Assembly (NCBI GenBank): GCA_905171695.1
Contig: LR991653.1
Location: forward strand, 1,338,150-1,402,149
Length of the DNA: 64,000 nt
Source: Candidatus Methanoperedenaceae archaeon GB37
GTDB lineage: Archaea > Halobacteriota > Methanosarcinia > Methanosarcinales > EX4572-44
Direction of reading: 5' to 3'
Shown here: positions 1-64,000 of the stretch, in pieces
Numbering within the stretch: position 1 is the first letter of the stretch
Layout of the letters: every line of letters begins with the position of its first letter
The notes under the pieces: generated by a model
The model's database searches: none
Seen by the model: only the letters and a program-made list of their open reading frames with translations
Told to the model about the DNA's origin: nothing
Program-made: the position numbers and the translations under genes

Positions 1-858
1 GATTGCTGTTATTTTGATTCCAAGTCTTCCGAATAGGGAGACGTACATTGAAACGCTGAATTTGATGTAGATTAGCGTTATTATGATCATGCTTCCAATT
101 AGAAGCGTCAATATCGCTTCTTTCTCTGTTATGATTCCCTCGGTTAGGAACGATCCGATGATTGCATATCCGACTGAGTAGTGTATGAACTGTCCTGCGA
201 GGGCTGCTGCACACTCGCCTGGGATTCCAAGTAGCCTGAGCAGGGGATCGAAGAGGATAGAGATCTGATTCATCAAGCCGTGGTCAAGTAAGAGACCGAT
301 TGAGTATATGGTTATTATGAGAAGTGGTATTATCTTTTTTAGCGTTGGATACGATGCTTTAAGTCCTTTTTTGATCGTGTCTCTCTCTAATGTGAGTCTT
401 TCAGGGTTGTTCTTGATCTGTATTCTCCGTGGTGGAAGGGCTATCTTCGAGTAGATCAATGCCCAGGTGGTCTGTATGAGGGCTGCAAAGAGGTTCAGCA
501 CGATATAGATTCCGCCAACTATAGGTCCGAGTATTACGAGTGCTGCCGGTGCCTGCACTCTGAAGAGTGATTCGCCGAGAACGACCGGGAATGTCCCCAT
601 CACAACGGTTATGATTGTTTCATCTTCTGTTATCTCGCCCCTTCTGTAGAGCTCGGCGAGGGTTGATTTGCCTGCGGTTGCGCTTAAGAGCGTTGTGAAG
701 AGTGAGAGGATGCAGGTCTCTGGGAGGTTGGAAGCTTTGCAGAGTGGTTTTACGAGTGGAGATAGTCTTGATGGGATATTTGTCTCGACGAGAATGTTTG
801 CAAGTACCACACCCACTGTGACAAGTATCACGCTCTGGAAGAGGTACTTTATGAGCAT
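1..858 (-). CDS. Multi-pass membrane protein, nucleoside-recognition (Gate)-domain-like; 3' end runs off the window start
   Basis: Not in the ORF track because it is open at the window edge. My own translation from the ATG at 858-856 gives MLIKYLFQSVILVTVGVVLANILVETNIPSRLSPLVKPLCK...LLGIPGECAAALAGQFIHYSVGYAIIGSFL... It is hydrophobic throughout with no stop down to position 1. Confidence 0.45.
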   Translation of the reverse strand, partial: MLIKYLFQSVILVTVGVVLANILVETNIPSRLSPLVKPLCKASNLPETCILSLFTTLLSATAGKSTLAELYRRGEITEDETIITVVMGTFPVVLGESLFRVQAPAALVILGPIVGGIYIVLNLFAALIQTTWALIYSKIALPPRRIQIKNNPERLTLERDTIKKGLKASYPTLKKIIPLLIITIYSIGLLLDHGLMNQISILFDPLLRLLGIPGECAAALAGQFIHYSVGYAIIGSFLTEGIITEKEAILTLLIGSMIIITLIYIKFSVSMYVSLFGRLGIKITAI

Positions 859-2850
859 ACACTTCGTATGGAGCCTGCGATTGCATCAGCTTTCATCTCC
901 TCGAGTTTGAAGTATCTCGCCTTGAACGCATCTGCAAGCTCTCGTGCTGTGCCAAGGTCGAGGAGTCCCTCGGTCGTATCGATCAGAACCGTTTCGATCT
1001 CATCGTCCACGATCGAGGAGGCGAGTTCCTTTGCTTCTTCGATCGGATTCTTTCCAGAGATGCTCACGTTCGCCCGCCCATCAGAGATCAGAACCATGAG
1101 GGGGGATGTATCTCTATTTTTCAAGAGTTCTTGCTTCAGAAGCTGATATCCTTTAAGAATTCCATGAGAGAGTGGTGTTCTTCCACCTGTTGGAAGATTA
1201 ACAAGGAGTTTTTCTGCAAGCTCCACGCTCGCGGTTGGAGCAAGGAGGAGATCTGCTCTATCCTTTCTGAATGTCACAAGTCCCACCCGGTCACGCCTGA
1301 TGTATGCGTCTTTGATGAGTGAGAGGATCGCACCTTTTGCTGCGACCATTCGCTCCTTCACACCCATCGAGCCTGAGGCGTCGACAACGAATAGGATCGT
1401 GTTACCGATCTTTCGCTCACGCACCTTCTCCCGAATGTCAGAAGGGTGGAGCGCGATCGCTCTATCACCCTTATCTCGACTCTTGAACCCTGGGTCTCCA
1501 CACGCTGCCCTTATGGTGGCATCGAACGCAACATCCCTACCCATGACCTCCCCTCTCGGGATTCTGCTCCGCACGTATCTTCCCCTCTTTGAGAGCGTCT
1601 TTGTTCGTCTTCCGCTCCCATTCCTCGTTATCCTATCCCGCTTGCTTGAGATCGGTTTAACCCTGAACGTATCCCCCACCGGGAATAGCTCCTCGCCCCC
1701 CTCACGTGCCTCCTCCTCTCCTTCACCCTGCTTTTCACCTTCATCCTCGCCTCTCTCCCCTCTACCCATATCATCCTCGCTCTTCTCATCGTTCGAGTCT
1801 TCTTTATTCTTTTTGTATCGTTCAATCGAGTCATCGATCATATTCTGGTCTATCTTTCCCTCTTCAAACGGCTTCTTTCGCATCCGGTGTGTGAGGACGA
1901 GCTCTGCGACCGCTCTCACGTCATCCTCAATGACTTCACACCGCCCCTCATACGCTGCGAATGCAGTTGCTGCCTTTGCAAGTGTTATATCTGCTCTGTG
2001 ACCATCAACCCCGCAATCGATGCAGAGGGATGCGATAAGCTCAAGTATATCATCAGGGACGAAGACCTCTGATAAGATCTCTTTTGCCCTGAGGATCCTC
2101 TCTCTGATGATCCTATCATCCCTCTCCCATGCCCTTTCAAAGGCAAACGGGTCCTCTTCGAAACTCTTCCTCCTTTTTATAACCTCAACTCTCTCTTTGA
2201 GGTCTTTTATCCCTTCAATCTCGGCGCAAAGACCGAATCGGTCGAGAAGCTGTGGTCTGAGTTCTCCCTCTTCAGGGTTCATCGTTCCAACAAGGATGAA
2301 GTGCGCCGGATGCGAGAACGAGACCCCTTCACGCTCAACGATAGTTGACGCCCATCGCAGCAGAAGTCGAGGAGTATGTCAACGATGTGATCATCGAGCA
2401 GGTTCACCTCATCAACATAGAGTATCCCGCGATGTGCCTCAGAGAGAACACCCGGCTCGAACCGCTTCTCACCCTCCTTAATCACATGCTCTATGTCAAG
2501 CGTTCCAACGACCCGATCCTCTGTCGCATTTATCGGAAGGTCAACAACCCTCATCGGCTCTCTCGTAACCTTCGAACTCCTCCCCTGCCTCGAAGCCGTG
2601 CTATGCACGAGGAGCACATCTCATGCCGATCGATCGGACTGCATCTGAAAGGACAGTCCTTGACAACATCGATCTCTGGAAGAAGATGAGCCAGCGCCCG
2701 CACAGCAGTCGACTTTGCAGTTCCCTTCTCGCCCCTGATAAGCACTCCACCGAGCTTTGGATCTATCACATTGAGTATGAGTGCCCGCTTCATCCGTTCC
2801 TGCCCAACGATAGCACTGAATGTGTACACCGATCTCTCAAAACACGTCAT
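849..2850 (-). pseudogene. ChlI/ChlD-type chelatase subunit (AAA+ ATPase fused to an acidic linker and VWA domain), broken by frameshifts
   Basis: Three consecutive ORFs in three frames (2850-2551, 2617-2279, 2282-849) together read as one ChlI/BchD-like protein: [38 protein letters not shown]; [40 protein letters not shown]; then SAAMGVNYR in a third frame; then [36 protein letters not shown]; an E/D-rich linker; and VWA MIDAS ILFVVDASGSMG. Confidence 0.75.
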
Positions 2851-2992
2851 CTTCTAAACCTCATACTTACTTTTTACTTCATTCAGTTAAAAATGTTGCT
2901 ACTGCATAATCTCTCCTTCGGAGCCATCTACTTGAAAAGATTTATAAGGGTTTAAATAGGCGTAGTGTTGTACATGTTGGTTGTGATATATA

Positions 2993-3559
2993 ATGTCCAA
3001 ACTTGATGAAGCTAAGAGATCGATCAAGATCGAGAACGTTGTTGCCTCCAGTTCTGTAGGTACCACACTCGACCTTCAGGAGGTCATCAAGGTTCTCGAA
3101 AACGCTGATTATAACAAGGAGCGATTTCCTGGAGTGGTCTATCGCACCACCAATCCAAAGACGGCTGCACTCATATTTGGGAGCGGAAAGATCGTGTGTA
3201 CTGGTGCAAAGAGCATACCCGACGTCAATAAAGGCCTTGAACAGGTCTTCGATCGCATACGCAAGACAGGTGTTGAGATACTGGACAAGCCAGAGGTCAC
3301 AGTTCAGAACATCGTAGCCTCTGCCAACATCGGTTCTGTCCTCAATCTCAACGGCATTGCTATTGGATTGGGGCTTGAAAACATTGAATACGAGCCAGAG
3401 CAGTTCCCAGGTCTTGTCTATCGGCTAAAAGAGCCAAAAGTTGTAATGCTCTTATTTGGCAGCGGAAAACTGGTGGTTACAGGTGGAAAGAAGGTAACAG
3501 ACGCCGAAGATGCTGTAACCAAGGTTATGGAAGAACTTGAGAACCTGAAATTGCTCTGA
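2993..3559 (+). CDS. tbp: TATA-box-binding protein
   Basis: 188 aa with the two direct TBP repeats: IENVVASSSVGTTLDLQEV...FPGVVYRTTNPKTAALIFGSGKIVCTGAKS and VQNIVASANIGSVLNLNGI...FPGLVYRLKEPKVVMLLFGSGKLVVTGGK. Confidence 0.95.
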   Translation: MSKLDEAKRSIKIENVVASSSVGTTLDLQEVIKVLENADYNKERFPGVVYRTTNPKTAALIFGSGKIVCTGAKSIPDVNKGLEQVFDRIRKTGVEILDKPEVTVQNIVASANIGSVLNLNGIAIGLGLENIEYEPEQFPGLVYRLKEPKVVMLLFGSGKLVVTGGKKVTDAEDAVTKVMEELENLKLL

Positions 3560-3586
3560 AAGAATATAACCAAGTTCTCAAGTGTT

Positions 3587-4426
3587 ATGGACGGTCTCCC
3601 GATACTCGACGACCACATGCACCTCGATCGGCGAGGCAGATTCCTAGCCGCGGCACGAGAGTTTGCCAGATCTGGCGGAACCCACATAATCCTCGTCTCA
3701 AAACCGCCATCGACGATCAATATCAAGATCGCCAAGCCAGACGACTATCGAGAGGTCTTCGACGAGACACTCACAATAGCCGAGAGAGTGAGAGAGACAG
3801 GGATAGAGGTCTTCGTCATACTCGGCGTCCACCCAGCCGAGATAACCCGGTTGACAAGAGAGAGAGGGCTCGAGAATGCCGTAGAGATGATGAAAGACGG
3901 ACTTAGAATCGCAGGTGGATACGTCGAAGAGGGGCTTGCGATCGGGCTTAAATCGGGGCGACCACACTACCCGGTCCCGGAAGACGTCTGGAGAGGATCG
4001 AATCAGATAATGGAGCATGCAATGATACTTGCAAAGGAACTCGACTGCGCCATCCAGCTTCACACCGAAGAGACAAGTGAGAAGGGACTGCGCGAGATAA
4101 AAGAGATGATGAAGAGAAGTGGGATACCGCCTGATCGCACAGTAAAGCACTACGCATCACCACTGCTGAAGGAGTTTGAAAGAGCAGAGATCTATCCAAG
4201 TATCATCGCAAGAGAGAAGAATATCGAAGAAGCCCTCCAGAACGGCACACGCTTCATGATGGAGACAGATTACATCGACGACCCAAGCCACCCAGGAGTC
4301 GTTCTCGGACCAAGAACCGTTCCAAAGAGGACGAATAAACTGATCAAAATATATGGCACAGAACCATTCTACAGAGTACACAAAGAGAACCCAGAGAGAG
4401 TATACCAGATAGAGATAGACCTATAA
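3587..4426 (+). CDS. TatD-family metal-dependent hydrolase
   Basis: 279 aa. It has the N-terminal LDDHMHLD metal-binding motif and later His/Glu/Asp positions (IQLHTEE, METDYIDD) typical of the TatD/amidohydrolase fold. Confidence 0.6.
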   Translation: MDGLPILDDHMHLDRRGRFLAAAREFARSGGTHIILVSKPPSTINIKIAKPDDYREVFDETLTIAERVRETGIEVFVILGVHPAEITRLTRERGLENAVEMMKDGLRIAGGYVEEGLAIGLKSGRPHYPVPEDVWRGSNQIMEHAMILAKELDCAIQLHTEETSEKGLREIKEMMKRSGIPPDRTVKHYASPLLKEFERAEIYPSIIAREKNIEEALQNGTRFMMETDYIDDPSHPGVVLGPRTVPKRTNKLIKIYGTEPFYRVHKENPERVYQIEIDL

Positions 4427-4443
4427 AACCAGGACTCGAAGCA

Positions 4444-4520
4444 GGGCTCGTAGTATAGCCTGGAGAGTACACTGGCCTCCGGAGCCTGAAACCCGGGTTC
4501 AAATCCCGGCGAGCCCACCA
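4444..4520 (+). tRNA. tRNA-Arg (anticodon CCG), CCA encoded
   Basis: Acceptor GGGCTCG/CGAGCCC; anticodon arm CTGGC-CTCCGGA-GCCTG (one U-U mismatch; loop has T33, CCG, G37); T arm CCGGG-TTCAAAT-CCCGG; discriminator A followed by CCA. Confidence 0.85.
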
Positions 4521-4579
4521 TAAAAATACCCCCTAAAACAACTCAAGTCATAGAATACCTTCATAGAACGGTAGTCACT

Positions 4580-4704
4580 GACCTCTAAATAGAGGGACGC
4601 CCGACAAATCAAAATTTCAAGGAAAATAGAGCATATTAGAGATTTTAAATCAAAAAGTAAATTTTTATAACTATTAGTGATTGCCGGGCATTCTTATAGA
4701 GGTC
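4580..4704. repeat. Imperfect inverted repeat pair flanking about 75 bp of AT-rich DNA (MITE-like or hairpin)
   Basis: GACCTCTAAATAGAGGGACGCCCGACAA (4580-4607) versus the reverse complement of TTGCCGGGCATTCTTATAGAGGTC (4681-4704). The outer GACCTCTA and inner GCCCGnCAA blocks match. Confidence 0.4.
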
Positions 4705-5033
4705 GGGGTATTTGGGAGGATGCTCATGAATTATATTTTGATATGATTATTTGTTATCTGATGCCAAATGAGGCGCAAATATGCGATTTATAATGAAGTA
4801 ATGACGAAACCATTGAGGGAAACGTTACCCTAAGACATATAGATTCTATAGTATTATTATGTAAATAATAATTTCACTCTACGTTTTAAGGGTTGTTAAC
4901 TTGCGTGGTGTTACCTTTGAAACTTTGCAATCTCTGCAATCTCTGCATATTCAAACCCGAGACAGAACCCAAAATACCTCAAATCAACAACGAACTCAAA
5001 ACAGTGTCAACATCATATACCATGACAGTACCG

Positions 5034-5610
5034 CATTTTATGCTGTGTTGAACAATTGGCTGAGAAGCTTCCTGGAATAAACCTTCAATAGTTTTTGCTC
5101 TGGATGTTTCTCCAAATGCTCTTTTAACTCCAGAAAAGAAGGCTTCAGATGCTCATCTCTTGCCATGTCTATACTTATCTCTCCAGGCTTCATATCCGAG
5201 TCTCTCCATTTCTCTCACCGTCTTGGTTCTTGATGGAGATCCCCTTGCTTTTGTGGATGAGTTCTTTCTCGTCTTTATTACTGCCTTGATCTTCTCTTCA
5301 TCAAGAAAGGTTGAAGTTATCTTACTATCATATACCTCCATTGCCATTGATACTCTTCTTAGTCTCTCTCACCAGCGCTATTAAGCATCTTTCCATCACC
5401 GGTTCTTTCATCCTCCAAAGCCAAAAGCCTCTCTTTCTTTTCACATCAACAAGCGATTGTGAACCTTGATCCAACCTTTATGTACTCTCCATTTATGTCT
5501 GATCCACTCTCCTCTACCTGTAACACACCAGATGAACCAATAGCAATAACGACATTCTCCAGATTTTCTATAGTATTCGGACAGTTTTCTTATAAAACTT
5601 TCTATCTGCC
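5034..5610 (-). mobile_element. Truncated IS5/IS4-type IS copy (fragment B), C-terminal transposase part only
   Basis: Starts with GCATTTTA+TGCTGTGTTGAACAATT, the same as the left end of the copy at 6767. ORF 5153-5347(-) ...NSSTKARGSPSRTKTVREMERLGYEAWRDKYRHGKR parallels the C-terminus of the 7007-7729 transposase. It is cut at 5610 by another IS end. Confidence 0.7.
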
Positions 5611-6766
5611 TGCTGTGTTGACCAAATGAGAAGATTTATTCGTATTCTTAATAATAAAATTATAAAAATAAGTAAATTTTATGGTATTGGATTTATTATC
5701 ACTATCAGGAGATTATTAACTCAAGAAATGAAACATATAAGATGGGGTAAAAAATTCGAAGATAAGAGAGACTGGAAGTAATATAACGGGAAGTAATATA
5801 ACGGGAAGTAATATAACGGGAAGTAATATAACGAGACGTTGGTCAGACGTGGAGAACTCTACCTCTCATTCGGTTTTCTGGATAGTTGGGATGATGAACT
5901 TGCTATAGATGAATGCGGGCAAAAGAGGAGCACCTTTCTCATACCCAGATCAGTTCGTTGCTTTTATGGGATTTATATATTCGATATTTCATATTCCCTA
6001 CAGGCAAATGGAAGGATTCTTGAGGAAACTTTCAGGTTTAGTTTCCCGAGACATAACAGCGGATTACACGACTTTATTCAAACGTATATCAAAAATGAAC
6101 TTTGATCTCCCAGAGACGATCTCGGAAGAAGAAGACGATATAGTAATAGCCGTAGATCTATCTGGTGTAAAGGTTACAAATCGTGGAGAGTGGATGAGAG
6201 AAAAATGGAGAGTGTACATGGGAGGGATCAAGGTACATATAGCAGTAGATATCAGCACTAAAGAGACTCTGGCTATTGAAGTAACAGATGAGACCGTGTA
6301 ACTGAGAGTGAAAAACTCGATAATCTTATAGATCAGGGAGGGGAGAACATAATATAGGAGGTAAGAAAATAAAACGTGTTTTGGGAGACGGTTGTCATGA
6401 CGATCGAGATTGCTTCAATACCCTGGATAAAAAGAAGATAGAATCTGGAATAAAAACACGAATTAATCCAAGTACGAGGCCGAGAAGACCGCCATACAGA
6501 GCTAAACGTGTTAGAGAAAAGAGAGAACTTGGTGACTACAAAGGTTGACGAGGCAAATATGAATATGGCAAACACCGGATCGTAGAAAGCGTACTCTCCG
6601 CTGTTAAAAGAATATTTGGCGAGATAGTGAGAACGACCAGCATCGAGGGAATCTTCAAAGAAGCAAAAATGAAGTTTAATTTGCTACAATATATTGTTGA
6701 ACTACGTATAGATTTAAAGAGAGTAAGAGAGGAAGTCAGAAAACTAAAGATTTATTCAACACAGCA
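5611..6766 (+). mobile_element. Degraded IS5/IS4-type IS copy (copy C) inserted into fragment B
   Basis: Ends are TGCTGTGTTGACCAAAT (5611) and TTATTCAACACAGCA (6752-6766). The interior encodes broken pieces homologous to the 7007-7729 transposase (LVRRGELYLSFGFLDSWDDEL; GKRGAPFSYPDQFVAFMGFIYSIFHIPYRQMEGFLRKLS...IVIAVDLSGVKVTNRGEWMREKW) with stops and frameshifts. Confidence 0.7.
5774..5833 (+). repeat. Perfect 4 x 15-bp tandem repeat (GGAAGTAATATAACG) inside the degraded transposase 5' region
   Basis: Read directly: units at 5774-5788, 5789-5803, 5804-5818 and 5819-5833. The unit corresponds to the W-K-E-Y-N codons of the intact homologue (KRNWKEYNEKLVRRGEL) but carries a TAA. Confidence 0.95.
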
Positions 6767-7784
6767 GCATTTTATGCTGTGTTGAACAATTAGCTGGATG
6801 GGGTATATCTTCAGGTAATTGTTTCTCTGAGAATGTAAGTTTAAACACTTATGAGCATGTTGTAGAAGATGAATTTCATCTTTACTTCTTGAAATAAAGC
6901 TTCTGTAGATCTTGCTCTGCATGTCTCTCCAAATACTCTTTTAACACCAGAGAAGAAACTCTCTGTTGTCCATCTGCAGCCATACCTGTATTTATCTTTC
7001 CATCTTTCATGACCTAACTCTTTTGGGTTCTCTTACTCTCTTAGCTCTGGATGGAGAGCCTCTTGACTTAGTTGAAGAGTTACTTCTTATCTTGATCACT
7101 GGTTCTACATTATTTTCAGCAAGATAATTGAAATTCTCTCTGCTATCATAACCTCCATCACCATATACCCTACTTATCTCTCCACCTCTTCCTTTAATTT
7201 GCTTTACCAGAGGTTTTAACATCTTTCCATCACCTGTTCTTTCATCTGTTATCTTTAAGGCTAAGAGTTTCCTTGTTTTAACGTCTATAGCAATATGAAC
7301 CTTAATCCAACCCTTTCTCGTTTTCCATTTATGTCTGATCCACTCTCCTCTATTCGTTATCTTCATACCAGACGAATCTATTGCAACTACAAGATCTTCT
7401 CCAAGATTACTAGAGAGTTCAAAGTCTAGTTTCCTCAACCTCTTACAAACAGTGGAATAATCAGCTACCTTTAACTCAGGTATATATTCTGATAATTTCC
7501 TCAAAAATCCTTCCATTTGTCTTAATGGAAGGAAAGCTACATGCAAGAAAGCTAGAAAACACATAAAGGTTCGAGGAAACCTGAAAGGTCTGCCAACCTT
7601 CCCCTCATTCATCCTATTTAATTCTTCATCCCAGTTCTCAAGGAAATCCAATGAGATATAGAGTTCTCCCCTCCGCACAAGTTTTTCATTATATTCCTTC
7701 CAATTTCTCTTACTCTGCATCCCAATCATCCCTCCTGTAAATGAGAAATACAGGAAGGAAACTTAAGAGTTATTCAACACAGCA
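6767..7784 (-). mobile_element. IS5/IS4-type IS copy (copy A), most complete, about 1 kb
   Basis: Terminal inverted repeats with core TGCTGTGTTGAA (6775-6786) and TTCAACACAGCA (7773-7784). It contains the transposase ORF at 7007-7729. Confidence 0.8.
6841..7729 (-). pseudogene. DDE transposase (IS4/IS5 superfamily) with a 1-nt frameshift near its C-terminus
   Basis: The 240-aa ORF reads MIGMQSKRNWKEYNEKLVRRGELYISLDFLENW...LPLRQMEGFLRKL...VVAIDSSGMKITNRGEWIRHKW...YGDGGYDS and ends ...KRVRS*. The conserved tail GHERWKDKYRYGCRWTTESFFSGVKRVFGE...YNMLISV continues in the +1 frame to 6841. Confidence 0.75.
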
Positions 7785-7787
7785 CTC

Positions 7788-8000
7788 AAGACTATAAAAG
7801 TAATAGTTGAAAAGCATCCTGAAGGATATGTGGCGTATCCTTTGGGGCTAAAAGGTGTAGTGGTTGGTGAAGGTAATACCTACGAGGAGGCACTTGCGGA
7901 TGTGAAGTCAGCTATCAAATTTCACATGGAAACCTTTGGAAGAGAGGTTTTTGAAAGTGAAGAGATTATGGAAACCTTTGTTGTAGAAGTGGCAGTGTAA
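7788..8000 (+). pseudogene. hicB: HicB-like antitoxin (UPF0150 type) that lost its start codon to the IS insertion
   Basis: Reads KTIKVIVEKHPEGYVAYPLGLKGVVVGEGNTYEEALADVKSAIKFHMETFG... with stop at 7998-8000. There is no in-frame start between the IS end (7784) and this sequence. Confidence 0.6.
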
Positions 8001-8218
8001 TGAAGTTCCCAAAAGATGCCCATAGGTGAAAGGTCATAAAAACATTCGAAAATCTCGGATTTAGAATAGCTAGAATGGGAGAACATATCTCAATGGTGAG
8101 AGAAAATCCAGATGGGACTAAAACTCCTTTAACCATGCCTAACCATGATAGGATAAAAGGTTCGACGCTGAGAGTTATTTGCAGGCAATCAGGTATAAAA
8201 GCGGGAGGAGTTTTTTAA
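8000..8218 (+). pseudogene. hicA: HicA-like mRNA-interferase toxin with an in-frame TGA at codon 10
   Basis: The ATG at 8000 overlaps the hicB stop (TAATG). It reads MKFPKDAHR-TGA(8027-8029)-KVIKTFENLGFRIARMGEHISMVRENPDGTKTPLTMPNHDRIKGSTLRVICRQSGIKAGGVF, which follows the HicA/YcfA pattern. Confidence 0.65.
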
Positions 8219-8236
8219 AAGCTTATGAAGAAACAT

Positions 8237-8277
8237 GAGTAACTTCGCCTAGGCTCGGAACGTTAGCAGAAATTCGG
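8237..8277 (+). repeat. Short-form cassette-junction site (E3): ...GAGTAAC...CGGAAC|GTTAGCAG-AAATTCGG
   Basis: Lies directly after hicA. GTTAGCAG (8262-8269) is the exact reverse complement of CTGCTAAC at 8836-8843. It shares GTTnnnnGAAATTC with the sites at 8852, 15006(-) and 27266. Confidence 0.55.
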
Positions 8278-8332
8278 GGCTCGTTTTTTGAAAAAGAAAG
8301 TTTAATAATTAAATATTGGATTCAAATGCATT

Positions 8333-8749
8333 ATGAATCACAGAAAAATATTGATCGTAAGTTTATTAGTGATCCTAGTCTTATCTAGTGTTTGGTTTGT
8401 TTTTAGTTTGCCTCCAACAAAAGCAACGGTTGAAAAATTTTTAAAAGAAAATAGTCGTAGTCTATCGTCCATTGAAACTGACTATGTTAGTGAATATTAT
8501 TGTGCCGCATATTTGAGAAGACATACAACATTATTAGGCGGACAAATTATTAGTGTCCCAAAATTTACATTTTTATTTGTTTTTACGCCATTTCACTATT
8601 TTAATTACATAGATCCAACTACTTTTGATAATCATGTATATGTTTTTGTTATTACAAGGGATGAAGGAATCTTAGTATACAATCCTGTTAATGGAGAATA
8701 TGTTGGTCGTTATGATGACTTACTTCAAAACATGAAAAACATTTCATGA
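8333..8749 (+). CDS. Hypothetical protein with an N-terminal membrane anchor (AT-rich cassette gene)
   Basis: 138-aa ORF beginning MNHRKILIVSLLVILVLSSVWFVF... I could not recognise a family. Confidence 0.5.
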   Translation: MNHRKILIVSLLVILVLSSVWFVFSLPPTKATVEKFLKENSRSLSSIETDYVSEYYCAAYLRRHTTLLGGQIISVPKFTFLFVFTPFHYFNYIDPTTFDNHVYVFVITRDEGILVYNPVNGEYVGRYDDLLQNMKNIS

Positions 8750-8793
8750 TACTTACATAAATGCATAGTTAAAATTTGTTGGATCGCCTCGAA

Positions 8794-8867
8794 CTCTGCG
8801 ACAACTTCGTTACCTTGCCCTCACTTCGTTCAGGTCTGCTAACCCGAATACGTTGTCCGAAATTCGG
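8794..8867 (+). repeat. Cassette-junction site (E2)
   Basis: CTCTGCGACAACTTCGTTACCTTGCCCTCACTTCG...CTGCTAAC-CCGAATAC-GTTGTCC-GAAATTCGG. The first 35 nt are homologous to 24661-24695 (CTCTGCGGAC...CCTTGCCTCGCCTTCGG). Confidence 0.55.
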
Positions 8868-8911
8868 CTCGGTGGCTTTAAAGATTTGAGAGTGGAAAAA
8901 GGTGAAAAATC

Positions 8912-9087
8912 ATGCTAGATGAGGCAGACACAAGGGTTAAACTGATGTATCTAAAATTGCATGAATCTGGATGGTCAGAAGATTTAATCTAGCTTTAGAG
9001 AGGTATTTTTCAATTGCTGTTGTGGAAGCAAAGGAAGAAGTAAAGCATCATGTAGTAGGAATTATAGAGGCAATGAGTTTTGGTTAG
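8912..9087 (+). pseudogene. Remnant of a type I/III restriction enzyme R-subunit N-terminal (HSDR_N-like) domain
   Basis: MLDEADTRVKLMYLKLHESGWSEDLI* followed by ...FSIAVVEAKEEVKHHVVGIIEAMSFG*. This matches the E-x-DTR-x-K-LI...GW and ...VVEAK... signatures but covers only about 55 codons and is broken by a stop. Confidence 0.4.
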
Positions 9088-9110
9088 GTGGGTTATGTTG
9101 GATACTATAA

Positions 9111-10004
9111 TTACCTGCTTACCTGCGCGCCTGCGCCTATCATGGTTTTATACTCGATTGAGTCTATGTCATGTTCTCTGAAGGCTTGCTTCATCGCATT
9201 GGCTATTCTATCGCGCTGGTTGAGCCTTGAGACTGCGATCATGGTTGGTCCTGAGCCGCTGATCGTAACACCGAGTGCGCCAGCGGCAGTAGCAGCCTTC
9301 TTCACGTCCATGTACCCTGGTATGAACTGTGAGCGTAGTTCCTCTATCACGTGATTCTCCATACCGAGTCCGATCAATTCGGGATCGCTTCTGAGCATGC
9401 CAGCGGTCATGAAAGCAGCGCTTCCGGCGTTGAAGACGAAATCGCTCATCTTGATCTTTAGAGGGAGGATCTTGCGCGCCTTTTTCGTGTTGACCTTCAC
9501 GAAGGGAGAGACCGCGGTTATCCCGATGTTCTTGGGTTTTATGCTGACAATCCTTCTCTCATGCACGATATTGAATCCTCCGAAGAGGGCTGCTGCCACG
9601 TTATCTGCATGTGGAATGCCCGCCGATACTCGCTCTCCTTCTGCTGCTATCCAGACGAGGTCCTCTCTTGAATGACCTGTGTTGTGGAGCACGTTTATCC
9701 CGAGTGCTGTTGCAGCGGCAGGTGCTGCACTGCTGCCAAGCCCGCTTGATATTGGGATCTCTGCGTGAATGGTTATCTGCACAGGATGACCCATCGCCTC
9801 TGCAACGATCCCTGCAGTATTCTCTTCAGGACTTGTCGGCACCTTCTCGCCATAAGTTCCGGTAACATCTATCGAGGTCTCATCACTGCTGCTCTCTGAG
9901 ACTTCAACGATGAGCCTTGGCTTGTCCAGTGCTATTCCGAAGATGTCAAAGCCTGCGCCGAGATTCGCACTCGTTGCGGGTGCTCTGACCTTCACAGATC
10001 TCAT
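9111..10004 (-). CDS. thrB: Homoserine kinase
   Basis: From the internal ATG at 10004: MRSVKVRAPATSANLGAGFDIFGIAL...PISSGLGSSAAPAAATA... (GHMP kinase motif), 297 aa. The upstream 168 codons of the 465-aa track ORF are low-complexity and overlap the divergent HIT gene. Confidence 0.85.
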   Translation of the reverse strand: MRSVKVRAPATSANLGAGFDIFGIALDKPRLIVEVSESSSDETSIDVTGTYGEKVPTSPEENTAGIVAEAMGHPVQITIHAEIPISSGLGSSAAPAAATALGINVLHNTGHSREDLVWIAAEGERVSAGIPHADNVAAALFGGFNIVHERRIVSIKPKNIGITAVSPFVKVNTKKARKILPLKIKMSDFVFNAGSAAFMTAGMLRSDPELIGLGMENHVIEELRSQFIPGYMDVKKAATAAGALGVTISGSGPTMIAVSRLNQRDRIANAMKQAFREHDIDSIEYKTMIGAGAQVSR

Positions 10005-10061
10005 TCTCAGCAAAAGAGATATATTCCGAGTATTAATAGATGGTGGTGTGGAGAGGATCGA

Positions 10062-10487
10062 TTGATGGAGTCTGAGTGTATATTCTGCAGGATAGTTGAT
10101 GGAGAGGTTCCGTCTGTGCGTGTCTATGAGGATGGTGAGCATCTTGCTTTTCTTGATGCAAATCCACGTTCCGAGGGGCATGTGCTGGCGATTCCGAAGG
10201 AGCATATAACAACTCTTGACGAGCTTGGAGACGAAGAGATAGCAAAGCTCTTTGTCGTGGTAAAACGGGTTGCAGAAGCCCTGAAGGAGAGAATGGGGGC
10301 AGAGGGATACAACGTTGTGAGCAACAACGGAGAGATCGCGGGTCAGGTGATACCTCACGTGCATATCCATGTAGTGCCGCGATACGCTGCTCAGGAGAGC
10401 AGGGCTGGCTTTGAGTCGGTATTGCCGGTCGACAGAAAAGCAAAGAGTCGGCTTGAAGAGGTTGGAGCGCGATTGAAGATCCAGTAG
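10062..10487 (+). CDS. HIT-family (histidine triad) nucleotide hydrolase
   Basis: 141 aa with CIFCRIVDGEVPS...ANPRSEGHVLAIPKEH...IPHVHIHVVPR (HxHxHxx triad). Confidence 0.9.
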   Translation: MMESECIFCRIVDGEVPSVRVYEDGEHLAFLDANPRSEGHVLAIPKEHITTLDELGDEEIAKLFVVVKRVAEALKERMGAEGYNVVSNNGEIAGQVIPHVHIHVVPRYAAQESRAGFESVLPVDRKAKSRLEEVGARLKIQ

Positions 10488-10889
10488 GGATGAAGAATTT
10501 GACTCCATGGTTTGCAGAGATCAGCATAGTTATACAAACCTGAACACAATATGGTCAGGAGATATTACGCCGAGTACGGTCTGCTAAGCACTGTGTGACG
10601 TTATTTGTAATGATCATCTCTAAATTTCCTACTTCTTTTTTCATAGCCTATCATCTGTAAACTCAAATCACACACAAATGTAATATATAAATAAAACGAT
10701 TTTTAGTTGTTAAATGGCACATATTGGCTTATACGATGCTGTAATTGAAGTCAAATTATGCAAGAATAATTTTTCGGCTCAGAGTAACGTTTGTATACCG
10801 AGGACATTATTCACGTGCAAAATATGTACGATAATATATTTAAAAAATAATTACTTAATAAAAGTTTCAATTAAAAAATTTAGAAATAT

Positions 10890-11105
10890 TTAAATGAAAT
10901 CTTTAAATGTTTTCTGTTTTTTGTATACTGGCAAAATTTTGGCACTCCGAACGGCTGAATCATTAAATTTCATATCGAATTTTTCCTCAAGTAGGGCTTT
11001 ACCTTCTTTACAAGCTTTTTCTCGATACTTATCACTAGCAAAAATATGGCCTTTCCACTTGTTAGCTATATAACTTTCTAGCCATCCTTTCGGGGACCCG
11101 TCCAC
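10890..11105 (-). pseudogene. 3' part of a gene split by the IS6-like element
   Basis: The frame opens exactly at the IS terminus (V/M)DGSPKGWLESYIANKWKGHIF... The 5' part is ORF 11772-12188(-), which ends inside the other IS terminus. Confidence 0.5.
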
Positions 11106-11794
11106 ATAGGATTATAAATATGGGAGACTATCTTTTATTTATGCTGAGGGTAAGGGAAATTGTTGAAGAGTTGAAGGTGTTTGAGAGGAATAAGGTTCCT
11201 TTTGAGGTTAAGGTTCTCGGTGTTGCAACCTATATTCAGACGTCTTCTGTGAGAAGGACTGCTAGAATTCTCTCTGAGCTTCATCCAGTCTCTAAAACCT
11301 CTGTTTGGAACTGGATACGGAAGTTTGAAGAGAAATTGCCTGTTGTATCAGAGAAGAAGAGAAGATACTCTATAGCATTGGACGAAACAGTTGTTAAATC
11401 AAATAAAAAGGCGTACTATGTCTATTCTGCGGTAGATGTTGAGAAGAACGAGTTAATTCTGATGAGAGTTTATACAAACAGAAATTATCTTGTTTCAAGG
11501 TCTTTTCTCAAAGAAGTGCTAAAGTTCTGCGAGAACAAGCCAAGATTCATCGTTGATAAAGCTCCCTGGCTTATAGATGCACTGAAAAGCCTGGATCTGG
11601 AATTTGAGCATCAAACCTTTCGGAGAGAGAAACCTGGTTGAATCGGTGTTTTCTTCGCTAAAACATAGAATAAAGATATTCTTTTTCTCAATTAGCTCTT
11701 TTAACCCTGTTAAAAACTGGAATTTCTTCTGTAAGCTCTTTATGCTTTATTATAATCGGTTGAGGTGGTGTTTATATTAAGTGGACACGTCCCC
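11092..11794 (+). mobile_element. IS6-family-like insertion sequence (about 0.7 kb)
   Basis: 14-bp terminal inverted repeats GGGGACCCGTCCAC (11092-11105) and GTGGACACGTCCCC (11781-11794), 12/14 complementary. It carries a single transposase gene. Confidence 0.75.
11120..11780 (+). pseudogene. IS6-type DDE transposase with a frameshift
   Basis: The 173-aa ORF reads ...SIALDETVVKSNKKAYYVYSAVDVEKNELILMRVYTNRN...IVDKAPWLIDALKSLDLEFEHQTF and then stops (RREKPG*). The conserved continuation GERNLVESVFSSLKHRIKIFF...YYNRLRWCLY* is in the +1 frame, ending at 11778-11780. Confidence 0.7.
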
Positions 11795-12188
11795 ACTTCT
11801 CCATTTTTAAATCGAATTCTTCTAAATGTCTTCCTTCACGAAATTCTTCTGCTAGATAGGCAGGGCAAACAAGTATTGATTCCATGTATTTATCATGTTT
11901 ATCTGAGATTTGATTTCTATTATTAAAATCCTGTTCTAGGTCACAATCTTGGGTTAAAACAATAATATACGGCACATTTTTTTCTACAACATTATATTTT
12001 GATCCTATGTCATCAGCATATTGCATTTCTAACAATAGCATATCTCTTAAAATATCTCCCTGATAGACCCTTCCGTTATTACGCTTACAGTATTGAGTAT
12101 CAACTTTTGAGGGAAACATAGGCAACGACCCTTTTTCTTGCCTTCGTTTTGGGGTATTTTGAAACATCCAATTCGACATCGTATTCAT
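11772..12188 (-). pseudogene. 5' part of the IS-disrupted gene (unknown function)
   Basis: Reads ...GRVYQGDILRDMLLLEMQ...VPYIIVLTQDCDLEQDFNNRN...ILVCPAYLAEEFREG...MEKWGRVHLI*. The last codons are IS terminus sequence. The true start is probably an internal Met (12167 or 12119) because the 5' end overlaps ORF 12100-12303. Confidence 0.45.
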
Positions 12189-12303
12189 TCATGGGTTCAT
12201 TAATGAGTCTTTTAGAGACATTAATAATCTTATTTTTAACTATAGTTTCTGTTTCGTATTCATCATCTGAAGAATACTTATTTTCCGTTTCAGTGGAATT
12301 CAT
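12100..12303 (-). CDS. Small acidic hypothetical protein (67 aa)
   Basis: Its ATG overlaps the stop of the upstream gene (ATGA at 12300-12303), which suggests translational coupling. The sequence is rich in D/E/T. Confidence 0.4.
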   Translation of the reverse strand: MNSTETENKYSSDDEYETETIVKNKIINVSKRLINEPMNEYDVELDVSKYPKTKARKRVVAYVSLKS

Positions 12304-13037
12304 AATGAATCCTCCTCAATTATTTCTTTGATCTTAGAACCGATACTCTCCTTAAATTTTATCTTTACTAGGTTGTGCATATTATTCAATAAAGTAAACG
12401 TTTCGTTGAAATCACGAGGCTCTTTTGTGTAGCAATCATAATCCAACACAAATTCCCTTTTTGATATTGGATTCGGGAACTCGCTGTTGTACATCCCATA
12501 TTGAAATTTCATTAGAAAGTCATCGTAATTATAAACTATTGTGCCCATACATCTTGCTAAAGTTTTTTTCTCGCTTACAAATTCTAACGATTTAAATAGA
12601 TTTGAATTGATCCAGTTCTCCCAATCAAACGGATTTCCCTCATTTAGCGTTATTTGGTTAATATATTTTAGGCCCAAACGCGCACTGTTTCCTTCTAAAT
12701 TCAATTCATCTATAACAGTCTTTATTAATTTTCTAAAACGTTCAAATGATAAATATTTGGAAACCTCTATCCAAATGGCATTCTCATCAATATGAATCCA
12801 TTCGGTTTCTTGCTCATTCTTAAAATCAAAAGTCTCACTTCGTCTCCTTATGGTTTTTTGCTCGTTTGCCCCCATCATAACTTCAACAGTCTCTAACTGA
12901 CCTTCATTATATTTAGGCAACTCATCCTTTATTTTTTCTTTCGCTTTTCTTAGATAGTCTATAGGGATTTTTTTACGCTCTTCAAAATCGATTTTAAAAA
13001 CAACTTTTGTTAAAAAATTGTCTCTCCCCTCAACCAT
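12300..13037 (-). CDS. Hypothetical protein (245 aa), first gene of a three-gene minus-strand unit
   Basis: Long uninterrupted AT-rich ORF. GGAGG lies 8 nt upstream of the ATG (13043-13047, minus strand). I could not confidently assign a family. Confidence 0.55.
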   Translation of the reverse strand: MVEGRDNFLTKVVFKIDFEERKKIPIDYLRKAKEKIKDELPKYNEGQLETVEVMMGANEQKTIRRRSETFDFKNEQETEWIHIDENAIWIEVSKYLSFERFRKLIKTVIDELNLEGNSARLGLKYINQITLNEGNPFDWENWINSNLFKSLEFVSEKKTLARCMGTIVYNYDDFLMKFQYGMYNSEFPNPISKREFVLDYDCYTKEPRDFNETFTLLNNMHNLVKIKFKESIGSKIKEIIEEDSL

Positions 13038-13177
13038 AGTATTCCTCCGTTTTGCTTAATTCAATTTTATCCATCGCGTGTAGAGATTAGGTGAAGGGTG
13101 TTAAAAAAACTTTCCGTTTCATCTTTAAAACCAATTCCCTCTCTTATTGAAAATTTGGGTCTTCGCCTCGCGAAGCC

Positions 13178-13195
13178 GTTTAACCCCCGTTATGC
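13178..13195 (-). repeat. Short-form junction site (E6): GCATAAC-GGGG-GTTAAAC (minus-strand reading)
   Basis: The plus strand reads GTTTAAC-CCCC-GTTATGC. It is adjacent to the perfect hairpin CTTCGC-CTC-GCGAAG (13161-13175). Confidence 0.4.
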
Positions 13196-13315
13196 CGGGT
13201 TGCGTAGCAATCTGGTTCATGTTTCTTCCTCTCGTTTTCTTCGTTAAACGAATCCAAGCCCTGTTTCTTTTGGTGGTTCAGGTCTCCTTTCCTCCGGGAA
13301 GGAGAATTGGAAATT

Positions 13316-13394
13316 TTGGCTAACGTTCTGCGGATAAAAGAAGTTGCCGAAGGCAATTTGGACGAAGCGTAGCGAAGCCTTTTATTAGATGATG
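13316..13394 (-). repeat. Long-form attC-like structured repeat (E5), decayed copy
   Basis: About 90% identical to 14323-14408 over TAACGTTyTGCGGATAAAAGAAGTTGCCGAAGGCAATTTGGrCGAAGCGyAGCGAA. Relative to that copy it lacks 7 nt (CCGCTGT), which removes half of one stem arm. Confidence 0.7.
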
Positions 13395-13410
13395 TGCGGA
13401 GTCCATATTA

Positions 13411-14259
13411 TCAATAGCCTCCAAAGAATCTTATAAAATCAATAAACCAATGAAATGTAATAGCAGTCTCTAAATTTCGTTTATATTGTAAAAATGCCAT
13501 CGGCAATCCAAATAAAAAACTGGTAGATATTAGCATAAATAGAGCACCTGGTATATTATGTATCCATAATTCTGGAAAGTGAATTAAACTGTGTGGAACT
13601 ATACCAAAGAAAAAACTAATTATAACTGAGTATTTCCTCTCAACCTTCCCTTCCAATAAATAAAATATGAAATTCATAGTAAAAAACCTAAATATAATCT
13701 CTTCAGAGATTCCTGGTGCTAAAGCTAAAAAACCTGCACTAAATATGTTTGTCCATTCAGCCTCACCTAAAGTCAGTCTAAAATAGATGTAATTTATTAA
13801 TGCAAAAGGTAATGCAACTATAAGACCTATTAAAAATGACTTAAATAATGATTTATACTTCTGTAATATGAGTAATGACTTGTTTCTATTACTTCCACCC
13901 GATAATAAACTACCTCCAAGAAATGCAACAAATGTTACAATAGAGTTAATTACTACTGTGAATATGTCTGTTTGTTGAATAAAACTAAAATAACTTATAC
14001 CCGATAACAATATTCCAAGCGCAATATATCTTAAACTCAACCACTTAAATTTCTTATAAATTACTATTAAAGCAAGACAAAATATATAATATTCTGTCCA
14101 TGTCCAGGCTCTATATGTAAACCCAGAATCCTGTTTACTTAGTGTATGGACAATTGAAATTATGTATATTAAAACAAATATGGTGAACAAAAGTATGGTG
14201 TATATAAAATATTTCTTGAAATTATTATTCATATCTTTATTTAAAACAACGCTTCTCAT
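13411..14259 (-). CDS. CPBP-family intramembrane glutamic endopeptidase (CAAX protease/Abi-like)
   Basis: 282 aa, polytopic. It has the three CPBP motifs: GISEEIIFRFF (EExxxR), FGIVPHSLIH (FxxxH) and ITFHWFIDF (HxxxD/N). Confidence 0.75.
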   Translation of the reverse strand: MRSVVLNKDMNNNFKKYFIYTILLFTIFVLIYIISIVHTLSKQDSGFTYRAWTWTEYYIFCLALIVIYKKFKWLSLRYIALGILLSGISYFSFIQQTDIFTVVINSIVTFVAFLGGSLLSGGSNRNKSLLILQKYKSLFKSFLIGLIVALPFALINYIYFRLTLGEAEWTNIFSAGFLALAPGISEEIIFRFFTMNFIFYLLEGKVERKYSVIISFFFGIVPHSLIHFPELWIHNIPGALFMLISTSFLFGLPMAFLQYKRNLETAITFHWFIDFIRFFGGY

Positions 14260-14322
14260 TATATCTTGATTCCTCTCTTTCTTTTTCTTTAATCAATATT
14301 CCAATTACCATCACATTAGCAT

Positions 14323-14408
14323 GTCATCTAACGTTTTGCGGATAAAAGAAGTTGCCGAAGGCAATTTGGGCGAAGCGCAGCGAAATCTTTTATCCGCTGT
14401 TATATGAC
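14323..14408 (-). repeat. Long-form attC-like structured repeat (E4)
   Basis: Minus-strand reading: GTCATATAAC-A-GCGGATAAAAG-(38 nt incl. TTGCCTTCGGCAA hairpin)-CTTTTATCCGC-AAAAC-GTTAGATGAC. It has a perfect 11-bp stem pair, and the outer boxes are 9/10 complementary. Confidence 0.8.
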
Positions 14409-14462
14409 CCGAAGGGTAAGGTTGCAAAGCAACCATAGAGTACCGAACCCCGTCTAATATTT

Positions 14463-14927
14463 TCATTTTGGCTTACTATACCACTCTTTTTTTCCTTTAA
14501 GGAATTCATCCACTCCTTTTTTCTTAATTCTCCTTAGATTTCTTATATGGGCATCCCCGTGATTCGGCTTTAAAAAGTCCAGCTTCTCGCATGTTTCAAA
14601 TTCATCGCACTCCCAGCACCCCTCAAATCCTCTCTTCTGGCAACATTTCCTTATCTTGCAGAAAGGCGGACCTCCACCACCTCTGCAAGCGTTCTTGCAT
14701 CGCATTTTTACTAATGCACCCAGCACTTCATAGCATTCACTGTAGTTCTTGTATGCGGCAAAGAACGGCATCGTAGCCAGGTATTCCGCTGTCTTGTCAA
14801 ATTTTGTCTCTCTTAATTCTTTTCTGAGATCCCTTGCCAAATCTGCCGCCTTTTGCCTGTATCCAATACAATCCCCACAATAAAGACCACAGTATGCGAT
14901 TAGGTCCTTGTATTCTTTATTATTCAT
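14463..14927 (-). CDS. Cysteine-rich protein (DUF3795-like)
   Basis: 154 aa with YCGLYCGDCIGY near the N-terminus and a C-terminal Cys cluster (CKNACRGGGGPPFCKIRKCCQKRGFEGCWECDEFETC). GGAGGT lies 8 nt upstream of the ATG. Confidence 0.55.
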   Translation of the reverse strand: MNNKEYKDLIAYCGLYCGDCIGYRQKAADLARDLRKELRETKFDKTAEYLATMPFFAAYKNYSECYEVLGALVKMRCKNACRGGGGPPFCKIRKCCQKRGFEGCWECDEFETCEKLDFLKPNHGDAHIRNLRRIKKKGVDEFLKGKKEWYSKPK

Positions 14928-14997
14928 TTCTTGACCTCCATAAATGACACTTTGAATCTCTTTAATATTTCTATTTCCAAAGGCAGGGTTCGGAATT

Positions 14998-15018
14998 TCA
15001 TATAACTATGTTATATCA
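14998..15018. repeat. Palindromic minimal site TCATATAAC-TAT-GTTATATCA at the boundary of the cassette region
   Basis: Read directly. It overlaps the stop codon (15011-15013) of the CcdA/DsbD-like gene. Its minus-strand half GTTATATGA-AATTCCG matches the conserved GTTnnnnGAAATTC motif. Confidence 0.7.
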
Positions 15019-16363
15019 CTCCGAGTTGGATCAGTGCGGCGAGTGCGAAGAGCGTTATCCCTGTTATGATGCGGAGGGCGACACGCCACTCTTCTCTGAA
15101 CGATTCAACCTTCTCTGGGGCAAGTCCCGTGGCGATGGCTGCGCCTATGAGAAGCACTGGGAGCATGACTCCGAGGTTGTAGATTGCAAGGTATAACATG
15201 GCACTTGATTTGCCGCTCTTTATCATCTCGAGTATTGCAAGGTATATGGCGCCGACACACGGGGCTTTTATAAGTGAGAAGAGGCTTCCGAGTATGAAGG
15301 ATGCTGGGAGGCTTGCACCTTCTATTGCTCGTTCGGTCATTTTTGTGAAGATTTTTGGTGTGCGGAAGGTCGATCTCTTGTTCTTCTCGGATGTGTGGAT
15401 GTGATATGCGTCGTATACCTGCCAGAGCCCGAGTGCTACGATTAAGAGAACCAAGAATGTCTGGACCCCTTCCTGCATCTCACTGCCGATGACTTCGAGA
15501 AGACCGATTCCGAATATCAGATAGGTGGTGAAGATCCCAGAGCTGAAGGCAATCACAATGTAGAGAACGTTTCTTCTCTTTCCAGTGGATGCAAGGGTGA
15601 TACTTGCTATGAATGCAATTATTGCAAATAGGCAGGGGTTCAATCCAGCAAATAGTCCCATGAGTAAGATTGAAGGTGGTGAAAGGTCTGGTCTAACGTT
15701 TATCGTCAGGTCTTCTGATGCAAAGGTATGGTTTGAATCGTTCAGATAGAGGATTGTTCTTGAGAGGAGCCGTCTGCCATACCCTGATTTCTCTACTCTG
15801 ACTTGGTAGGTGTACGAGGCTTTATCATGGGGCTTGAGTCGTGCGTTCCACGAGGTCTCTCCGCCGATGAGTGTTGCGTTCGAAGTGAGGCGTTCGGTTG
15901 CGTTGATCTCTGCACTCCTGTTGCCTGTGTTTGTGAGAGTGATTGTGACGTTGATGAGATCCCCAGGTGCAGTCGATGTCCTGTCTGACCTCTTCTCGAT
16001 CGTTATAACAGGTTTTCCTCCTAAGGATTCTTCGATCTCTCTAAGAAGGAGTCTCTTGAGGAGTGTGGTGTTGCCGTTGTAGTCTTCATAGCTAATGAGC
16101 GTTGTTTCATCTATCACGATGCTTGGGATCTCGAAGACTCCATAGCTCTTTGCCTTCAGGATTCCTTCGTCGTTCTTGAGGTTATAGATCTCGTAGTGTA
16201 CTTTTCCCTCGTATCTGTAAACGACCTCTTCAACGACTGGGCGTGCGTCCTCGCATCTTGAGCAGAGTGGGTCGTAGAAGTATTTCACGCTGATGGGAGA
16301 CCTGGCGCTGGCTGGTATTGAGGGGAGGAGTAGAAGTAAGAGGAGGAGTGGCAAGACTCTCAT
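15011..16363 (-). CDS. Thiol:disulfide transfer membrane protein (signal peptide + thioredoxin-like CxxC domain + beta-sandwich + CcdA/DsbD transmembrane domain)
   Basis: 450 aa with MRVLPLLLLLLLLPSIPASA; DPLCSRCEDARP; and a C-terminal polytopic region with GLNPCLFAIIAF and IKAPCVGAIYLAIL (the two conserved Cys of DsbD/CcdA). Confidence 0.7.
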   Translation of the reverse strand: MRVLPLLLLLLLLPSIPASARSPISVKYFYDPLCSRCEDARPVVEEVVYRYEGKVHYEIYNLKNDEGILKAKSYGVFEIPSIVIDETTLISYEDYNGNTTLLKRLLLREIEESLGGKPVITIEKRSDRTSTAPGDLINVTITLTNTGNRSAEINATERLTSNATLIGGETSWNARLKPHDKASYTYQVRVEKSGYGRRLLSRTILYLNDSNHTFASEDLTINVRPDLSPPSILLMGLFAGLNPCLFAIIAFIASITLASTGKRRNVLYIVIAFSSGIFTTYLIFGIGLLEVIGSEMQEGVQTFLVLLIVALGLWQVYDAYHIHTSEKNKRSTFRTPKIFTKMTERAIEGASLPASFILGSLFSLIKAPCVGAIYLAILEMIKSGKSSAMLYLAIYNLGVMLPVLLIGAAIATGLAPEKVESFREEWRVALRIITGITLFALAALIQLGVI

Positions 16364-16504
16364 GAAGATCTCCGTAACAGCCTCTTTTTTAATCTGCTTA
16401 GAGATAAAGCATAGGGGCAGGGCATGAAAAAGAGAGGGGGTTAGGGTGTGACTGAGGGGGAACGATCGGGTTTTGATCGGGTTTTATACTTCCCAGGCAG
16501 AGGT

Positions 16505-17137
16505 TTATCTTTCAAGTATCATCGTTGTTGTGGCGTTCATCGTTCTGCTGTTCATCACAAGAGTTGCTGTTACGCTGTGTATGCCTGGATCGAGCTTGGC
16601 ACAGCCTGTGCAGCTCGGTGTTGTGAATGTGAAAGGTATCTCGTTCTCACCCGGGCTCAGATTCACATACCTAACCTCTCTTATTTTATCTCTACCCAGC
16701 TTATTTGTGAGCCCTGAGACCGTTAGTTCTACGTCGGATAGTTCACTCTCAGCGAAGACTGTTACGTTCACATGCATCATCTCACCAGAGTGATATGTCT
16801 CGTTCTCTATGGCAATCACGAGAACTGGTTTCACGTCTTCTACTTTCAAGAGAGGGGTATCGTTCTGATCGCTGAATGTTCCCCAAAGCGCTGCATAGAT
16901 GCCGGCATTACCGTAATCATCGATGGTATCTGATATGTTCTCAAGTTTGATCGCTCCGTCAAGCATTCCGTCCCTGATCTCGCCCTCAAGAGAGACATGC
17001 TTATCTATGTATTCGCTCCCATTTGCGAGGAGCTCTCTTGGTGATAACTCTTCATATACGATCTTCTCTGTGCATCCCATGCCTGCAATAACTATTGCCA
17101 GGATGCCTATCAGGATCTTTGATCTTATTCCCTTCAT
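16505..17137 (-). CDS. Putative secreted lipoprotein, unknown function
   Basis: The internal start gives MKGIRSKILIGILAIVIAGMGC (signal peptide plus lipobox-like Cys). The 53 upstream codons of the track ORF lie in repeat/promoter-like sequence. Confidence 0.5.
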   Translation of the reverse strand: MKGIRSKILIGILAIVIAGMGCTEKIVYEELSPRELLANGSEYIDKHVSLEGEIRDGMLDGAIKLENISDTIDDYGNAGIYAALWGTFSDQNDTPLLKVEDVKPVLVIAIENETYHSGEMMHVNVTVFAESELSDVELTVSGLTNKLGRDKIREVRYVNLSPGENEIPFTFTTPSCTGCAKLDPGIHSVTATLVMNSRTMNATTTMILER

Positions 17138-17264
17138 CGTTACTGCCGTCCACTCGTACTCTCTTCTGGATAATCGGTCCCTCATCCAAACTCTCTCCTC
17201 GGGATGAATGCACCGATTCTCCAGGAGCAGGTTCTCTAATACTCGTTCTATAATATTAGTCTTA

Positions 17265-17302
17265 CCCAATCCCCATCTTCTATATATTATATCCATGGGT
17301 GG
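17265..17302 (+). repeat. Left copy of a direct repeat bracketing the type III-C island
   Basis: CCCAATCCCCATCTTC (17265-17280) ... TGGGTGG (17296-17302). The same two blocks recur at 24825-24840 and 24846-24852. Confidence 0.8.
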
Positions 17303-17305
17303 CGG

Positions 17306-17391
17306 CGGGACGCGTCCATATAAAGCCGCGTAAATCTAAAAAACCGCTAACTGGCTTAGAGGGAAAATATACAAAGTGGACACATCCGCCC
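17306..17391. mobile_element. Miniature (about 86 bp) derivative of the IS6-like element (MITE-like)
   Basis: GGGACGCGTCCA (17307-17318) matches the IS left terminus GGGACCCGTCCA 11/12. GTGGACACATCCGCCC (17376-17391) matches the right terminus GTGGACACGTCCCC. Only about 57 bp lie between them and there is no ORF. Confidence 0.55.
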
Positions 17392-17437
17392 TACGTAATG
17401 ATAAAAAATAAAAGGTGGTATTGTATTAGATGAAAAC

Positions 17438-18523
17438 ATGGAAATTAAAATTAAGGCACTTACGCCCATCTGGACTGGTGGAGTGGAAGGCAAACCAGAC
17501 AGATTGCATACGACAAGCATCATTGGCAGCATGCGTTGGTGGTACGAGGTCGTTGTTAGGGGCCTTGGAGGGTATGCGTGTGATCCGTCGAGCGAAAAGA
17601 GATGTGAATTGTCGGGTAAGGAAAAGACACGTGAGGAAAGGCTTGCTAAGTTGTGCCCGGCATGTTATCTGTTTGGATGTGGGGGATGGAAAAGAAGATT
17701 TCGGTTAGAGGTTCAGAGTAATACCTCTGTTCCTTTTCAATTGGCCACTTTGGAAAGTAAGAACAAATTCAATCACTGGTGGCTTTCGCAGATTTTTGAA
17801 GATTCGCGAGGAACGAATTTACCATTTGGAGAGATATCATTGTCTTTAAATGGGGATGATGACGTGATTGATCAGGTTAAAGCTCTACTCTCTATCATGG
17901 TAAATATTGGTGGAATCGGTGCAAAAACTCAATATGGGTATGGTCAATTCGATTGGGACGATAAAATAGAATTAAAAAATGCGATTAACACAATTCGCCA
18001 GTTCTTATCAGGAAATATTTTTAAAAGCGGTTCAAACAAAGATAAATGGTATTCACTGACTAATTTTTGGTATTACAAATTGTCCATAACGTCTGACAAT
18101 GGGTTGGTGAACAAATTTAAAAATGCAAACTTGATTGGCAATGGAAATATGCCCTCGGATTATTTGCCTGTTTCGTTCGACATTCGCTATAAAATGCCAA
18201 GTTCTGGGGATGGTACTGGATTAAGGAGTGCATATTATTCATTTTGTAGGCATTCCATGTCAAAAGAAGACGCAAAACAAAAAACAAGATCATTATTTGG
18301 AACACTTGAAAATGATAAAATCGGAAGCAGGATTTTTGTAAGTCATCTTTTCAGGAGGAGAAACATTGATAATAATCATCATCTGAAAGTTTGGGGATTT
18401 ACTGACGATTCGGTTGGAAAAGTTGTTGGTGATGAATTAAAGAACATTTTTGGATTGGATAAACCCCCTTCTATAGTAACTGGAAAAGAGCTTATCAACT
18501 ACTCAAGGGGTGAAGTCCAATGA
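17438..18523 (+). CDS. cmr1: Type III RAMP protein, Cmr1-like (Cas7 group)
   Basis: 361 aa with IKALTPIWTGGVEGKPDRLHTTSIIGSMRWWYEVVVRGLGG, a Cys cluster ending CPACYLFGCGGW, and the Gly-rich GGIGAKTQYGYGQF. Confidence 0.75.
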   Translation: MEIKIKALTPIWTGGVEGKPDRLHTTSIIGSMRWWYEVVVRGLGGYACDPSSEKRCELSGKEKTREERLAKLCPACYLFGCGGWKRRFRLEVQSNTSVPFQLATLESKNKFNHWWLSQIFEDSRGTNLPFGEISLSLNGDDDVIDQVKALLSIMVNIGGIGAKTQYGYGQFDWDDKIELKNAINTIRQFLSGNIFKSGSNKDKWYSLTNFWYYKLSITSDNGLVNKFKNANLIGNGNMPSDYLPVSFDIRYKMPSSGDGTGLRSAYYSFCRHSMSKEDAKQKTRSLFGTLENDKIGSRIFVSHLFRRRNIDNNHHLKVWGFTDDSVGKVVGDELKNIFGLDKPPSIVTGKELINYSRGEVQ

Positions 18524-19767
18524 ATTATGATTATTGCTCGCATCTCACGAAGGAACAAAACCAAACCATTGAAAAAATATTGCGTCTAGAAAATGAAATA
18601 AAACAGGATAAACAGATAAAACAACAAAAAGAAACCGAAGTCGGAAGGCTACGAAAAGAATTATTATCACAAAACCCGCATTTGTTCTATCACGTTATAG
18701 CAGTGTTGAATAATTCATTAAAAGATAATTTACGCTCCACATGGCAAACGGGAAATATCAATATAAAATTGAACAATTACCATATCGATGAAATTATATC
18801 TCCATCAATCAACATATCCGTACTTCCAAAATACTCTTTTCTAATCCAATTCAAATTTACACTCGAAAAACCTTATATCTCACGTGATGAACAGGATTTT
18901 TACATCATAGACAATCCTATCCGCAAAGACAGGGTCTTTGGTCTTCCCTATATTACTCCCTCCTCATGGAAGGGAAGCCTACGGGCCGCACTGTGGCAAA
19001 ATGGACATAAAGAAGACGATGTCCAGATCAATCGAATATTTGGAAATAAACGAGGGATAGAAGAGCATACTGAACTCAAAGCCGGGCGATTGCATCTGTT
19101 TCCCACATTCTTTGATAGAATCGGTCTTGAGATAATAAATCCTCATAACAGGGAGAGACGGATTGTTGAGTATCCGATTCGTATCGAGGCCGTTCCGGGT
19201 GGTACATCGGGTATATTCACCCTTTTATATGTTCCATTCGATTTGATTGGGAAGAATGAAAAGGAGTTTAATAATCAGATCTCAAAAGATGTATGGATAA
19301 TTGCGCAGGGATTGAAAGCAATGTTCAGAGATTATGGCTTCGGTGCAAAGACTTCCAGTGGATTCGGTATTGCAAAACCAGAATTTACCGAAGGAAAACT
19401 CGTTCTGAAGGTCGAGGGCATAGACATCAACCAAAAAGAGGAGGCGACCATCCAAGAACCGGAGGACGGGTTTAAAAAATATCTTAATAGCGATGGGATT
19501 GTGAAAGAGGAGTTTAAAGGGAGTGGCGACGCTGGCCTTCTCAGCAACAATGAGTATAGCGAAACGGGTGAAAAATACGGCGGCGGCAGTCTTACCGAGT
19601 TCAAAAAGTTCAGGCGATGGTATGGCCGTTATGGTGAGAAATGGCAACAACAGTTAAAGAATTCTCATGCCGAATGGCCTATCTGGTGGTTTGAAAGCTT
19701 TGACGAGCTGGTGAATGTTGCGACGGAAATAAAAGAATCACTACTTTCCAAGGAGGCTGCGCGATGA
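18520..19767 (+). CDS. cmr6: Type III RAMP protein, Cmr6-like (Cas7 group) with N- and C-terminal extensions
   Basis: 415 aa with FGLPYITPSSWKGSLRAALW...INRIFG and the G-rich loop YGFGAKTSSGFG. It overlaps its neighbours by 4 nt at both ends (operon coupling). Confidence 0.7.
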   Translation: MNYDYCSHLTKEQNQTIEKILRLENEIKQDKQIKQQKETEVGRLRKELLSQNPHLFYHVIAVLNNSLKDNLRSTWQTGNINIKLNNYHIDEIISPSINISVLPKYSFLIQFKFTLEKPYISRDEQDFYIIDNPIRKDRVFGLPYITPSSWKGSLRAALWQNGHKEDDVQINRIFGNKRGIEEHTELKAGRLHLFPTFFDRIGLEIINPHNRERRIVEYPIRIEAVPGGTSGIFTLLYVPFDLIGKNEKEFNNQISKDVWIIAQGLKAMFRDYGFGAKTSSGFGIAKPEFTEGKLVLKVEGIDINQKEEATIQEPEDGFKKYLNSDGIVKEEFKGSGDAGLLSNNEYSETGEKYGGGSLTEFKKFRRWYGRYGEKWQQQLKNSHAEWPIWWFESFDELVNVATEIKESLLSKEAAR

Positions 19768-22451
19768 CTCCTGACCTTTCAGTTCTGAAGGAAAATAAGG
19801 AAGTCCTCCTCGCAGAGATGGCCGCCTGGCTGCATGATATGGGGAAGTGTAGCGATGAGATGATAGAAAAACAGGCTTTGGATTGTCCATCATCACCCAC
19901 ATTTCAATCCAATAGTGCATATAAAACCGCTTTTTCTTATCTACTGAATGGTAATAATCATAATATTAATTTGTTAGGCGAAACAGTAACCTTTAAAGAC
20001 CTCGTTGAAAAGGGGATGCCTAGGGCAATAAAGGATAGTAGTATTCAATTATCGCTAATTAAATACTTGGGTCGGTGTCATGCTGCTGCGCACATCGAAA
20101 AAGAAGGACAAGCAGATAAAAAGCAGACGGTGAATGATACAAGATTGAGTTCTCCCTTTGGAAATGAAACGGAAGTATTAGTACGTCTTACAGATAAGTT
20201 GAAAGCTTTGCCCTTTGATAAAATAGTCAACAGGGAGGAATTCCTGCCTATTTTGAAAGAAACATTCAAAAACGCACCTGGAGACACGGAAAGACCAATA
20301 AACGAGGTTGATCTGTGGAGCTGGTCCAGCATAGTCGCTGCTCTTTACAAATCTGCACTGGCAGGGGCACTTCTTGGTAACAAACCCAAACCAAATGATT
20401 TGAAGTGGCGGTTGTTGGCCATAAGAATTGATTCCGATAGGATTCTTGGCGATGTGGCGAAGATTCCAGTATTGCTTGCCAGAAAGAAATGGATTACCGA
20501 AGGGTTAGATAATGTTAAAGAACTGATTGAAGAAGAATATCCTCTTGGAAACGAGGTTTACAGGGATGAGAGCGGAAGTATTTTCGTTGTGCCGGACATC
20601 CCGAGTCTATTGAAACTTAAAGAAAATGCGGATAGTTCTGAAAAGACCTTGGAAGATTTAATCTCCAAAAAGTTAGGATTTGAAGGAGAGATTGTTGTAA
20701 CGCCTTCGTTATCTGAACACTGGTGGGGTCAGAATCCTAGTGGAAGACCTGATCCTACGAAAGATAAGATCCCACCGATTGGAGAGATCTTTCAGGAAAA
20801 ACCATATTCACCACCGGACCCAGAAAAGGTTAAGGAATGGTGGCGGGATGTGGACAATACAGAGATTTGCACGATTTCCTGGCTGAGACCTCAGGGAAAA
20901 AAAGAAGGAGCTTTGAGAAAATCTTCAGATTACTGGGCAAAAAAGGTTCGGGGACGATCTGAAGAATGGTATAAGGACAGGAGCAAAACTATATGGATAG
21001 ATGAGGTGGCAGATAAAAACGGCAGAATATGTCTCATCACCGGCAAACTGGACATATCAGGATGGTTAAAACCTAACGGTCATGTGAGGACCCTGCTTGT
21101 TAAGGCTCCAGATGGTAATTCCAGTCAAGTCATTCAGAAAACCCCTTCATTCGCTCGCCTCAGACGTGTCTGGGAAACAACAAAGACGTTCTGGGAGGAA
21201 GTCGAAGAAGATTTTGAGAAAACTGTCGGCAGGGTAGAAAAAAGATTGGTTATTACTGGCTCTGTAGATGATCTATCCAAAAATAAGCTTTTTAAAAACA
21301 ATGTGTATGAGATAGATATCGAAAAAACAAGGGTAAGTGTTTTCTATTCTGGAAATGGTCGGTTTATTGTCGTTGAAAATCTTGAACGATTGGCCCGTAA
21401 GATGGGTTATTCAAAGAACGATGATGACTATTTAGTGTACATTCAACAAGAATTAAACGATAAAGAAGTCAGAATATATAATCCAGACGGTAATAATAGA
21501 AATAAGCACATTGTACTAATAAAAATGTTGAGGGTCGAGCCGATAGAGGATAATTTCATTCCTGTGATCCCTATCTTCTCTGAGCCCAGTCTATTCATGG
21601 CAATCGTACCTGCCAACAAGGCTATGGACATCGTAAAAAACATCAATAAAAAATATGAAATAGAAATGGATAAAGTACGAAACCGTCTCCCTCTTAATAT
21701 CGGATTGACCTTTGCCAGATCTCATACGCCGATAATGGCTTTAATGGAGTCGGGGTGGAAGATGATAAACGCATCTCTAAAGGAGGAAATCAGGATACTC
21801 AATGCAGACTCTGAAAAATGCGATGATAAATATATCTTAAATTTCGAGAACGGGATAACCTGGCGTGTTCAGGGGAAAATGGGGGATGGAATAACAGAAG
21901 ATGTTTGGTATCCGTATTTTTATGTGGATGGAAATCCGAACGATAGAAATATGGTTTTTAAAGGTCCGAAGGGGTGGCTAGTGCATGTATCAGAATTAAA
22001 AAAAGGGGATGCCGTCAAAATCACACCTTCCTCTTTTGATTTCGAGTTTCTGGATTCTGCATCCCGGAGGTTTGAGATATCTTATGATGAAACTGGAAAA
22101 CGGCGTGATAATACAAAATCTAACCGTCCATATTTGATTGATAAATTTGATGACTTCGAGCGTATCTGGAAAGAGATGACAAATAATTTAGCAGCCACTC
22201 AAATAAAGAACGTCATAGGCCTTATTGAAACCAAACGGGAGGAATGGAATGTTTCCAGAGATGATGAAACATTCAAACAATTCGTCAATGATGTTCTCCG
22301 CAATGCCAACTGGAAGCATGGCACCCCTCAAAACCTCGATGAGATCACAAACATAGCAGTAAGTGGAGAGTTAAAAGATATTATCGAACTTTACATGAAT
22401 ATACTGAAGGCAAAAGGAGATTATATGAACGATACAGAGGTGAATACATGA
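19764..22451 (+). CDS. cas10: Cas10 large subunit with N-terminal HD domain and no GGDD cyclase motif
   Basis: 895 aa with HD motif AAWLHDMGK at residues 20-28. The conserved post-palm segment is RLPLNIGLTFARSHTPI. Where GGDD is expected about 40 aa upstream, the sequence reads SEPSLFMAIVPA. No GGDD occurs anywhere in the protein. Confidence 0.8.
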   Translation: MTPDLSVLKENKEVLLAEMAAWLHDMGKCSDEMIEKQALDCPSSPTFQSNSAYKTAFSYLLNGNNHNINLLGETVTFKDLVEKGMPRAIKDSSIQLSLIKYLGRCHAAAHIEKEGQADKKQTVNDTRLSSPFGNETEVLVRLTDKLKALPFDKIVNREEFLPILKETFKNAPGDTERPINEVDLWSWSSIVAALYKSALAGALLGNKPKPNDLKWRLLAIRIDSDRILGDVAKIPVLLARKKWITEGLDNVKELIEEEYPLGNEVYRDESGSIFVVPDIPSLLKLKENADSSEKTLEDLISKKLGFEGEIVVTPSLSEHWWGQNPSGRPDPTKDKIPPIGEIFQEKPYSPPDPEKVKEWWRDVDNTEICTISWLRPQGKKEGALRKSSDYWAKKVRGRSEEWYKDRSKTIWIDEVADKNGRICLITGKLDISGWLKPNGHVRTLLVKAPDGNSSQVIQKTPSFARLRRVWETTKTFWEEVEEDFEKTVGRVEKRLVITGSVDDLSKNKLFKNNVYEIDIEKTRVSVFYSGNGRFIVVENLERLARKMGYSKNDDDYLVYIQQELNDKEVRIYNPDGNNRNKHIVLIKMLRVEPIEDNFIPVIPIFSEPSLFMAIVPANKAMDIVKNINKKYEIEMDKVRNRLPLNIGLTFARSHTPIMALMESGWKMINASLKEEIRILNADSEKCDDKYILNFENGITWRVQGKMGDGITEDVWYPYFYVDGNPNDRNMVFKGPKGWLVHVSELKKGDAVKITPSSFDFEFLDSASRRFEISYDETGKRRDNTKSNRPYLIDKFDDFERIWKEMTNNLAATQIKNVIGLIETKREEWNVSRDDETFKQFVNDVLRNANWKHGTPQNLDEITNIAVSGELKDIIELYMNILKAKGDYMNDTEVNT

Positions 22452-23407
22452 ACAGTGAAAAGAAAAAGCTGTACACCCACCAGCGGTTTGTAATGTTCGC
22501 TCTTGACCCGATTCATATTGGGGCTGGTGGATACCGTCTTGGTCGGGTTGACAACAGTATTGTAAGAGAAATGGGGACGAATTTACCGAAGATTCCGGGT
22601 ACAAGCCTTGCAGGTGCCGCGCGAAGTTATGCTTCGATGAGATATGGGAAGCCTGAAGCCGCAGGCCAGCATAAACGGTTTATAGGTGAAAAAGAGAAGT
22701 GCCCGATAATCTACACCTTTGGAACCGCAACGGAAACCGGTGGTGAGGCAGGCAAGGTCAGCTTTGGAGATGCAAGGATTTTATTCTTCCCGGTGCCTTC
22801 AGTGGCGGGTCCTGTATGGGTCACCACAAAGGAGATTCTTGAGGAAGTTGGGTTCACCGTTAATGGTGGCGATGTCGGTGAGGAAACTGTGCTGTCCAAT
22901 CTTTCCTGGAGTAAAGAGCAAATAAACCTCGGCTGGTTATCGTTGAATCATAACTGGGGCTTAACCATTTCTCCACCCGAAGAAATCAAAGACAAAAAGG
23001 GATGGAAAGCAATAGAAAACAGGATTGTCCTCATTTCTCAGAAATTGTTTTCAGAGGTTGTCAACAGCAATTTGGAGGTGCGAACATCGGTTGCCATAAA
23101 CCCCGAGACCGGAGCTGCTGAAGACGGTGCCCTGTTCACATATGAAGCATTACCTCGAGCTACCTGGTTATGGCATGATATCATCGAGGATGATTACAAA
23201 CAAAGTTTCCCGAAAACGGAAAATCAATTCAAAGATAACAAGGAAAACAGTGGGGATGCTCTCGGGGAGATATGGGAGCGACCGTTGGATGTTGTGAAAG
23301 CCGGTTTAAGATTAATCGAATACCTTGGAATCGGTGGCATGGGGACACGCGGTTTTGGGAGGATGAAAAACATCTGTGATTGGGAGGTTGGCAGTAATGA
23401 ATCTTGA
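22448..23407 (+). CDS. cmr4: Cmr4-like Cas7 backbone subunit
   Basis: 319 aa with ALDPIHIGAGGYRLGRVDNSIVRE...LPKIPGTSLAGAARSYA and the C-terminal GIGGMGTRGFGRM glycine-rich loop. Confidence 0.8.
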   Translation: MNSEKKKLYTHQRFVMFALDPIHIGAGGYRLGRVDNSIVREMGTNLPKIPGTSLAGAARSYASMRYGKPEAAGQHKRFIGEKEKCPIIYTFGTATETGGEAGKVSFGDARILFFPVPSVAGPVWVTTKEILEEVGFTVNGGDVGEETVLSNLSWSKEQINLGWLSLNHNWGLTISPPEEIKDKKGWKAIENRIVLISQKLFSEVVNSNLEVRTSVAINPETGAAEDGALFTYEALPRATWLWHDIIEDDYKQSFPKTENQFKDNKENSGDALGEIWERPLDVVKAGLRLIEYLGIGGMGTRGFGRMKNICDWEVGSNES

Positions 23408-23762
23408 CCTTGAAGCTACGAGAACCTCCCAGGAAATAATAACGAAGACGGGAGGAAATAGATCCAGTGAGGTTGAAAACCTGATTACTAAGACGCTAGG
23501 GGTTCTTCAGGAGAACGGCATTTATGCATGCACACTCTATCTGAACTCCAGAACGAGTGAAGCGGAGAAGAAGATTGGCCCTGTCATCCACGAGGAACTT
23601 CTTAAAATGACGAAACGACTTGTTAAGACACCAATAAAAAACGATGATTACGAATATCTTACGGACGAAATCTGTTCAGACATTGACCTACTTATACTAA
23701 CAAAACAGCTCTGGGAGCAGACATTGACCTATGCTAGATACGGGGCGAAAGCAAGGACGTGA
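23397..23762 (+). CDS. cmr5: Cmr5-like small subunit (Cas11)
   Basis: About 121 aa and predicted helical (..VENLITKTLGVLQENGIYACTLYLNSR..). It lies between cmr4 and cmr3. The ATG at 23397 overlaps the cmr4 stop region; the track ORF starts at 23376. Confidence 0.6.
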   Translation: MNLDLEATRTSQEIITKTGGNRSSEVENLITKTLGVLQENGIYACTLYLNSRTSEAEKKIGPVIHEELLKMTKRLVKTPIKNDDYEYLTDEICSDIDLLILTKQLWEQTLTYARYGAKART

Positions 23763-23766
23763 TATT

Positions 23767-24660
23767 ATGACATGGACCCCCTATCTTGTAAGTTTCAAAT
23801 TGCGCTCACCAGTTCATATCGGATGGAAAAAAATTGGAAACTTGCAAGTAACACGCCCTTACATTACCGGAAAAACATTATGGGGTGCGCTGACAGCAAG
23901 ACTTGTTAGAGATGAAGGGAATAGCAATTATAGTGAGATTGGAAAACAAGTAGATGATGAATTACGCTTCACTTACTTTTATCCATCAACTAGTCCAGAT
24001 AAGGTCAATCTATGGCCATGGGATAAAAAGAACGAGTTTGCCTGGAAATTTCTGGGTAGTTATATCAGTACTGCAATAGAAGGCGATACCGCCGAGGAAG
24101 GGAGCCTCCATGAGGTTGAGTATATATCCCCAACAACTCGTGATGGAAACCCGGTCTTTCTTGTTGGGTATGTGATTGAAAAGAAGGATTGCCACTTGAA
24201 ATGGAAGGAAGCTTTAAAGCGGATTCAAATTGGCGGTGAGAGAGGATATGGATGGGGACGAACTGAGTTATTGAGCGATCCCAAACCAGTAGAAGAGTGC
24301 TTTGGTTATAGAATCGATAATTCCGAGATTTCTCCAATGATTTCTATTCCCAAAGATAATGTGATTCTTGCACATGCAAAAACCGATTTCCTAAAATGCA
24401 TAGGATATATTGAACCATTTCTGGGGAGAGAAACAAATGATTCGGATGGCGTTGGTGGAAAAATACCGCACCCTATAGGTGGAAAAATACCGCACCCTAT
24501 AGGTGGAAAAATACCGCACCCTATAGGTGGAAAAATACCGCACCCTATAACATGTTACACACCAGGGAGTAAAGTTGTGGCCGATACAACATTCGTTATT
24601 CAACCGAAAGGAGTATGGGAAAAAACGAGGTGCAATAGTTCGGGAGGTTCCAATCCATGA
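23767..24660 (+). CDS. cmr3: Cas5-group RAMP (Cmr3/Csx10-like) with an internal tandem octapeptide repeat
   Basis: MTWTPYLVSFKLRSPVHIGWKKIGNLQVTRPYITGKTLWGALTARLVR..., IGGERGYGWGR glycine-rich loop, then (GGKIPHPI)x4. It is the last gene of the operon. Confidence 0.65.
   Translation: MTWTPYLVSFKLRSPVHIGWKKIGNLQVTRPYITGKTLWGALTARLVRDEGNSNYSEIGKQVDDELRFTYFYPSTSPDKVNLWPWDKKNEFAWKFLGSYISTAIEGDTAEEGSLHEVEYISPTTRDGNPVFLVGYVIEKKDCHLKWKEALKRIQIGGERGYGWGRTELLSDPKPVEECFGYRIDNSEISPMISIPKDNVILAHAKTDFLKCIGYIEPFLGRETNDSDGVGGKIPHPIGGKIPHPIGGKIPHPIGGKIPHPITCYTPGSKVVADTTFVIQPKGVWEKTRCNSSGGSNP
24454..24549 (+). repeat. Perfect 4 x 24-bp in-frame tandem repeat (GGTGGAAAAATACCGCACCCTATA)
   Basis: Read directly: units at 24454-24477, 24478-24501, 24502-24525 and 24526-24549, with no mismatch. 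Each unit encodes GGKIPHPI. Confidence 0.97.
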
Positions 24661-24803
24661 CTCTGCGGACACTCCGTGTCCTTGCCTCGCCTTCGGCTCG
24701 GTCATATAACATGCGGGTATGCGGTTCGGGCTTACGCCCTCACCCAAATTGCTCCGCTCCCGTTGGTCGCTACGCAACTTCGCATACCCGCAAACCGTTA
24801 TAC
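24661..24803 (+). repeat. Long-form attC-like structured repeat (E1) immediately 3' of the type III-C operon
   Basis: CTCTGCGGACACTCCGTGTCCTTGCCTCGCCTTCGGCTCG-GTCATATAAC-AT-GCGGGTATGCG-(58 nt incl. CACCCAAATTGC)-CGCATACCCGC-AAACC-GTTATAC. It has the same architecture and conserved blocks as 14323-14408(-), but the 11-bp stems carry different, mutually compensating sequences. Confidence 0.8.
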
Positions 24804-24824
24804 CAACAATAAGTTTACAGAACC

Positions 24825-24852
24825 CCCAATCCCCATCTTCTTATATGGGTGG
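24825..24852 (+). repeat. Right copy of the direct repeat bracketing the type III-C island
   Basis: CCCAATCCCCATCTTC (24825-24840), TTATA, TGGGTGG (24846-24852). Compare 17265-17302. Confidence 0.8.
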
Positions 24853-24943
24853 TGTGTCTCGATATCTCTTTTATTGGTCTCATAGTTTATGTACCAAAAC
24901 AGATATACTATGATTGTCATCCAGCCGTCTTGTATTCGATTGT

Positions 24944-25049
24944 GCGAGGGTAACCAAGTCGGCCAAAGGTGCAGGACTTAAGTGGTACTGGTGGTATCGG
25001 AGTTATCCTGTCTCGAAGGAGTTCATGGGTTCAAATCCCATCCCTCGCA
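24944..25049 (+). tRNA. tRNA-Leu (anticodon UAA) with a 22-nt intron after position 37
   Basis: Acceptor GCGAGGG/CCCTCGC; anticodon stem CAGGA (24972-24976)/TCCTG (25006-25010); loop CTTAAG + intron TGGTACTGGTGGTATCGGAGTT (24983-25004) + A; long variable arm; T arm ATGGG-TTCAAAT-CCCAT. No CCA is encoded. Confidence 0.8.
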
Positions 25050-25094
25050 TCAAAAACAGAAAATTTTCTGAATTGTGATGGATGTGGTCTCTTG

Positions 25095-25634
25095 ATGGTT
25101 GACGATGATACTCTCTTTGGCGAGGTTGTTCGGGTGGATGGTGTGAATGTGTATCTTGTGAGGTCGGTCTCTCGGTCTTCTCGTGAGCTTGGTGTTGGCG
25201 AGTTCGTGGGAGTTGAGTGTGGAGGGGATGTTGTGGTCTCTGTTCTCACTGGCGTGGAACGGTCGATACCTGAGGATGTGGTATCGATGATCTCTCTTGA
25301 GATGGAGTCGAAGTATCTCCCTTACAGTTCTGAGCTGGATAGTAGCTATTATCGTCTCTTTGGGCTTGGGCTTCTCTCCCGGAGTGGTGTTCAGCATGGT
25401 CTTCGTGTGGCTCCGCGGCTTCGCAGCAGGGTGTGGCGATTGGATGATGATACGATCAGGAAGTTTCACCTACCTCATGGTCGTGCTAACATCTCTTACT
25501 TCAATCGGTATCGTGAAGCACTCGGGGATGATCTCCTGCTTGCGATCGTTGATGAGCTCTGGGCTCTTCTGCCAGAGGCTCGGAGGATGCTTGCGCCGGT
25601 CAGGAAGTACCTTAAGGGTGGTGGTGCACTCTGA
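25095..25634 (+). CDS. Hypothetical protein resembling a stand-alone HerA-type N-terminal barrel domain
   Basis: From the internal Met (the track ORF start at 24969 lies inside the tRNA). FGEVVRVDGVNVYLV...GEFVGVECGGDVVVSVLTGVER parallels the N-terminal region of the downstream ATPase. Confidence 0.4.
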   Translation: MVDDDTLFGEVVRVDGVNVYLVRSVSRSSRELGVGEFVGVECGGDVVVSVLTGVERSIPEDVVSMISLEMESKYLPYSSELDSSYYRLFGLGLLSRSGVQHGLRVAPRLRSRVWRLDDDTIRKFHLPHGRANISYFNRYREALGDDLLLAIVDELWALLPEARRMLAPVRKYLKGGGAL

Positions 25635-25642
25635 GCGGGTGT

Positions 25643-27223
25643 GTGATCGGGCTTGTCTTGACGCACACGCGTGAGGGCTTCTCTTTTGTAACGAAGTACT
25701 CACTTGCATCTGGCGAGTTTGTCTCTTATCGGTCTGGGAGTGATCGCGTCCTTGCCCGTGTGAGTCATACTGAGCCCTTGCGGGATTATCCTGTGGAGTT
25801 CCTGCTCGATCCCGAGGTTGACGCTGAGGATGTTGCACTCTTTTATGGGCTTGATGCAGATGATTATCGGTTTTATCGTGTGCATGCACGGGTTGTGGGC
25901 TACTTTGACAGGCGGGTTAACGAGTTCATAAACCCGCGTATGATGCCGCTCTCAGGGACGAGGATAGAGCGAGTGGATGAGACGATCCTCTCGGATGTGA
26001 ACCGGGTCTCTGCAGACGAGGTTGGCTCGGCTCACATCGGCACGATACTTGGCACGAAGACCGATGCTGTTCTCTCTGTTCGTGAGATGGTGAGCCAGCA
26101 TCTCTCAATCATCGCTGCAACGGGCGCAGGCAAGTCCTATACCGTTGGCGTGATCGTGGAAGAGTTGATCTCGGCAAAGAACATGGCGTCGGTATTGATC
26201 TTCGATCCACACGGCGAGTACAGTGTGCTAAGCGAGATTCAGAACGATCAGAGCTTCTGGGAAGAGGGGTATCGACCAAGGGTGCGGATCGTTAAGCCGG
26301 ACCAGATAAAGATCAGACTCGGTGATCTCACGCCTGGCGATTTTATCAGTATCATGGACGATGGTAACATGTCAGAGAAGATGAAGACGCTCTTTGTGGA
26401 GGCTTATGAGAGTTTGAAGAGGGATGAGAGGAGCCTCACACGAAGTTTCACCAGGAACGAGCTTCGTGAGACTATTGAGGGCTTAAGTGATGGCAAGAAT
26501 GAGCTGAGCATTGCAGGCCTCCTCTGGCGCTATGATAGGATGGTGCGTGAGAAGATCTTCGATGACTTTCGGAGCATCCCACTCCGCGAGTACTTCCAGC
26601 CAGGGCTTCTCACCATAATGGATGTCTCAGGCATAGGGGAGTGGAAACAGCAGTTGATCGCAACGATTCTCCTCCGCCAGCTCTTCGATTCTCGGGAGGG
26701 CACAGATAATGAGCGTTACAGTGAAGAGTTCCGACCTGAGCGTTATCTACCCTATCCTGTCTTCCTGATACTTGAAGAGGCGCACAGGTTTGCACCGCAG
26801 AGTGGAGATGCGAAATCGAGACAGATACTCAAGAAAATCCTATCAGAGGGTCGAAAATTTGGAATTGGCGTATGCATGGTCTCACAGCGCCCAAGTAAAC
26901 TCGATTCAGATGCGCTCTCTCAGTGTATGACACAGATCACGATGCGAATCATCAATCCAGCAGATCAAAAGCAGATAGGAGAGAGCATCGAGTCGGTGAG
27001 CAGAGACCTGCTCGAAGAGCTACCAGCCCTCACACGGGGGCAGGCGATCGTAAGCGGTGTTGCCATAAACACACCGATCATCGTTGATATCAGAAAGCGG
27101 CGCACAAGAGAGATAGGTGGGACGAGCAAGGACGCACCGCAACTCTGGAGAGAAGAGATGCAAGAGAGGCGATATGAGACGGTGGAGAGACGGCCAAGCT
27201 ACGAACTCGATGTGGGAGTATAA
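25643..27223 (+). CDS. HerA/DUF87-type P-loop ATPase
   Basis: 526 aa with Walker A IIAATGAGKSYTV, Walker B/sensor VFLILEEAHRFAP, and GRKFGIGVCMVSQRPSKLD, typical of HerA/FtsK-like DUF87 ATPases. Confidence 0.75.
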   Translation: MIGLVLTHTREGFSFVTKYSLASGEFVSYRSGSDRVLARVSHTEPLRDYPVEFLLDPEVDAEDVALFYGLDADDYRFYRVHARVVGYFDRRVNEFINPRMMPLSGTRIERVDETILSDVNRVSADEVGSAHIGTILGTKTDAVLSVREMVSQHLSIIAATGAGKSYTVGVIVEELISAKNMASVLIFDPHGEYSVLSEIQNDQSFWEEGYRPRVRIVKPDQIKIRLGDLTPGDFISIMDDGNMSEKMKTLFVEAYESLKRDERSLTRSFTRNELRETIEGLSDGKNELSIAGLLWRYDRMVREKIFDDFRSIPLREYFQPGLLTIMDVSGIGEWKQQLIATILLRQLFDSREGTDNERYSEEFRPERYLPYPVFLILEEAHRFAPQSGDAKSRQILKKILSEGRKFGIGVCMVSQRPSKLDSDALSQCMTQITMRIINPADQKQIGESIESVSRDLLEELPALTRGQAIVSGVAINTPIIVDIRKRRTREIGGTSKDAPQLWREEMQERRYETVERRPSYELDVGV

Positions 27224-27326
27224 AAGAACAACCAGACCACATGCTACCCAATGCAGAAAACCCGTGTTAAGCGAAATTGCCTCAGCAAAAGTAGGTTCTA
27301 TGAAGTCTTAGAGAAGGGTACAAAAT

Positions 27327-27815
27327 ATGCCAGAATGGAAAAATCACGATAAGTGGGCTGAAAAAATGGGGATATCAAAAGAGACTTCAAAGTTTGTCAA
27401 TGGTCTAATTGATTTTCCAAAAAATTGTCAAGAGTTCCAAGATTTTTGTGAGAGAGACCCTAGTGCAAGAATTTTTACCAAAGGTAGACCAACACGCATG
27501 ACTGTAGCATCCCTAATAACCCACGATAGTGGTAGAAGTAACAAATTTTATAGAGAAATACAGCTAAAATTCTTATCACAAAAAGGGAGCGATCATGTAA
27601 AAGCATATTATCTACACCAAGTTTTAGATTATATAGAATGGTGGATTAAAAATTATTCTGAAGAAAATCTAACCGTTGAAAACATTTTACAGGAAAAAAG
27701 GTTGGAAAAGAAAATTGGCGATCCTATAAACGAAGAATTACAGTCAGTGGTGAAATTTGCAATCCAAAATTCAGAGGAAATATTGCAAGATTATAGCAGG
27801 GATGACATAAAATGA
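27327..27815 (+). CDS. Hypothetical protein (AT-rich single-gene cassette)
   Basis: 162-aa ORF, compositionally unlike its flanks and bounded by GTTAAGCG (27266) and the structured repeat at 27885. No family recognised. Confidence 0.5.
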   Translation: MPEWKNHDKWAEKMGISKETSKFVNGLIDFPKNCQEFQDFCERDPSARIFTKGRPTRMTVASLITHDSGRSNKFYREIQLKFLSQKGSDHVKAYYLHQVLDYIEWWIKNYSEENLTVENILQEKRLEKKIGDPINEELQSVVKFAIQNSEEILQDYSRDDIK

Positions 27816-27884
27816 TCAGAGAATCTATACTTTTAGTTGAAGATAATTCTTTGCCCATTTCATTAGCTCAGCGCTGTTGCACTC

Positions 27885-27956
27885 ACTTAACACGGTGTAT
27901 GCAGTTCGCTTTCATTTACCCACACTGTTCGGCTTCACAGCGCATTTCGCATACAC
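27885..27956 (+). repeat. Long-form attC-like structured repeat (E8)
   Basis: ACTTAAC-AC-GGTGTATGC-(46 nt)-GCATACAC-AAGAA. It has a perfect 8-bp stem pair GTGTATGC/GCATACAC. ACTTAAC fits RYYYAAC. No clear GTT box follows. Confidence 0.6.
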
Positions 27957-28049
27957 AAGAATGGATGAGGGATTACACCGTTTGATTAAGTATAAATCCG
28001 ATGGTGTGAGTACTCGGGAAGATGATCTTACGTCTGCAGGGATAGAATC

Positions 28050-29012
28050 ATGGAAGGGTTTGAACTTGTTAAAAGGAACACGGAAGAGCTTGTGAGCGAA
28101 GAAGAGATACGAGAGCTCTGCAGTTCCAGTCAGACGCCAAGAGCGTATGCCGGATATGAACCGAGTGGAAGGATACACATGGGGCATGTTCTGACCGTGA
28201 ACAAACTGATAGACCTCAAGAGGGCTGGATTTGACGTGACAGTCCTACTCGCAGACCTCCACGCATACCTCAACCGCAAAGGCAGTATGGACGAGATCCG
28301 AGAGATGGTTGAGTACAACAAGAGGTGTTTCATTGCACTCGGGCTTGACGAGAAGAGCACAAGATACGTCTGCGGGACAGACTTTCAACTCGGCTCCGAG
28401 TACACCCTGAATATGCTCAAGCTCTCAAGAACTGCCACGTTGAATCGAGCACGAAGAAGCATGGATGAAGTAAGTCGTGACGCAGAGAACCCATACGTCT
28501 CACAGATGATCTACCCGCTGATGCAAGCCGTTGACATAGCAATGCTGAGAATAGACGTTGCAGTCGGCGGAATCGACCAGCGCAAGATCCACATGCTCGC
28601 ACGAGACACACTACCATCCATCGGCTTCAAACCACCACTCTGCATCCACACGCCGATCCTGACAGGCCTCGACGGCTCCAAGATGTCAAGCTCAAAAGAG
28701 AACTATCTCTCAGTCGATGATGAACCAGAAGTCCTAAAGCGAAAGATAAAGAAGGCATACTGTCCCGAAGGCAGAACCGAGAAGAACCCAATCCTTGAAC
28801 TCTTCAGATACCACATCGAACCAAGATACGGAAGACTCAAAATAGAACGACCAGAGAAATTCGGAGGCGATATAGAATACGAAGACTACACTGCGCTTGA
28901 GAGCGACTTTGCAGAGAGGAGATTACACCCACAGGACCTTAAAAGAAGCGCAGCCGAATACCTGATAAAGATCTTCGAACCTGTCCGAAAGATGATGAAG
29001 AGCACAGAGTGA
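28050..29012 (+). CDS. tyrS: Tyrosyl-tRNA synthetase (archaeal type)
   Basis: 320 aa with GYEPSGRIHMGHVLTV (HIGH-type motif), DLHAYLN and KMSSSK (KMSKS motif). Confidence 0.9.
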   Translation: MEGFELVKRNTEELVSEEEIRELCSSSQTPRAYAGYEPSGRIHMGHVLTVNKLIDLKRAGFDVTVLLADLHAYLNRKGSMDEIREMVEYNKRCFIALGLDEKSTRYVCGTDFQLGSEYTLNMLKLSRTATLNRARRSMDEVSRDAENPYVSQMIYPLMQAVDIAMLRIDVAVGGIDQRKIHMLARDTLPSIGFKPPLCIHTPILTGLDGSKMSSSKENYLSVDDEPEVLKRKIKKAYCPEGRTEKNPILELFRYHIEPRYGRLKIERPEKFGGDIEYEDYTALESDFAERRLHPQDLKRSAAEYLIKIFEPVRKMMKSTE

Positions 29013-29084
29013 AGAAGAGCAACATCCATATACTTTCTACTCCTTTGTGGTGTTGTGAGGATTCTCACGAAGAGGTGAATAGGT

Positions 29085-29927
29085 ATGGATGATAAGAGTA
29101 ATGATGTTGAGAGTGATAAGGTCTCCGAGGCACCTGAGGCACCTGAGGTTCCAGCTACACTGGAGCGTATCAAGCACAAGATCGTGGTTATGAGTGGTAA
29201 GGGTGGTGTTGGTAAGAGCACGGTTGCAGCCAATCTGGCACTTGCACTTGGGCGCAAAGGCTATTCAGTTGGGCTCCTTGATGTTGATATTCATGGGCCC
29301 ACCATCCCAGAGATGCTCGGTGTTGCATCTGAAACGCCCATTATTGAGAATAAGAAGCTGGTACCTGTCAGGGTCTCAGAGAATATTAAACTGATCTCGA
29401 TAGCGTTCATGCTCCCGGATAAAGACTCTCCTGTTATTTGGCGTGGTCCGATGAAGAGTGGGGTGATTCGTCAGTTCATAGGCGATGTGGACTGGGGAGA
29501 GCTTGACTATCTCGTGGTCGACCTGCCGCCTGGCACAGGCGATGAATCGCTAAGCATCGCCCAGATGATGCCTGGGAGCTATGCACTCATCGTTTCAACG
29601 CCACAGGAGATTGCACTCCTGAGCGTCAGAAAGTCGATAAACTTTGCAAAAATGTTGAAGATGCAGATCGTTGGGATCGTTGAGAACATGAGTGGATTCA
29701 TCTGCCCGCACTGCGGTGAGAAGACCGATCTCTTCAAGTCTGGCAGAGTCAAAAGCGTCGCAGAAGAGTTCAAGATACCGTTTCTTGGCAGTATCCCGAT
29801 CGACCCGGAGATAGTTGAGAGCGGTGACAGAGGGACGCCCTTTATACTGCGACACAGAGACTCGCTCTCAGGCAAGGTCTTCGAGGAGATCGTCTCAACG
29901 ATAGAGGAGTTCGTGGCAAAGGGTTGA
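29085..29927 (+). CDS. Mrp/NBP35-family Fe-S cluster carrier ATPase
   Basis: 280 aa with the deviant Walker A VMSGKGGVGKSTVAANLA, DLPPGTGD and the CPHCGE cluster-ligand motif. Confidence 0.9.
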   Translation: MDDKSNDVESDKVSEAPEAPEVPATLERIKHKIVVMSGKGGVGKSTVAANLALALGRKGYSVGLLDVDIHGPTIPEMLGVASETPIIENKKLVPVRVSENIKLISIAFMLPDKDSPVIWRGPMKSGVIRQFIGDVDWGELDYLVVDLPPGTGDESLSIAQMMPGSYALIVSTPQEIALLSVRKSINFAKMLKMQIVGIVENMSGFICPHCGEKTDLFKSGRVKSVAEEFKIPFLGSIPIDPEIVESGDRGTPFILRHRDSLSGKVFEEIVSTIEEFVAKG

Positions 29928-29984
29928 GGTAGCAGTCCTGACCACTTCACAATCAAGAGTTGCTCAGAGAGAAGAGGCAATATA

Positions 29985-30305
29985 GTGAAGATCTGTGTGA
30001 CCGCTGAATCAGATACTCTTGATGCTATGGTTGCCCCACACTTTGGGCAATCTCCGTACTTCATCTTCGTAGATTCTGAGACGATGGAATGTGAGGTTGT
30101 TGAAAACCCTGCAGACAGAACCGAGAAGGGGGCGGGCAAGCAGGTGGCACTGATCCTCATTGAGCGAGGCGTTGATCTGCTCATAACTGGGAAAGTTGGG
30201 GTGAACACATCGCAGATACTGGCTGCAGCCGAGATCAAAGTTCTTCAGGGCGTTACTGGAAGCGTGCGCGAAGCCATCGAGAAGTACAGAAGAGAGTCAG
30301 GATGA
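29985..30305 (+). CDS. NifB/NifX-type (dinitrogenase FeMo-cofactor-binding fold) small protein
   Basis: 106 aa, GTG start, with VAPHFGQSPYFIFVD...GAGKQVALILIERGVDLLITGKVGVN. Confidence 0.7.
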   Translation: MKICVTAESDTLDAMVAPHFGQSPYFIFVDSETMECEVVENPADRTEKGAGKQVALILIERGVDLLITGKVGVNTSQILAAAEIKVLQGVTGSVREAIEKYRRESG

Positions 30306-30387
30306 GCGAGGTTGAAAACTGCTGCAAAGAGTTATGGCAGATAAGTGCGTATCCTATCTATGCCCTTATAGGCAGGAGATATGAGTT

Positions 30388-30678
30388 GTGACAGAAGTTG
30401 AGATCGGAAAAGAAGTTGGTAAGAAGATCGATTCGAGTCTTGAGATCCTTAAAGAGATTGCAGAGAATGCTGAGCTTCCAAAACTTGATAAGGAGAAGTT
30501 TGAGGAGGTGATAGATCTGATAAAAGAGACAAAAGAGGCACTTACTACTACAACGATCAAAGACATCTTCGGACTCCTCGGGGGAAAGCGCATCGAGGCT
30601 AAACTGAGTTTCGATAAGCTGATGGTTGATGGTGCAATCAGGATCGATATCACACCGATCGAAGAGAAGGAGAAATAG
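30388..30678 (+). CDS. Hypothetical protein (96 aa)
   Basis: ORF only; K/E-rich with a GTG start. The overlapping antisense 133-aa ORF was judged spurious. Confidence 0.35.
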   Translation: MTEVEIGKEVGKKIDSSLEILKEIAENAELPKLDKEKFEEVIDLIKETKEALTTTTIKDIFGLLGGKRIEAKLSFDKLMVDGAIRIDITPIEEKEK

Positions 30679-30754
30679 ATATCAAGAGGCATATTGAATG
30701 CTTGAAAAATCAGCAACTTAGCTAAAAAAATAAAGAAGGTATACGTGGGAAGGT

Positions 30755-31183
30755 TTGAATAATTCATCCCCTGTTAATCTCTTAAATCTGGTAAAGAGTG
30801 GATCAGTAAGATCAGATCTGAAGATCGATGGATCCAAAAGAGTTGAGCTAAGGCTCTCCAGAGGTAAGATAGAGATTCAGATCGAGAGCCTTGACCTTTT
30901 AAAACTCATAGTAAAGATTACGAAATTTTTAAAGCCCGATGTTACTACAGAAGAGATTGAAACGAGAAGACTGGGAACGTTAGATAGTTTTAAAATCTTT
31001 AAAAACATAGCAGATGATCTTGCAAAATCGAGACAGACTGTAACAGTGGTTTACAAAGAAAAAGAAATTATAAAAATCGGTGAAGATGCAAAACCCATGA
31101 TAACAGGTATCTTCTTGAAACACGTAGAAGTGATCGATAAGACGGAGGCTCTCACCATCCTCAAGAACCTATCAAGAACTTAA
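30755..31183 (+). CDS. Hypothetical protein (142 aa)
   Basis: ORF only, with a non-ATG start in the track. Confidence 0.35.
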   Translation: MNNSSPVNLLNLVKSGSVRSDLKIDGSKRVELRLSRGKIEIQIESLDLLKLIVKITKFLKPDVTTEEIETRRLGTLDSFKIFKNIADDLAKSRQTVTVVYKEKEIIKIGEDAKPMITGIFLKHVEVIDKTEALTILKNLSRT

Positions 31184-31325
31184 TCTAAGCTACGACTAAA
31201 AAATCCTGACAATATCCTCGATCCAGCTGATATCGCTCTGACCAACGCCAGACACAAAGTATAAGAAGTAATATGAACCATATCTCCATAAGTCGATCGA
31301 GCATCGAGAGAAAGGATGTGATACT

Positions 31326-31646
31326 GTGAAAATAGGGATTGTGATCTACTCAAACGATCCAGAGACCGTGTGGAACGCCTTCAGATTCGGAAACTTCGCA
31401 CTTGAAGCTGGAGATGAAGTCAGCGTATTTCTACTCGGCAAGGGCGTAGAATGCGAATCACTTGGAACCGACACATTCAACGTGAGAGAAGAAATGCAGA
31501 GATTAATCACAAACGGCGGGAGCATACTCGCCTGCGGCTCATGTCTCGCAGTTCGAAAATCCAAAGGCTCAGAAACATGCCCAATCTCGACAATGAAAGA
31601 CCTGTATGATATGATAGAGAAAAACGATAAGATCCTTACATTTTGA
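31326..31646 (+). CDS. DsrE/DsrF-like family protein
   Basis: 106 aa with MKIGIVIYSNDPETVWNAFRFGNFAL..VSVFLLGKGVE...ACGSCL. Confidence 0.6.
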   Translation: MKIGIVIYSNDPETVWNAFRFGNFALEAGDEVSVFLLGKGVECESLGTDTFNVREEMQRLITNGGSILACGSCLAVRKSKGSETCPISTMKDLYDMIEKNDKILTF

Positions 31647-31743
31647 AAGGTTAGATCTGATAGCCTTGACCTTATAACATTCTGCAAATAAGAGAAGATC
31701 TGGATAGTTGAAGAGGTAGAAAAGAGAAGATAGAATAGAAACG

Positions 31744-31866
31744 GCTTTATTTACCGCTGGACTTCCGCACAACCTCTTTGCAACCAGCGTGAAGTTCCCA
31801 ATTCCACCTTATTCTCCCGACTTAAATCCTATTGAGTTTGGTTGGAAGAGTTTGTTAGTGCAGAAA
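31744..31866 (+). mobile_element. Remnant of an IS630/Tc1-type transposase C-terminus
   Basis: ALFTAGLPHNLFATSVKFPIPPYSPDLNPIEFGWKSLLVQK carries the PPYSPxLNPIE signature. It has no start and abuts the cobN stop. Confidence 0.7.
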
Positions 31867-31870
31867 TATT

Positions 31871-34800
31871 TCACTTCTTTTCATTTATCGTTCTTTCCAT
31901 CTTTTTCTTCCAGCTTTCTATGTCTTCCATTGTGAATATGTCGATTGATACGCCCTGGATTCCTGAGACGTCTTCTATTCGTTCTTCCATCCATCCTTCG
32001 ATCTCGATGTAGTGTTTTTTGAGTTTGTCGAGTACTTGGGGGTCCGGGTTCCAGAGGTCTCGCTCGTGGGCTTCCAGTAATCGTCTTCCTATCTCTTCGA
32101 GTGCCCATGGGTTTTTTTCTTCGAAGAACTCTCTCATTTCGTTGTCGAGGATGTATGTGCGTGTTATCTCGTTGAAGATCCAGTCGTCTACTTCGTGGGT
32201 TGTTGCCTGCCAGCCGTAGACCTTTGTGACTTTGCCTGATATTTCGGATGCTCCTCGGTATCCGTGTTCTTTCATTCCTTCGATCCATTTGGGGTTCAGG
32301 AGGCGGGTTCGAACGACTCGTTCTATCTCGTCTGAGAGGTCTGTTACCTGCACGTCTGAGGGGTTTCTTGTGTCTCCGTGGTAGGCTTTGACGTCTTTTC
32401 CTGATAGGGAGCGTGCGGCTGCTGTCAGTCCCCCGTGGTATCCATAGTAGCAGCAGCATCCGAATAGGTCGTGTTCGTCTGTTGGGTTGGATCTGAAGGA
32501 GAGGTTAACGGTCTTGAGCTGGTTCAGGAGTTCTTGGTGTGACTCTCTTCCTTGTATGCCTTTTCCGTAGGCGTAGCCGCTCCAGTAGATGAAGACGTTT
32601 GCGAGGTCTTCTTCGGTCTCCCATGCTGATGCGTTCACTGCGAGGTTGACGCCTGCACCGTATGTACCTGGTTTCGATCCGAATATTCGTGTTGTGGCAC
32701 GCTCCCACTCAAGTCCAGTCTCTCTCTGTGAGAGCGCGTGTTTTCTTATGAAGTTCATGTCGGGTGGTTCATCGAGTTCTGCAACCCGTCTTATTGCATC
32801 GTCGAGGAGCTCGATTACCTGCATAAATGAGTCTCTCATTATGCCGCTGATTCTGATGGTGACATCGATTCTCGGTCTTTTAAGTTCGTTGAGTGGTATT
32901 ATTCTCAGGTCTTTGACCCGTCTTGGCTCGTCCCACTCTGGTTCGACTCCGATGAGGTAGAGGATCTGTGAGAGTTCTTCGCCATCTGCCCATGTTATAT
33001 CGGTTGAGAAGAGTATCATTCCGCAGTTTTCAGGAATTTTTCCTGTTTCACGCTCGTATTTTTCTATCAGGTTTGTTGCAAGCTTTCTTCCGACTCTCCA
33101 TGCGGCGCGGGTCGGGATTCGTGTTGGGTCGAGTGTGTAGAAGTTTCGCCCGGTTGGGAGGACGTCCCACCTACCCCTTGTGGGGAGCCCTGATGGGCCG
33201 GGTGGTATGTAGCCCCCGTCAAAGCCATGGAGGAGATTTGTGATCTCATTCTTGCAGAGATCGATCCGTTCTGAGATATCCCTGACCTTGAGGGCGATTC
33301 CATCATCACGTTCATGGTCTGGGTCTTCGAGGATGCTTGACACGGCTTCCTTGAGCCTCTCCCGATCGTTCTCAAAGGCTCTCTTGACGTCCTCGTCAAA
33401 GCGCATCATCGATGCTATGAGCTCTATCTTCTCCTCTCCCTCTGGTGCTTCCCCGAATACGTGAAGCCCCTTGTTTATGAGCGAGTCTTTGATCCTTGAT
33501 ATCGCGTTATGCGCGCTTCTCACGACCTCTTCAAACTCAGTATTCTCATAGGATTCGATCTCGCCATTGAGGTTTGCCTTGTCGATCGCTTCGAGTATCA
33601 GGTGTTCCAGTGCATGTGCTCGTGCGTGGTCCGAGGTCTTTGCAAGCTCGTACTCGCCGATGAGCCTCTCAAGCTCGTTCAACTCTCCGTATGTCCCGCT
33701 CTCGGTCATCACTGGGAGCATGTGGTCCACGAGTGCTGCGTATGATCTTCGCTTTGCAACGATTCCCTCTGATGGGTTGTCGACAGAGTAGATGTATAGG
33801 TGGGGGAGGTCGCTTATTGCAAGGTCTGGGTAGCAGCTCTCAGAGAGTCCGACAGACTTTCCAGGTAGAAACTCGATGTTTCCATGTGTTCCAACGTGCA
33901 CGATCGCGTCCGCTCCCCAGATCTCTCCAAAGAACCTGTATGTTGCGATGTAGTGGTGTGTTGGTGGAATCTCAGGGTCGTGGAGGATCTTGCAGACCGA
34001 TCCATCGCATCTTGCACCATAGCATCCCCGTTTTGGCTGGGTGCAGACGAGAACGTTCCCGAGATCAAGCCCTGTTATAACGATCCTTCCCTTGTAGACC
34101 ATCGCATCTCCGGGTGGCTCGCCCCAGCCTTCGATCATACTCTTTCTTGTGTCTTGAGGAAGCTTCTCGAACCATGATAGGTATCTTTCCTTCTCAAGGA
34201 GGTGGATTGCGCCACCTTTCTTCACGATCTCGTCAACCGATGTCCACCTGAAGTCTGATATTGCCTTTCTTTCCATTATCTTCTCTATAAGCTCTTCTCC
34301 ATCGACAGGCATGTCGTTTATCGCGTAGCCTTCCTCTCTCATTCGTTGTAGAATTCTTGATAGGCTTTCAAGTGTGTCAAGGTTAGACCCTGCACCGACG
34401 TTTGACTCAAGCCCTGCACATGGATTGTTATGGAGAACAAAGACTATTTTCCGATCTTTTATTGGTTTTTTCCTGAGATTAACCCATTTTAAGACTCTAT
34501 CTGCAAGGTGCTCGACTCTCTCTCTTATCGGTGAGAAATGCTCGGATGTAGCACCCCCTGCCGTCTCTCTCACCCTTGCACCCGTTATCAGTGGCTCTAT
34601 TATCCCTTCGAACTCTGGCATGACGACCGACCATACGAGCTCCCCTCCAAGCCCGTGCATGTCCTCTCTCCACTCATCCTCTGTTCTGTGGTATGTTGTG
34701 ATGCCTTTTATGATCGGAACGTCCATCCGGTTAAGGACGCTTCTATCCTCTGTATGGATGAGAAAAGAGGATTGGAGATCGATCAAGAGATCTATTATGG

Positions 34801-35500
34801 GCTTATCATCCTTTATGAAGAACCTCTCGATGACGGTATCGTTGCCCGCAATCTCGAACTCTTTATTCGGAAAGTCCCATGAGAAGACTGGTATGACCGT
34901 GAGACCTCTCTCTTCTAAAGCCGAGATGAGTGCATCCTCGACCTCAAGGTCGCCAGTGACGACATGGCTTCGGTAGAAGAGGATTCCGACAGTCGACGCG
35001 CTCGTTATCCGCTCTTCGCCGTACCACTTGATGTAATCATCGATCGAGGAGAATAGACACGAACTCTCTGGATGGTAGATCCCCTCCCACTGGATCTCCA
35101 TCGGTGGTGGAACCTCGAGGTCAAGATCGAAGAACTCTCTTCCAATGTAGGATAGGGCGTTTCTCAGATTTTCAACTCCTCCGAGTCTGAGGTAACGATA
35201 GATCGTGCTCAGTTGCTCGCTACTCACGCTGGGTGATACGAAGGAGGCTGTGTAGCCAATGTTTATGATGAGTTTATCCTTGACCTTCGAGAGCAACTCG
35301 TCGACCGTGCCATCGAACCCTGAATGCGATACAAGGATCAGATCGGCTTCATCTCTGAGATAATCAAGAAACTCTATCCTGGTCTTCTCATCCTCAAGAT
35401 CTCTCAGGGATTTCAGGTTGATCTCGAGAAAATCGAGTTCACGAGATGCCTCTGTCATGCTCTCGATGTATCCGCTCCACATAACACATCCAATCTTCAT
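31871..35500 (-). CDS. cobN: Cobaltochelatase large subunit CobN (CobN/ChlH family)
   Basis: A single uninterrupted 1209-aa ORF, the size of a CobN/ChlH large chelatase subunit, with long colinear CobN-like blocks (e.g. ...HVGTHGNIEFLPGK..., ...LPTGRNFYTLDP...). All internal antisense ORFs are spurious. Confidence 0.9.
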   Translation of the reverse strand: MKIGCVMWSGYIESMTEASRELDFLEINLKSLRDLEDEKTRIEFLDYLRDEADLILVSHSGFDGTVDELLSKVKDKLIINIGYTASFVSPSVSSEQLSTIYRYLRLGGVENLRNALSYIGREFFDLDLEVPPPMEIQWEGIYHPESSCLFSSIDDYIKWYGEERITSASTVGILFYRSHVVTGDLEVEDALISALEERGLTVIPVFSWDFPNKEFEIAGNDTVIERFFIKDDKPIIDLLIDLQSSFLIHTEDRSVLNRMDVPIIKGITTYHRTEDEWREDMHGLGGELVWSVVMPEFEGIIEPLITGARVRETAGGATSEHFSPIRERVEHLADRVLKWVNLRKKPIKDRKIVFVLHNNPCAGLESNVGAGSNLDTLESLSRILQRMREEGYAINDMPVDGEELIEKIMERKAISDFRWTSVDEIVKKGGAIHLLEKERYLSWFEKLPQDTRKSMIEGWGEPPGDAMVYKGRIVITGLDLGNVLVCTQPKRGCYGARCDGSVCKILHDPEIPPTHHYIATYRFFGEIWGADAIVHVGTHGNIEFLPGKSVGLSESCYPDLAISDLPHLYIYSVDNPSEGIVAKRRSYAALVDHMLPVMTESGTYGELNELERLIGEYELAKTSDHARAHALEHLILEAIDKANLNGEIESYENTEFEEVVRSAHNAISRIKDSLINKGLHVFGEAPEGEEKIELIASMMRFDEDVKRAFENDRERLKEAVSSILEDPDHERDDGIALKVRDISERIDLCKNEITNLLHGFDGGYIPPGPSGLPTRGRWDVLPTGRNFYTLDPTRIPTRAAWRVGRKLATNLIEKYERETGKIPENCGMILFSTDITWADGEELSQILYLIGVEPEWDEPRRVKDLRIIPLNELKRPRIDVTIRISGIMRDSFMQVIELLDDAIRRVAELDEPPDMNFIRKHALSQRETGLEWERATTRIFGSKPGTYGAGVNLAVNASAWETEEDLANVFIYWSGYAYGKGIQGRESHQELLNQLKTVNLSFRSNPTDEHDLFGCCCYYGYHGGLTAAARSLSGKDVKAYHGDTRNPSDVQVTDLSDEIERVVRTRLLNPKWIEGMKEHGYRGASEISGKVTKVYGWQATTHEVDDWIFNEITRTYILDNEMREFFEEKNPWALEEIGRRLLEAHERDLWNPDPQVLDKLKKHYIEIEGWMEERIEDVSGIQGVSIDIFTMEDIESWKKKMERTINEKK

Positions 35501-36276
35501 GCTCTTACCTCCACAGGTTCTATCGGTATAATGTAGGGCTTCCCTCCATCCTCTATGAGAGAGACCTCAACACCGTAGACGCGTCTTATATTCTCTGGTG
35601 TCAGAACCTCATGGGAGGCTCCAACCGCCTCGATTCTCCCCTGGTACATCATACCTATTCGGTCAGCGTACCTGGAGGCTAAATTGAGATCGTGAATCGC
35701 CATTATCGCAAGAATACCATGTTTCTTCGTGATCGTTCTCATGATCTCCATCACCTCGAGTTGATGCCGTATATCGAGGTTCGATGTCGGTTCATCAAGG
35801 AGCAAGACCTCTGGGTCCTGGCAGAGTGCGCGGGCGATCAGGACCTTCTGTCGCTCTCCACCGCTGAGTTCATCAAAGGCGCGAAGCGATAGTTCCTCTA
35901 TATTGAGGAGCTCAACCATCTCCATAACCCTCTCAAGATCGTTCTCTGTAACCCTCCACTGGATGTGAGGACGCCGTCCCAAGAGGATCGCGTCAAATAC
36001 TGTTACTGGTGAGCCTCTCGGTGCGCTCTGCGGGACATACCCGATCTTCTTTGCAAGATCCCCTCGATCAAGATCGCTCACATCATGCCCGTTTAGCAGT
36101 GTTGATCCGCTCGTTGGCTTGAGGATTGCATCGATGCACTTGATGAGCGTTGTCTTGCCGGTCCCGTTCGGGCCAACGATTGCAAATAGCTCTGGGGGCT
36201 CGATCTCGAGTGTTACTCCATCGAGGATCGGGTTTGACCTGTAGCTGAAGGTGAGACCCTTTATCCTGAGCTTCAC
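35497..36276 (-). CDS. ABC transporter ATP-binding protein (FecE/BtuD-type)
   Basis: The GTG start at 36276 overlaps the permease stop (GTGA). VKLRIKGLTFSY..., Walker A GPNGTGKTT, signature LSGGERQ, Walker B LLLDEPTS. The longer track ORF extension overlaps the permease gene. Confidence 0.85.
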   Translation of the reverse strand: MKLRIKGLTFSYRSNPILDGVTLEIEPPELFAIVGPNGTGKTTLIKCIDAILKPTSGSTLLNGHDVSDLDRGDLAKKIGYVPQSAPRGSPVTVFDAILLGRRPHIQWRVTENDLERVMEMVELLNIEELSLRAFDELSGGERQKVLIARALCQDPEVLLLDEPTSNLDIRHQLEVMEIMRTITKKHGILAIMAIHDLNLASRYADRIGMMYQGRIEAVGASHEVLTPENIRRVYGVEVSLIEDGGKPYIIPIEPVEVRA

Positions 36277-37361
36277 CAGTAGCCACCTCGCTCTCTCATC
36301 AATAGATATACGAAGAGGGGTACGCCCATGAAGGATGTCACGATCCCAACAGGCAGTATCACGGGCGCAACGACCGTTCGCGCGAGTGTGTCTGCGGAGA
36401 GGAGGAGGACTGCACCGGTGAGGCATGAACCTGGGAGGAGGAACCTGTGGTCAGATCCTATAGCCATTCGTGTGATATGCGGGCAGACGAGACCTACGAA
36501 GCCTATCGTGCCTGTGAAGCAGATGATCGACGCGGTTATGAGGGCGGCGAGAAACATGCAGGATACCCTGATCCGTTCAACATTGACGCCGAGGCTCTTT
36601 GCGGTCTCGTCCCCTGTTCCAAGAGCGTTGAGGTCCCATGACTTCAGGAAGATATAGGGGATCGTTACTACAAGTATCATCGAGATTATGCCCAGGTTCC
36701 CGTAGGGAAAGTGAGAGGACCAGTTTGCACGGCTGAGGCTTCCGAACATCCAGTAAACAACCTCCTGGACCTCCTCTGCCTCGCCAATGTACTGAAGTGA
36801 TGCTACCATCGCGGTGAAGAGGTACATGATCGCGATCCCTGCAAGTATCATCGTCTCAGAGGATGTTCTTCTGCGCGAGAATCCATAGATCAAGAGCGCT
36901 GCAACCATCGAGAAGAGGAATGCGTTTGCGATTATGATGTGCGCTCCACCAACGACTCCCACACCGAGTATTATCGCAAGTGACGCACCGAATGATGCAG
37001 CCGATGCGATCCCTAGCGTGTAGGGGGATGCGAGTGGGTTCTTGAGTATCGCCTGCATGACCACTCCTGCGATTGCAAGACCGGATCCGGCGAGAATTCC
37101 CATTATAACTCTCTCTATCCGTAACTCCCAGATCACAGTGTATGCAAACTGGTCTACACTGATCTTCTCTGGGAAGAAGCGTTCAAGTATCGCTGAATAG
37201 GTATCTTTCAGGCTTAGATCCGCGGACCCGATCGATGCAGAGAGGACTGCGAGGAAGATGAGGAGTAGGAAGAGAGATATGATGAGATGCAGTTTTCTTT
37301 GTGTCAACCCAGTATACTCTTCTAGTATACTGGACCTAAGACTGGGTTCGGATGTCATCAT
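36273..37361 (-). CDS. FecCD/BtuC-family ABC permease
   Basis: 362 aa, polytopic, with the typical FecCD pattern (..NPLASPYTLGIASAASFGA.., ..LGTGDETAKSLG..). It overlaps both neighbours by 4 nt. Confidence 0.85.
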   Translation of the reverse strand: MMTSEPSLRSSILEEYTGLTQRKLHLIISLFLLLIFLAVLSASIGSADLSLKDTYSAILERFFPEKISVDQFAYTVIWELRIERVIMGILAGSGLAIAGVVMQAILKNPLASPYTLGIASAASFGASLAIILGVGVVGGAHIIIANAFLFSMVAALLIYGFSRRRTSSETMILAGIAIMYLFTAMVASLQYIGEAEEVQEVVYWMFGSLSRANWSSHFPYGNLGIISMILVVTIPYIFLKSWDLNALGTGDETAKSLGVNVERIRVSCMFLAALITASIICFTGTIGFVGLVCPHITRMAIGSDHRFLLPGSCLTGAVLLLSADTLARTVVAPVILPVGIVTSFMGVPLFVYLLMRERGGYW

Positions 37362-38461
37362 ATCTCCGGGTAGATGAATATCATCCCTTCAGGGTACTGA
37401 AGACCCTGCATCTCAAGGTATTCACGGTAGACAGCTTCGGGATCGATCTTGAATTCTGGATGGAATAGTTTTGTCCACTGGACGAGTCCAACGATGCTGT
37501 CAAGCCCGTAGAGTGTCTCGCAGCTTGTGACATAGACGTTCTCCTCGCCTATTATGCTTCTCCATCCAGGGCGATTCATGATCTCGTCTCTGATCTCACT
37601 GGGTTTGGAGGAGTTGTTCCAGCCCCATCTCACGTATCTCTGCTTTATCACTAGATCGGGCTCTTCATCGAGCACCCACTCTGCCTCGACGTGTGGAAAT
37701 GGGGTTGTGAGGTTGTGGGCGATGTTGATCCCTCCTGCAAGGGTGCAGAGTGTATCTGATGCAGAGCCGTTGGCGTATGTTCCGATCTCGCTCAGGTCTT
37801 CCACGCCTTTTGACCCTTCAAGGAAGACTCGTGGTCTCCTCTTCTCCTTCTCAACGAATTCCCTCACGGCTTCTTCGTACCCGGTATACCATTCGATGTA
37901 CTCTTCTGCTCTCTTCTCTTCTTCGAGTAGATATCCAAGCTTCCTGATCTCTTCTTTCAGGTTCTCCTGGTCTGTGAAGTCGAGTCTGAGAACCGGGACA
38001 TCGAATGCTTCGAGATCGAGATCGAGTTCGGCACCTGGCCATCTTACATAGGCGACCACAAGGTCTGGATCGAGTGATGCGATCGTCTCGATATCTGGCT
38101 CGTTCCACTTTCCAACCGATGGTGTGGCATTCAACTCGGGGAAGTAGTATCCCTTCCTTGTTATGATGCCATCGGCAACCCCCACGATCTTCTCGCTGCA
38201 TCCAAGTATCCTGACTGCCTCTGCAGTGTCTGTATTGAGAACGACGATTCGCTTGACCGGGGTGTAGATCGTTATATTTCTTCCAGCAGAGTCCTCGACT
38301 GTGCGGGGATAGTGGTGATGGATCGATGCAGCCTCTCTTGACTCAGAGAGATCCGTAGCTTCAACCGCTTCATCGGTATAGGTTGGCAGGAATATTAAAA
38401 GAACTACTATGAATATAAATAAAATAATACTTATTGATAGGATCTTCCATCCTTTCTTCAT
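37358..38461 (-). CDS. Substrate-binding protein of the FecB/BtuF class (N-terminal membrane anchor)
   Basis: 367 aa with the anchor MKKGWKILSISIILFIFIVVLLIFL and the class III periplasmic-binding pattern (..RIVVLNTDTAEAVRILG...PDLVV..). It is the first gene of the three-gene importer operon. Confidence 0.75.
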   Translation of the reverse strand: MKKGWKILSISIILFIFIVVLLIFLPTYTDEAVEATDLSESREAASIHHHYPRTVEDSAGRNITIYTPVKRIVVLNTDTAEAVRILGCSEKIVGVADGIITRKGYYFPELNATPSVGKWNEPDIETIASLDPDLVVAYVRWPGAELDLDLEAFDVPVLRLDFTDQENLKEEIRKLGYLLEEEKRAEEYIEWYTGYEEAVREFVEKEKRRPRVFLEGSKGVEDLSEIGTYANGSASDTLCTLAGGINIAHNLTTPFPHVEAEWVLDEEPDLVIKQRYVRWGWNNSSKPSEIRDEIMNRPGWRSIIGEENVYVTSCETLYGLDSIVGLVQWTKLFHPEFKIDPEAVYREYLEMQGLQYPEGMIFIYPEI

Positions 38462-38626
38462 ACTAGGTGGTGAGGTGTATCCCGATTGGTAATAAGTTTT
38501 TCGATTTCACAAATCCGAAAATCTTAAGTATTGTATTATAAGTATTACATTCTTTGAGGGTGTGAAGCTGAGAAGAGACGAAGAGGAGGTATGAATTGAA
38601 TCTGAGGAGGATAGGATGAGGATAGA

Positions 38627-39883
38627 ATGATCCCAGATCTATCCACAGTACTCCAGTCAGCAATCTACGAGATATCAACCTTCATGCTCTACCCTGTGAT
38701 GGCTATACTTCTCGGGCTTGTGACCTGGAGCATCATCGAACTGGGGGGTTTTCTCTTCGAGTTTCGATTCCGAGAGAGAGATCTGAAACGGATGGAAGAG
38801 GGTGCACTCCTCGCAAGAAGATACCTCTCCGAGGGAGACGACGATAGCGCGGTCCGCGTGATGAGAGAGAACGGCTCCAATTACTTCGTGCACAGTTTTA
38901 TAAACGATCTTCAGAGCTGCACCGGGAGGAAGGGCGAACTTCGAGCGGTCAAGGTGGAAAAGCTGATACAGGATTACGAGACAGCGATGCAGAAACGCCT
39001 TGAAAAGACGAGATTCCTGACGAGAGCCGGGCCCATGTTCGGGCTGATGGGCACACTCATACCGATGGGACCGGCACTGATGGGACTTATGCGGGGCGAT
39101 GTTGAAGCTCTTGCAAACAACCTCGTGATCGCATTCGGAACGACCGTTGTTGGACTTATGGCAGGGGTTACCGGCTTCATGGTCTCGATGGTGAGGTCTC
39201 GCTGGTACAGGCAGGATATGAGCGATATCCAGTACATATCAGAGGTGATCTTCGGTGATTTTACACGAGATACCGACATGAAGACCCCTCCTCTCGATCT
39301 ATCAGGGGAGGCATCATCTGCTACGCCAAGCGTCACACTCTCGATCGATGAGAGAGACTCGAAGATCAGGGGCATCATACGAACTGTTACGATGAGACTG
39401 GGTGAATCGATCTACTACACCCTCTTCTTCACACCGAGAAGGCTGATCATTGCAAAGACGACTGGCTCACTCCTTGCCAGCCCACTGGTCTTTATGGGTC
39501 TAATCATCTCTATCGACTCTCTTGCAATCATCGCCAGATTTTTCGAGATCGCCATTCCATTCAGCTATTTAATACTTATCAACTCACTTATCTGCGCTGC
39601 ACTCGTGGCTATGATACACGTCTGCAGGGTGCGTGCTAAAAGAAGATCAGACCAGCTCATCCATCTGCACCCCGACGAGATCTTGGCAGACGATGCAGCC
39701 AATCGCGAGATACCCTATCAGGATATCGTGCGAATAGAGGTGACCCATGGATGGTACAACCGCGCAGTGAAGATCTTAACAAGGAATAACCGGTGGATCG
39801 ATCTCGGATGCATCGAGAGATCCCAGCCAAAGAGCATTGGAATCATGCATGAAACACTCCCAGGGCGCATCATCGAGAGGTAG
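38627..39883 (+). CDS. MotA/TolQ/ExbB-family proton-channel protein fused to an extra C-terminal membrane/PH-like region
   Basis: 418 aa. The N-terminal approx. 200 aa have the family signature ..RAGPMFGLMGTLIPMGPALMGL.. The C-terminal half has two more hydrophobic segments and a soluble tail. Confidence 0.7.
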   Translation: MIPDLSTVLQSAIYEISTFMLYPVMAILLGLVTWSIIELGGFLFEFRFRERDLKRMEEGALLARRYLSEGDDDSAVRVMRENGSNYFVHSFINDLQSCTGRKGELRAVKVEKLIQDYETAMQKRLEKTRFLTRAGPMFGLMGTLIPMGPALMGLMRGDVEALANNLVIAFGTTVVGLMAGVTGFMVSMVRSRWYRQDMSDIQYISEVIFGDFTRDTDMKTPPLDLSGEASSATPSVTLSIDERDSKIRGIIRTVTMRLGESIYYTLFFTPRRLIIAKTTGSLLASPLVFMGLIISIDSLAIIARFFEIAIPFSYLILINSLICAALVAMIHVCRVRAKRRSDQLIHLHPDEILADDAANREIPYQDIVRIEVTHGWYNRAVKILTRNNRWIDLGCIERSQPKSIGIMHETLPGRIIER

Positions 39884-39896
39884 AGGTTTTGAGAGT

Positions 39897-40229
39897 ATGA
39901 GGTTTATGAAGAGTAGAATAGAAGCGTTCGAGGATGAAGACGATCCACTGAGCGGGGTTGCAAACCTCTTTGACGTGGCGATGATATTCGCCGTCGGCCT
40001 GCTCGTTGTGACAATGATGCACTTCAGCCTCACAGAGCTCCTCACAACAGAGGACGTAACGATCGTGAAGAACCCTGGAGAGGAAAAGATGGAGGTGGTG
40101 ATCAAGAATGGAACCGAGATCGAGAGACTGAATATGACCGAAGAGACAGTAACAACAAGAGGTCGGAAGATCGCCACACTATACACAACCCCTGAGGGTG
40201 CTACAGTATACGTGGAAGAGGAGAGATGA
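39897..40229 (+). CDS. Small single-pass membrane protein in the ExbD position (DUF2149-like)
   Basis: MRFMKSRIEAFEDEDDPLSGVANLFDVAMIFAVGLLVV... followed by a soluble domain. GAGGT lies upstream of the ATG at 39897. It is coupled to its neighbours. Confidence 0.5.
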   Translation: MRFMKSRIEAFEDEDDPLSGVANLFDVAMIFAVGLLVVTMMHFSLTELLTTEDVTIVKNPGEEKMEVVIKNGTEIERLNMTEETVTTRGRKIATLYTTPEGATVYVEEER

Positions 40230-41818
40230 TCCCACGCAGGATAGCGATAATGGTAACGCTGGCAGTGATGCTCTCCACGGCATCGATAGACGTTCTATCT
40301 GCAACCCTCGATCCAGAGAGTCCAGAGTACTGGAGTGATGTAGGGGACGCAACACTCTACAAGGGAGATACCTATAGCGCGAAGGGCTATACCATCGAAT
40401 TTCTCGATTATGAGTCCGTCCCGTTCGAAGCCAGCCTCGTCCACCTCGAGCTTCGAAGAGGAGATGACGTACTCGCAGACTTCATCCTCAATGCCACCTG
40501 CAATGCCTCGAATGAGACGATAGCAGTCTGTGATGAATTTATCTGGAACGATGAGGTCAAGGTCGAGATATACGCCGATACCGAGGAAGATCCACGATCC
40601 AAGAATCCTCTCGACTGGCCAAATCCCTCTATCCACATCAACCTCTACCTGCGAAAGATGCCAGAGATCTCACTTGAACTTGAGACCAACTGCGAGACGT
40701 ACACTGCACAGGACTCTCTGATCTTTCTCAGAGCGATAGTCGAGAATGAGGGGGATGCGGTGATCAAGAACCTGAGCGTGACAATCGATCCAGGCAGTTT
40801 GAGGTTGACAGACGGAGATCTCACCCGGCACTGGGGCAGTCTCGATCTCGATTGCGAGGAAGAATTCCATGCAAGACTACAGGTTCCATCCTGGATAACT
40901 GACCCCGCTGGAGAGTCGTTCGTGATCTTTGCAAATGCAACAGGCTTCGATGAGAAGGGCGTGGTCTACAGCAAGTCCACCTCAGCTGAAATCCTCGTAT
41001 TGCCAAGATGGGGTCTGAAGGTCAGAAAGAGTGTTAACAACATAACGATGGAAGAAGAAGCATGGGTCAGGATCGACGTGGAGAACACCGGGAGAGAAGC
41101 GCTCTCAATCGAGATAAACGACGCCACTCCAGAGCACTTCACCCTCTGCGACGACGAGAACCTCAACTGGAGATACAACATAACACCTGGAGAGAGAGTG
41201 CGATACTCGTACTTCATGAAACCGACCCGACCAGGCATCTTCAACCTTCCACCAGCAACTGCCACGTTCTCAGCGAACGGAGAGACGATCAACGTCACAT
41301 CGAATAACTGCACCCTCGCTGTTGATGGTGCATACATTGAGGTGAAGAAGAGAGCAGAGCCAGCAATAGTTACACCAGATGAAGATCTGAGAGTTATAGT
41401 GACCGCTACCAACACTGGAAACAAGGATGCAGTCATTGAACTTAGAGATCAAGTGCCAGTAAGTGCCCGGGTCACCAGTGGCAACACCACGATGCACGCA
41501 ACACTCTCACCAGGGAGTACGAGAAAGATCAGTTACACGATCACACTCAACACCACAGGGAAGATCACACTCGAAGCGCCAGTTGTGGCAGTGACAGGGA
41601 GTGGCTACAGCCGTGTTACCACATCACGAATGCCCGTGATCGAGGTGAGAGATACCGCTATCAAACCCACGCCGAGTACACTGAATAATCAAAGCGATAC
41701 TATCACACCCGAAGCCGAGAAACCCCAGAGAGAGAGACTGCCAGCGATGATGATATACGAGATCATGCTTGCAACAAGCACACTCGCACTCGTCTATCTG
41801 ATAAGCAGGTTCAGATGA
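40226..41818 (+). CDS. Secreted beta-sandwich-repeat protein with a C-terminal membrane anchor
   Basis: 530 aa with a signal-like N-terminus, many N-x-S/T sequons, repeated segments of the ...VENTGREALSIEINDA... / ...ATNTGNKDAVIELRD... type, and the C-terminal anchor IYEIMLATSTLALVYLISRFR. Confidence 0.55.
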   Translation: MIPRRIAIMVTLAVMLSTASIDVLSATLDPESPEYWSDVGDATLYKGDTYSAKGYTIEFLDYESVPFEASLVHLELRRGDDVLADFILNATCNASNETIAVCDEFIWNDEVKVEIYADTEEDPRSKNPLDWPNPSIHINLYLRKMPEISLELETNCETYTAQDSLIFLRAIVENEGDAVIKNLSVTIDPGSLRLTDGDLTRHWGSLDLDCEEEFHARLQVPSWITDPAGESFVIFANATGFDEKGVVYSKSTSAEILVLPRWGLKVRKSVNNITMEEEAWVRIDVENTGREALSIEINDATPEHFTLCDDENLNWRYNITPGERVRYSYFMKPTRPGIFNLPPATATFSANGETINVTSNNCTLAVDGAYIEVKKRAEPAIVTPDEDLRVIVTATNTGNKDAVIELRDQVPVSARVTSGNTTMHATLSPGSTRKISYTITLNTTGKITLEAPVVAVTGSGYSRVTTSRMPVIEVRDTAIKPTPSTLNNQSDTITPEAEKPQRERLPAMMIYEIMLATSTLALVYLISRFR

Positions 41819-41854
41819 AACCAACCCACCAAAACCACGTGGTGAAGAAATAAT

Positions 41855-44800
41855 ATGAAGATGCAGCATCTCTCTCTCGGGCTTCTCCTCCTCGGAATCA
41901 TCACAACCAGCGCGGTCCCATCAACCCAAGTCACCAATACCAGCAACCAGCCCACACCATTTCTGATCTACGGAGAGGTATTCTATGAGAACAACACCCA
42001 GGTTGACGCTCCAAGGGTTGTTGTGACGAACCTCAATACGAGCAGGGAACTTGTTGCTGAAAACCACAGCGGAGAAAACTTCTACCAGGTCATAACCACT
42101 ACCTCAGAGATACACCCCGGCGATCTACTGCTCATCAGCGCGGAGAAGGATGGAAGACCGGTTGGAAGTGTGAATCGCACGATAACAATGAATGAGAGTC
42201 GTGCTGGAGTTCTCATCGTGGATATCAACCGCGGACTCCCTGATCTTCGGGTGATAGGAATATTCCCACCCCAGTGTATATTCGACAGCAGGAATAACAC
42301 GGTCAATGCCACGATAGCAAACAACGGAACCACCCCGGCAGGAGGATTCAATGTGAGCCTTGCTGTGAATGGCGATCTCTTTGAGAGAGCACGTATCGAG
42401 TCACTTAATACGGGGTGCACCGAGAATCTCACCTTCAACTGGACGCCAGTAGAGAGAGGGAACCATACTCTGACCGTGACTGCGGATTCTGACGGTGAGA
42501 TCGATGAGTCGGATGAGATGAATAATGCTACGAGCGTGTCGGTACTCGTTGGCGCACCCGATCTCACTGTGACAGATATAAGCGTCAAAGGCTACGTGCT
42601 TGACCCAGAGTACCCGGATGAGACCGTGCCAGTCTTCGAGTACCCGAATAATGTAACGGCCACGATTCTGAACAGAGGGCGTCTGAGTGCTGATGCCATG
42701 GTTGAGTTCTGCAGTGAGCTTAACATCTCAAGCACACCTATAATCAGGTTTTTTACGGGTTATGGAAACTCATCAAACGATACCATCACACAGCCAAACG
42801 CCAGCAGGACAAGGGTTCATTTTATCAGTGTGAACCCGGGAGCATACTCGTATGTTAACATATGCGATGAAGAGAACAATACCGTGGAGACCATTGGTAA
42901 TCACAGGTCTGATTACTGGAGCAACTGGGTGGATGGCGATACCCTGCGGGTGCACGCCCGCATCGCCAGTACATCAGATTACATCTCTTTTGTTATAGAT
43001 AAATACGAATATGTGTTTGCAGATGCAAGCGTATCGATAGCTGCTAACAAATCCGTGAATATTACCAGAGTATGGCACGCCGACCCCCCGAGATTCACGA
43101 ATGAAACAGGGACCAGATACGTGATGATACCCTGTTACACACTCTCAGTGATTGCAGACCCTGCTGACACGCTCTGCGAACTCGATAAATCAAACAACAC
43201 CTACAGAAGAGAAGCGAGACTATACTACCCCTACGACTTCACGATCACGAACATAACATTTTCACCAGAGCATCCAAGAGAGGGCGATCCTGTGACCATT
43301 GATGCAGCCATGAGAAATAATGGTTTCAGAAGCATAGATGCGAGGGTTGCCTTCTACATCGATGATAGCATTCTTGCGGGAGAGAGTGTATATTTCAGGG
43401 CGAATAAGACAGAACATGTCACGGCAATATGGAATGCGCTACCTGATATAAACCACCTGAGATGGGAGCACAACATAACAGTCGTGGTCGATCCAGAGAA
43501 CGAGATAGAGGAGCAGGATGAGGAGAATAACAACCTCTCCAGAGTGATGAATATAACACTCCCAAACCTCACGATCACAGAGATAACAACCGATCCCGAA
43601 GAGCCAATCATCGGCGATACCATCGCTGTGACGGCTACCATCAGAAATGATGAGAATAGGACTGCAAATACCACGGCGTGGTTCTGCGAAGAGAACAGCA
43701 GCATACGGCTCACTGGCAGTGTCAACAGACCAAAATCACGGGTAATTGAATTTGATGAAGTCATCACGCACGAGGATGCGATCATGATGAGGGCGTACTG
43801 TACCATACATGGTGGGGTTGACGCTAGTGGTGGTACTCTCAAGGTCTATCTCAACGATCGCCAGGTGCTGACGTGTACAGGTGGAAATTTCAACTGGTCT
43901 GGATGGACATCGTGGACTTCTGGAAGCACCAAAATGATAAATATAACAGTAAAAGGAGATAACGTGCCGGACAACGACTTCCATGTTGACTACAGCATAG
44001 ATAAGTACCAGGCAGTATTTGGAAACACAAGTATAGTCATACCTGCCAACGAGTCCGTGAACCAGTCGATGAACTGGAGAGTGACTCAGAAAAATCCAAG
44101 ATTGATCGTTACTACGAGCAATGCCACAAACTCAACAGATGTGTCTGTGAGCGGGACCGATATTGCAGTTCAAGACCTATCGATCAGTGATGATCTCCTG
44201 TGGGATGGGGATGTTGTGAATATCACTGCTGTGATCGCCAATTTCGGTCGAATGAATGCAAGCAATATCACGGTCGCATTCTATGATGTGCCCCTCGATG
44301 CTGGCAATCAGACGGTGCTCATCGCCAAAAGAGATATCGCATCCCTCGATGCTGGTGAGTCGAGAGATATCACAGTGCCATGGATTGCATCCCTGAAGGT
44401 TGGAAGGGATATCTCATACAACCACACCATACAGGTCAAAACAATGCCAGAGGATAGTTACATTGAGGATAATCCAGAAAATAATACAATATATTCGAAT
44501 ACGATTATGGTAAAGCGTTCCCGTGATTTTTCGCTCACCGACATCTCTTTTTCCATGAACAATGAGACGCTTGATCCAGTGAATCTGAGCATAGGTGAGC
44601 TTTTGACCATAAACGCCACGATAGATGCCACGAATCTTGCCAGTTGCGGCGGAAGTGTTGAGGTAAGCTGCTATCTGGATAACACTCTGATCAACATAAC
44701 AACGGTCTCATTCCCTGCTGGCAATGAAACCGTAGATGCAGAATTTGAGTGGAATGTACGTGCTCATGGAAATCACACCATCACCGTGATCGCAGATCCT

Positions 44801-47800
44801 GAGAATAATATATCTGAATTCAATGAATCAAACAATGCGTCCAGTCAGGATATTTACATAAGAGCATCTGATATTACCGTAACAGATTTGACATTTGATC
44901 CAGCACGTCCGGAAGAGGGGGAGCCGGTGAATATCACGGCAACCGTGAGCAATCTGGGTAATAAGGATGCGAGTGATGTGACTGTTAGATTCATAGATGA
45001 ATCCTTTACTGATACGGAGGATGTGCAAATACCTCTGAATGCAGGCGATGAAAAGAACGTGACCGTGCGATGGAATGCAACGCCAGCCGGAGAACACATC
45101 ATAACCGCAGTGATCGATCCCAAAAATGAGAATCTGGAATCCGATGAATCGAATAACGAGTTAAGCAGAACATTGATTGTCCAAGGTGCGGATCTTACAG
45201 TCTCTGATCTACGGCTGGAAATCAACGGCACCGAAGTAAAGACCAGCACAGTGATAACGGCTGGCAGGGTCGTGAATATCAGTGCCGTGGTCAAAAACAT
45301 CGGAATAAGACCCGCAAGGAACCTCGATGTGAGTTTTTGTGTTAACGATATGGAGATTGCCAGCAGAACCAATCTGAGTCTGAATATCACTGAGTCGGTG
45401 AACGTATCGGCAAGATGGAATGCCACGATTGGGAATCACACCATCGCCGTTGTGGCAGATCCAGAAAAGCGCATACATGAGACGAATGAGTCGAATAACA
45501 CGGCAGTGAGAGATATGTGGGTAGAGGGTGCTGATCTACTCGTCACAAACATCTCATGTCTCGTGATACCCCCAGATGGTGCAGCCATCAATGATACCGG
45601 CAGCGTGTTGTATGATACCGATACCCTATTGATCAATGCCACGATTGCCAACCGCGGGATCCTCTCGGCTGATAACTTCTCTGCACATATCTTCTATGAG
45701 ACTGGGGGGACTGGAGGTTTTGGCAAGTTGAAGGATGAGTGCGGGACTGGTAGCTGGATATGGATCAACAGGACTGTCGATGGTGCAGAGTGTGTCTACG
45801 TTAATATCCAAGATGCTATAAATATCAAAGATAATATAAAAATATATGATTGCAATGGCAGACTCATAGCCTGTCCTGAAGGTGACGGCTGGTATTATGT
45901 GGATGGTGATGAAGCAAACGTGTACTTCCAGAGCAAACACGGAGTTGGAATCCGCATGAGCTTTTATGCTGGCGAGATTCACCGATATGATCAACTGAAT
46001 ATCCTAGCCAATCAATCAAACAACCTCGCAGTAGAGCAGCAGGTATCTACCGGGGATCATGCCATCAGGGTCTTCATTGATCCTGAAAACAATGTAAGTG
46101 AGAATAGTGAAGACAACAATTATGCAGACCATGCACTGGTTGTGTATCCAGCAAGGGATTTTGTTGTGAGCAACATGCAAATATTCCATAATGAGTCTCC
46201 GATCGATCTCAACGACACGATCATGGACGGGGATACAGTACTTGCAAACGCCACTCTCAGAATGGATATCAATGAAAGCGATCCATATCACGAGTACAGG
46301 ACGGGTGTGGTTGATCTTTTGAGTATAAACGAGCATGAGTGGGTTTCCATCACACCACGATCTGTACTCACACCCTACGGATATGCCAAGATGATCACAT
46401 ACCCAGGAGCCGATGCGATACGGGTGCACTTCGATGAGCTAACTCTTCCATGGGCAGGGTGTGTTGAGATCAGGAATAGTAGCGGGGCAGTGGAGTGGAC
46501 TCGCTGCTGGAAGAGTAAGGATAAGTTTGACCACAACTCCTCGTGGGTTGAGGGAGATACGATCTATGTCTACAAGGTTGAAAAACCAACGGCGAGCACG
46601 CCTGTCTGGGGACGCACCACATTCTCCATTGACAAATACCAGTACAGGAAATTGAATCATACACGTGTATTGCTTGGTGCAGGCAGTACCCGAAAGATCA
46701 CCACTCTGTGGGATGTAAGTGCAGGAAACCACACCCTACAGGTACTAACCGATGCAGAAGATGTGGTGGGTGAGATAAACGAGTCAAACAATGAGATATC
46801 CAGAAAACTCCAGGTTGAAGCCTGTGAGGATCCCGGTGTTTTAAACATCACCTTCACCCCGCAAAAGCCGGGAGCTGGAAGCGATGTGCTGATAAATACC
46901 ACAATCACAAATTTTGGAAATCGGACAGCCAATTTCACGGTTGATCTGTGGGCTGAGAAGATCGAGTACCACCCGTTCGAATCACCGCATGATGAGGAGT
47001 TCCCGGTGGGTGGTAAGTACACGTGGGAGATACCATCCACGTACCCTGACGCAGATTGGATGGGTATTCACTTCAAGAAGATCAGCATGTCACAGAGAGT
47101 AGGAGAGACCACGATCAAGCGAAACCTCTACGTGTGGGATGAAAATGACACTATAGTGGATAATTTTTGTGGCTCAGAGGAGAGCGACGTATGGGTATGG
47201 GTGAGAGGAGATCGGGTCAAACTCAGGACAACAAAGTGTGATATGTTCCCTGGCTACCATGTCTGGGGTTTCAACATCACAGAGCATGGATATAGGATTA
47301 TACTCAACCACACCATACTGACCCTTGCCCCCAACGAAACAGCAACTGTCACGGGAAGATTGAGTAATGTGCGTGCAGGGAACCATTCCATGAATTACAC
47401 TATCTACGCGAGCCTCGATATGAATAACACCGTCTATGAAATGAACGAGTCAAATAATGAGATGGTTAGAGTCCTTAACATATCAATGCCTGATTTCACG
47501 GTCGACATCCATCCCCCAACAGCATACAGTGGTATACGTGCTGCATTCAGAAACATCGGTTCTGGCAGTACCAGTGCAAGGATCTTATTCTCTCGAGACG
47601 TGGATTATTCAGTTCGCAAAAGCGGGAGCTGGTACACAGTGGTCCCAGAAGATCCGATTCAAGATGATATCGACTGGACACGTCTCCACTTCAAGGAGTT
47701 GAACATAAGAGCGGGCGGGTACATGGAAGTTGGAGGCAGGCGATATGAAGAGAGTGAATCAGACTTCTGGTCACCATGGGTTGCCGGGGATCGTGCACGG

Positions 47801-49873
47801 GTAAAATATCTTCGCACAAGTTTTGAGATCGACAGGTATGAGTTTGGAGAAGAAGACTTCATCGATGATTTCGATGCTGACAGCAGGGTCTATCGGGAGG
47901 TTCCATGGGACGAATACACCGAGCCATATAACATCACAGTCTGGATCGATCCTTTTTACGAGATATCTGAAGGCAACGAGGACAACAACAATGAGACGGC
48001 ACGGGTGTGTGCGGATCTTGTGGCAGAGAAGATAGATTTTGTCAGCCCTGCTAAAAACAAGATGAGTCTTGATGCAGAGAGATTCATCATCGACGGGTGT
48101 ATCAGAAACGGCGCTGCTGGGGGTGGTATAGTATTCCCTGTCAGCGACTTCAATGTCACACTCGATGTCATGAAGAGACATCCAAATGGCACACTCGGCG
48201 AGAGCGTCTTCAATATAACAAAAGAGGTAGAAGATCCAGTCTATGCCGGAGAGAAGAAGATACGGTTTGAGTTTGATCCAGAAGATAAGTTCGAAAGTGG
48301 TGGGAACTACACGATACGATTGATCGCAGACTCCACAGATGATGTGTGCGAGTCAGACGAAGAGAATAACCTGATATCAGTGAATATATTTGTTTACAAT
48401 TCAAGCGGATACACCGGGGGCGGCGATCTGATCCCGGCTGCGCATGGGGAGGTGCACGGCAGGGTGGTATACACGATCGGGGACAGTTCTCTCCTTTCTC
48501 TGGAACCCGGGAGTGAAGGGGTCGTCAAATACCCTGATTTCATCCCCAGTACCGCAGACGAGATAGAACTTGCACGGCTCTTCGTGTACTGGTACACGTC
48601 TCATAAGGACCCAGTTAGGCCCGGGTGCTATCTCCCGGAGATGGCTGATGTGGATGTGAGATTCAATGGTCACAGTCTCACCATGGCTGGGAACTATTCT
48701 GATAACCCCGGTGCCACAGATTTCGATTTAGGCTATGGACTCTACAGTTACGATGTGAAAGATCACTTCAGAGACGGCGAGAATGAGGCAAGCATAACGA
48801 ACAAAGCGGACTGGCGTACGGGTGTGCATGCGATCGGTCTTCTTGTGGTCTATGAGGATGAGGATGAGCCGCTCACCAAGTACTGGGTCAATGAGGGTGC
48901 TGATATCATGATGGCTGCAAATGCCAGGTACCCAACAGGCCTTCCAAGTGGAGACTGCGTCACAAGAGCGTCATTTGAGGGCGTTGAACGAAACGATACA
49001 GAGAATGTCTGCGCATCGCTGCTGACTGTTCTTGGCATGTATCGCTCATACGATAGATCAGATCTGTTCTCGAATGAAGGTGATGCGCTTGAGTTCAATG
49101 ACCAATCGATCGGATCCAGGATAGGGACAGGCCACTGGGTGTATCATTACAATGGGAGCGGGATAGCCCTCACAAAGAACCAGTGGGAGGACGTGGCTGA
49201 CCACTTAAAGCGTGGAGATAATATTGCCACGATCCGCAGCCTTGGCAATTACATGATGCCGAACAACGCATTCCTCCGCCTGATCTTCCCGCCTGATCTC
49301 AACGTGATCAATATGACCGCTCCAGAGTACACACCGATCGGGATAGAGCACTCGATTGATGCCACGATCAGAAACGATGGCAGGAGCGATGCTCATGACT
49401 TCAATGTGACATTCTACATCGATGGAATGAAGATGAGGAGAATCCCGCACCTCGATCTTCCAGCGGGCGGGTCGATGACGCTCCACCTCTACAACTGGAC
49501 ACCCATGCTGCCCGGTCATGTGTACAACCTCACGGCTGCTGCTGATCTGCTATCGGGTGAGGACTGGAGAGAAGTTGAGATCAATAACAATGCTCTGAGC
49601 CAATACGTGATCATCACAGAGGGAGGCTGGGGGAACGAATCTGGTCCTGTTGGGTCAGGCGGGAAGAGCGAACGGACGGGTGGTATCTTCACCGAGAGGA
49701 TCACCGGGCGAGTGATGAACAAGATAATATCGGCGGCTCTTGGAGGGGGTGGTGGTGCAGGCATCTTCTCTATGCGGGAGTGGATCCTAAAGCTCGGGAT
49801 GCTCGCCCTCTGCGCACTCACCTTTGGCGTTGGGTACTGGAGAGAGCAGCGCAGGCATAATCGCAGGATGTGA
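41855..49873 (+). CDS. Giant (2672 aa) cell-surface protein with at least a dozen CARDB-like repeats, a signal peptide and a C-terminal TM anchor
   Basis: N-terminus MKMQHLSLGLLLLGIITTSAVPS. The repeat-ending motif D-x(3-6)-E-x-[ND]-E-x-NN recurs (DESDEMNNAT, EEQDEENNNLS, SEFNESNNAS, LESDESNNEL, HETNESNNTA, SENSEDNNYA, GEINESNNEI, YEMNESNNEM, SEGNEDNNNE, CESDEENNLI ...). The C-terminus has a GGGGGAG stretch, a hydrophobic helix and RRHNRRM. Confidence 0.8.
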   Translation: MKMQHLSLGLLLLGIITTSAVPSTQVTNTSNQPTPFLIYGEVFYENNTQVDAPRVVVTNLNTSRELVAENHSGENFYQVITTTSEIHPGDLLLISAEKDGRPVGSVNRTITMNESRAGVLIVDINRGLPDLRVIGIFPPQCIFDSRNNTVNATIANNGTTPAGGFNVSLAVNGDLFERARIESLNTGCTENLTFNWTPVERGNHTLTVTADSDGEIDESDEMNNATSVSVLVGAPDLTVTDISVKGYVLDPEYPDETVPVFEYPNNVTATILNRGRLSADAMVEFCSELNISSTPIIRFFTGYGNSSNDTITQPNASRTRVHFISVNPGAYSYVNICDEENNTVETIGNHRSDYWSNWVDGDTLRVHARIASTSDYISFVIDKYEYVFADASVSIAANKSVNITRVWHADPPRFTNETGTRYVMIPCYTLSVIADPADTLCELDKSNNTYRREARLYYPYDFTITNITFSPEHPREGDPVTIDAAMRNNGFRSIDARVAFYIDDSILAGESVYFRANKTEHVTAIWNALPDINHLRWEHNITVVVDPENEIEEQDEENNNLSRVMNITLPNLTITEITTDPEEPIIGDTIAVTATIRNDENRTANTTAWFCEENSSIRLTGSVNRPKSRVIEFDEVITHEDAIMMRAYCTIHGGVDASGGTLKVYLNDRQVLTCTGGNFNWSGWTSWTSGSTKMINITVKGDNVPDNDFHVDYSIDKYQAVFGNTSIVIPANESVNQSMNWRVTQKNPRLIVTTSNATNSTDVSVSGTDIAVQDLSISDDLLWDGDVVNITAVIANFGRMNASNITVAFYDVPLDAGNQTVLIAKRDIASLDAGESRDITVPWIASLKVGRDISYNHTIQVKTMPEDSYIEDNPENNTIYSNTIMVKRSRDFSLTDISFSMNNETLDPVNLSIGELLTINATIDATNLASCGGSVEVSCYLDNTLINITTVSFPAGNETVDAEFEWNVRAHGNHTITVIADPENNISEFNESNNASSQDIYIRASDITVTDLTFDPARPEEGEPVNITATVSNLGNKDASDVTVRFIDESFTDTEDVQIPLNAGDEKNVTVRWNATPAGEHIITAVIDPKNENLESDESNNELSRTLIVQGADLTVSDLRLEINGTEVKTSTVITAGRVVNISAVVKNIGIRPARNLDVSFCVNDMEIASRTNLSLNITESVNVSARWNATIGNHTIAVVADPEKRIHETNESNNTAVRDMWVEGADLLVTNISCLVIPPDGAAINDTGSVLYDTDTLLINATIANRGILSADNFSAHIFYETGGTGGFGKLKDECGTGSWIWINRTVDGAECVYVNIQDAINIKDNIKIYDCNGRLIACPEGDGWYYVDGDEANVYFQSKHGVGIRMSFYAGEIHRYDQLNILANQSNNLAVEQQVSTGDHAIRVFIDPENNVSENSEDNNYADHALVVYPARDFVVSNMQIFHNESPIDLNDTIMDGDTVLANATLRMDINESDPYHEYRTGVVDLLSINEHEWVSITPRSVLTPYGYAKMITYPGADAIRVHFDELTLPWAGCVEIRNSSGAVEWTRCWKSKDKFDHNSSWVEGDTIYVYKVEKPTASTPVWGRTTFSIDKYQYRKLNHTRVLLGAGSTRKITTLWDVSAGNHTLQVLTDAEDVVGEINESNNEISRKLQVEACEDPGVLNITFTPQKPGAGSDVLINTTITNFGNRTANFTVDLWAEKIEYHPFESPHDEEFPVGGKYTWEIPSTYPDADWMGIHFKKISMSQRVGETTIKRNLYVWDENDTIVDNFCGSEESDVWVWVRGDRVKLRTTKCDMFPGYHVWGFNITEHGYRIILNHTILTLAPNETATVTGRLSNVRAGNHSMNYTIYASLDMNNTVYEMNESNNEMVRVLNISMPDFTVDIHPPTAYSGIRAAFRNIGSGSTSARILFSRDVDYSVRKSGSWYTVVPEDPIQDDIDWTRLHFKELNIRAGGYMEVGGRRYEESESDFWSPWVAGDRARVKYLRTSFEIDRYEFGEEDFIDDFDADSRVYREVPWDEYTEPYNITVWIDPFYEISEGNEDNNNETARVCADLVAEKIDFVSPAKNKMSLDAERFIIDGCIRNGAAGGGIVFPVSDFNVTLDVMKRHPNGTLGESVFNITKEVEDPVYAGEKKIRFEFDPEDKFESGGNYTIRLIADSTDDVCESDEENNLISVNIFVYNSSGYTGGGDLIPAAHGEVHGRVVYTIGDSSLLSLEPGSEGVVKYPDFIPSTADEIELARLFVYWYTSHKDPVRPGCYLPEMADVDVRFNGHSLTMAGNYSDNPGATDFDLGYGLYSYDVKDHFRDGENEASITNKADWRTGVHAIGLLVVYEDEDEPLTKYWVNEGADIMMAANARYPTGLPSGDCVTRASFEGVERNDTENVCASLLTVLGMYRSYDRSDLFSNEGDALEFNDQSIGSRIGTGHWVYHYNGSGIALTKNQWEDVADHLKRGDNIATIRSLGNYMMPNNAFLRLIFPPDLNVINMTAPEYTPIGIEHSIDATIRNDGRSDAHDFNVTFYIDGMKMRRIPHLDLPAGGSMTLHLYNWTPMLPGHVYNLTAAADLLSGEDWREVEINNNALSQYVIITEGGWGNESGPVGSGGKSERTGGIFTERITGRVMNKIISAALGGGGGAGIFSMREWILKLGMLALCALTFGVGYWREQRRHNRRM

Positions 49874-49981
49874 ATAAAAAAGGGAAGTGGATGAAAGAAA
49901 CAACTCTCTTCCGTGCGGTGGATGTAGATATAGCTAACAAAGTTAAAAGCAATTTAGAATAAGGTGAATAAACCAGCAAGG

Positions 49982-50101
49982 ATGGAGTCAGATGTGATAA
50001 GAGTAAAGATATTGAACAGGGATGAAATTTTAACTGAGGAGGACCTGGAGAATATTTTGGAAGCAATAGACGAGAGAGAAAGGCGATTGCTAAGAGCTTG
50101 A
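49982..50101 (+). CDS. Small putative antitoxin-like ORF (39 aa)
   Basis: MESDVIRVKILNRDEILTEEDLENILEAIDERERRLLRA. It lies 13 nt upstream of the RelE-like pseudogene and is below the ORF-track size cut-off. Confidence 0.3.
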   Translation: MESDVIRVKILNRDEILTEEDLENILEAIDERERRLLRA

Positions 50102-50114
50102 TGAAGTGTTTAAA

Positions 50115-50363
50115 TGAGCTTTAAAGTAGTCTTTTCACATAAGAGCTATAAACAGATAAAATCCTTCAATGAATAACTGAAAAAGAGAATAAAGAAGGAT
50201 GCTATTGAAATCGGCAGTTATCCGTGGCATAGAGGAACTATAAAAGTAAGAGGTTATGAAAAGATGAGAGGGAAGAGGATGGACAATTACAGGATGCTTT
50301 ATACCGCTGATAAGAGGCGAAAAAACGAAACCGCATATATGGTTGAATGCATAGCATCTTAGA
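50115..50363 (+). pseudogene. RelE/ParE-like toxin with an in-frame TAA at codon 21
   Basis: MSFKVVFSHKSYKQIKSFNE-TAA(50175-50177)-LKKRIKKDAIEIGSYPWHRGTIKVRGYEKMRGKRMDNYRMLYTADKRRKNETAYMVECIAS. This follows the RelE pattern (..F.....KQLKKL......RI...I..L...P...G.K.L.G....YR.R.GDYR.iY.id). Confidence 0.55.
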
Positions 50364-51480
50364 CTTAGAACTCCTCATTCTACTTTTTTGCAAGTGTTAT
50401 CGATTTTGTTATCTTTTTGAAGGTTTTAGTAATAGTTTCTTTAAGTTCTTTTATATTCAGTGGTGTTTTCTCTGAAATTGCTCTTTTAGCACTCTTCTAG
50501 ACGTTTTCAATCGGATTTAGATTAGGTGAGTGAGGGGGGGATAAACCAGTGAAATGTTCGGTTTCTCGGCTTCTTTCTTTATCTTCCTGGTATGTTGTGT
50601 TCTGAGGTTGTTCGGGGTGATTACAATTCTCTTTTTTCAGGTTTTGCTTCCCTTATCTTTCTGGGAAAAGAGACGCGGAGTCTTCAGCCTTGCTGCTCTT
50701 GGGAGACTCTATTGAGCTTTCTCTGTTCAAGGTGTAGAATCCTGTAACTTTGGTTTTGATGTATGTAGCAACTCTTTTAACTGGTTTTCCGAAGCTTCAC
50801 AGCCTTGCTCTGTTTGCGTTCGCTTCGACTGCCATCTTATCGATGAATCCTATTTACGTCATCCTCGATTTCAGCGTCGTCAAGGGTTTTTAAAGTGTCT
50901 TCTGCATTATCTGGCTTCCTGTAATCCTTCTGGTACGGTTTGGCGTATCTCATTCCAAACGATTTTAGAATTCTTCTGACCTGCCACGAAGAATAGCTAA
51001 CTCCAAATTCTGCTTCAATGAGCTCTTGAACTTCCTTCGTTGTCCAGGAATCCTTTTTCTTGAGCATTTCTCTGAGTTCTTCCTTCTGCTCTTCTGTAAG
51101 TTTAGAGGGTCTACTTCCTCCATAGTTCGGTTTTAAGCCTTCGTAACCGCTAGAATTCCACCTTTTAAACCATGCATAGCCCGTTGCTTTAGTGACCCCA
51201 ACCAGTTCAGCAACTTCCTCAACACTCATCACTCTGTAGAGATATCTTATAAAGTATAATCTTTTGAGAACTCCTGTATCCTTTTCGAGCCTCTTGATCC
51301 TTTTGTCGAGTTCTTCTGCTGGTATGCGTTTTGCAACTTCGTAGACTCGCTTTCTGCCCACATATTTTGTTGCTTTGTTTTAGTATAAATAGCTCTGCTC
51401 AAGACCATAATTTGAAGTTTCATACAATTAATATATTAATGAATATTAGTGAATCCAACACATTTTATAAATATATTTAA
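50364..51480 (-). mobile_element. Degraded IS630-family element
   Basis: ORF 50837-51361(-) encodes only the N-terminal HTH part of an IS630 transposase (..MSVEEVAELVGVTKATGYAWFKRWNSSGYEGLKPNYGGSRPSKLTEEQKEEL...WTTKEVQELIEAEFGVSYS.WQVRRILKSFGMRYAKP). The region 50364-50836, where the DDE domain should be, has no long ORF. The ends are not defined. Confidence 0.6.
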
Positions 51481-51524
51481 AGTGTTTATGTGTAGACAGA
51501 GCGCTGAGAATGGATGAAAGATGA

Positions 51525-52214
51525 GCCGCTCTGAGCCTCCACTGGCGAGCACGATGCTCAAGGCAGTCTCGCTCGCACGCAGCATTCTGCCTTCAAGAGC
51601 TGAGAGAGACAAGTGTCGATGGAGTCATACTTGTTGACAACCAGTTCCTGAAACAGGCAGGAAAGGACATCAAAACTGCCTACGACAGCATAAACAGGAT
51701 GGTTGCAGATCGCTTCCTCTTCTTGATCCGCGCACTCGACAGTGAGATGATGATGGTAACAGACCTTGGAGACTTCAACACCCTGATGGCAAGCGGAGCC
51801 AGACTCGCGACCTTCGGATTCGCAAAAGGAGGGAAGAATCAGAGCATAAAAGACGTAATCAAAGAGAGCATGTCACCAAGAGGACTCCTCTTCTCAACGC
51901 AACCATACGAAGAAGCAGTGCGAGCAATGATAATCATACAGGGCGACAAAAAATACCTCGATATAAACGAGATCACGAGCGAAGTCGAGACACTCTCGAG
52001 CAATGTGGGACACGTCTTCAAAGGCGTACTCATACGAAACCGAGAAGAACCACAAGTCCTGACCATATTCTCACTATCAGCATCAGAAGAACTCGACAAA
52101 TTCTACCTTGAAGCAATCGAAGCCATCAAAAAAGAGAAAGAACAGAAAGAAAGAACAAAAAGCCAGAAAGAAGTAGCAAACGACCTGCTCAAAGGAATGG
52201 AACCAGAATACTGA
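51525..52214 (+). pseudogene. 5'-truncated tubulin/FtsZ-family (CetZ-like) gene remnant
   Basis: The open frame from 51525 reads ...VDGVILVDNQFLKQAGKDIKTAYDSINRMVADRFLFLIRAL...DLGDFNTLMASGARLATFGFAKGG...PRGLLFST.PYEEAVRAMIIIQGDKKYLDINEITSEVETL... This is the C-terminal half of an FtsZ/CetZ fold. The GTP-binding N-terminal half is absent. Confidence 0.5.
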
Positions 52215-52319
52215 CGAGAACGCCACGGGACACTCCAAGCGAGAACCCGCATAAAAACAAGCGAAAAGAATAAAAAGCATAATGATAATAATCACTAAAC
52301 AAGGTGGGCACAGACAACA

Positions 52320-54209
52320 ATGATAGAAGCAATCAAACAAATCGGGGAATATGCGATAGGGAGAGAAGGGAAGAGTGTTGACGATCCCCTTGACATTCTT
52401 GTGGATAGTCCTGCAAATAGAGATACAAAAAATGTGTTGTTTATTGTTCTTAAATGTGAGGGAGATGGTTTTAGTTATAAAGGTGTGGATGTTGAAGAAT
52501 ATTCAAAATATGATAAAGAAAAATATCTATATAAAAAGGGCAACCCAAGGGGTACGGACATCACACCAACTGCAATGATAACTGATGTGAAAAAAACGTT
52601 TGGAAATAAAATATTGAACTGGTTTAAAAATTATGATGAAATTGGATTGGATGAAAATCAAAATTTCTTGGTCAAAATCGGTAATTGTATTAGAAATAAT
52701 AGTGAACAGATATTAAAGGACCTAGAAGAAAAGCAGAGCAAGGAAAACAATATTATTAGCTTGAGGATCGACAATAAATATCTATATGATTTTAAGATAT
52801 TTCACGATATATTATTAGATAAAGCAAAAGAAAATTTTTATTCAAAATATGGTAAAATATCAAAATCTGAAAATCAGATATGTTCGGTTTGCAATGAAAG
52901 AAAGGCGGAAGTCTATGGTTTTGTGGATACATACAAGTTCTACACCGTCGACAAACGAGGTTTTGTAAGCGGGGGATTTCAGCAGAAGAATGCATGGAAG
53001 AACTATCCTGTGTGTTTAAATTGTGCACTAACACTTGAAGAAGGTAAAAAATATTTGCAGAATAATCTTAAATTTAATTTTTATGGTTTTAATTATCTTT
53101 TAATTCCTAAATTTTTAAATAATGTAGATAAATCAGTACAAGAAGACATTTTCAAAAGAATAGAAGAGCAAAATGACCCAAAATTCAGGAAAAAAGAGAT
53201 AAACAGGCTAACAGCCGATGAAAATGAAATATTAGAATCAATGAGTGAACAAAAGAACTATTTAAATCTGAATTTTATGTTCTACGACGCTCCTAAGGGA
53301 GATAATGGCTCCGTTTTTAACATATTATTATACATTGAAGATATTCTGCCATCGAGGTTGAAGACCTTATTCAACGCAAAAGTAGGTTGTGCAGAGGAGA
53401 ATATAATTGGAGTTGACCAGATTCAGATCTTTCAAGAATGCATGGTGTCTACGTTTGAAAATAAGAAAAAAACTGGAGAAAAGCCACTGGAGTTTAATTT
53501 TGGAATTTTAAGAACGTTTTTCCCAAAAACTAGCAATAATGGAACTTATGATAAGTATTTTTTAGATATCACAAATAAAATTTTCACAAATAAAACAATA
53601 GATTATTATTTCTTATTGAATTTTATTATGGAGAAAATAAGAGATGAGTTTGCCAATGGTTACCCAACTAAGGTTTCAACATTGAAAGGATTCATGTTAT
53701 TAAACTATTTAAATAAATTAAAGTTAGTGAATCTTGGTGAGGAGAGAGAAATGGATGAGAACAGATTAAACATGTTTGAAAAAAGCGTTTCAAAGGAAGT
53801 AACGGATTTAGATCAAAAAATTGATACATTTTTTAATGAGTTTTCAGATTTCTTTAAGAGTGATGCAAAAAAAGCAATATTTCTTGAAGGAGTTTTGACA
53901 CAATTCCTGCTAAATATTCAATATCAGGAACGAAACGCCACCCCTTTTAGAGTGAAGCTGAAAGGGCTGAAGTTAGATGAAAAACAAGTCAAAAAACTTC
54001 TTCCAGAAATACAAAACAAGCTTGAAGAGTATGGAAAGAATTATTATAGAAATTTGGAATCGATTATTTCGAAATATCTCGTATCTGCAGGAGATGAATG
54101 GAATATGAGCAACGATGAAATAAGTTACTATTTTGTGCTTGGAATGAATCTTTCTTATTTATTTAAGAAAGAAAATCAGGATAATGAGATAGGTGATGAA
54201 AATGAGTGA
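52320..54209 (+). CDS. cas8b: Cas8b large subunit (type I-B, TM1802-like)
   Basis: 629 aa with MIEAIKQIGEYAI... and the zinc-ribbon-like CSVCNERKAEVYGF...KNYPVCLNC. It is followed directly by cas7-cas5-cas3. Confidence 0.75.
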   Translation: MIEAIKQIGEYAIGREGKSVDDPLDILVDSPANRDTKNVLFIVLKCEGDGFSYKGVDVEEYSKYDKEKYLYKKGNPRGTDITPTAMITDVKKTFGNKILNWFKNYDEIGLDENQNFLVKIGNCIRNNSEQILKDLEEKQSKENNIISLRIDNKYLYDFKIFHDILLDKAKENFYSKYGKISKSENQICSVCNERKAEVYGFVDTYKFYTVDKRGFVSGGFQQKNAWKNYPVCLNCALTLEEGKKYLQNNLKFNFYGFNYLLIPKFLNNVDKSVQEDIFKRIEEQNDPKFRKKEINRLTADENEILESMSEQKNYLNLNFMFYDAPKGDNGSVFNILLYIEDILPSRLKTLFNAKVGCAEENIIGVDQIQIFQECMVSTFENKKKTGEKPLEFNFGILRTFFPKTSNNGTYDKYFLDITNKIFTNKTIDYYFLLNFIMEKIRDEFANGYPTKVSTLKGFMLLNYLNKLKLVNLGEEREMDENRLNMFEKSVSKEVTDLDQKIDTFFNEFSDFFKSDAKKAIFLEGVLTQFLLNIQYQERNATPFRVKLKGLKLDEKQVKKLLPEIQNKLEEYGKNYYRNLESIISKYLVSAGDEWNMSNDEISYYFVLGMNLSYLFKKENQDNEIGDENE

Positions 54210-55182
54210 GATTATAGGAAACAGGTCAGAGTTGGTATTTCTGTATGATATAAAAGATGCAAATCCAAACGGCGACCCATTGGATGAGAACAAGCCAAGA
54301 ATAGATGAAGAAACTGGGATAAATGTCGTAACAGACGTTCGACTGAAAAGGACAATACGAGATTATCTCATGAATTTTAAAAATCAGGAGATATTTGTTA
54401 GAGAGATAACAGATGATGAAGGCAATATCCAAGACGCCAAACTAAGAGCAAAAGATTTTTTAAATGGTGTATCTGACTTGGAGAGTAAGGGCTTTAATGA
54501 GCAAAAAGAGATAATCAAAAACAAAATAATCAGTACCTGTATTGATGTGCGTCTATTCGGAGCTACAATACCTCTTGATTTGACAATAAAAGACGGGAAG
54601 AAGTTAAAAAGTGTTACAGGGTCCATCACTCTCACAGGTCCTGTTCAATTCAGAATGGGCAGGTCATTGCACAGAGTTGAGATGAAGCATATTAAAGGTA
54701 CTGGTGCCTTTGCATCGAAAGCAGGAGCAACTCAAAAAACCTTCAGAGAAGAAGACATATTACCGTATTCATTAATTTGTTTCTACGGCATCATTAACGA
54801 AAATGCAGCAAAACACACAGGATTAACAGAAGAAGATGTCAAACTACTTTTAGAAGGAATGTGGAACGGCACTAAAAATCTGATTTCACGAAGCAAAGCG
54901 GGTCAAATGTCGAGATTGCTTTTGAAAGTGAACTATAGAGAGAACGGATATCACATAGGTGATCTTGACAAACTCATCAGGATAAAAGATATTGAAAAAA
55001 TAAATCAGGAGAGTATACGTGATATTTCTGAAATTGAACTGGATGCAAGCGAACTTGTTGAAACATTGAATCGTAATAGAGATAAAATTGAAAGTGTTGG
55101 GATAAAAAGGGATGATAGAGTGAAGATCGATTTAAGTTGGTTGGACAGCACTATTCGACAAAACGAGATAATCTTTGAATAG
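54196..55182 (+). CDS. cas7: Cas7 (type I-B, Csh2/CT1132-like)
   Basis: LVFLYDIKDANPNGDPLDENKPRIDEETGINVVTDVRLKRTIRDYL is the canonical Cas7 N-terminal block. The start overlaps the cas8b stop (alternatives are 54193 GTG and 54202 ATG). Confidence 0.9.
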   Translation: MKMSEIIGNRSELVFLYDIKDANPNGDPLDENKPRIDEETGINVVTDVRLKRTIRDYLMNFKNQEIFVREITDDEGNIQDAKLRAKDFLNGVSDLESKGFNEQKEIIKNKIISTCIDVRLFGATIPLDLTIKDGKKLKSVTGSITLTGPVQFRMGRSLHRVEMKHIKGTGAFASKAGATQKTFREEDILPYSLICFYGIINENAAKHTGLTEEDVKLLLEGMWNGTKNLISRSKAGQMSRLLLKVNYRENGYHIGDLDKLIRIKDIEKINQESIRDISEIELDASELVETLNRNRDKIESVGIKRDDRVKIDLSWLDSTIRQNEIIFE

Positions 55183-55185
55183 AAT

Positions 55186-55950
55186 ATGAATCCAGAGCAA
55201 AGGATAGACAAATTGTTAGTATTTGATGTGTGGGGAGACTATGCTCATTTTAGACGATTCTATACTACTACGTCTCCGCTCACTTTTACTGTCCCTCCAC
55301 GAACTGCATTATGTGGCTTAATTGGTGCAATGATTGGATTGGAAAAAGAGAACAATGAGTATCTAAAATATTTCACTACGGACAAGGCATACATCGGTTT
55401 AAAGCTGCTAACTCCAGTAAAAAAAGTAATTATTGCTGAAAATTTGATACACACAAAGAATGCAAAGGGCATTGGGATGAACTTGATAACTGAAAGAACT
55501 CAGATAAATTTTGAGTTCTTGAAAGACCCAAGATATAGAGTTTATTTTTACCACGCGGATAAAGAGATATATCAACAGCTGAGAGAAAACTTAGAAGCTC
55601 ATAAATCTGTATACACGCCGTGTCTTGGTTTAAGTGAGAACATAGCGAACTTTGTGTTTGTTGGTGAAGTTGAAGCTAAAACTAACTCAAGTATCGATGA
55701 ATATGTTCAAATTGATTCCGTATTGCCGTCTGAAAAAATTGTTTGCGAGAAGGGTATCAATTTTAATTTAGATGGAGAATTTTTTTCAATGAAAGTTCCA
55801 ATAGAGTTGAATTTAGAAAGGGTTGTTACAAAGTATAGTGATCTTTTGTTTGAGAGAAATGGCAAACGGATTGAAGTTAAATTAGCAGAACCTTATTGGA
55901 CTATAGATTATGGAACTGGAACACAGGAAAATATCGTCTTCATCGAATGA
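55186..55950 (+). CDS. cas5: Cas5 (type I-B)
   Basis: LVFDVWGDYAHFRRFYTTTSPLTFTVPPRTALCGLIGAMIGL is the canonical Cas5 N-terminal block. Confidence 0.9.
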   Translation: MNPEQRIDKLLVFDVWGDYAHFRRFYTTTSPLTFTVPPRTALCGLIGAMIGLEKENNEYLKYFTTDKAYIGLKLLTPVKKVIIAENLIHTKNAKGIGMNLITERTQINFEFLKDPRYRVYFYHADKEIYQQLRENLEAHKSVYTPCLGLSENIANFVFVGEVEAKTNSSIDEYVQIDSVLPSEKIVCEKGINFNLDGEFFSMKVPIELNLERVVTKYSDLLFERNGKRIEVKLAEPYWTIDYGTGTQENIVFIE

Positions 55951-58378
55951 GCTTAAATCGCATCCAGATAAGCATTTAATGGAACACTTATCAAATGTGG
56001 GAGCACTGTGTAAAGAGATCATATCATCGAAAAAGTTGAGCATGGATGAATATGTGGATTTTGACGTGCTCCAAGATGTGGCTTATCTGGTTGGAATAAG
56101 TCATGACTTCGGTAAAGCAACGTCTTTTTTTCAGAAATATATTAATGAAACAGATGAATTGAAAAGGATTAAACTAAAAAATAAACCAGAAACGTATCAT
56201 GGATTTCTTTCATCCCTTTTTACGTATTATGTTATAAAAGAGTATCTTTCCTCTAAAAACTTACAGGAGAGGAGATATTTAAAATATCTTCCTATAATAT
56301 GCTTTTTGATTGTTAAACGGCACCATGGGAATTTACATGATGCATTGGATGAAACCAGTGATTTTGGCGAGGCTGATAAAGCGATTTTAGAAAAACAAGT
56401 TGAGTCCATTGATTTTAATAAAATAAACGATATTTATAATGTGTTGTTCTTAAAGGTGCAGTTTAATTTTGATTGTAACTTCTTTCGAGATAAAATTTTG
56501 AATTCAAAACCGATCTATGTTTATGGGAAGCTTAAAGGACATAAGAAACATTACATGCATGATGTTGGAGGTGAGGGGAGGAGGTTGGTTAGGAATATAG
56601 ATGAAGAGCGCAGTTTGTTTTATTATTTTATAGCTTTGTTTTTGTATTCAGTACTTTTAGATGCTGACAAAACAGACGCTGCGAATTTAAAGCCAGTTAG
56701 AAGAAAAGATGTATCCAATGATATAGTTGATAATTATAAAAAATCCAGATTTAAAGAAAATGAGAGTAAGATGAACAGAATGAGAGAGGAGATCTATGAG
56801 GAAGTTATGAGCAACCTTAAAAATATTAATTTAGATAGAGATAAGATTTTATCGCTGAATGTTCCAACTGGTACTGGAAAAACACTTACCTCTCTGTCTT
56901 TTGCTTTAAAAATAAGGAAACGAATCGAGTATGAGAAGGGATATTCGCCACGGATTATTTACTCACTTCCTTTTTTGAGCATTATTGATCAAAATTATGA
57001 TGTTTTCAATGAGGTTTTAGGAAATCCAACCACAGATATACTTTTAAAACATCACCATTTATCAGACGTGCTTTATACAACAGAAGAAGACGAATTTGAT
57101 AGTATAGATAGCGATGTTGGAAAGGACGTTCTTTTAATCGAGGGATGGAATTCAGAGATTATTGTTACAACTTTTATACAATTTTTTCATTCGCTAATAT
57201 CAAATAAAAACAGGTCGATAAGAAAGATTTATAACATCGTAAACAGCATTGTTATATTAGACGAAGTTCAAGCTATTCCACACAAATACTGGTTGTTGTT
57301 AAATAAAACAATTAATTTTCTTGCAAATCATTTTAACACATATTTTATTTTTATTACAGCCACGCAGCCTTTGATTTTTAACGAAAAGAAAAATGAAATA
57401 AAAGAATTAGTAAAGAACAAGGAAAAATATTTTAGAGAACTTGATAGAGTTAAATTACATGTGGTTTTAGAGCCTATTTTAATTGAAAGCTTCAAAGAGG
57501 TCTTAAAAAAAGATTTAATAGAGAATGAAAACAAAGATTTTTTAATTGTTTTGAATACTATTAACTCGTCAAAAGACGTTTATGAGTTTGTTAAGGAGTT
57601 GAATATTAAAGATTCCAAAATATATTATTTATCTACAAATATTGTTCCAAAGAGTAGATTAAAAAGAATTAAAGAGATAAAGAAAGAAACGAAAGAGAGA
57701 AAAATCATAGTAAGTACCCAGCTTATAGAAGCGGGTGTAGATATGGATGTCGATATTGTTTATAGAGACTTTGCACCCCTTGATTCCATAAATCAGGTTG
57801 CAGGTAGATGTAACAGAAACTTTAGAGATACAAAAGGTATTGTTAAAATTTTTGTTTTAAAAGAAGAAAATAGAGAATATTACAAACATATCTATGGAAC
57901 ATTTTTACCCTCTAAAACAGAAAATGTCCTCAAAGACAAAAACAAAATAAACGAATCTGAATTTTTAAAAATAAATGAAAAATACTTTGAAAAAATAGAT
58001 ATTGAAAAAAGTGACGATGAATCAATGAGTATTTTAGAAACACTTGAAAAATTGAAATTTGAAGATTTATCCAAATTTAAATTAATAAAAGAGGATTATT
58101 TCAAGGTTGACGTGTTCATTGAACTTGATGATTATGCAAAATCTGTGTGGAGAAAATATTGTGAAATAAAAGAGCTTCCACCGTTTGAGCGCAGGAAGGA
58201 GTTTTTGAAGATTAAAAAGGATTTTTATGATTATGTGATTTCTGTTCCAAAAAATTATGCGGCTGGTTTTGAAGAGGGAGAAATAAATCACGTTTCAAAA
58301 GAGGAATTATCTAATTACTATGATGCTGAAACCGGTTTCAAACGAGAGACTGCAGGAGAGGGGGTGCTGATCTGTTAG
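55910..58378 (+). CDS. cas3: Cas3 (HD nuclease fused to SF2 helicase)
   Basis: 822 aa with HD motif GISHDFGKATSFFQ, helicase motif I LNVPTGTGKT, motif II VILDEVQ, and later STQLIEAGVDMD. The only in-frame ATG preceding the conserved SHPDKHLMEHL is at 55910 (41-nt overlap with cas5). Confidence 0.9.
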   Translation: MELEHRKISSSSNELKSHPDKHLMEHLSNVGALCKEIISSKKLSMDEYVDFDVLQDVAYLVGISHDFGKATSFFQKYINETDELKRIKLKNKPETYHGFLSSLFTYYVIKEYLSSKNLQERRYLKYLPIICFLIVKRHHGNLHDALDETSDFGEADKAILEKQVESIDFNKINDIYNVLFLKVQFNFDCNFFRDKILNSKPIYVYGKLKGHKKHYMHDVGGEGRRLVRNIDEERSLFYYFIALFLYSVLLDADKTDAANLKPVRRKDVSNDIVDNYKKSRFKENESKMNRMREEIYEEVMSNLKNINLDRDKILSLNVPTGTGKTLTSLSFALKIRKRIEYEKGYSPRIIYSLPFLSIIDQNYDVFNEVLGNPTTDILLKHHHLSDVLYTTEEDEFDSIDSDVGKDVLLIEGWNSEIIVTTFIQFFHSLISNKNRSIRKIYNIVNSIVILDEVQAIPHKYWLLLNKTINFLANHFNTYFIFITATQPLIFNEKKNEIKELVKNKEKYFRELDRVKLHVVLEPILIESFKEVLKKDLIENENKDFLIVLNTINSSKDVYEFVKELNIKDSKIYYLSTNIVPKSRLKRIKEIKKETKERKIIVSTQLIEAGVDMDVDIVYRDFAPLDSINQVAGRCNRNFRDTKGIVKIFVLKEENREYYKHIYGTFLPSKTENVLKDKNKINESEFLKINEKYFEKIDIEKSDDESMSILETLEKLKFEDLSKFKLIKEDYFKVDVFIELDDYAKSVWRKYCEIKELPPFERRKEFLKIKKDFYDYVISVPKNYAAGFEEGEINHVSKEELSNYYDAETGFKRETAGEGVLIC

Positions 58379-58548
58379 GAAGACACCGTCTCGCTCACAA
58401 TCCTATGAAATCAGTTTGAATGAGGAACAGTATACAAGAATACTGGAGAAGAGAGAAGTTATGGACGAAGTAGGAACGATCGTATTCGGACTCGATTGCG
58501 TGAGTGCGTCTTACGTCTTCGGCTATCAATCTCCAAAGGACTGAAACC

Positions 58549-59214
58549 ATGCCCCTTGAAACTCTCACTCTGACCCTCACATCCTCCCGCCCGGTCAGAG
58601 AGACAGGGGTTCAGCTCCGCGGCTTCTTTGCAACCAAGTTCACAGAGTATGAGCTCCTGCACCAGCACGTGGATGCGGGCAGACTCGTCTACCAGTACCC
58701 GAAGATCCAGTACAAGGTGATCGATGGCACTCCGATGGTGATCGGGATAAACGAGGGTGCAGAGGTATTAAAGGAGCTATACGACCAGTACGATAGAATA
58801 ACGCTTGGAGATAATACCTACGAGATTGTTGAGAGAAATATAACTCTGCGAGAGGAAGCTTTTGGTATCTCGCATCAGATTTTGAGTTATCGATTTATTA
58901 CGCCGTGGCTTGCACTGAATCAGAGGAATTATGAACGGTATTTTAGATTGGATTGGTCTAAGCAGAAGAATTTGCTGCGCAGAACGCTTGTTGGTAATAT
59001 ACTTTCGATGGCAAAGGGGCTGGATTATGTCGTGACCTCACATATAAAACTGGATATTGGTAGAGTGCGGCATAGGATGTGCACTGTTAAGGGTGTGAAC
59101 ATGCTTGGAATTGAATGCGATTTTATGGTGAACTTTGCAATTCCTGACTATCTCGGGCTTGGTAAGTCGGTATCGAGGGGGTTTGGGGCGGTTGTGAAGG
59201 TGAAGAATCTTTGA
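58549..59214 (+). CDS. cas6: Cas6 crRNA endoribonuclease
   Basis: From the internal Met: MPLETLTLTLTSSRPVRETGVQLRGFFATKF...YPKIQYKVIDG... and the C-terminal glycine-rich loop GLGKSVSRGFGAV. Its composition is noticeably more GC-rich than the flanking cas genes. Confidence 0.8.
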   Translation: MPLETLTLTLTSSRPVRETGVQLRGFFATKFTEYELLHQHVDAGRLVYQYPKIQYKVIDGTPMVIGINEGAEVLKELYDQYDRITLGDNTYEIVERNITLREEAFGISHQILSYRFITPWLALNQRNYERYFRLDWSKQKNLLRRTLVGNILSMAKGLDYVVTSHIKLDIGRVRHRMCTVKGVNMLGIECDFMVNFAIPDYLGLGKSVSRGFGAVVKVKNL

Positions 59215-59290
59215 AAGGGTTCTGGATGTGGAAAGGATTAATAAAGACGGAGAAGATAGTTAAATATTGCTTTACTGTTGGTGAAAAAAT

Positions 59291-61324
59291 ATGAGCGATG
59301 ATCTGGTTCCAGAGCTGCATGATATAGGGAAGATGGTTGATGAGTCGTTGATGAACGAAGACGGGCACACTTTTCGTCGTATAGACGATCGCTACAAGAA
59401 TAGAATAAAAGATAATAAAAATTGGGTTGGTATAAAATTTCATACAGGCGGAAAGACTCCAAATGAATACAAAGGAGACATGGATCTCTTTTTGCTTAAG
59501 TTATCGGATCACATGGCATCTGCCGTGTCGAGAATGCTACCTAAAAAAGAGGCGAATCAAGCCAAGGATCAAGCCAAAACACAAAACAAAACACAAAGAA
59601 GTGATAAAAAGCGGAGAAAATCGAGTATCTGCAAATTATGGTGGGAAAATGAAGCCGAGACGGAATTGATCTCGGATGATAAGGAATTCTTAGAATTAAT
59701 TGATTTTGTAAATAATTACTCGTCTAACGACGGTACTAAATATTTTGAAAAATACGGTAAAAGATTAAAAGAATGTCCAGAAGATAAATTTCCGGGATTA
59801 AATATCATATCTCTCTTTACACATTCAAAACTTGTTGGCAAGTTTTATAGATTCTTCAAGAAGTACGGGGACGATATCAAGGATAATGGAACAACTCTCG
59901 GAGAGGTATATGAAATAAAGAAAGCAGAGAATAATTTTACAATAAAACTCGTTCACGGAAAAATTAAATTTCATTTATCGCCTGTTCGAGCAGGAGATTT
60001 GAATATCTTCAATGTTAAAGAACGAATTGTAGAGTTTTTAAAGCAAAGAGATGAGATTTTGTTTTGCACTCAAGATGAATTTCTGGCAATTCTTCCAGTG
60101 AATAAAGATATAACGAGTATTTTTGAAAAAATAGAAGAAAACCTATACTTTGATGTAGAAGAGGCAGAAGCGGTGTTATATGAGGTATATCCCACTCCAC
60201 TGGCGATGAAAAGCAGATTTGAAAGAACAAATTCAAAAGGATTTAGGGTTCGTGAAAAATTTAACTATGCTGAAAAGTTGATATATTTCGATTTATCTCC
60301 GCAGATACATGATATCTGCGACCTCTGCCAGATGTATGAGGCAACAAAGGAATTTCCAAGAGATTATGTTTACGAGCATCTTTGTGAGAAATGTAGAACT
60401 GCTGTGAGAAATGAAGAATACCCGTTTCCTTTAGATAAAATCTGTGAGAGTTGCAAGAACAAAAACGAAAAATGGTTAGAGGAGACTATTTCTGAAAAAT
60501 TATGCATACACTGCTTTAATTTAAGAGAAGAAGAGCCTCGTGCACCAAAAATTGTAGAATGGTCTGAATCAGATGAAGATTTTAAGGTTGCGTGGGTCAA
60601 AATAAGTCTGGACATCGAAGAACTCCAGAAAATTTTGGAAAAACTGTATGAAGAATATCTAAATCTAAATGAAAAAGAGTTTGAAAAGAGCAGGGAAGGA
60701 GAGATAAGATTTTCTGTTCTTTCTGAGTTCCAGAGTGATTTTGAGAATTTCCTGGGAGATTTGATGAGAAAGAGAGAAGATGATGGGGAGATAGAGGGGT
60801 TGCTTGCAGATAAATTTGGAATTGCAAATTGTCAGTGGATTCTGTCAGATCTTTTCTGCGTCAGGATAGAGAGTCTGGCTGACATAACAGAAATTTTGGA
60901 AATCTACAACAAGCTCTTCAATGGATATTTCCCAAAGTTCAAAAAGGTAGCTTCGCCAATAAAACTCTCAATCTCCTACTCCAGCATAAAGTTCGCATTC
61001 TTCTGGCACTGGAGGTTTCTGGATAACCCAGTGAATGATGTCAATGTAAATCTCGTGGGCAAAGGCGAGATGCATCTGGATCTGGAACAGTTAGATAATA
61101 TCCTTGAATTGAATGAAATCTCTGTAGCTCAACTTCATAAGTTGGCAAAGATATCAGAAGTATCTAAAGAACTATCAAAGATCTTACTGTATCATAAAGG
61201 CGAGTGGAGGTTAGTCAAAAAAGAAGATTATGAAAAACTGAAGAAATTTACCTCAGCAGTTGGTTTTGAGAATATCTTGACCTATGCAAAGATGATACGC
61301 GATCAGGAGCAGTTGGTTGAATGA
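59291..61324 (+). CDS. cas10: Short Cas10-like large subunit (HD domain, four CxxC pairs, no GGDD)
   Basis: 677 aa with HD motif PELHDIGK at residues 7-14 and the Cys cluster CDLCQ..CEKC..CESC..CIHC. The palm-like segments read ILFCTQDEFLAILP and WILSDLFCVRIE, followed about 45 aa later by KLSISYSSIKF (the usual position of the SxGI block). Confidence 0.65.
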   Translation: MSDDLVPELHDIGKMVDESLMNEDGHTFRRIDDRYKNRIKDNKNWVGIKFHTGGKTPNEYKGDMDLFLLKLSDHMASAVSRMLPKKEANQAKDQAKTQNKTQRSDKKRRKSSICKLWWENEAETELISDDKEFLELIDFVNNYSSNDGTKYFEKYGKRLKECPEDKFPGLNIISLFTHSKLVGKFYRFFKKYGDDIKDNGTTLGEVYEIKKAENNFTIKLVHGKIKFHLSPVRAGDLNIFNVKERIVEFLKQRDEILFCTQDEFLAILPVNKDITSIFEKIEENLYFDVEEAEAVLYEVYPTPLAMKSRFERTNSKGFRVREKFNYAEKLIYFDLSPQIHDICDLCQMYEATKEFPRDYVYEHLCEKCRTAVRNEEYPFPLDKICESCKNKNEKWLEETISEKLCIHCFNLREEEPRAPKIVEWSESDEDFKVAWVKISLDIEELQKILEKLYEEYLNLNEKEFEKSREGEIRFSVLSEFQSDFENFLGDLMRKREDDGEIEGLLADKFGIANCQWILSDLFCVRIESLADITEILEIYNKLFNGYFPKFKKVASPIKLSISYSSIKFAFFWHWRFLDNPVNDVNVNLVGKGEMHLDLEQLDNILELNEISVAQLHKLAKISEVSKELSKILLYHKGEWRLVKKEDYEKLKKFTSAVGFENILTYAKMIRDQEQLVE

Positions 61325-62052
61325 ATTTTATTGAATACACGCTCACATCGGATATGCTCTGTATGGGCGAACGGATAAAGAAGGGGCAGTTCAGACCGAC
61401 AGTCACAACAATCCCTTATAGCCAGATTACTGGCGCCTTAAAGGCGGTTTTTGGAGATAAGGATATTCACGCCGTTGGTTACTTTCCTTTTGAGAATGAG
61501 CAGGAGTTTAGAAGAAGGCATGTGCAAATATTAACGTATTCACCGAGGGACAGGGCAATCAACACGAGCATCATTCCACTGTATATTGAATACCTGAGGG
61601 ATGTTAAAGGGAGGGTGTTTATCGCAGCGACAGATGATATCAGAGACGCCCTTAAAAATGAGTCAATTTCCATTTATATGGATATGGGTGCTTTCAAATC
61701 TAAAGGGTTCGGGGGGTGTACATTGAAAAAGTGCAGAGAGATAGGTGAAGAAGATTTGGAGATTCGAGAAGGGTTATTGAATACCAGAATTCCAATAGCA
61801 AAGGCAAAAGAGATGAATGGAATGGATGGCAAGTCTCAAAAGAGGTTGATAGACGAAGGGGGGACGACTGAATTCCTGAAAAATACATTCGGTATCGAAA
61901 AGGTTGTAAAGGCACGATATGGTTACCTCTTTGAGCCGACGAGTAAAACATCCGGGTGGTACGTGCTATCACTCTTTGAGGGAAGCGTGATAAAAGGACC
62001 GGAATTTCTGTTGAAGGATTATGATAGAGGTGATGGGAATGATACTCAATAA
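61321..62052 (+). CDS. Cas5-group RAMP (Csm4/Cmr3-like)
   Basis: 243 aa with ...TTIPYSQITGALKAVFG... and the glycine-rich GAFKSKGFGG. It overlaps the cas10-like gene by 4 nt. Confidence 0.55.
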   Translation: MNFIEYTLTSDMLCMGERIKKGQFRPTVTTIPYSQITGALKAVFGDKDIHAVGYFPFENEQEFRRRHVQILTYSPRDRAINTSIIPLYIEYLRDVKGRVFIAATDDIRDALKNESISIYMDMGAFKSKGFGGCTLKKCREIGEEDLEIREGLLNTRIPIAKAKEMNGMDGKSQKRLIDEGGTTEFLKNTFGIEKVVKARYGYLFEPTSKTSGWYVLSLFEGSVIKGPEFLLKDYDRGDGNDTQ

Positions 62053-62638
62053 CGTCGATGAATTTGTTAAGGAAATATTGAATGACCGGAGGATATTTTT
62101 TTATTCTCATGGAGCGGAACTATTTAACAAAGCGGAAATGGATAATCTGAAGAAAAAATATGAAAATAATAAGGCAGATTTTATCAAAAAGATCAAAGAT
62201 AAAATTGAGCAAGTTAATGAGGAGATAGAACATCTGAAAAAGCAAAAAAATAACAGACTGAAGAAAAGAATAGAGAATAGACAAAGATGTGTAAAACTTG
62301 CAGAATCGATGATTCGGGCGGTCACAGATACGTCAAATTCTTTAGAAGAACTAATAGAAACGTTCGATGACCTGGGGATATTATCAAGTAATCTAGCGCC
62401 AAAACATTTAGAAGATATTGGCCAATTGATAGAAGAGACCGAGAGAAATATCGTGAAAGAATTTATTTTGTATAAAGCTCAAAAAGAGGGAGATAAACGT
62501 AAAAGGGAGGCACTAATGGTTTTGTGGAATTATGTAGATCAACTATATGGAATGAATTTATCCCTACCTGAAAAGGGATTTGTAATAAGAAAAATAAATG
62601 CATTTAAGTTACTCCCTGAGGTGATAAACCATGAATAA
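62021..62638 (+). CDS. Putative small subunit (Cas11-like), helical K/E-rich protein
   Basis: Assigned by position between the Cas5-like and Cas7-like genes, by size (about 200 aa) and by helical/coiled-coil character only. The start may be 62033 or 62039. Confidence 0.35.
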   Translation: MIEVMGMILNNVDEFVKEILNDRRIFFYSHGAELFNKAEMDNLKKKYENNKADFIKKIKDKIEQVNEEIEHLKKQKNNRLKKRIENRQRCVKLAESMIRAVTDTSNSLEELIETFDDLGILSSNLAPKHLEDIGQLIEETERNIVKEFILYKAQKEGDKRKREALMVLWNYVDQLYGMNLSLPEKGFVIRKINAFKLLPEVINHE

Positions 62639-63488
62639 GTTTGAAACTCTTGCAGATATTGGAACAACCGAACAGATCGGCAGAATTAAGAGGCTTAATG
62701 TGGGCATAGTTGTGAAGGTTGAAGATGCGTCTTTCTTGCACATTGGGGGAAGTCCTACGCCATTGACAGATAAGAAAGCACCAATATTCATGATTGGTGA
62801 CCAGCCAGCGATCCCCGCATCGAGTTTCAAAGGGGCATTCCGAAATAAAGTAGAAGCCTACTTAATAGAACACCAAGACGAGATTAAAACGATTTTCAGA
62901 GTGGAAGATGCAAAGTGTTTGATGCCATGCATTCCCGCATCAAAACCCACCGCCGCAGAAAAATCTTTCTTGACCAACAAAGCTGTTTACAGAGAGAAAA
63001 ACTGCGAAGTGAAAGTGGACGAAAATACGATCAAATTCCCAAATAGTGGGATATGCCCAGTCTGTTATTTATTTGGTGCCAATGGCATAATGGGTTTCCT
63101 GCGAATACCCAACTTTCTACCAATAACGAAAGGGCTTAGCAAATTGGAACAAACTCAGATAGGAATTGACAGGAAAACAGGAACTGCTCGCCACGGAGCA
63201 ATTGTTCGCGGAGATCAGGTTTTACCGGGAACAAAATTCGTTGGTAAACTTGAAATTCTATTGAATGATGGTAATTTTGAATTTGGTGTACCGAGAAAGA
63301 TAGGCGAGAATAATAAACAAGTATTGGATACGTGGCTAAACAACACTGAAATAGAAGATCTTAATGAAATCCAGATTAAGATTATCGATAACTTGATACT
63401 AAGACCATTAAAAGAGTTGGATCGTCTTGGTGGTCAGAAATCCAAAGGTGCGGGGAAAGTAAAAATAACAGTCGGAGCGCCTCCATGA
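62631..63488 (+). CDS. Cas7-group RAMP (Csm3/Cmr4-like), the single backbone subunit of the minimal type III module
   Basis: 285 aa with LHIGGSPTP...QPAIPASSFKGAFRNKVEAYL, CPVCYLFGANG, IGIDRKTGTARHGAIVRGDQVLPGTKF and the C-terminal LGGQKSKGAGKV. Confidence 0.75.
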   Translation: MNKFETLADIGTTEQIGRIKRLNVGIVVKVEDASFLHIGGSPTPLTDKKAPIFMIGDQPAIPASSFKGAFRNKVEAYLIEHQDEIKTIFRVEDAKCLMPCIPASKPTAAEKSFLTNKAVYREKNCEVKVDENTIKFPNSGICPVCYLFGANGIMGFLRIPNFLPITKGLSKLEQTQIGIDRKTGTARHGAIVRGDQVLPGTKFVGKLEILLNDGNFEFGVPRKIGENNKQVLDTWLNNTEIEDLNEIQIKIIDNLILRPLKELDRLGGQKSKGAGKVKITVGAPP

Positions 63489-63586
63489 AACTTCGCGTCC
63501 AATCTTCAAAGTAAGATTTGTGTGTGGGGTGTTAGTGACAGCGTGGTGATAACCGATAATAAAATCCATAAAATACTCCAAAACTT

Positions 63587-64000
63587 ATGCATATGCAACT
63601 CGTAATCAACACCCGCGGATCATACCTGAGAAAGAAAGAGAACCGCTTTCTTGTCAGGAACGAGGAGAAGGTCTTTGAGATATCGGTGAATAAGGTTGAT
63701 AGCATACTGATTACGACATCTGCGTACATCTCGACCGACGCAGTCAAGTTCGCTGTAGATAACAACATCGATATAGTCTTCCTTGACAACTTTGGTGATC
63801 CTTTCGGCAGAGTCTGGCACAGTAAACTCGGTAGCACGACTCTTATCAGAAGGCGTCAGCTTGAGACCTCCAGCACGGCAAGAGGGTTTAACATGGCGAA
63901 GGGATGGGTGGAGATAAAGATCGATAATCAGATCACCTTTCTGAAGGACCTCAAGAAGAACCGTCCAGAGAGGAGGGGAGAGATCGAGTCTCACATCAGA
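63587..64000 (+). CDS. cas1: Cas1 integrase, N-terminal part (runs off the window end)
   Basis: Not in the ORF track (open at the edge). My own translation gives MHMQLVINTRGSYLRKKENRFLVRNEEKVFEISVNKVDSILITTSAYISTDAVKFAVDNNIDIVFLDNFGDPFGRVWHSKLGSTTLIRRRQLE..., the canonical Cas1 N-terminal domain. Confidence 0.85.
   Translation, partial: MHMQLVINTRGSYLRKKENRFLVRNEEKVFEISVNKVDSILITTSAYISTDAVKFAVDNNIDIVFLDNFGDPFGRVWHSKLGSTTLIRRRQLETSSTARGFNMAKGWVEIKIDNQITFLKDLKKNRPERRGEIESHIR

Follow-up and report, generated by a model that had tools for sequence, protein, structure and literature searches.

The window, by which we mean the whole 64-kb stretch of DNA that was analyzed, belongs to Candidatus Ethanoperedens thermophilum, an ethane-oxidizing archaeon. 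Its 4.5-25-kb portion is a variable island in which cassette remnants and IS elements occur together with CRISPR genes and the debris of toxin-antitoxin systems, and within it a plus-strand ORF at 8333-8749 lies between two short sites, here termed A and B (Table 1). The encoded protein has no Pfam match and no known domain; its hydrophobic N-terminal stretch is read, from the translation alone, as a membrane anchor or signal. The leader contains what is inferred to be a cassette-borne archaeal BRE/TATA promoter, putatively giving a leaderless or short-leader mRNA, and the promoter-like stretch is kept as GAAAAGAAAGTTTTATATG in a homologous copy at L127 (loci from other genomes are identified by such L numbers). 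A sequence-only reading of this region had proposed that the ORF forms a cassette unit whose flanks pair within the unit and in accord with gene orientation, that its sites are short forms, and that one of them shares a 5' block with a more distant element. Each of these points found support, and every string quoted in that reading was located where it had been placed.

Table 1. Features of the unit around the ORF and related sites elsewhere in the window (a slash in a site marks its junction)
Feature	Position	Strand	Sequence or basis
Site A	8257-8277	+	CGGAAC/GTTAGCAG-AAATTCGG
Site A left half, 3' remnant of upstream hicBA unit	8241..8261	+	AACTTCGCCTAGGCTCGGAAC
Cassette start, right arm of site A	8262..8283	+	proximal GTTAGCAGA 8262-8270, conserved extension AAATTCGGGGCTCG 8270-8283
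AT-rich cassette leader	8284..8332	+	GAAAAAGAAAG then TTTAATAATTAAATA, ~25-30 nt before ATG
Cassette ORF, 138 aa, ATG start	8333..8749	+	translation
Candidate distal left-arm segment	8781..8793	+	GGATCGCCTCGAA; would pair with TTCGGGGC(TCG) at 8273-8283
5' block, structured insertion interrupting the left arm	8794..8834	+	CTCTGCGACAACTTCGTTACCTTGCCCTCACTTCGTTCAGG
Proximal left arm of site B, part of the ORF's cassette	8835..8843	+	TCTGCTAAC, 9/9 to 8262-8270
Site B	8836-8867	+	CTGCTAAC-CCGAATAC-GTTGTCC-GAAATTCGG
Site B center	8844..8851	+	CCGAATAC
Start of next unit, truncated remnant	8852..8872	+	GTTGTCCGAAATTCGGCTCGG
Site E1, long form, degenerate left stem	13309..13402	-	CATCATCTAAT ... CTTTTATCCGC-AGAAC-GTTAGCCAAAATTTCC
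Site E2, long form	14323..14451	-	distal arm GGGGTTCGG, 5' block, TCATATAAC, A, GCGGATAAAAG ... CTTTTATCCGC, AAAAC, GTTAGATGAC
Site E3, first junction of minus-strand array, hairpin-less	14986..15025	-	CTCGGAGTGATATAAC-ATA-GTTATATGAAATTCCGAACCC
Long-form site after type III CRISPR operon	24660..24804	+	5' block, TCATATAAC, A, TGCGGGTATGCG ... CGCATACCCGCA, AACC, GTTATACC

The central claim of that reading, that GTTAGCAG (8262-8269) and CTGCTAAC (8836-8843) are exact reverse complements, was borne out, and the inverted pair proved to be one base longer, so that GTTAGCAGA and TCTGCTAAC pair at 9/9 positions (8262-8270 against 8835-8843). A helix of this length, placed anywhere between the 34-nt start and the shuffled 94-nt 3' region, was obtained in 58 of 5000 shuffles; when the pair is anchored at GTT and AAC, the positions of which are fixed by homology to other copies, all six free positions pair (p = 2.4e-4). 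The motif GTTNNNNGAAATTYS has three copies in the window, all of them at unit boundaries (8262, 8852, and 15006 minus), compared with a mean of 0.38 in shuffled sequence, where none of 100 shuffles reached three. By carrying it, sites A, B, and E3 have the right arm expected of the integron-like family described below; right arms of this type follow full sites or attI junctions in L085, L112, L161, and L205. The inverted pair could still be a coincidence, or the elements could be repeats that play no part in moving genes, for example miniature transposons bounded by terminal inverted repeats, or conserved terminators at 3' ends. In favor of this, 8-mers are frequently repeated, AAATTCGG by itself occurs in the window about as often as chance predicts, and the elements lie at the 3' ends of genes, follow the gene orientation, and fold stably. 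The anchored p value speaks against chance, as do the further pairs described below.

Sites A and B are degenerate or junction-type sites and not full members of the family, because they lack the inner stem that is present at 13.3, 14.4, and 24.7 kb. The absence of the 11-12-bp stems (14338-14349/14386-14397 and 24712-24723/24781-24792), which the sequence-only reading had noted, was confirmed, and neither site folds (z +0.4 and +1.9). AAC and GTT are found at every site, in the window and in the family, but the core boxes are separated by 0 nt in site A and 8 nt in site B compared with the canonical 50-130 nt, and their variable positions fit RYYYAAC and G/TTRRRY only loosely (CTGCTAAC and GTTAGCAG here; ATATAAC, GCCTAAC, and GTATAAC in the family). 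The AAC end of the left half of site A abuts the next GTT directly, with no inner hairpin, and this half does not fold by itself (z +1.9). Within it, AACTTCGCCTA matches the common left-arm extension of the family, AACTTCGCCTAAC, and GGCTCGGAAC looks like the left half of an attI-type junction, (G)TTCGGA..AAC. The cassette start that follows shares homology with those of the copies in L127 and L124 (AAGTTTCGGGGGCTCG), and the same right arm, GTTAGCAGAAATTCGGG, sits after a full long-form site in L085.

At the other end of the unit, the center of site B occupies the place that in long forms is taken by A, the 11-12-bp stem, the variable hairpins, the returning stem, and AAAAC. In this form CCGAATAC is absent from all other loci examined; it may be an attI-left remnant or the collapsed left arm of the next unit. 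The segment GAAATTCGG had been listed as a box of its own, which did not hold: it continues the right arm, is conserved, and stands at cassette starts in many genomes. Starts resembling the truncated remnant of the next unit occur after a full site in L112 (GTTGTCCGAAAAT) and at an attI junction in L161 (GTTATATGAAATTCGGCTTGG), and no GGACAAC left arm matching the remnant was found before the GHMP-kinase gene at 9111.

The homology of the 5' block to the element after the type III operon is real (8794..8834 to 24660-24701) and extends to 14441-14408 on the minus strand; within the window, the pattern CCTT[AG]CC..CTTCG..GTC...TAAC is matched only at 8813-8843, 14399-14421 (minus), and 24680-24710. 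Further homologues lie in L093, where the block is nearly identical and is followed by the same CTGCTAAC arm, and in L022, L035, L098, and L102. What had to be corrected is the position of the block, which does not stand upstream of the site but is a structured insertion of 34-49 nt within a longer left arm. The stretch preceding the block pairs with the part of the cassette start that follows the GTT arm. This pairing is clear in three other units, where both flanks of the block match the cassette start (0 of 2000 shuffles in each unit), and weak here: the candidate distal arm matches at 7 of 13 positions, which is not significant because 971 of 5000 shuffles do as well. The segment GGATCGCCTCGAA is homologous to GGCTCGCCCCCGAAAC of the L127 copy, whose distal helix contains a perfectly paired 11-bp core.

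The within-unit pairing reported for the minus-strand array at 13-15 kb also holds, with GTTATATGA (15006-14998) pairing to TCATATAAC (14407-14399) at 9/9 positions, in a cassette that carries a DUF3795 gene, and a second unit pairing at 7/8 (GTTAGATG with CATCTAAT). The TAA within site E3 serves as stop codon to the DsbD-like gene, and ~45 nt of the site's right half are homologous to the first cassette after attI in L205; the format of the site is that of the attI junctions in L132 and L026. Site E2 folds as DNA with z of -3.7 and -5.1 on the two strands and scores 85.6 bits in nhmmer, E1 carries a 66-nt repeat 92% identical to E2 (69.5 bits), and the 24.7-kb site folds with z of -3.0 and -4.0 (38.4 bits). 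We also considered whether 15.0-24.8 kb, with the DsbD-like gene, a 263-aa ORF, and the type III operon, might be one giant cassette reaching from E3 (plus) to the 24.7-kb site, and rejected it; the arm match of 9/10 is uninformative because seven of those positions are ATATAAC, the commonest arm of the family.

An exact-pattern scan located sites of the same family at more than 116 loci, in Atribacteria, WOR-3, Dehalococcoidia, Cloacimonadota, ANME-1, GoM-Arc1, Altarchaeum, Nitrosotalea, and others. The full form consists of a variable left arm ending ...NNNNAAC, one base, a perfect 11-12-bp stem enclosing small hairpins, 4-6 bases, and G/TT-NNNN-GAAAT..., and some copies bear a forked 5' block. 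A consensus fold of a 109-sequence alignment yielded only a 5-bp hairpin because of gap columns. The sites form arrays of two to five same-strand copies, neighbors being mostly 0.6-1.8 kb apart with mostly one ORF per unit. For 38 neighboring same-strand site pairs in other genomes, the right arm of one site was compared with the left arm of the next over 11 variable positions: a mean of 6.3 of 11 pair, and 26% of the pairs reach at least 9, against a mean of 4.6 and 1% for random arm pairs (Mann-Whitney p = 4e-6). Between the left and right arms of one site, pairing does not exceed that of random pairs (p = 0.31). The sequence-only reading had named as its refutation a finding that the flanks of units pair no better than chance; this was put to the arrays of other genomes only, where the rule held strongly. 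That the same rule governs two more units of the window and 38 site pairs elsewhere is not expected of a coincidence. A miniature transposon, for its part, should leave direct target duplications; instead, complementarity joins the outer flanks of neighboring elements and is at chance level within elements.

The cassette content itself recurs in other genomes. Twenty-three homologues of the ORF were found in DPANN archaea, Methanophagales, and metagenomic contigs, with unrelated gene neighborhoods; one that is 76% identical lies in a DPANN archaeon between the GmrSD and nucleoside-deoxyribosyltransferase genes, and another lies in a third context. Homology between cassette copies starts at the TTA arm, and the arms of homologous cassettes covary (TTAGCAG/CTGCTAA here, TTATACGC/GCGTATAA there). 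The family sequence model found no matches around the homologues, and the arrays there use hairpin-less sites. The distant homologues (48-57% identity; P0013, P0016, P0018, and P0020) sit in operon-like or provirus-like contexts with no recognizable sites. A 2.9-kb indel between L126 and L120 was examined as a possible cassette polymorphism and discarded, its flanks being a 13-bp direct repeat (TATTTATAAATCT) and not AAC/GTT sites.

The cassette flanks at L127 (GCCGTATAA-CAGCGA-TTATACGC) and L124 (GTGCGCATAA-TATGTG-TTATACGC) are inverted arms around a 6-bp center, which favors the view that the hairpin-less sites are dif-like and double-stranded and that the modules are moved by the host XerA, as are Xer-exploiting elements and the pdif modules of Acinetobacter, without a dedicated integrase. 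The L127 array moreover lies ~0.3 kb from a divergent gene, beside MCM, of a type annotated as XerD/tyrosine recombinase in Woesearchaeota and Nanoarchaeota, and site E3 is similar to the dif of P. abyssi, ATTGGATATAA-TCGGCC-TTATATCTAAA. The hairpin-less sites of the homologous arrays have the ATAA-N6-TTAT architecture known from the archaeal XerA/dif system (Cortez et al. 2010; PMC2958812). We nevertheless consider this view unlikely. The dif format of ~11-bp inverted arms and a 6-bp center is found at L127 and L124 and is nearly matched by E3, the center of which is 5 bp, but sites A and B have 10-nt centers with poor arm symmetry. A strict scan for dif-like palindromes (at least 8/9 arm positions) did not single out the ORF's sites; it also missed E3 and the L127 sites and was evidently too blunt. 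The arms in the family, unlike those of dif, differ from cassette to cassette, which fits recognition by structure better than recognition by sequence, and the arrays are direct and not alternating. The conserved inner hairpin of the long forms and the dedicated recombinase-attI platforms described below do not suit a simple dif model either. Folded single strands do serve Xer recombination in the CTX phage, whose attP(+) is such a site and offers a parallel to the use of a forked, folded hairpin as a site.

No tyrosine recombinase gene was detected among the larger ORFs scanned in the 64-kb window, and an attI-like double hairpin upstream was likewise absent. When the L127 enzyme was used in a protein search for a recombinase of Ethanoperedens, the 120 matches listed were all of DPANN type, with none from the Ethanoperedens genome. 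At 11 of 116 site loci, a recombinase gene or its 3' fragment lies upstream on the same strand and is followed by attI-like hairpins and AAC../GTT, and a Desulfofervidaceae genome (L035) holds a complete recombinase-attI platform. The association was also seen from the side of the enzyme: in 80 metagenome loci with the recombinase gene, the density of hairpin sites of the family format is 2.75 per 10 kb downstream on the strand of the gene, compared with 0.13 on the opposite strand and 0.25 upstream, an 11- to 20-fold strand-specific enrichment, with only about half of the recombinase loci showing sites by the simple scan. Such an enrichment downstream of one recombinase family is left unexplained by conserved terminators, as are the covarying arms of homologous cassettes, and a search of the window against Rfam at gathering thresholds returned two tRNAs only and no family for the elements. 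Chance, miniature transposons, and terminators are thus contradicted by the array rule, the arm covariation, and this enrichment, and we regard any such reading as very improbable.

The full-length recombinases found beside family arrays all lack the additional domain of integron integrases. Their best NCBIfam match is NF040815 (XerA/integron integrase); they score 156-233 bits against TIGR02249 (integron integrase), below its cut-off of 265 and split into two stretches, and in the alignment both insertions of IntI1 are absent. The best PDB match is VchIntIA (2A3V), whose residues 180-238 are skipped between the two aligned pieces. These enzymes are ~37% identical to IntI1 and equally near XerA and IntI, the former proximity being a further point for transfer by XerA.

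An ordinary integrase-less integron cluster (CALIN), with canonical attCs and a standard IntI that bears the additional domain and whose gene lies elsewhere or in another organism, would account for several of these features. Core boxes of the AAC...GTT type, pairing within the cassette, and arrays in one orientation are classical for integrons, a true canonical attC lies inside a family locus (L096:3288-3351), and integrons and CALINs have been reported in archaea including ANME-1 and Methanoperedens (Ghaly et al. 2022; PMC9668308). In the part of that survey's supplementary tables that was available, neither the accession of this genome nor the name of the genus appears. We judge an ordinary CALIN to be quite unlikely. 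A covariance model of seven validated attCs (the aadA7 attC and six experimentally recombined archaeal attCs; a small model and not that of IntegronFinder), run with filters off, matched no site in the window and none of the family's sites in 19 family loci. The spacers of family sites measure 1 nt and 4-6 nt (about 5) instead of about 5 and 5-6 nt, the 11-12-bp inner stem is perfect and has no extrahelical bases, and the array-adjacent enzymes are without the additional domain.

The family resembles integrons in some respects and departs from them in others. Shared with integrons are the AAC and G/TT core boxes, hybrid array sites in which the first bases of a cassette are complementary to its own 3' arm (9/9 here; 9/9 and 7/8 in the minus-strand units), same-strand arrays of mostly single-ORF units spaced at 0.5-1.5 kb, a distribution across both domains, and a tyrosine recombinase with an adjacent attI-like site, together with many clusters that have no integrase nearby. 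In contrast to integrons, the inner region is largely conserved in sequence across phyla, the forked 5' block is optional, hairpin-less sites exist, and the recombinase gene lies on the strand of the cassettes in the loci examined. The repeats of Vibrio cholerae are the conserved attC family of a sedentary chromosomal integron, with an inner sequence that is highly conserved between the cassettes of the array. They have in common with the present family a long site with a conserved inner sequence, but here the conservation spans phyla and both domains and not one host lineage.

Taken as a whole, these observations are best explained if 8262-8851 is a single gene cassette from an integron-like system that works through a tyrosine recombinase, an interpretation we think likely, no recombination having been shown experimentally. 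The pairing, the site family, the array rule, the covarying arms of homologous cassettes, and the association with recombinase genes are direct observations. The excised cassette would be circular, its first bases (GTTAGCAGA-AAATTCGGGGCTCG) adjoining its last (GGATCGCCTCGAA, the 5' block, and TCTGCTAAC), and the two ends, once joined, would supply the stem of one recombination site, presumably folded as a single strand. The circle would integrate by strand exchange at G/TT, the inferred crossover point, and each site of an array would be a hybrid, with its left arm from the cassette on the 5' side and its right arm from that on the 3' side; hybrid sites would mean that flanks pair within the unit and not within the site. 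The acting enzyme in Ethanoperedens is inferred: it would probably be an IntI/XerA-like recombinase lacking the additional domain, such as is encoded in other genomes directly upstream of the array and on its strand, with an attI-like double hairpin ending AAC../GTT in between. At the locus itself, an IS element interrupts the upstream hicBA unit, only a stump is left of the downstream unit, and the inner hairpin is missing from both sites flanking the ORF, whether it was lost or never present. The arrangement is identical in a sister strain and in an independent read assembly, with no sign of recent cassette movement. The ORF is an acquired accessory gene, and its cassette is probably no active element but a relic, fixed in place, of an array that has decayed, the loss of activity being inferred.

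On this interpretation, the cassette belongs to a widespread archaeal and bacterial integron-like system with non-standard sites, of which we found no description in a literature search, incomplete in coverage, for the site sequence, domain-less integrases, and Xer-dependent cassettes in archaea. We would go further only tentatively, with more doubt than confidence, and suggest that the decayed arrays of the window represent a distinct, undescribed sister lineage of integrons. Its integrase would stand between XerA and IntI, without the additional domain, and be encoded on the strand of the cassettes, which would lie behind an attI-like double hairpin. In its sites an asymmetric 1/5-nt bulge would replace the extrahelical bases, sometimes with a forked side branch, and hairpin-less dif-like variants would occur; the lineage would be spread through numerous anaerobic phyla of bacteria and archaea, syntrophic partners included, with the ethane-oxidizing archaeon of the window and the Desulfofervidaceae genome with its complete platform as examples. 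The additional domain of integron integrases reads the extrahelical bases of the folded attC, and standard pipelines use this domain to define integron integrases, so that domain-less enzymes would not be called as such.

For the genome of Ethanoperedens, little follows in practice beyond the variable nature of the 4.5-25-kb island and the acquired, accessory nature of the ORF. Integron integrases are believed to derive from Xer-type recombinases by the gain of one extra domain (PMC4792948). A cassette system with a domain-less enzyme and sites without extrahelical bases would, if such it is, be a natural test of this scenario. Near-identical sites in archaea and bacteria of the same anoxic habitats, among them an alkane-oxidizing archaeon and, judging by the family name, the family of its sulfate-reducing partner (Desulfofervidaceae), point to a concrete channel of cross-domain gene flow. 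If the proposed sister lineage is real, it would constitute an extant intermediate linking Xer/dif to integrons and would offer the two domains a route for exchanging genes.

The 138-residue ORF 8333-8749 lies between two boundary sites, A on its 5' side and B on its 3' side, and the start of its cassette (the right arm, beginning GTT) pairs with its end (the left arm, ending AAC). All strings quoted in the sequence-only reading are present where it placed them, and the inverted pair it described as a perfect 8/8 match holds without a mismatch over nine bases (GTTAGCAGA at 8262-8270 against TCTGCTAAC at 8835-8843). An equally long helix arose in 58 of 5000 unanchored trials of the 34-nt start against a shuffled 3' region, while anchoring at the GTT and AAC fixed by homology leaves six free positions and gives p = 2.4e-4. 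The string GTTNNNNGAAATTYS has three copies in the window (0.38 expected), every one at a unit boundary. The same within-unit rule had been proposed for the minus-strand units at 13-15 kb and holds there (GTTATATGA/TCATATAAC, 9/9; GTTAGATG/CATCTAAT, 7/8), as does the homology of the 5' block, a structured insertion inside the left arm, which is common to the elements at 8794, 14441 (minus strand) and 24660.

The rule was to be abandoned if the AAC/GTT flanks of other units paired within units no better than chance. The AAC and GTT of each site in arrays of other genomes were located via the model alignment, and 11 variable positions were compared between the right arm of site i and the left arm of site i+1. 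Within units the mean was 6.3/11 (n = 38), with 26% of pairs reaching 9 or more, against 4.6/11 and 1% for random pairs from different loci (n = 19,780; Mann-Whitney p = 4e-6), so that pairing above chance extends to these arrays. The two arms of the same site, by comparison, are not above random pairs (mean 4.7/11, 9 or more in 1.3%, n = 156, p = 0.31). In some units all 14 bases pair, as in L021 (GTTATACGCCATTG/CAATGGCGTATAAC). A small transposon or a terminator would leave this unexplained, as neither predicts arm pairing within units; it is the mark of cassettes that form circles and re-enter by strand exchange at one site edge.

The long-form sites consist, in order, of a variable left arm with terminal AAC, 1 base, a perfect 11-12 bp stem around two small hairpins, 4-5 unpaired bases and G|TT with a variable right arm. 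As single-stranded DNA, the copies at 14.4 kb (minus) and 24.7 kb (plus) fold well below shuffled controls (z -3.0 to -5.1); no such stability was seen for the degenerate 13.3-kb copy, E1 (z +0.1). Beyond E1, the string GGCATAAC-GGGGGTTAAAC-GGCTTCGCGAGGCGAAGACC at 13150-13200 (minus) may be another degenerate minus-strand array site; no left arm matching GTTAGCC was found further on. A scan of one genome per species with the pattern AATTGC..GCAACTTC..CCGCANANCGTT, taken from positions common to the 14.4-kb and 24.7-kb copies, returned at least 116 loci from Atribacteria, Aerophobetes, WOR-3, Dehalococcoidia, Cloacimonadota, Bacteroidota, Patescibacteria, ANME-1, GoM-Arc1, Methanoperedens, Altarchaeum, Nitrosotalea and others. 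Their aligned consensus is (ACTTC)NNNNAAC-A-GCGGATAAAAGG-[variable hairpin]-CCCAAATTGCCTTCGGCAACTTC-TTTTATCCGC-AAAAC-GTTNNNN-GAAAT, with GAAATTCGG a conserved extension of the right arm (in L085, for example, a full site is followed by GTTAGCAGAAATTCGGG). The 5' block is nearly unchanged in many genomes; L093 has it almost as in the 8794 element, with the same CTGCTAAC arm, though there a full inner hairpin comes next. With a sequence model derived from this alignment, same-strand arrays of 2-5 copies are found, neighbours mostly lying 0.6-1.8 kb apart.

ORF 8333-8749 contains no Pfam domain and has 23 homologues. One, 76% identical, sits in an array of a DPANN-type archaeon after EcoRI-methylase and GmrSD genes and before a nucleoside deoxyribosyltransferase gene; another, 64% identical, lies in a different organism between acetyltransferase and deoxyhypusine-synthase genes. 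The sequence shared by the copies begins at the right-arm TTA and takes in the leader (AAGTTTCGGGGGCTCG..GAAAAGAAAG), the outside flanks being unrelated, and the arms covary (TTAGCAG/CTGCTAA in the window, TTATACGC/GCGTATAA in L127). In units of the homologous copies and in the minus-strand DUF3795 unit of the window, sequence 5' of the block is likewise complementary to the cassette start past the proximal arm (GGGGCAAAAATAATA/TATTATTTTTGCCCC; GGGTTCGG/CCGAACCC; observed scores reached in 0/2000 shuffles), which makes the block a bulged insertion interrupting a long left arm. For the unit of ORF 8333-8749 this distal pairing is degraded (7/13) and not significant. A second, unexplained kind of boundary is seen at L124:3855-4600, where a homologous copy lies between 17-bp direct repeats (TTTTTCTTGTAATAAAT) and its 3' site is truncated once the 5' block has begun. 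Two near-identical DPANN contigs differ by a 2.9-kb insertion or deletion carrying a Fic gene and small ORFs (L126:4659-7545 against L120), which has a 13-bp direct repeat (TATTTATAAATCT) rather than AAC/GTT sites at its ends.

Archaeal integrons with canonical attCs, and integrases with the additional domain, have been published (PMC9668308); neither this genome's accession nor its genus name appears in the supplementary text searched. A covariance model of the aadA7 attC and six archaeal attCs with experimental recombination (Data S9 and S10 of PMC9668308) missed every site of the family in 20 sources and, with filters off, matched nothing at 13.3, 14.4 or 24.7 kb of the window, which the unequal spacers (1 nt and 4-5 nt) and the perfect inner stem explain. 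Its one genuine attC was L096:3288-3351 (minus, 36.7 bits), within a 4.9-kb locus that also holds a non-canonical site and a recombinase lacking the additional domain; both systems can therefore coexist side by side. An incomplete literature search found no description of these sites, of an integron-type platform with a domain-less integrase or of archaeal Xer-dependent cassette arrays.

When the 116 listed site loci were searched with IntI1 (a query scoring 799 bits against the IntI1 family model), 6 proved to hold a full-length tyrosine recombinase gene and 5 others a 3' fragment of one. In L035, L096, L018 and L047 the full-length gene is upstream of long-form sites that share its strand, as are the fragments; at L020 and L060, the remaining two of the six, the nearest long-form site is not so arranged. 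Hairpins with terminal AAC..|GTT follow within about 40-130 nt of the gene in L035 (GTATATCCGAACAGTTCGGATATAACCGA|GTTAGCC), L096, L018, L020 and the fragment loci; none was seen after the genes of L047 or L060. The best family of the array-linked recombinases is NF040815, 'XerA / integron integrase', and the integron-integrase model matches them in two pieces, under its cut-off. They lack 29-residue and 10-residue insertions of IntI1, and alignment to the solved VchIntIA structure skips residues 180-238; one classification paper calls the insertion 'not fully conserved' in an integron-like subgroup (PMC8138268). In the reverse direction, 80 metagenome loci encoding this recombinase were searched for AAC, up to 3 nt, a stem of 8 bp or more, 2-7 nt and GTT, giving 2.75 sites per 10 kb downstream on the gene's strand, 0.13 downstream on the opposite strand and 0.25 upstream on either strand. 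Most 5' spacers measure 1 nt and most 3' spacers 5 nt; since the inner sequences at these loci are diverse, the architecture is general and not confined to one repeat family.

The hairpin-less sites A, B and E3 depart from this layout. In A and B, AAC or TAC directly abuts GTT, and if the preceding TAG/TAA is taken as the left-arm end their centres are 10 nt each (GCTCGGAACG, CCCGAATACG). The right half of B resembles its L161 counterpart, and nothing else like B was found in 1.28 Mb of related loci. E3 (ATATAAC-ATA-GTTATAT) has the format of the attI junctions of L132 and L026, and about 45 nt of its right half are homologous to the first post-attI cassette in L205. The stop codon of a DsbD-like gene (15011-16363) falls inside its ATATAAC arm, and the last codons of the gene are encoded by sequence like an attI left half; this overlap suggests that the array was fused to the gene by a deletion removing a recombinase gene. 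The three sites may have arisen by collapse of the palindromic inner hairpin, by keeping attI-left remnants or through insertion at secondary sites. E3 is also close to an archaeal dif site. The L127 array around the homologous cassette likewise has short sites, though with regular centres of 6 bp, and a divergent recombinase gene of a type annotated XerD/tyrosine recombinase in Woesearchaeota and Nanoarchaeota lies about 0.3 kb from that array; this keeps a Xer-driven reading alive.

The window is archaeal, encoding HerA as well as a TATA-binding protein, and its 4.5-25 kb region is a patchwork. Among the larger ORFs scanned over its 64 kb there is no tyrosine recombinase. The tRNA that follows the 24.7-kb site is inferred to be an intron-containing archaeal one, because Rfam calls it and the bacterial finder does not.

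Features and sites of the window
Feature	Position	Strand	Remark
TATA-binding protein gene	2993-3559		
tRNA-Arg gene and nested DDE-transposase fragments	4.5-25 kb		patchwork
Damaged hicBA pair, then ORF 8333-8749 cassette	4.5-25 kb		patchwork
GHMP-kinase and HIT genes	4.5-25 kb		patchwork; core-like composition
IS240 fragment	4.5-25 kb		patchwork
Run of small AT-rich genes	4.5-25 kb	minus	patchwork
DsbD-like gene and type III CRISPR effector operon	4.5-25 kb		patchwork
15-nt tandem repeat ACGGGAAGTAATATA, about 5 copies	5771-5845		within IS nest; every copy includes ATATAAC, the family's commonest left arm, which may be coincidence
Site A	8241-8283		right half standard, left half not
Site B	8835-8872		right half standard, left half not
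Site E3	14986-15025	minus	right half standard, left half not
24-nt unit GGTGGAAAAATACCGCACCCTATA, four exact tandem copies	24454-24549		inside 3' end of last RAMP gene (23731-24660) of type III operon; would encode a repeated octapeptide
tRNA	24944-25049		Rfam call, 106 nt; no call from bacterial tRNA finder; 140 nt after long-form site 24660-24804
Type I-B-like cas set (Cas8b, Cas7, Cas5, Cas3, Cas6b), then further RAMP genes	52320-63488		G+C 27-42%

Exact protein matches of ORF 8333-8749 are found on LR991654.1 (the 1.92-Mb genome of Candidatus Ethanoperedens thermophilum), a sister-assembly contig and one read-assembly contig. Window positions 1-18749 (18.7 kb) are only 98.4% identical to LR991654.1, a complete genome, and 99.97% identical to a read-assembly contig (ERR3841957); the window seems to derive from an assembly or strain other than LR991654.1. 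The arrangement around the ORF is the same in the read assembly and in the sister strain, but the latter diverges beyond window position 11091 and thus lacks the 11-15 kb array at that position. The upstream hicBA unit (7830-8220) is interrupted by an IS end: the IS inverted repeat (about 7772-7786) immediately precedes the hicB ORF, and codon 10 of hicA is an in-frame TGA stop. After site B only a 260-bp stump remains, whose 27-codon ORF (MLDEADTRVKLMYLKLHESGWSEDLI, 8912-8995) resembles, by appearance alone, a type I restriction R-subunit N-terminus; some 7 kb beyond this, the sister strain has a type I restriction-modification system (L002:17096-20417). The cassette of ORF 8333-8749 is real and acquired, and is now probably immobile.

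A complete platform of recombinase, attI-like site and cassettes is present in L035 (830-4915), a locus of a Candidatus Desulfofervidaceae MAG, and its long-form site is, by eye, almost identical to the 14.4-kb site of the window. The family name is one that we take to match the sulfate-reducing partner of alkane-oxidising archaea. The L035 platform, with its near-identical site, hints at exchange between syntrophic partners.

Follow-up and report, generated by a model that had tools for sequence, protein, structure and literature searches.

A probable decaying cassette array of an integron-like system at the 3' end of dsbD in a Candidatus Methanoperedenaceae archaeon

Gene content and structure of the locus

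We analyzed a 64-kb stretch of the genome of Candidatus Methanoperedenaceae archaeon GB37 (hereafter, the window), in which a sequence-only reading had described several AT-rich genes with matching inverted termini as an integron-like cassette array. All sequences quoted in that reading were present at their positions on the minus strand. As summarized in Table 1, a thioredoxin-DsbD/CcdA fusion gene (dsbD) is followed by two units, each containing one gene and one palindromic element, and by a third unit without an ORF. The two cassette genes proposed earlier, one Cys-rich and one encoding a CPBP protease, were matched by the Pfam families DUF3795 and Rce1-like, respectively. Both cassettes are AT-rich and dsbD is GC-rich (GC content of 0.37 in cassette 1 versus 0.49 in dsbD). 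Over its gene and element, cassette 1 shared 75% nucleotide identity with one found in the Candidatus Aerophobus single-cell genome L049, and CPBP genes recurred as cargo beside the element at three other loci (L001, L036 and L104). The DUF3795 and CPBP genes are foreign to this methane-oxidising archaeon. The neighbors of the array, among which TA modules had been suggested, were a TIGR04255-family protein and ORFs without a family match, and neither a recombinase nor an attI-like site was found in the 64 kb, in agreement with the sequence-only reading.

Table 1. Features of the array and of related elements in the window
Feature	Position	Strand	Description and support
Host gene, thioredoxin-DsbD/CcdA fusion (dsbD)	15011..16363	-	Pfam DsbD_TM and Thioredoxin
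Array junction (candidate pseudo-attI)	14998..15018	-	TGATATAAC-ATA-G|TTATATGA, from sequence; cassette 1 begins at TT, 15005
Cassette 1	14332..15005	-	~75-nt conserved leader, DUF3795 gene, conserved 3' flank, element E4
Cys-rich DUF3795 gene (cassette 1)	14463-14927	-	Pfam DUF3795
Element E4, intact	14318..14440	-	Covariance model R1, 89.6 bits, E=2e-23; nhmmer, E=5e-30
Cassette 2	13324..14331	-	CPBP/Rce1-like membrane protease gene and element E5
CPBP/Rce1-like membrane protease gene (cassette 2)	13411-14259	-	Pfam Rce1-like
Element E5, damaged	13310..13402	-	Covariance model R1, 65.4 bits; right half intact to G|TTAGCC
Unit 3, no ORF	13097..13323	-	Starts TTAGCCAAAAT; ends in the decayed third element E6
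Element E6, decayed third copy	~13100-13209 (within unit 3)	-	GGCATAAC-GGGGGTTAAAC-GGCTTCGCGAGGCGAAGACC-CAAATT...
Diverged fourth copy	24699..24811	+	Covariance model R1, 35.5-43 bits, E=2e-7 to 7e-9

Read on the minus strand, the intact copy E4 comprises R'' GTCATATAAC (14408-14399), a single A, L'' GCGGATAAAAG (14397-14387), a loop of two hairpins, L' CTTTTATCCGC (14348-14338), AAAAC and R' G|TTAGATGAC (G|TT at 14332-14330), with the outer cores ATATAAC...GTTAGAT. E5, at a distance of 1,008 bp, has 66 nt in common with E4 at 92% identity, and a 31-mer taken from the two copies matched the window twice, compared with 0 matches expected. E5 retains TCATCTAA at 13392-13385 and G|TT at 13324-13322, and a 7-nt deletion (CAGCGGA) removed the end of its R'' and the start of its L''. 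The folding of both strands, which had been proposed as a check together with a search for extrahelical bases, gave a strong DNA structure for E4 on either strand (z = -3.8 to -3.9), but no extrahelical base was present in the L stem, and E5 showed no significant fold (z about 0) because of its deletion.

A partial nhmmer match (13165-13209, E=0.19), a covariance model R1 score of 9.7 bits at 13097-13187 and a direct repeat (D12) weakly suggest the third copy, E6, which was read by eye against the family consensus. The short site GCATAAC-GGGG-GTTAAAC, previously taken for an R''/R' pair, is the R'' and the decayed L'' of this copy. The fourth copy, with a compensatory L stem (GCGGGTATGCG/CGCATACCCGC), directly follows a type III-C cas operon (Cas10c and Cmr5 by PADLOC; RAMPs by Pfam). 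We looked for a cassette start complementary to the R'' of this cas module and found none. In total, the window contains three to four copies, each at a cassette-like position.

The insertion junction at dsbD

The sequence TGATATAAC-ATA-GTTATATGA, found at 15018-14998 of the minus strand, had been interpreted as a free-standing palindromic site. Its left half consists of the last dsbD codons and the stop (GAGTGATATAA). Since the left arm is mostly native dsbD sequence, the site marks the insertion junction (a pseudo-attI) rather than an independent palindrome. The 3' end of dsbD is conserved in cassette-free relatives, which carry GGAGTAATATGA or GGAATAATATAA at the corresponding position and in which dsbD is followed by BofA and an amino-acid kinase. 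The window junction mimics only the right half of the attI-like sites located beside recombinase genes at other loci, such as GTCGTATATAAAC-AA-GTTGTGCG at L099. In addition, its cassette-start motif, GTTATATGAAATTCCGAA..GCCTTTGG, also occurs after full elements at three loci (L049, L078 and L089).

A DsbD protein with 100% identity is known from a Candidatus Methanoperedenaceae archaeon; an exact-protein look-up of the window DsbD returned no entry. The exact empty site could not be reconstructed from the dsbD relatives, because synteny is limited to dsbD itself. A scan of metagenomes with a degenerate pattern of the dsbD 3' end recovered, beyond relatives already known, only the contig L127. 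This contig, the one close relative found, had the identical junction, and no strain polymorphism was seen. The presence or absence of single units, proposed earlier as a comparison between strains, thus yielded no polymorphism of the window's own cassettes among the relatives and metagenomes scanned.

A conserved element in many bacterial and archaeal lineages

At least 119 genome contigs, representing dozens of lineages of Bacteria and Archaea, contained an exact 21-mer of the element. Single-cell genomes are among the carriers, as is one isolate, Caldisericum sp. AR60, although some phylum assignments may be binning errors, as most loci are MAG contigs. Near-identical sequences occurred in both domains. 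The consensus, of roughly 80-90 nt, is R''(RYYYAAC)-A-GCGGATAAAAG-(variable hairpin)-(TTGCC-TTC-GGCAA hairpin)-CTTTTATCCGC-AAAAC-R'(G|TTRRRY). Among 68 aligned elements, AAC and GTT were conserved in at least 93%, with cores that fit RYYYAAC...GTTRRRY, and most positions of the inner sequence (roughly 60 nt) were conserved at 90% or more across phyla. The 11-bp L stem was paired at 96.7% without a bulge, the second hairpin was 98% paired and the variable hairpin exhibited four compensatory pairs. Diverged copies preserved the L stem through double changes, and the only asymmetry was an internal loop of 1 nt versus 5 nt.

The element matched no Rfam family in gathering or E-value mode and had no match in plasmid and phage collections. 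A literature search with its sequence retrieved unrelated primers only, and searches on integrons in these lineages and on XerA with attC retrieved nothing specific. A tRNA-derived att site and a CRISPR repeat were considered and rejected. A structured RNA with UUCG tetraloops was also rejected, as the loops are in the register of a 3-nt TTC/GAA triloop, a feature that favors DNA hairpins on the bottom strand.

Own-cassette pairing of the outer stem

In total, 185 elements were found, and they were co-oriented in 41 of the 43 multi-copy loci, with a median spacing of 1,060 bp. The nearest upstream ORF was on the same strand for 142 of 154 elements and ended ~30 nt from the element, and the conserved leaders of the cassettes contained a ribosome-binding site and promoter-like boxes.

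In the window, the start of cassette 2 (TTAGATGA) is complementary to its end (TCATCTAA) at 8/8 positions, and the ends of cassette 1 are complementary at 9/9, as had been reported. We compared this pairing across 59 cassettes and found that the rule extends beyond the window. The variable bases of the R'' box at the 3' end pair with the start of the same cassette and not with the adjacent R' (P = 2e-5): the mean match over eight variable positions was 4.93 for the own start, 3.78 for the R' of the same site and 3.49 for a random R', and own-start pairing exceeded same-site pairing in 39 cassettes and fell below it in 13. At these positions, R'' and R' of the same site were no more complementary than random (P = 0.054). 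Each cassette, accordingly, holds both halves of its own outer stem.

The breakpoints agreed with this arrangement. Shared cassette ends switched neighbors after GTT (L011/L101), after GTTA (L057/L089) and after GTTATC (L021/L029), and the breakpoints of these switches are bounded to at or before GTT|. At the thresholds used, there were no pairs of loci with the same cassette start and a different upstream cassette.

Association of the element with a tyrosine recombinase and an attI-like site at other loci

Among 862 ORFs from 120 loci, the most recurrent protein family near the element was a tyrosine recombinase, found at 12 loci and as C-terminal remnants at five more, and no HUH, IS91 or other transposase was recurrent. 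The best structural-sequence match of the recombinase was VchIntIA (2a3v), in two pieces. The protein lacked the IntI-specific additional domain near patch III, with about 40 of the roughly 60 residues of this insertion missing, and its TIGR02249 score was 230 against a cut-off of 265, with the match split into two stretches. The two best members passed NF040815, the NCBIfam model of XerA, and were colinear with XerA structures. The NCBI name for the family is 'site-specific tyrosine recombinase/integron integrase'. An extra N-terminal domain of ~65 aa was often present. The genes are multi-copy, lie on short, repeat-broken contigs and are located inside or at the head of arrays.

In these related loci, the recombinase gene was followed by a conserved palindrome plus G|TTA, oriented like the cassettes. 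Of 124 loci, 15 contained this attI-like motif (expectation, about 0.03 per 64 kb), invariably right before GTTA and a cassette start. In an independent test that started from the recombinase, locus L130 contained the recombinase gene, two attI-like palindromes and three restriction-modification cassettes, each terminated by the element, and a second locus found from the recombinase (L128) was similar.

Comparison with integrons and other mobile systems

The arrays resemble integrons and CALINs in their tandem, co-oriented ORF-then-site cassettes of ~1 kb, in the outer RYYYAAC...GTTRRRY boxes with inner paired L boxes around a variable loop, and in the own-cassette outer stems and switches at GTT, which agree with crossover at G|TT leaving both site halves on each cassette. 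An attI-type site beside a tyrosine recombinase gene (in related loci only), clusters without an integrase, and cargo rich in restriction-modification, toxin-antitoxin and small unknown proteins are further similarities. In the single orientation of recombinase, attI-like site and cassettes, they are comparable to 'reverse' integrons, in which intI is co-oriented with the cassettes. Archaeal integrons and CALINs have been reported, including one in a Methanoperedens MAG, and Ghaly et al. (2022) described putative attIs immediately downstream of intI (PMC9668308). In the window, E4, E5 and the decayed E6 display the layout of a CALIN (at least two sites <4 kb apart with no integrase nearby), with sites that are non-canonical by a surrogate attC model. 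The possibility that the locus is an ordinary CALIN, with canonical attCs and a true IntI whose gene lies in another part of the genome, is in keeping with the cores, the layout, the archaeal precedents and the 'integron integrase' name of the partner family.

We nevertheless consider this explanation improbable. A surrogate covariance model (R2) of canonical attCs, built from aadA7 and nine archaeal attCs, recovered 4/4 attCs of a class 1 array, three of them outside the training set (a second control locus was used, since the first held only a training attC). The same model matched none of E4, E5 and the 24.7-kb copy at E<=10 and elsewhere gave one weak match among >40 elements in 12 array loci. 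The elements have spacers of 1/5 nt, compared with about 5/5-6 nt, and they display neither extrahelical L-box bases nor conservation of structure without conservation of sequence. Their inner sequence is conserved over dozens of phyla, whereas attCs are reported to be alike only within a genome or an order. Moreover, the array-linked recombinase lacks most of the insertion and scores under the TIGR02249 cut-off, and, unlike integrons, the arrays have cassettes with conserved leaders and can contain the recombinase gene. Of the two options offered by the sequence-only reading, a CALIN or a new analogous system, these results favor the latter.

A generic repeat (a repeated extragenic palindrome, a MITE or an intrinsic terminator), whose AAC/GTT complementarity would merely close a hairpin at its base, could produce a strong hairpin ~30 nt past stop codons and the many matches observed at contig ends. 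Such an element predicts pairing within each site, yet the outer-stem complementarity follows the cassettes, not the sites. The specific link to a tyrosine recombinase and an attI-like site, the near-identity across both domains without an Rfam family, and the presence of just three to four copies in the window, all at cassette-like positions, also make this explanation very unlikely. A comparably small chance is given to modules of the dif/pdif type (IMEX), moved by a host XerA on double-stranded dif-like sites. The NF040815 match and the colinearity with XerA structures are a likeness to archaeal XerA/dif, but the sites, as long, structured palindromes arranged in direct orientation, differ from short, inverted pairs of 28-bp dif-like sequences (two 11-bp arms and a 6-8 bp center), and the recombinases are multi-copy, linked to mobile elements, equipped with an additional N-terminal domain and present in bacteria as well. 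In addition, the spacer beside GTT is GAACAA in the attI-like sites and AAAAC in the elements, a difference that would disfavor classical two-strand exchange over a homologous overlap. Finally, the elements might be the ends of a single-strand transposon (HUH, IS200/IS605- or IS91-type) or of another mobile element, with the intervening genes as passengers. The stable single-strand DNA hairpins and one locus with IS91-like genes beside related recombinases (L118) are compatible with this idea; however, no HUH or IS91 transposase recurs near the element, where only the tyrosine recombinase does, and the units are tandem and co-oriented with one site per junction, so that a transposon origin appears extremely unlikely.

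Proposed model of the cassette array

We therefore propose, with a probability of roughly 0.8, that a short array of mobile cassettes, now decaying, occupies the region at 13.1-15.0 kb in a pseudo-attI of dsbD and belongs to an integron-like system found across phyla, with the enzyme encoded outside the window. The integron-like array of the original reading is thereby supported by the co-oriented arrays, the own-cassette pairing, the switches at GTT and the recombinase with its attI-like site at other loci. In this model, the last codons of dsbD would have provided the pseudo-attI, and each cassette comprises a leader and an ORF, followed by a conserved 3' flank and a single imperfect-palindrome site of roughly 80-90 nt. 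The enzyme would be an IntI/XerA-like ('integron-like') tyrosine recombinase without the IntI-specific insertion. Complete platforms have the order recombinase gene, attI-like palindrome(s) TATATNCGAAC..GTTCGNATAT, 5-6 nt, G|TTA and cassettes, all in a single orientation. Strand exchange presumably takes place at G|TT, with a folded single strand of one site recombining with attI or a second site, and excised cassettes may be circles. The loops of the bottom strand are GAA triloops of the hyperstable GCGAAGC / GCC-GAA-GGC type, which makes this strand the likely substrate. The array in the window is probably now largely immobile, since E5 and E6 are damaged and a recombinase is absent nearby. 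Such an array would explain the arrival of the DUF3795 and CPBP genes beside dsbD in this genome.

A broader interpretation, to which we give somewhat less than even odds, is that these arrays represent a second lineage of integron-type systems, a 'minimal' or proto-integron with an insertion-less IntI-like recombinase, conserved hairpin sites without extrahelical bases and an attI downstream of the gene, whose cassettes circulate among dozens of anaerobic bacterial and archaeal phyla and to which standard finders are largely blind. The cargo named for such a system comprises restriction-modification, toxin-antitoxin, membrane proteases and possibly whole cas modules. If active, it would constitute a cross-domain platform of gene exchange in anoxic sediments, subsurface habitats and bioreactors. 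Although their conservation allows the sites to be followed with a 21-mer, the canonical attC model misses them, and the cassette traffic of uncultivated lineages may therefore be underestimated in integron surveys. The combination of an insertion-less recombinase and sites without extrahelical bases bears on the origin of integrons from Xer-like recombinases, and the joint absence of both features makes the mechanism of strand selection experimentally testable.

Smyshlyaev et al. (bioRxiv 10.1101/542381) defined 'integron-like' simple tyrosine recombinases as a group of IntI and of IS91- and IS3-associated members that lack the IntI insertion. The partner recombinase is similar to this subgroup in its VchIntIA match minus the insertion, in its strong but split TIGR02249 match and in the IS91-type neighbors at one locus. 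Unlike that subgroup, it is associated with cassette arrays and an attI-like site instead of IS91/IS3 transposases, and it often carries the extra N-terminal domain.

Cassette array of the window

On the minus strand, the host gene dsbD, which encodes a thioredoxin-DsbD/CcdA fusion, is GC-rich (GC content 0.49); its protein is 100% identical to one of a Candidatus Methanoperedenaceae archaeon. The DNA past dsbD is AT-rich (0.33–0.37) and carries genes for a DUF3795 Cys-rich protein and an Rce1/CPBP-like membrane protease, each followed by one copy of a structured element, E4 and E5, respectively. The strings quoted in the sequence-only reading are all present where it placed them. E4, GTCATATAAC-A-GCGGATAAAAG-(38 nt)-CTTTTATCCGC-AAAAC-GTTAGATGAC, is 92% identical to E5 over the 66 nt common to both, and a 31-mer from E4/E5 occurs twice, compared with zero expected occurrences. 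Of the proposed folding of both strands, E4 gave a significant DNA structure on either strand (z ~ –3.9), whereas E5 has a 7-nt deletion (CAGCGGA) across the R΄΄/L΄΄ boundary (outer and inner boxes) and its fold is gone (z ~ 0).

Cassette 1, the DUF3795 gene with E4, starts directly at the dsbD stop codon with no element before it (GAGTGATATAA-CATA-G|TTATATGAAATTCC); the supposed palindromic site at 15018–14998 is instead this dsbD end joined to the cassette start. In relatives with 77–80% identical DsbD, the gene ends in GGAGTAATATGA or GGAATAATATAA, and the next genes are those for BofA and an amino-acid kinase, without cassettes. The dsbD end at the junction resembles the right half of an attI-like site (compare GTCGTATATAAAC-AA-GTTGTGCG in L099, a locus outside the window), and may have served as a pseudo-attI for cassette insertion. 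What had been taken for a short site, GCATAAC-GGGG-GTTAAAC, aligns to R΄΄ and the decayed L΄΄ of a third, weakly recognised element, E6 (GGCATAAC-GGGGGTTAAAC-GGCTTCGCGAGGCGAAGACC-CAAATT...). As had been noted from the sequence, neither a recombinase nor an attI-like palindrome is present within the 64 kb. Given the damage to E5 and E6, most of the array is probably a fossil. No gain or loss of the window cassettes was seen in a comparison with a close metagenomic relative, since the relative has the same junction. The AT-rich, probably foreign DNA continues past the array and includes a TIGR04255-family gene, an IS240/IS6-like transposase fragment and two ORFs that matched no family.

Coordinates of features in the window and in loci compared with it
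Feature	Location	Strand	Remark
Thioredoxin-DsbD/CcdA fusion gene	15011–16363	minus	Pfam; host, GC-rich
5΄ leader of cassette 1	14928–15005		
DUF3795 Cys-rich gene	14463–14927	minus	AT-rich DNA after dsbD
Rce1/CPBP-like protease gene	13411–14259	minus	AT-rich DNA after dsbD
AT-rich DNA past array	10500–13100		
TIGR04255-family gene	12300–13037		
IS240/IS6-like transposase fragment	11120–11641		
Type III-C module, element and repeat	17265–17303, 17438–24660, 24699–24857, 24944–25049		
Gene duplicated in part by right repeat copy	16505–17296	minus	
L stem of diverged element	24705–24802		GCGGGTATGCG/CGCATACCCGC
Four tandem 15-nt repeats	5778–5832		core GTTATATTAC
IS5-like transposase fragments	5909–6301, 7007–7729		
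2,672-aa ORF	41855–49873		
Very AT-rich stretch	52000–58000		GC 0.27–0.35
Identical cassette 3΄ end and element	L011:2852–2950, L101:795–893		
5΄ leader	L049:960–1050		
Restriction-modification arrays	L128:9163–16936, L130:9408–15823		
Recombinase gene preceded by element	L117:1180–2477, L128:7875–9053, L129:120–1298		
Full element copy, viral contig	L120:10592–10690		IMG/VR, 53.6 kb

Distribution and structure of the element

We scanned species-representative genomes for an exact 21-mer of the right arm (TCGGCAACTTCTTTTATCCGC) and found it in at least 119 contigs from dozens of lineages of both domains, including Aerophobetes, WOR-3, Atribacteria, Dehalococcoidia, Patescibacteria, Omnitrophica, Cloacimonadia, Thermotoga, Firmicutes and Actinomycetota among bacteria, and ANME-1, Methanosarcinales, Altiarchaeota, Aenigmatarchaeota, Bathyarchaeia, Nitrosotalea and Methanofastidiosum among archaea. 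One host is an isolate (Caldisericum sp. AR60) and others are represented by single-cell genomes; most records are MAGs, so that single lineage assignments carry a binning risk. The 21-mer also occurred in one IMG/VR contig; L120, an IMG/VR viral contig, has a full element copy. No Rfam family matched the element, sequenced plasmid and phage collections lacked it, and a sequence search of the literature did not find it.

The common plan runs from a variable outer box with TAAC at its end through A, GCGGATAAAAG, a variable hairpin, CCAAATTGCC-TTC-GGCAACTT, CTTTTATCCGC and AAAAC to GTTA with variable bases. In 68 copies of equal length, pairing reached 96.7% in the L stem and 98% in the second hairpin, and four pairs of the variable hairpin were changed on both sides. 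Double changes preserve the L stem in diverged copies, such as that of the window (see the table). The 3-nt loops, TTC on the top strand, read GAA on the bottom strand (GCC-GAA-GGC), where one common type of variable hairpin contains GCGAAGC twice. Because d(GCGAAGC) and GNA triloops form exceptionally stable DNA hairpins, we infer that the bottom strand probably folds as single-stranded DNA.

Cassette arrays and cargo

Searched with R1, a covariance model for the element, the retrieved loci yielded 185 copies once palindromic shadows had been removed. Two to six copies were present in 43 loci, strictly co-oriented in 41, at a median spacing of 1,060 bp (IQR 758–1,842). The nearest upstream ORF was on the same strand in 142/154 cases and ended ~30 nt before the element. 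Recurrent cargo consisted of restriction-modification genes and methyltransferases, PIN/DUF433 pairs, flavoproteins and CPBP proteases (loci L001, L036 and L104), which is cargo typical of integron arrays. A Candidatus Aerophobus single-cell genome has a cassette with 75% nucleotide identity to the DUF3795 gene with E4, and the cassette after it opens with the ~75-nt leader of window cassette 1. Such leaders are common to unrelated cassettes at several loci, in two types (GTTATATGAAATTCCGAAyCCyGCCTTTGG..AAATATTAAA..GGAGGT..ATG and GTTATACGCAATCGGCTTCGGGACGCA), and many cassettes share a conserved 3΄ flank, CTGCGGTTGCTTCGCAACCTTGCCCTTCGGGTCATATAAC. Because leaders and 3΄ flanks are conserved across cassettes, the mobile 'site' in the circular form may span ~200 nt and include expression signals.

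Pairing within cassettes and breakpoints

The sequence-only reading had proposed that the variable bases pair within a unit and not across a junction, and that each cassette keeps both halves of its own site. Both proposals hold over 59 cassettes with an element on both sides, for which matches of the 3΄ R΄΄ were scored at its eight variable positions. On average, 4.93 positions matched the cassette's own start (R΄ of the previous site), compared with 3.78 for R΄ of the same site and 3.49 for random R΄. The own start matched better than the same-site R΄ in 39 cassettes, worse in 13 and equally in 7 (Wilcoxon test, P = 2e-5), and the same-site R΄ was no better than random R΄ (P = 0.054). The fourth base (GTTA/GTTG) moves with the cassette. 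Where cassette 3΄ ends were identical and neighbours different, divergence began directly after GTT (L011/L101), after GTTA (L057/L089) or after GTTATC (L021/L029). Pairing and breakpoints are those expected if exchange takes place at or just before GTT: as in integrons, an excised unit would then bring both of its half-sites back together. A hairpin or terminator alone would predict a different pattern. We further infer that the recombinase acts on these sites, cleaves at G|TT and exchanges single strands. In the L011/L101 pair, from a Deltaproteobacteria bin and one of Candidatus Methanofastidiosum, respectively, the cassette 3΄ end and element are 100% identical and the next cassettes differ, which points either to a recent exchange between the domains or to an artefact of binning.

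Recombinase and attI-like site

Near the element, no protein family recurred as often as one tyrosine recombinase (12 loci, with C-terminal remnants in 5 further loci); no HUH or other transposase was recurrent there. Its members are 40–64% identical among themselves and 30–34% identical to an IntI1 query that served as a probe only. The best NCBIfam model was NF040815 ('site-specific tyrosine recombinase/integron integrase'), TIGR02249 matched in two stretches with a score under the cut-off, and the closest solved structure was VchIntIA (2a3v). 'Integron-like' recombinases without the IntI insertion are a described group (10.1101/542381). Because the 60-residue IntI segment 171–230 corresponds to only ~20 residues here and XerA structures are colinear with the recombinase, it falls with this group. 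Public data contain at least 7,900 homologues (E < 1e-30), of which many are on short contigs.

Co-oriented with the recombinase gene and 3΄ of it lies a conserved attI-like site, which comprises one to three palindromes, (G)TATATNCGAAC-N2–6-GTTCGNATAT, 5–6 nt (GAACAA/AAACAA), G|TTA and a cassette leader; the motif was found in 15/124 loci, compared with ~0.03 expected per 64 kb. In an independent test begun from recombinase homologues, with long contigs as the sole criterion, L130 (Methanotrichaceae) contained the recombinase, two palindromes and three restriction-modification cassettes, each with the element at its 3΄ end, and L128 had an element on both sides of the recombinase and after every restriction-modification cassette. 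The arrays 3΄ of these two recombinases are almost all restriction-modification pairs (N6_N4 methylases with BsaWI, AlwI, Bpu10I and MvaI/BcnI-type endonucleases), with an element after each. In L117, L128 and L129, the recombinase gene is placed within the array like a cassette; the element immediately before it suggests that the recombinase-plus-attI unit may itself be mobile.

Relationship to integrons

The system works like an integron, yet two defining features fail: the recombinase lacks the IntI-specific domain, and the sites do not fit a canonical attC model. The attC model search proposed earlier was run with a surrogate covariance model (R2), which differs from that of IntegronFinder and was trained on attC-aadA7 and the nine archaeal attCs from the assays of Ghaly et al. 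In a class 1 array used as a positive control, R2 detected 4/4 attCs (aac(6΄)-Ib-cr, arr-3, dfrA27 and aadA16; three outside the training set) with no false hits at E < 1. However, it matched no window element at E ≤ 10 and gave one weak match among >40 elements of 12 array loci; R1 found no attC in the class 1 array. R2 misses the elements because of their geometry: the spacers are 1 and 5 nt, compared with ~5 and 5–6 nt in attC; the L stem has no extrahelical base, unlike attC; and conservation of the inner sequence extends across phyla, while attC similarity has been reported within one genome or one order only. The insertion is thus missing from the recombinase and extrahelical bases from the sites.

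The sequence-only reading had offered either a CALIN-type array or a new analogous system. A canonical CALIN fits less well, since the recombinase lacks the IntI-specific domain of integrons and the surrogate model misses the elements; these results support the new analogous system. We class it as a cassette system of the integron type whose sites are non-canonical and conserved in sequence and whose IntI-like recombinase lacks the insertion; the window contains a decaying, integrase-less array of this system. Because Ghaly et al. placed putative attIs of archaeal integrons 'immediately downstream of intI', part of their data set may overlap the element's family.

Other features of the window

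A diverged element copy comes directly after a complete cas effector operon of type III-C (Cas10c, Cmr5 and RAMPs), and an imperfect direct repeat, CCCAATCCCCATCTTCT..TATAT..GGGTGG, lies on both sides of module and element. The right repeat copy duplicates the 5΄ end of a minus-strand gene, and an intron-containing tRNA lies just past it. Module and element may form a large cassette-like or integrative module; no cassette start matching this element was found. Elsewhere, IS5-like transposase fragments adjoin four tandem 15-nt repeats, and the window also contains a 2,672-aa ORF and a very AT-rich stretch (see the table).

Follow-up and report, generated by a model that had tools for sequence, protein, structure and literature searches.

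A palindromic junction between a DsbD/CcdA-like gene and integron-type cassettes in a Methanoperedenaceae chromosome: probable insertion at a pseudo-attI site

The locus

The window, by which the whole 64-kb stretch of chromosome analysed here is meant, is archaeal and encodes TBP. Near position 15,000 it contains a gene for a DsbD/CcdA-like protein with thioredoxin and DsbD transmembrane domains, which is 100% identical to a Candidatus Methanoperedenaceae protein and has many homologues in Methanoperedens, and this gene is followed by GTTATATGAAATT... and by gene cassettes closed by hairpin-forming repeats (Table 1). The original prediction had placed the edge of a cassette region at 14998–15018, and the breakpoint between host and cassette homology is indeed located there; the accompanying change from GC-normal to AT-rich DNA was likewise confirmed, GC content being 0.49 at 15001–16000 and 0.37 at 14001–15000. 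Loci in other genomes and metagenomes are cited by L numbers.

Table 1. Coordinates of the junction, the cassettes and their attC sites in the window, and of associated integrases in other genomes
Feature	Position	Strand	Basis or remark
DsbD/CcdA-like gene, 450 aa	15011..16363	-	Pfam DsbD_TM
Palindromic junction	14998..15018	-	homology breakpoint and match to GATATRA-N3/4-GTT
Host box GATATAA	15017->15011	-	part of junction 14998..15018
Spacer CATA	15010->15007	-	between GATATAA box and GTT
Putative crossover G, followed by TT	15006; TT at 15005-15004	-	part of junction
Cassette 1: leader, DUF3795 gene, 3' module of small hairpins, attC	14332..15005	-	homology to L068
Cassette 1 leader with GGAGGT ribosome-binding site	15005->14928	-	shared with L068
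DUF3795 ORF, 154 aa	14927->14463	-	Pfam
attC of cassette 1, intact	14314..14418	-	97.8 bits, E=5e-24; hairpin z=-3.09
Cassette 2, Rce1/CPBP-like membrane protease	13324..14331	-	Pfam Rce1-like
Rce1/CPBP-like ORF of cassette 2	14259->13411	-	Pfam
attC of cassette 2, left stem arm degenerate, R' GTTAGCC	13306..13410	-	71.4 bits, E=9e-17
Probable decayed attC	13073..13208	-	10.4 bits, E=6.4, weak
R' box and leader GTTAGCAGAAATTCGG; of the attC before it, only the 3' quarter is present	8262..8277	+	
R' box and leader GTTGTCCGAAATTCGG; before it a cassette 3' module and R'', without attC core	8852..8867	+	
Third attC, same family	24691..24815	+	56.5 bits, E=1e-12
R'-like box and leader GTTAAGCGAAATTGCC, after the HerA gene, without attC core	27266..27281	+	
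XerA-like integrase, L101	4538-5587	-	followed by attI and array
XerA-like integrase, L060	920-1690	+	followed by attI and array
XerA-like integrase, L122	54-1115		followed by attI and array
XerA-like integrase, L123	6001-7068		followed by attI and array
XerA-like integrase, L124	6001-7053		followed by attI and array

The cassettes and their attC sites

The first cassette (14321–14918, comprising its attC and the DUF3795 gene) has a close relative in an Aerophobetes single-cell genome (L068), with 76% DNA identity over 606 nt and 73% identity between the DUF3795 protein and its counterpart, which provides direct sequence evidence of cassette sharing across domains. The leader of this cassette, about 80 nt in length (positions 1051–970 on the minus strand in L068), is conserved between one archaeal and one bacterial cassette with different genes, and it reads GTTATATGAAATTCCGAAyCCyGCCTTTGG...AAATATTAAA...GGAGGT...ATG; base-pairing links the first 25 nt of the leader to the 3' module of the cassette before it.

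Self-complementary ends are expected of an integron cassette, in which the remainder of the R' site travels with the 5' end (TTRRRY...), so that this end can pair with the R'' of the same cassette. In cassette 1 the two ends are complementary at 9/9 positions, with a 10-bp outer stem in addition, such that GTTATATGA pairs with TCATATAAC and CCGAACCCTG with CGGGGTTCGG, and joining them again at G|TT gives one composite hairpin (-31 kcal/mol, z=-5.55). Cassette 2 starts with GTTAGATGA, which matches its end TCATCTAAT at 8/9 positions; the cassette that begins at 8262 and carries a 138-aa ORF ends in TCTGCTAAC (8835–8843), a 9/9 complement of its start; and the first cassette of L060 reaches 10/10. 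A 9/9 match between cassette start and end was nevertheless dropped as proof by itself, because shuffled sequences make such pairs common: 29 inverted pairs of GTT...AAC 9-mers within 3.5 kb were observed in comparison with about 16 expected from shuffles, so that 9-mer pairing alone proves nothing.

The attC of cassette 1 consists of R'' TCATATAAC, a stem formed by GCGGATAAAAGA and TCTTTTATCCGC, and R' GTTAGAT. The repeat unit that it shares with the attC of cassette 2 extends over 66 nt (13320–13385 and 14328–14393), is 92% identical between the two copies, forms a hairpin with a 12-bp stem and is flanked by ...TAAC and GTTA.... Clusters of at least two attC sites less than 4 kb apart that lack an integrase are classified as CALINs, and the locus falls into this class, as the covariance model built in this work detects two attC sites within that distance and no integrase accompanies them.

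The attC family and its distribution

The repeat belongs to a family of considerable spread. A 19-mer of its core, GGCAACTTCTTTTATCCGC, occurs in more than 119 stretches among the matches listed from species-representative genomes, and these matches (loci L003–L121) represent more than 100 species of many bacterial phyla together with at least 30 archaeal genomes. Exact preservation of a 19-mer across domains is unusually strong DNA conservation for a recombination site. Several of the matched loci carry copies 0.7–1.2 kb apart, arrays of this attC with a spacing of 0.7–1.4 kb occur in many genomes, and a covariance model (R1), built from an alignment of 94 copies and applied both to the window and to other genomes, recovered same-strand arrays of 3–6 attC sites in the latter. 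No Rfam family corresponds to the repeat, a limited literature search returned no description of this attC type (such absence being no proof of novelty), and the core is absent from the attC and primer sequences used in the assays of PMC9668308, as far as its supplements give them as text.

The consensus of the 94 copies, RYYYAAC-A-GCGGATAAAAGG-[variable hairpin]-CAAATTGCCTTCGGCAACTT-CTTTTATCCGC-AAAAC-GTTRRRY-GAAAT, has the layout of an integron attC, R''/L''...L'/R' with AAC/GTT cores. An attC is expected to carry an inverse core RYYYAAC (R'') at one end and a core GTTRRRY (R') at the other; ATATAAC...GTTAGAT occupies these positions in the window, and TAAC and GTTA are present in at least 90% of the 94 copies. 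Since RNAalifold found no consensus structure on the gapped alignment, a hand-drawn structure of four helices was tested instead, in which 86.8% of cells are paired over the 94 copies, compared with 28–50% after sliding of the partners. Of the 7 pairs of the variable hairpin, 6 have compensatory changes, and the inner stem is compensated in the copy at 24.7 kb and in L060; taken together with the hairpin score of the intact copy in the window (z=-3.09) this is the single-strand folding that an attC should display. Extrahelical bases in the L box, which mark the recombined strand of an attC, were not found, the inner stem having 11–12 contiguous pairs (95% paired) with no conserved bulge; the sole asymmetry of the site is its spacer, which is A on one side and AAAAC on the other.

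The inner-stem box CGGATAAAAG resembles the box CGGATATAA of the attI sites described below, and the conservation of the stem sequence may be explained by this likeness, as a binding site for protein.

The junction and the host gene

The junction reads TCATATAAC-TAT-GTTATATCA on the plus strand; on the minus strand its core is GTGATATAAC-ATA-GTTATATGA, or TGATATAAC-ATA-GTTATATGA when taken as a feature, and the wider context is ...CTC GGA GTG ATA TAA C ATA GTTATATGAAATTCCGAACCCTGCCTTTGG.... It had been described as a perfect palindrome, which holds for the 7-bp arms ATATAAC and GTTATAT around a 3-nt spacer and fails for the 9-bp arms, in which there is one C/C mismatch. As claimed, no stem-loop intervenes, and the TAA stop codon of the minus-strand DsbD-like ORF (15013..15011) lies within the right arm, so that the last codons of that gene, GTG ATA TAA, make up the left arm of the palindrome when read on the coding strand. 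Perfect 7-bp inverted repeats with a 3-nt spacer are ordinary in this DNA (6 in the window, 4.6 in simulated sequence), and 7-bp palindromes centred on AAC-N3-GTT are rare (2 in the window, 0.04 in simulated sequence).

Could the palindrome serve the DsbD-like gene as a terminator or regulatory hairpin? Its overlap with the stop codon and its capacity to fold into a 7-bp hairpin (-5 kcal/mol) speak for this, but the fold is no better than those of shuffled sequences (z=-1.27), no T-run comes after the site and the right arm is missing from the orthologues of the gene, all of which makes such a role highly improbable.

Two cassette-free orthologues delimit the host side. The first (L001, 77% identity) ends ...GGA GTA ATA TGA CCCTGTGC and is followed by core genes, and the second (L002, 56% identity) ends ...ATA ATA TAA CAGGCTTT; the counterpart of the left arm is GTAATATGAC in the former and ATAATATAAC in the latter, and represents the conserved 3' end of the host gene. 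Accordingly, host homology runs through ATAT(A/G)AC and no further, the homology between the DsbD-like gene and its orthologues ending at 15013. On the other side, the window from G(15006)TT onwards matches leaders that stand after complete attC sites in L068 (Aerophobus), L105 (Actinomycetota), L035 (Patescibacteria) and L022, which bears out the proposal that the first cassette starts with GTTATATGA on the minus strand. The site is a genuine junction of recombination, placed to within about 3 nt: the breakpoint is located at CATA|GTT, with the sequence to its left aligning with L001 and L002 and that to its right with cassette leaders. The further proposal that a common motif follows several GTT boxes of the window was retained in a weaker form: GAAATTCCG is exact only at 14991 and 62000 and approximate elsewhere, the boxes at 8262 and 8852 carrying GAAATTCGG and that at 27266 carrying GAAATTGCC.

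The same DsbD–cassette junction is present in a second metagenome (L127, Ga0180301_10062774, 2239–2418) with several SNPs, two of them in the leader, which argues that the insertion is fixed and is not an artefact of assembly. A metagenome search for an allele with an empty site returned only the known orthologue and the strain variant L127, and a scan of species genomes with the DsbD-like protein gave no relative. The comparison with empty orthologous sites that had been suggested therefore gave a mixed outcome, in that the cassette-free orthologues lack the GTT half and close relatives provided no empty allele.

A second possibility contained in the original prediction is that of a junction collapsed after cassette loss. 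It can be put as a collapsed attC, an ordinary site from which the inner hairpin was deleted, for example by slippage or cassette loss, so that R''-ATA-R' was left behind. The covariance model does align the R''/R' stem to the junction, with the inner 65 positions deleted, and R''/R' pairs without a core are also found at 8835–8860 and in L043. Yet the score of this alignment (11.9 bits, E=2.5) is not significant, being at chance level, and the supposed R'' is composed of the last Ile codon, the TAA stop and the following C of the DsbD-like gene, a left arm that is ATATGAC or ATATAAC in the cassette-free orthologues as well. A collapsed junction is very unlikely for this reason, its left arm being conserved host coding sequence.

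The attI motif and the associated integrase

Junctions in other genomes at which an R' box and leader occur without a preceding attC core were collected and found to share (C)G-GATAT(A/G)A-N3/4-GTTRRRY, with the extended motif CG-GATATRA-N3/4-GTTA occurring at about 18 loci in all. The first cassette downstream of an integrase is attached through ...TTCG-GATATRA-N3/4-GTTRRRY in L101, L060, L087, L122, L123 and L124. In L101 and L060 the junction lies directly downstream of the tyrosine recombinase gene and on the same strand, after several repeated or palindromic boxes of the type GATATRxCGAAC, and the frameshifted integrase copy of L087 shows the integrase–attI arrangement too. The loci L122, L123 and L124 are further recombinase homologues picked solely for their long contigs, and all three (3/3) display this arrangement followed by attC sites positive with the model; in L124 another attC is found just upstream of the integrase gene. 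The integrase fragments of L044 and L094 are followed by a related region with GATAAAC/TATAAAC boxes. Judged from this recurrent arrangement, the GATATRA-N3/4-GTT junction downstream of the integrase is the attI of the lineage.

The integrase itself is of a XerA type. The L101 protein passes the NCBIfam model NF040815 (XerA_Arch; "site-specific tyrosine recombinase/integron integrase") and remains below the cut-off of the integron integrase model TIGR02249, which it matches in two pieces. Its best structure match is VchIntIA (PDB 2a3v), also in two pieces, with residues 171–230 skipped against 20 in L101, while XerA structures align with it end to end. Of 111 close homologues, 88 have a spacing of 61 aa between the KDR and LRH motifs and one more has 62, compared with about 100 in IntI1, and the integrases beside this attC type thus do not possess the IntI-specific domain (the I2 helix region), approximately 40 residues being lacking. 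The family of L101-type integrases is very large, with at least 7,900 matches at E<=1e-30, and a limited literature search found no description of an integrase without the IntI-specific domain beside attC arrays.

In canonical integrons, the IntI-specific domain reads the extrahelical bases of the attC site, and the accepted view holds that folded attC sites require it in order to recombine. Judging from the genomes compared here, the lineage departs from canonical integrons in both tested features, the IntI-specific domain and the extrahelical attC bases, neither of which is present, and an attC stem of contiguous pairs would be in keeping with an enzyme that lacks the domain for reading such bases.

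Origin of the junction

The window site, GATATAA-CATA-GTTATAT, fits the terminal part of this attI, GATATRA-N3/4-GTT, and by our own calculation the probability of a GATATAA box at the family distance in a random flank is about 7e-4. The fit is confined to that terminal part: the upstream boxes TATATxCGAAC...GTTCG of L060, L087, L101, L122 and L123 are absent from the window site, as is the CG ahead of GATATRA in true attI sites. No tyrosine recombinase was detected in the 64-kb window by tblastn with the L101 integrase (E<=1e-3), no Phage_integrase domain was found in Pfam scans of 50 window ORFs, and no intI adjoins the array.

As an alternative, the boundary might have arisen through something that has nothing to do with integrons, for instance IS-mediated deletion or illegitimate recombination, the palindrome being a coincidence with no role in recombination. 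This would be in keeping with the abundance of IS remnants (5033–7784 and 11120–11641) and of short palindromes and 9-mer GTT/AAC pairs. Against this, the cassette sequence sets in precisely where R' has its canonical G|TT crossover, the GATATAA box on the host side stands at the family-specific distance (p~7e-4) and only 0.04 AAC-N3-GTT-centred 7-bp palindromes are expected per window, and a coincidence of this kind is therefore considered quite unlikely. The site is to be classed among the cassette junctions of integrons.

The original prediction had also regarded the site as attI-like and possibly as the primary attachment site, and these two parts fared differently. The layout is indeed that of the terminal part of an attI. 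A primary attI of a resident integron, at which cassettes were routinely captured by an integrase that is encoded elsewhere or was deleted, would account for the match to the attI-end motif GATATRA-N4-GTT, for the at least three cassettes that come after the site on the same strand and for the stability of the junction in two samples, and action of an integrase in trans is possible, as pointed out in PMC9668308 for clusters that have none of their own. However, true attI sites of the lineage lie directly downstream of the integrase and have extra palindromic and direct-repeat boxes that are absent here, no integrase is found within 64 kb, and the left half of the site is coding sequence conserved in cassette-free orthologues; a primary attI is consequently unlikely.

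The junction was probably produced by integrase-mediated insertion of cassettes at a pseudo-attI, i.e. a secondary site, leaving an integrase-less cluster. The fit to the attI end, the missing upstream boxes and CG, the host coding origin of GATATAAC and the probability of about 7e-4 together lead to this reading. The position of the junction, the nature of its cassette and host sides and the match to the attI-end motif are shown by the sequences; the choice of the site by a recombinase, the exchange at G|TT and a present or past activity of the site are what we infer. In the proposed mechanism, a circular cassette or multi-cassette circle would have been inserted by a tyrosine recombinase of the XerA-like 'integron integrase' family, whose gene would be located outside the window or lost. 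The enzyme would have used the folded attC of the cassette, with R'' TCATATAAC paired with R' GTTATATGA, while the double-stranded partner would have been a chance attI look-alike at the end of the DsbD-like gene, consisting of GATATAA, four bases and G|TT. After strand exchange at G|TT, the host DNA would end with the G and the cassette DNA would begin with TT, and the sequence before insertion would have been ...GTGATATAACATAG|TT.... Such a mechanism would also explain the palindrome, since the host box and the R' box of the cassette would be inverted copies of one recombinase half-site. The resulting layout would be that of an attI 'simple site', and the junction could have accepted more cassettes. 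As the cassettes are on the strand of the host gene, read-through transcription is possible.

Relation to known systems

Class 1 integrons offer the closest precedent for the geometry of the site: attI1 ends ...GCCCTAAAAC-AAA-G|TTAGGC, and in their attI simple site inverted half-sites face each other, which is the same logic as that of the window palindrome. The likeness extends to the half-sites flanking a G|TT crossover, to the AAC about 3 nt before GTT and, when attI x attC junctions are considered, to cassettes that begin at TT and lie on one strand. The window differs in lacking an adjacent integrase gene and accessory direct-repeat boxes, and in having a left half-site, GATATAA, that is the coding end of a host gene. 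Insertion at secondary sites is known from the aadB cassette in RSF1010/pIE723, which occurred at GWT-type sites; there, as in the window, a cassette is precisely joined at G|TT to non-integron DNA of partial resemblance with no integrase nearby, whereas the window has several cassettes, an archaeal chromosome as host and a site that resembles an attI box and not GWT alone.

The locus resembles the CALINs of archaeal integrons (Ghaly et al. 2022, PMC9668308) in having at least two attC sites within 4 kb and no integrase in an archaeal host, and the dataset of that study lists a Methanoperedens genome with 4 attC sites. Archaeal attI sites were reported there downstream of intI, as in the present lineage. 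The archaeal IntIs of the same study carry the IntI-specific domain, in contrast to the integrases linked to this attC type, which lack about 40 residues of it, and the contiguous inner stem without extrahelical bases is another difference. With XerA/dif (PDB 5hxy, 4a8e) the window shares a short inverted repeat, and the associated integrases score as XerA-type (NF040815); unlike a dif site, the window site bounds mobile cassettes with folded hairpins and AAC/GTT cores.

The locus represents an integron-type cassette array, resolved to the base pair, that is anchored to an ordinary gene of an archaeal chromosome (Methanoperedenaceae). On a broader scale, the attC type, the attI motif and an integrase without the IntI-specific domain may constitute a separate integron lineage. 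We put forward only tentatively that this lineage is a distinct and very widespread one shared by Bacteria and Archaea, characterized by a XerA-like integrase lacking that domain, an attC with a near-invariant core and no extrahelical bases, and the attI CG-GATATRA-N3/4-G|TT. If so, its cassettes could be inserted at look-alike sites in ordinary genes and would be moved between archaeal and bacterial chromosomes, surveys that require the IntI-specific domain would record its elements only as integrase-less clusters, and the need for this domain in the recombination of folded attC sites could be tested with a natural counter-example.

Other cassette remnants and neighbouring elements

A low-GC stretch of the window (4.5–15.0 kb) starts past tRNA-Arg(CCG) at 4444–4520 and contains IS5-like and IS6-like remnants, small ORFs and a GC-normal GHMP kinase gene (9111–10508, minus strand, GC 0.51) in the middle of this accessory DNA. 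The possibility of an island targeted to the tRNA, with the 3' end of tRNA-Arg repeated at its border, was rejected, since a second copy of that 3' end is absent and a classical tRNA-integrated island is thus unsupported. The IS5-like copies, nested and duplicated with ends TGCTGTGTTGAACAA..., and a truncated IS6/IS240-like transposase occupy 5033–7784 and 11120–11641; these elements interrupt the cassette region and probably inverted parts of it, and owing to them and to rearrangements the distal end of the array cannot be traced. The only other perfect AAC-N3-GTT palindrome of the window, TTTTAAC-CCT-GTTAAAA (11699–11715), lies just past the IS6-like fragment. Upstream of the box at 8262, a cassette remnant (7785–8261) with 74–78% DNA identity to cassettes of Firestonebacteria (L085) and Chloroflexota (L088) closes in no more than the last quarter of an attC (8241–8261).

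The third attC, whose stem is fully compensated (GCGGGTATGCG/CGCATACCCGC), stands with a 3' hairpin module directly past the final RAMP gene in a type III CRISPR-Cas operon (17438–24660), and a 221-aa ORF and a HerA helicase gene (24969–27223) come after it; the defence genes near this attC may be cassette-borne. Within the 3' part of the RAMP ORF at 23731–24660 there are four perfect tandem copies (24454–24549) of a 24-nt unit, GGTGGAAAAATACCGCACCCTATA, which would encode an 8-residue repeat. Further along the window, a 2,672-aa ORF (41855–49873, plus strand) adjoins genes for surface proteins of the DUF11/CARDB type.
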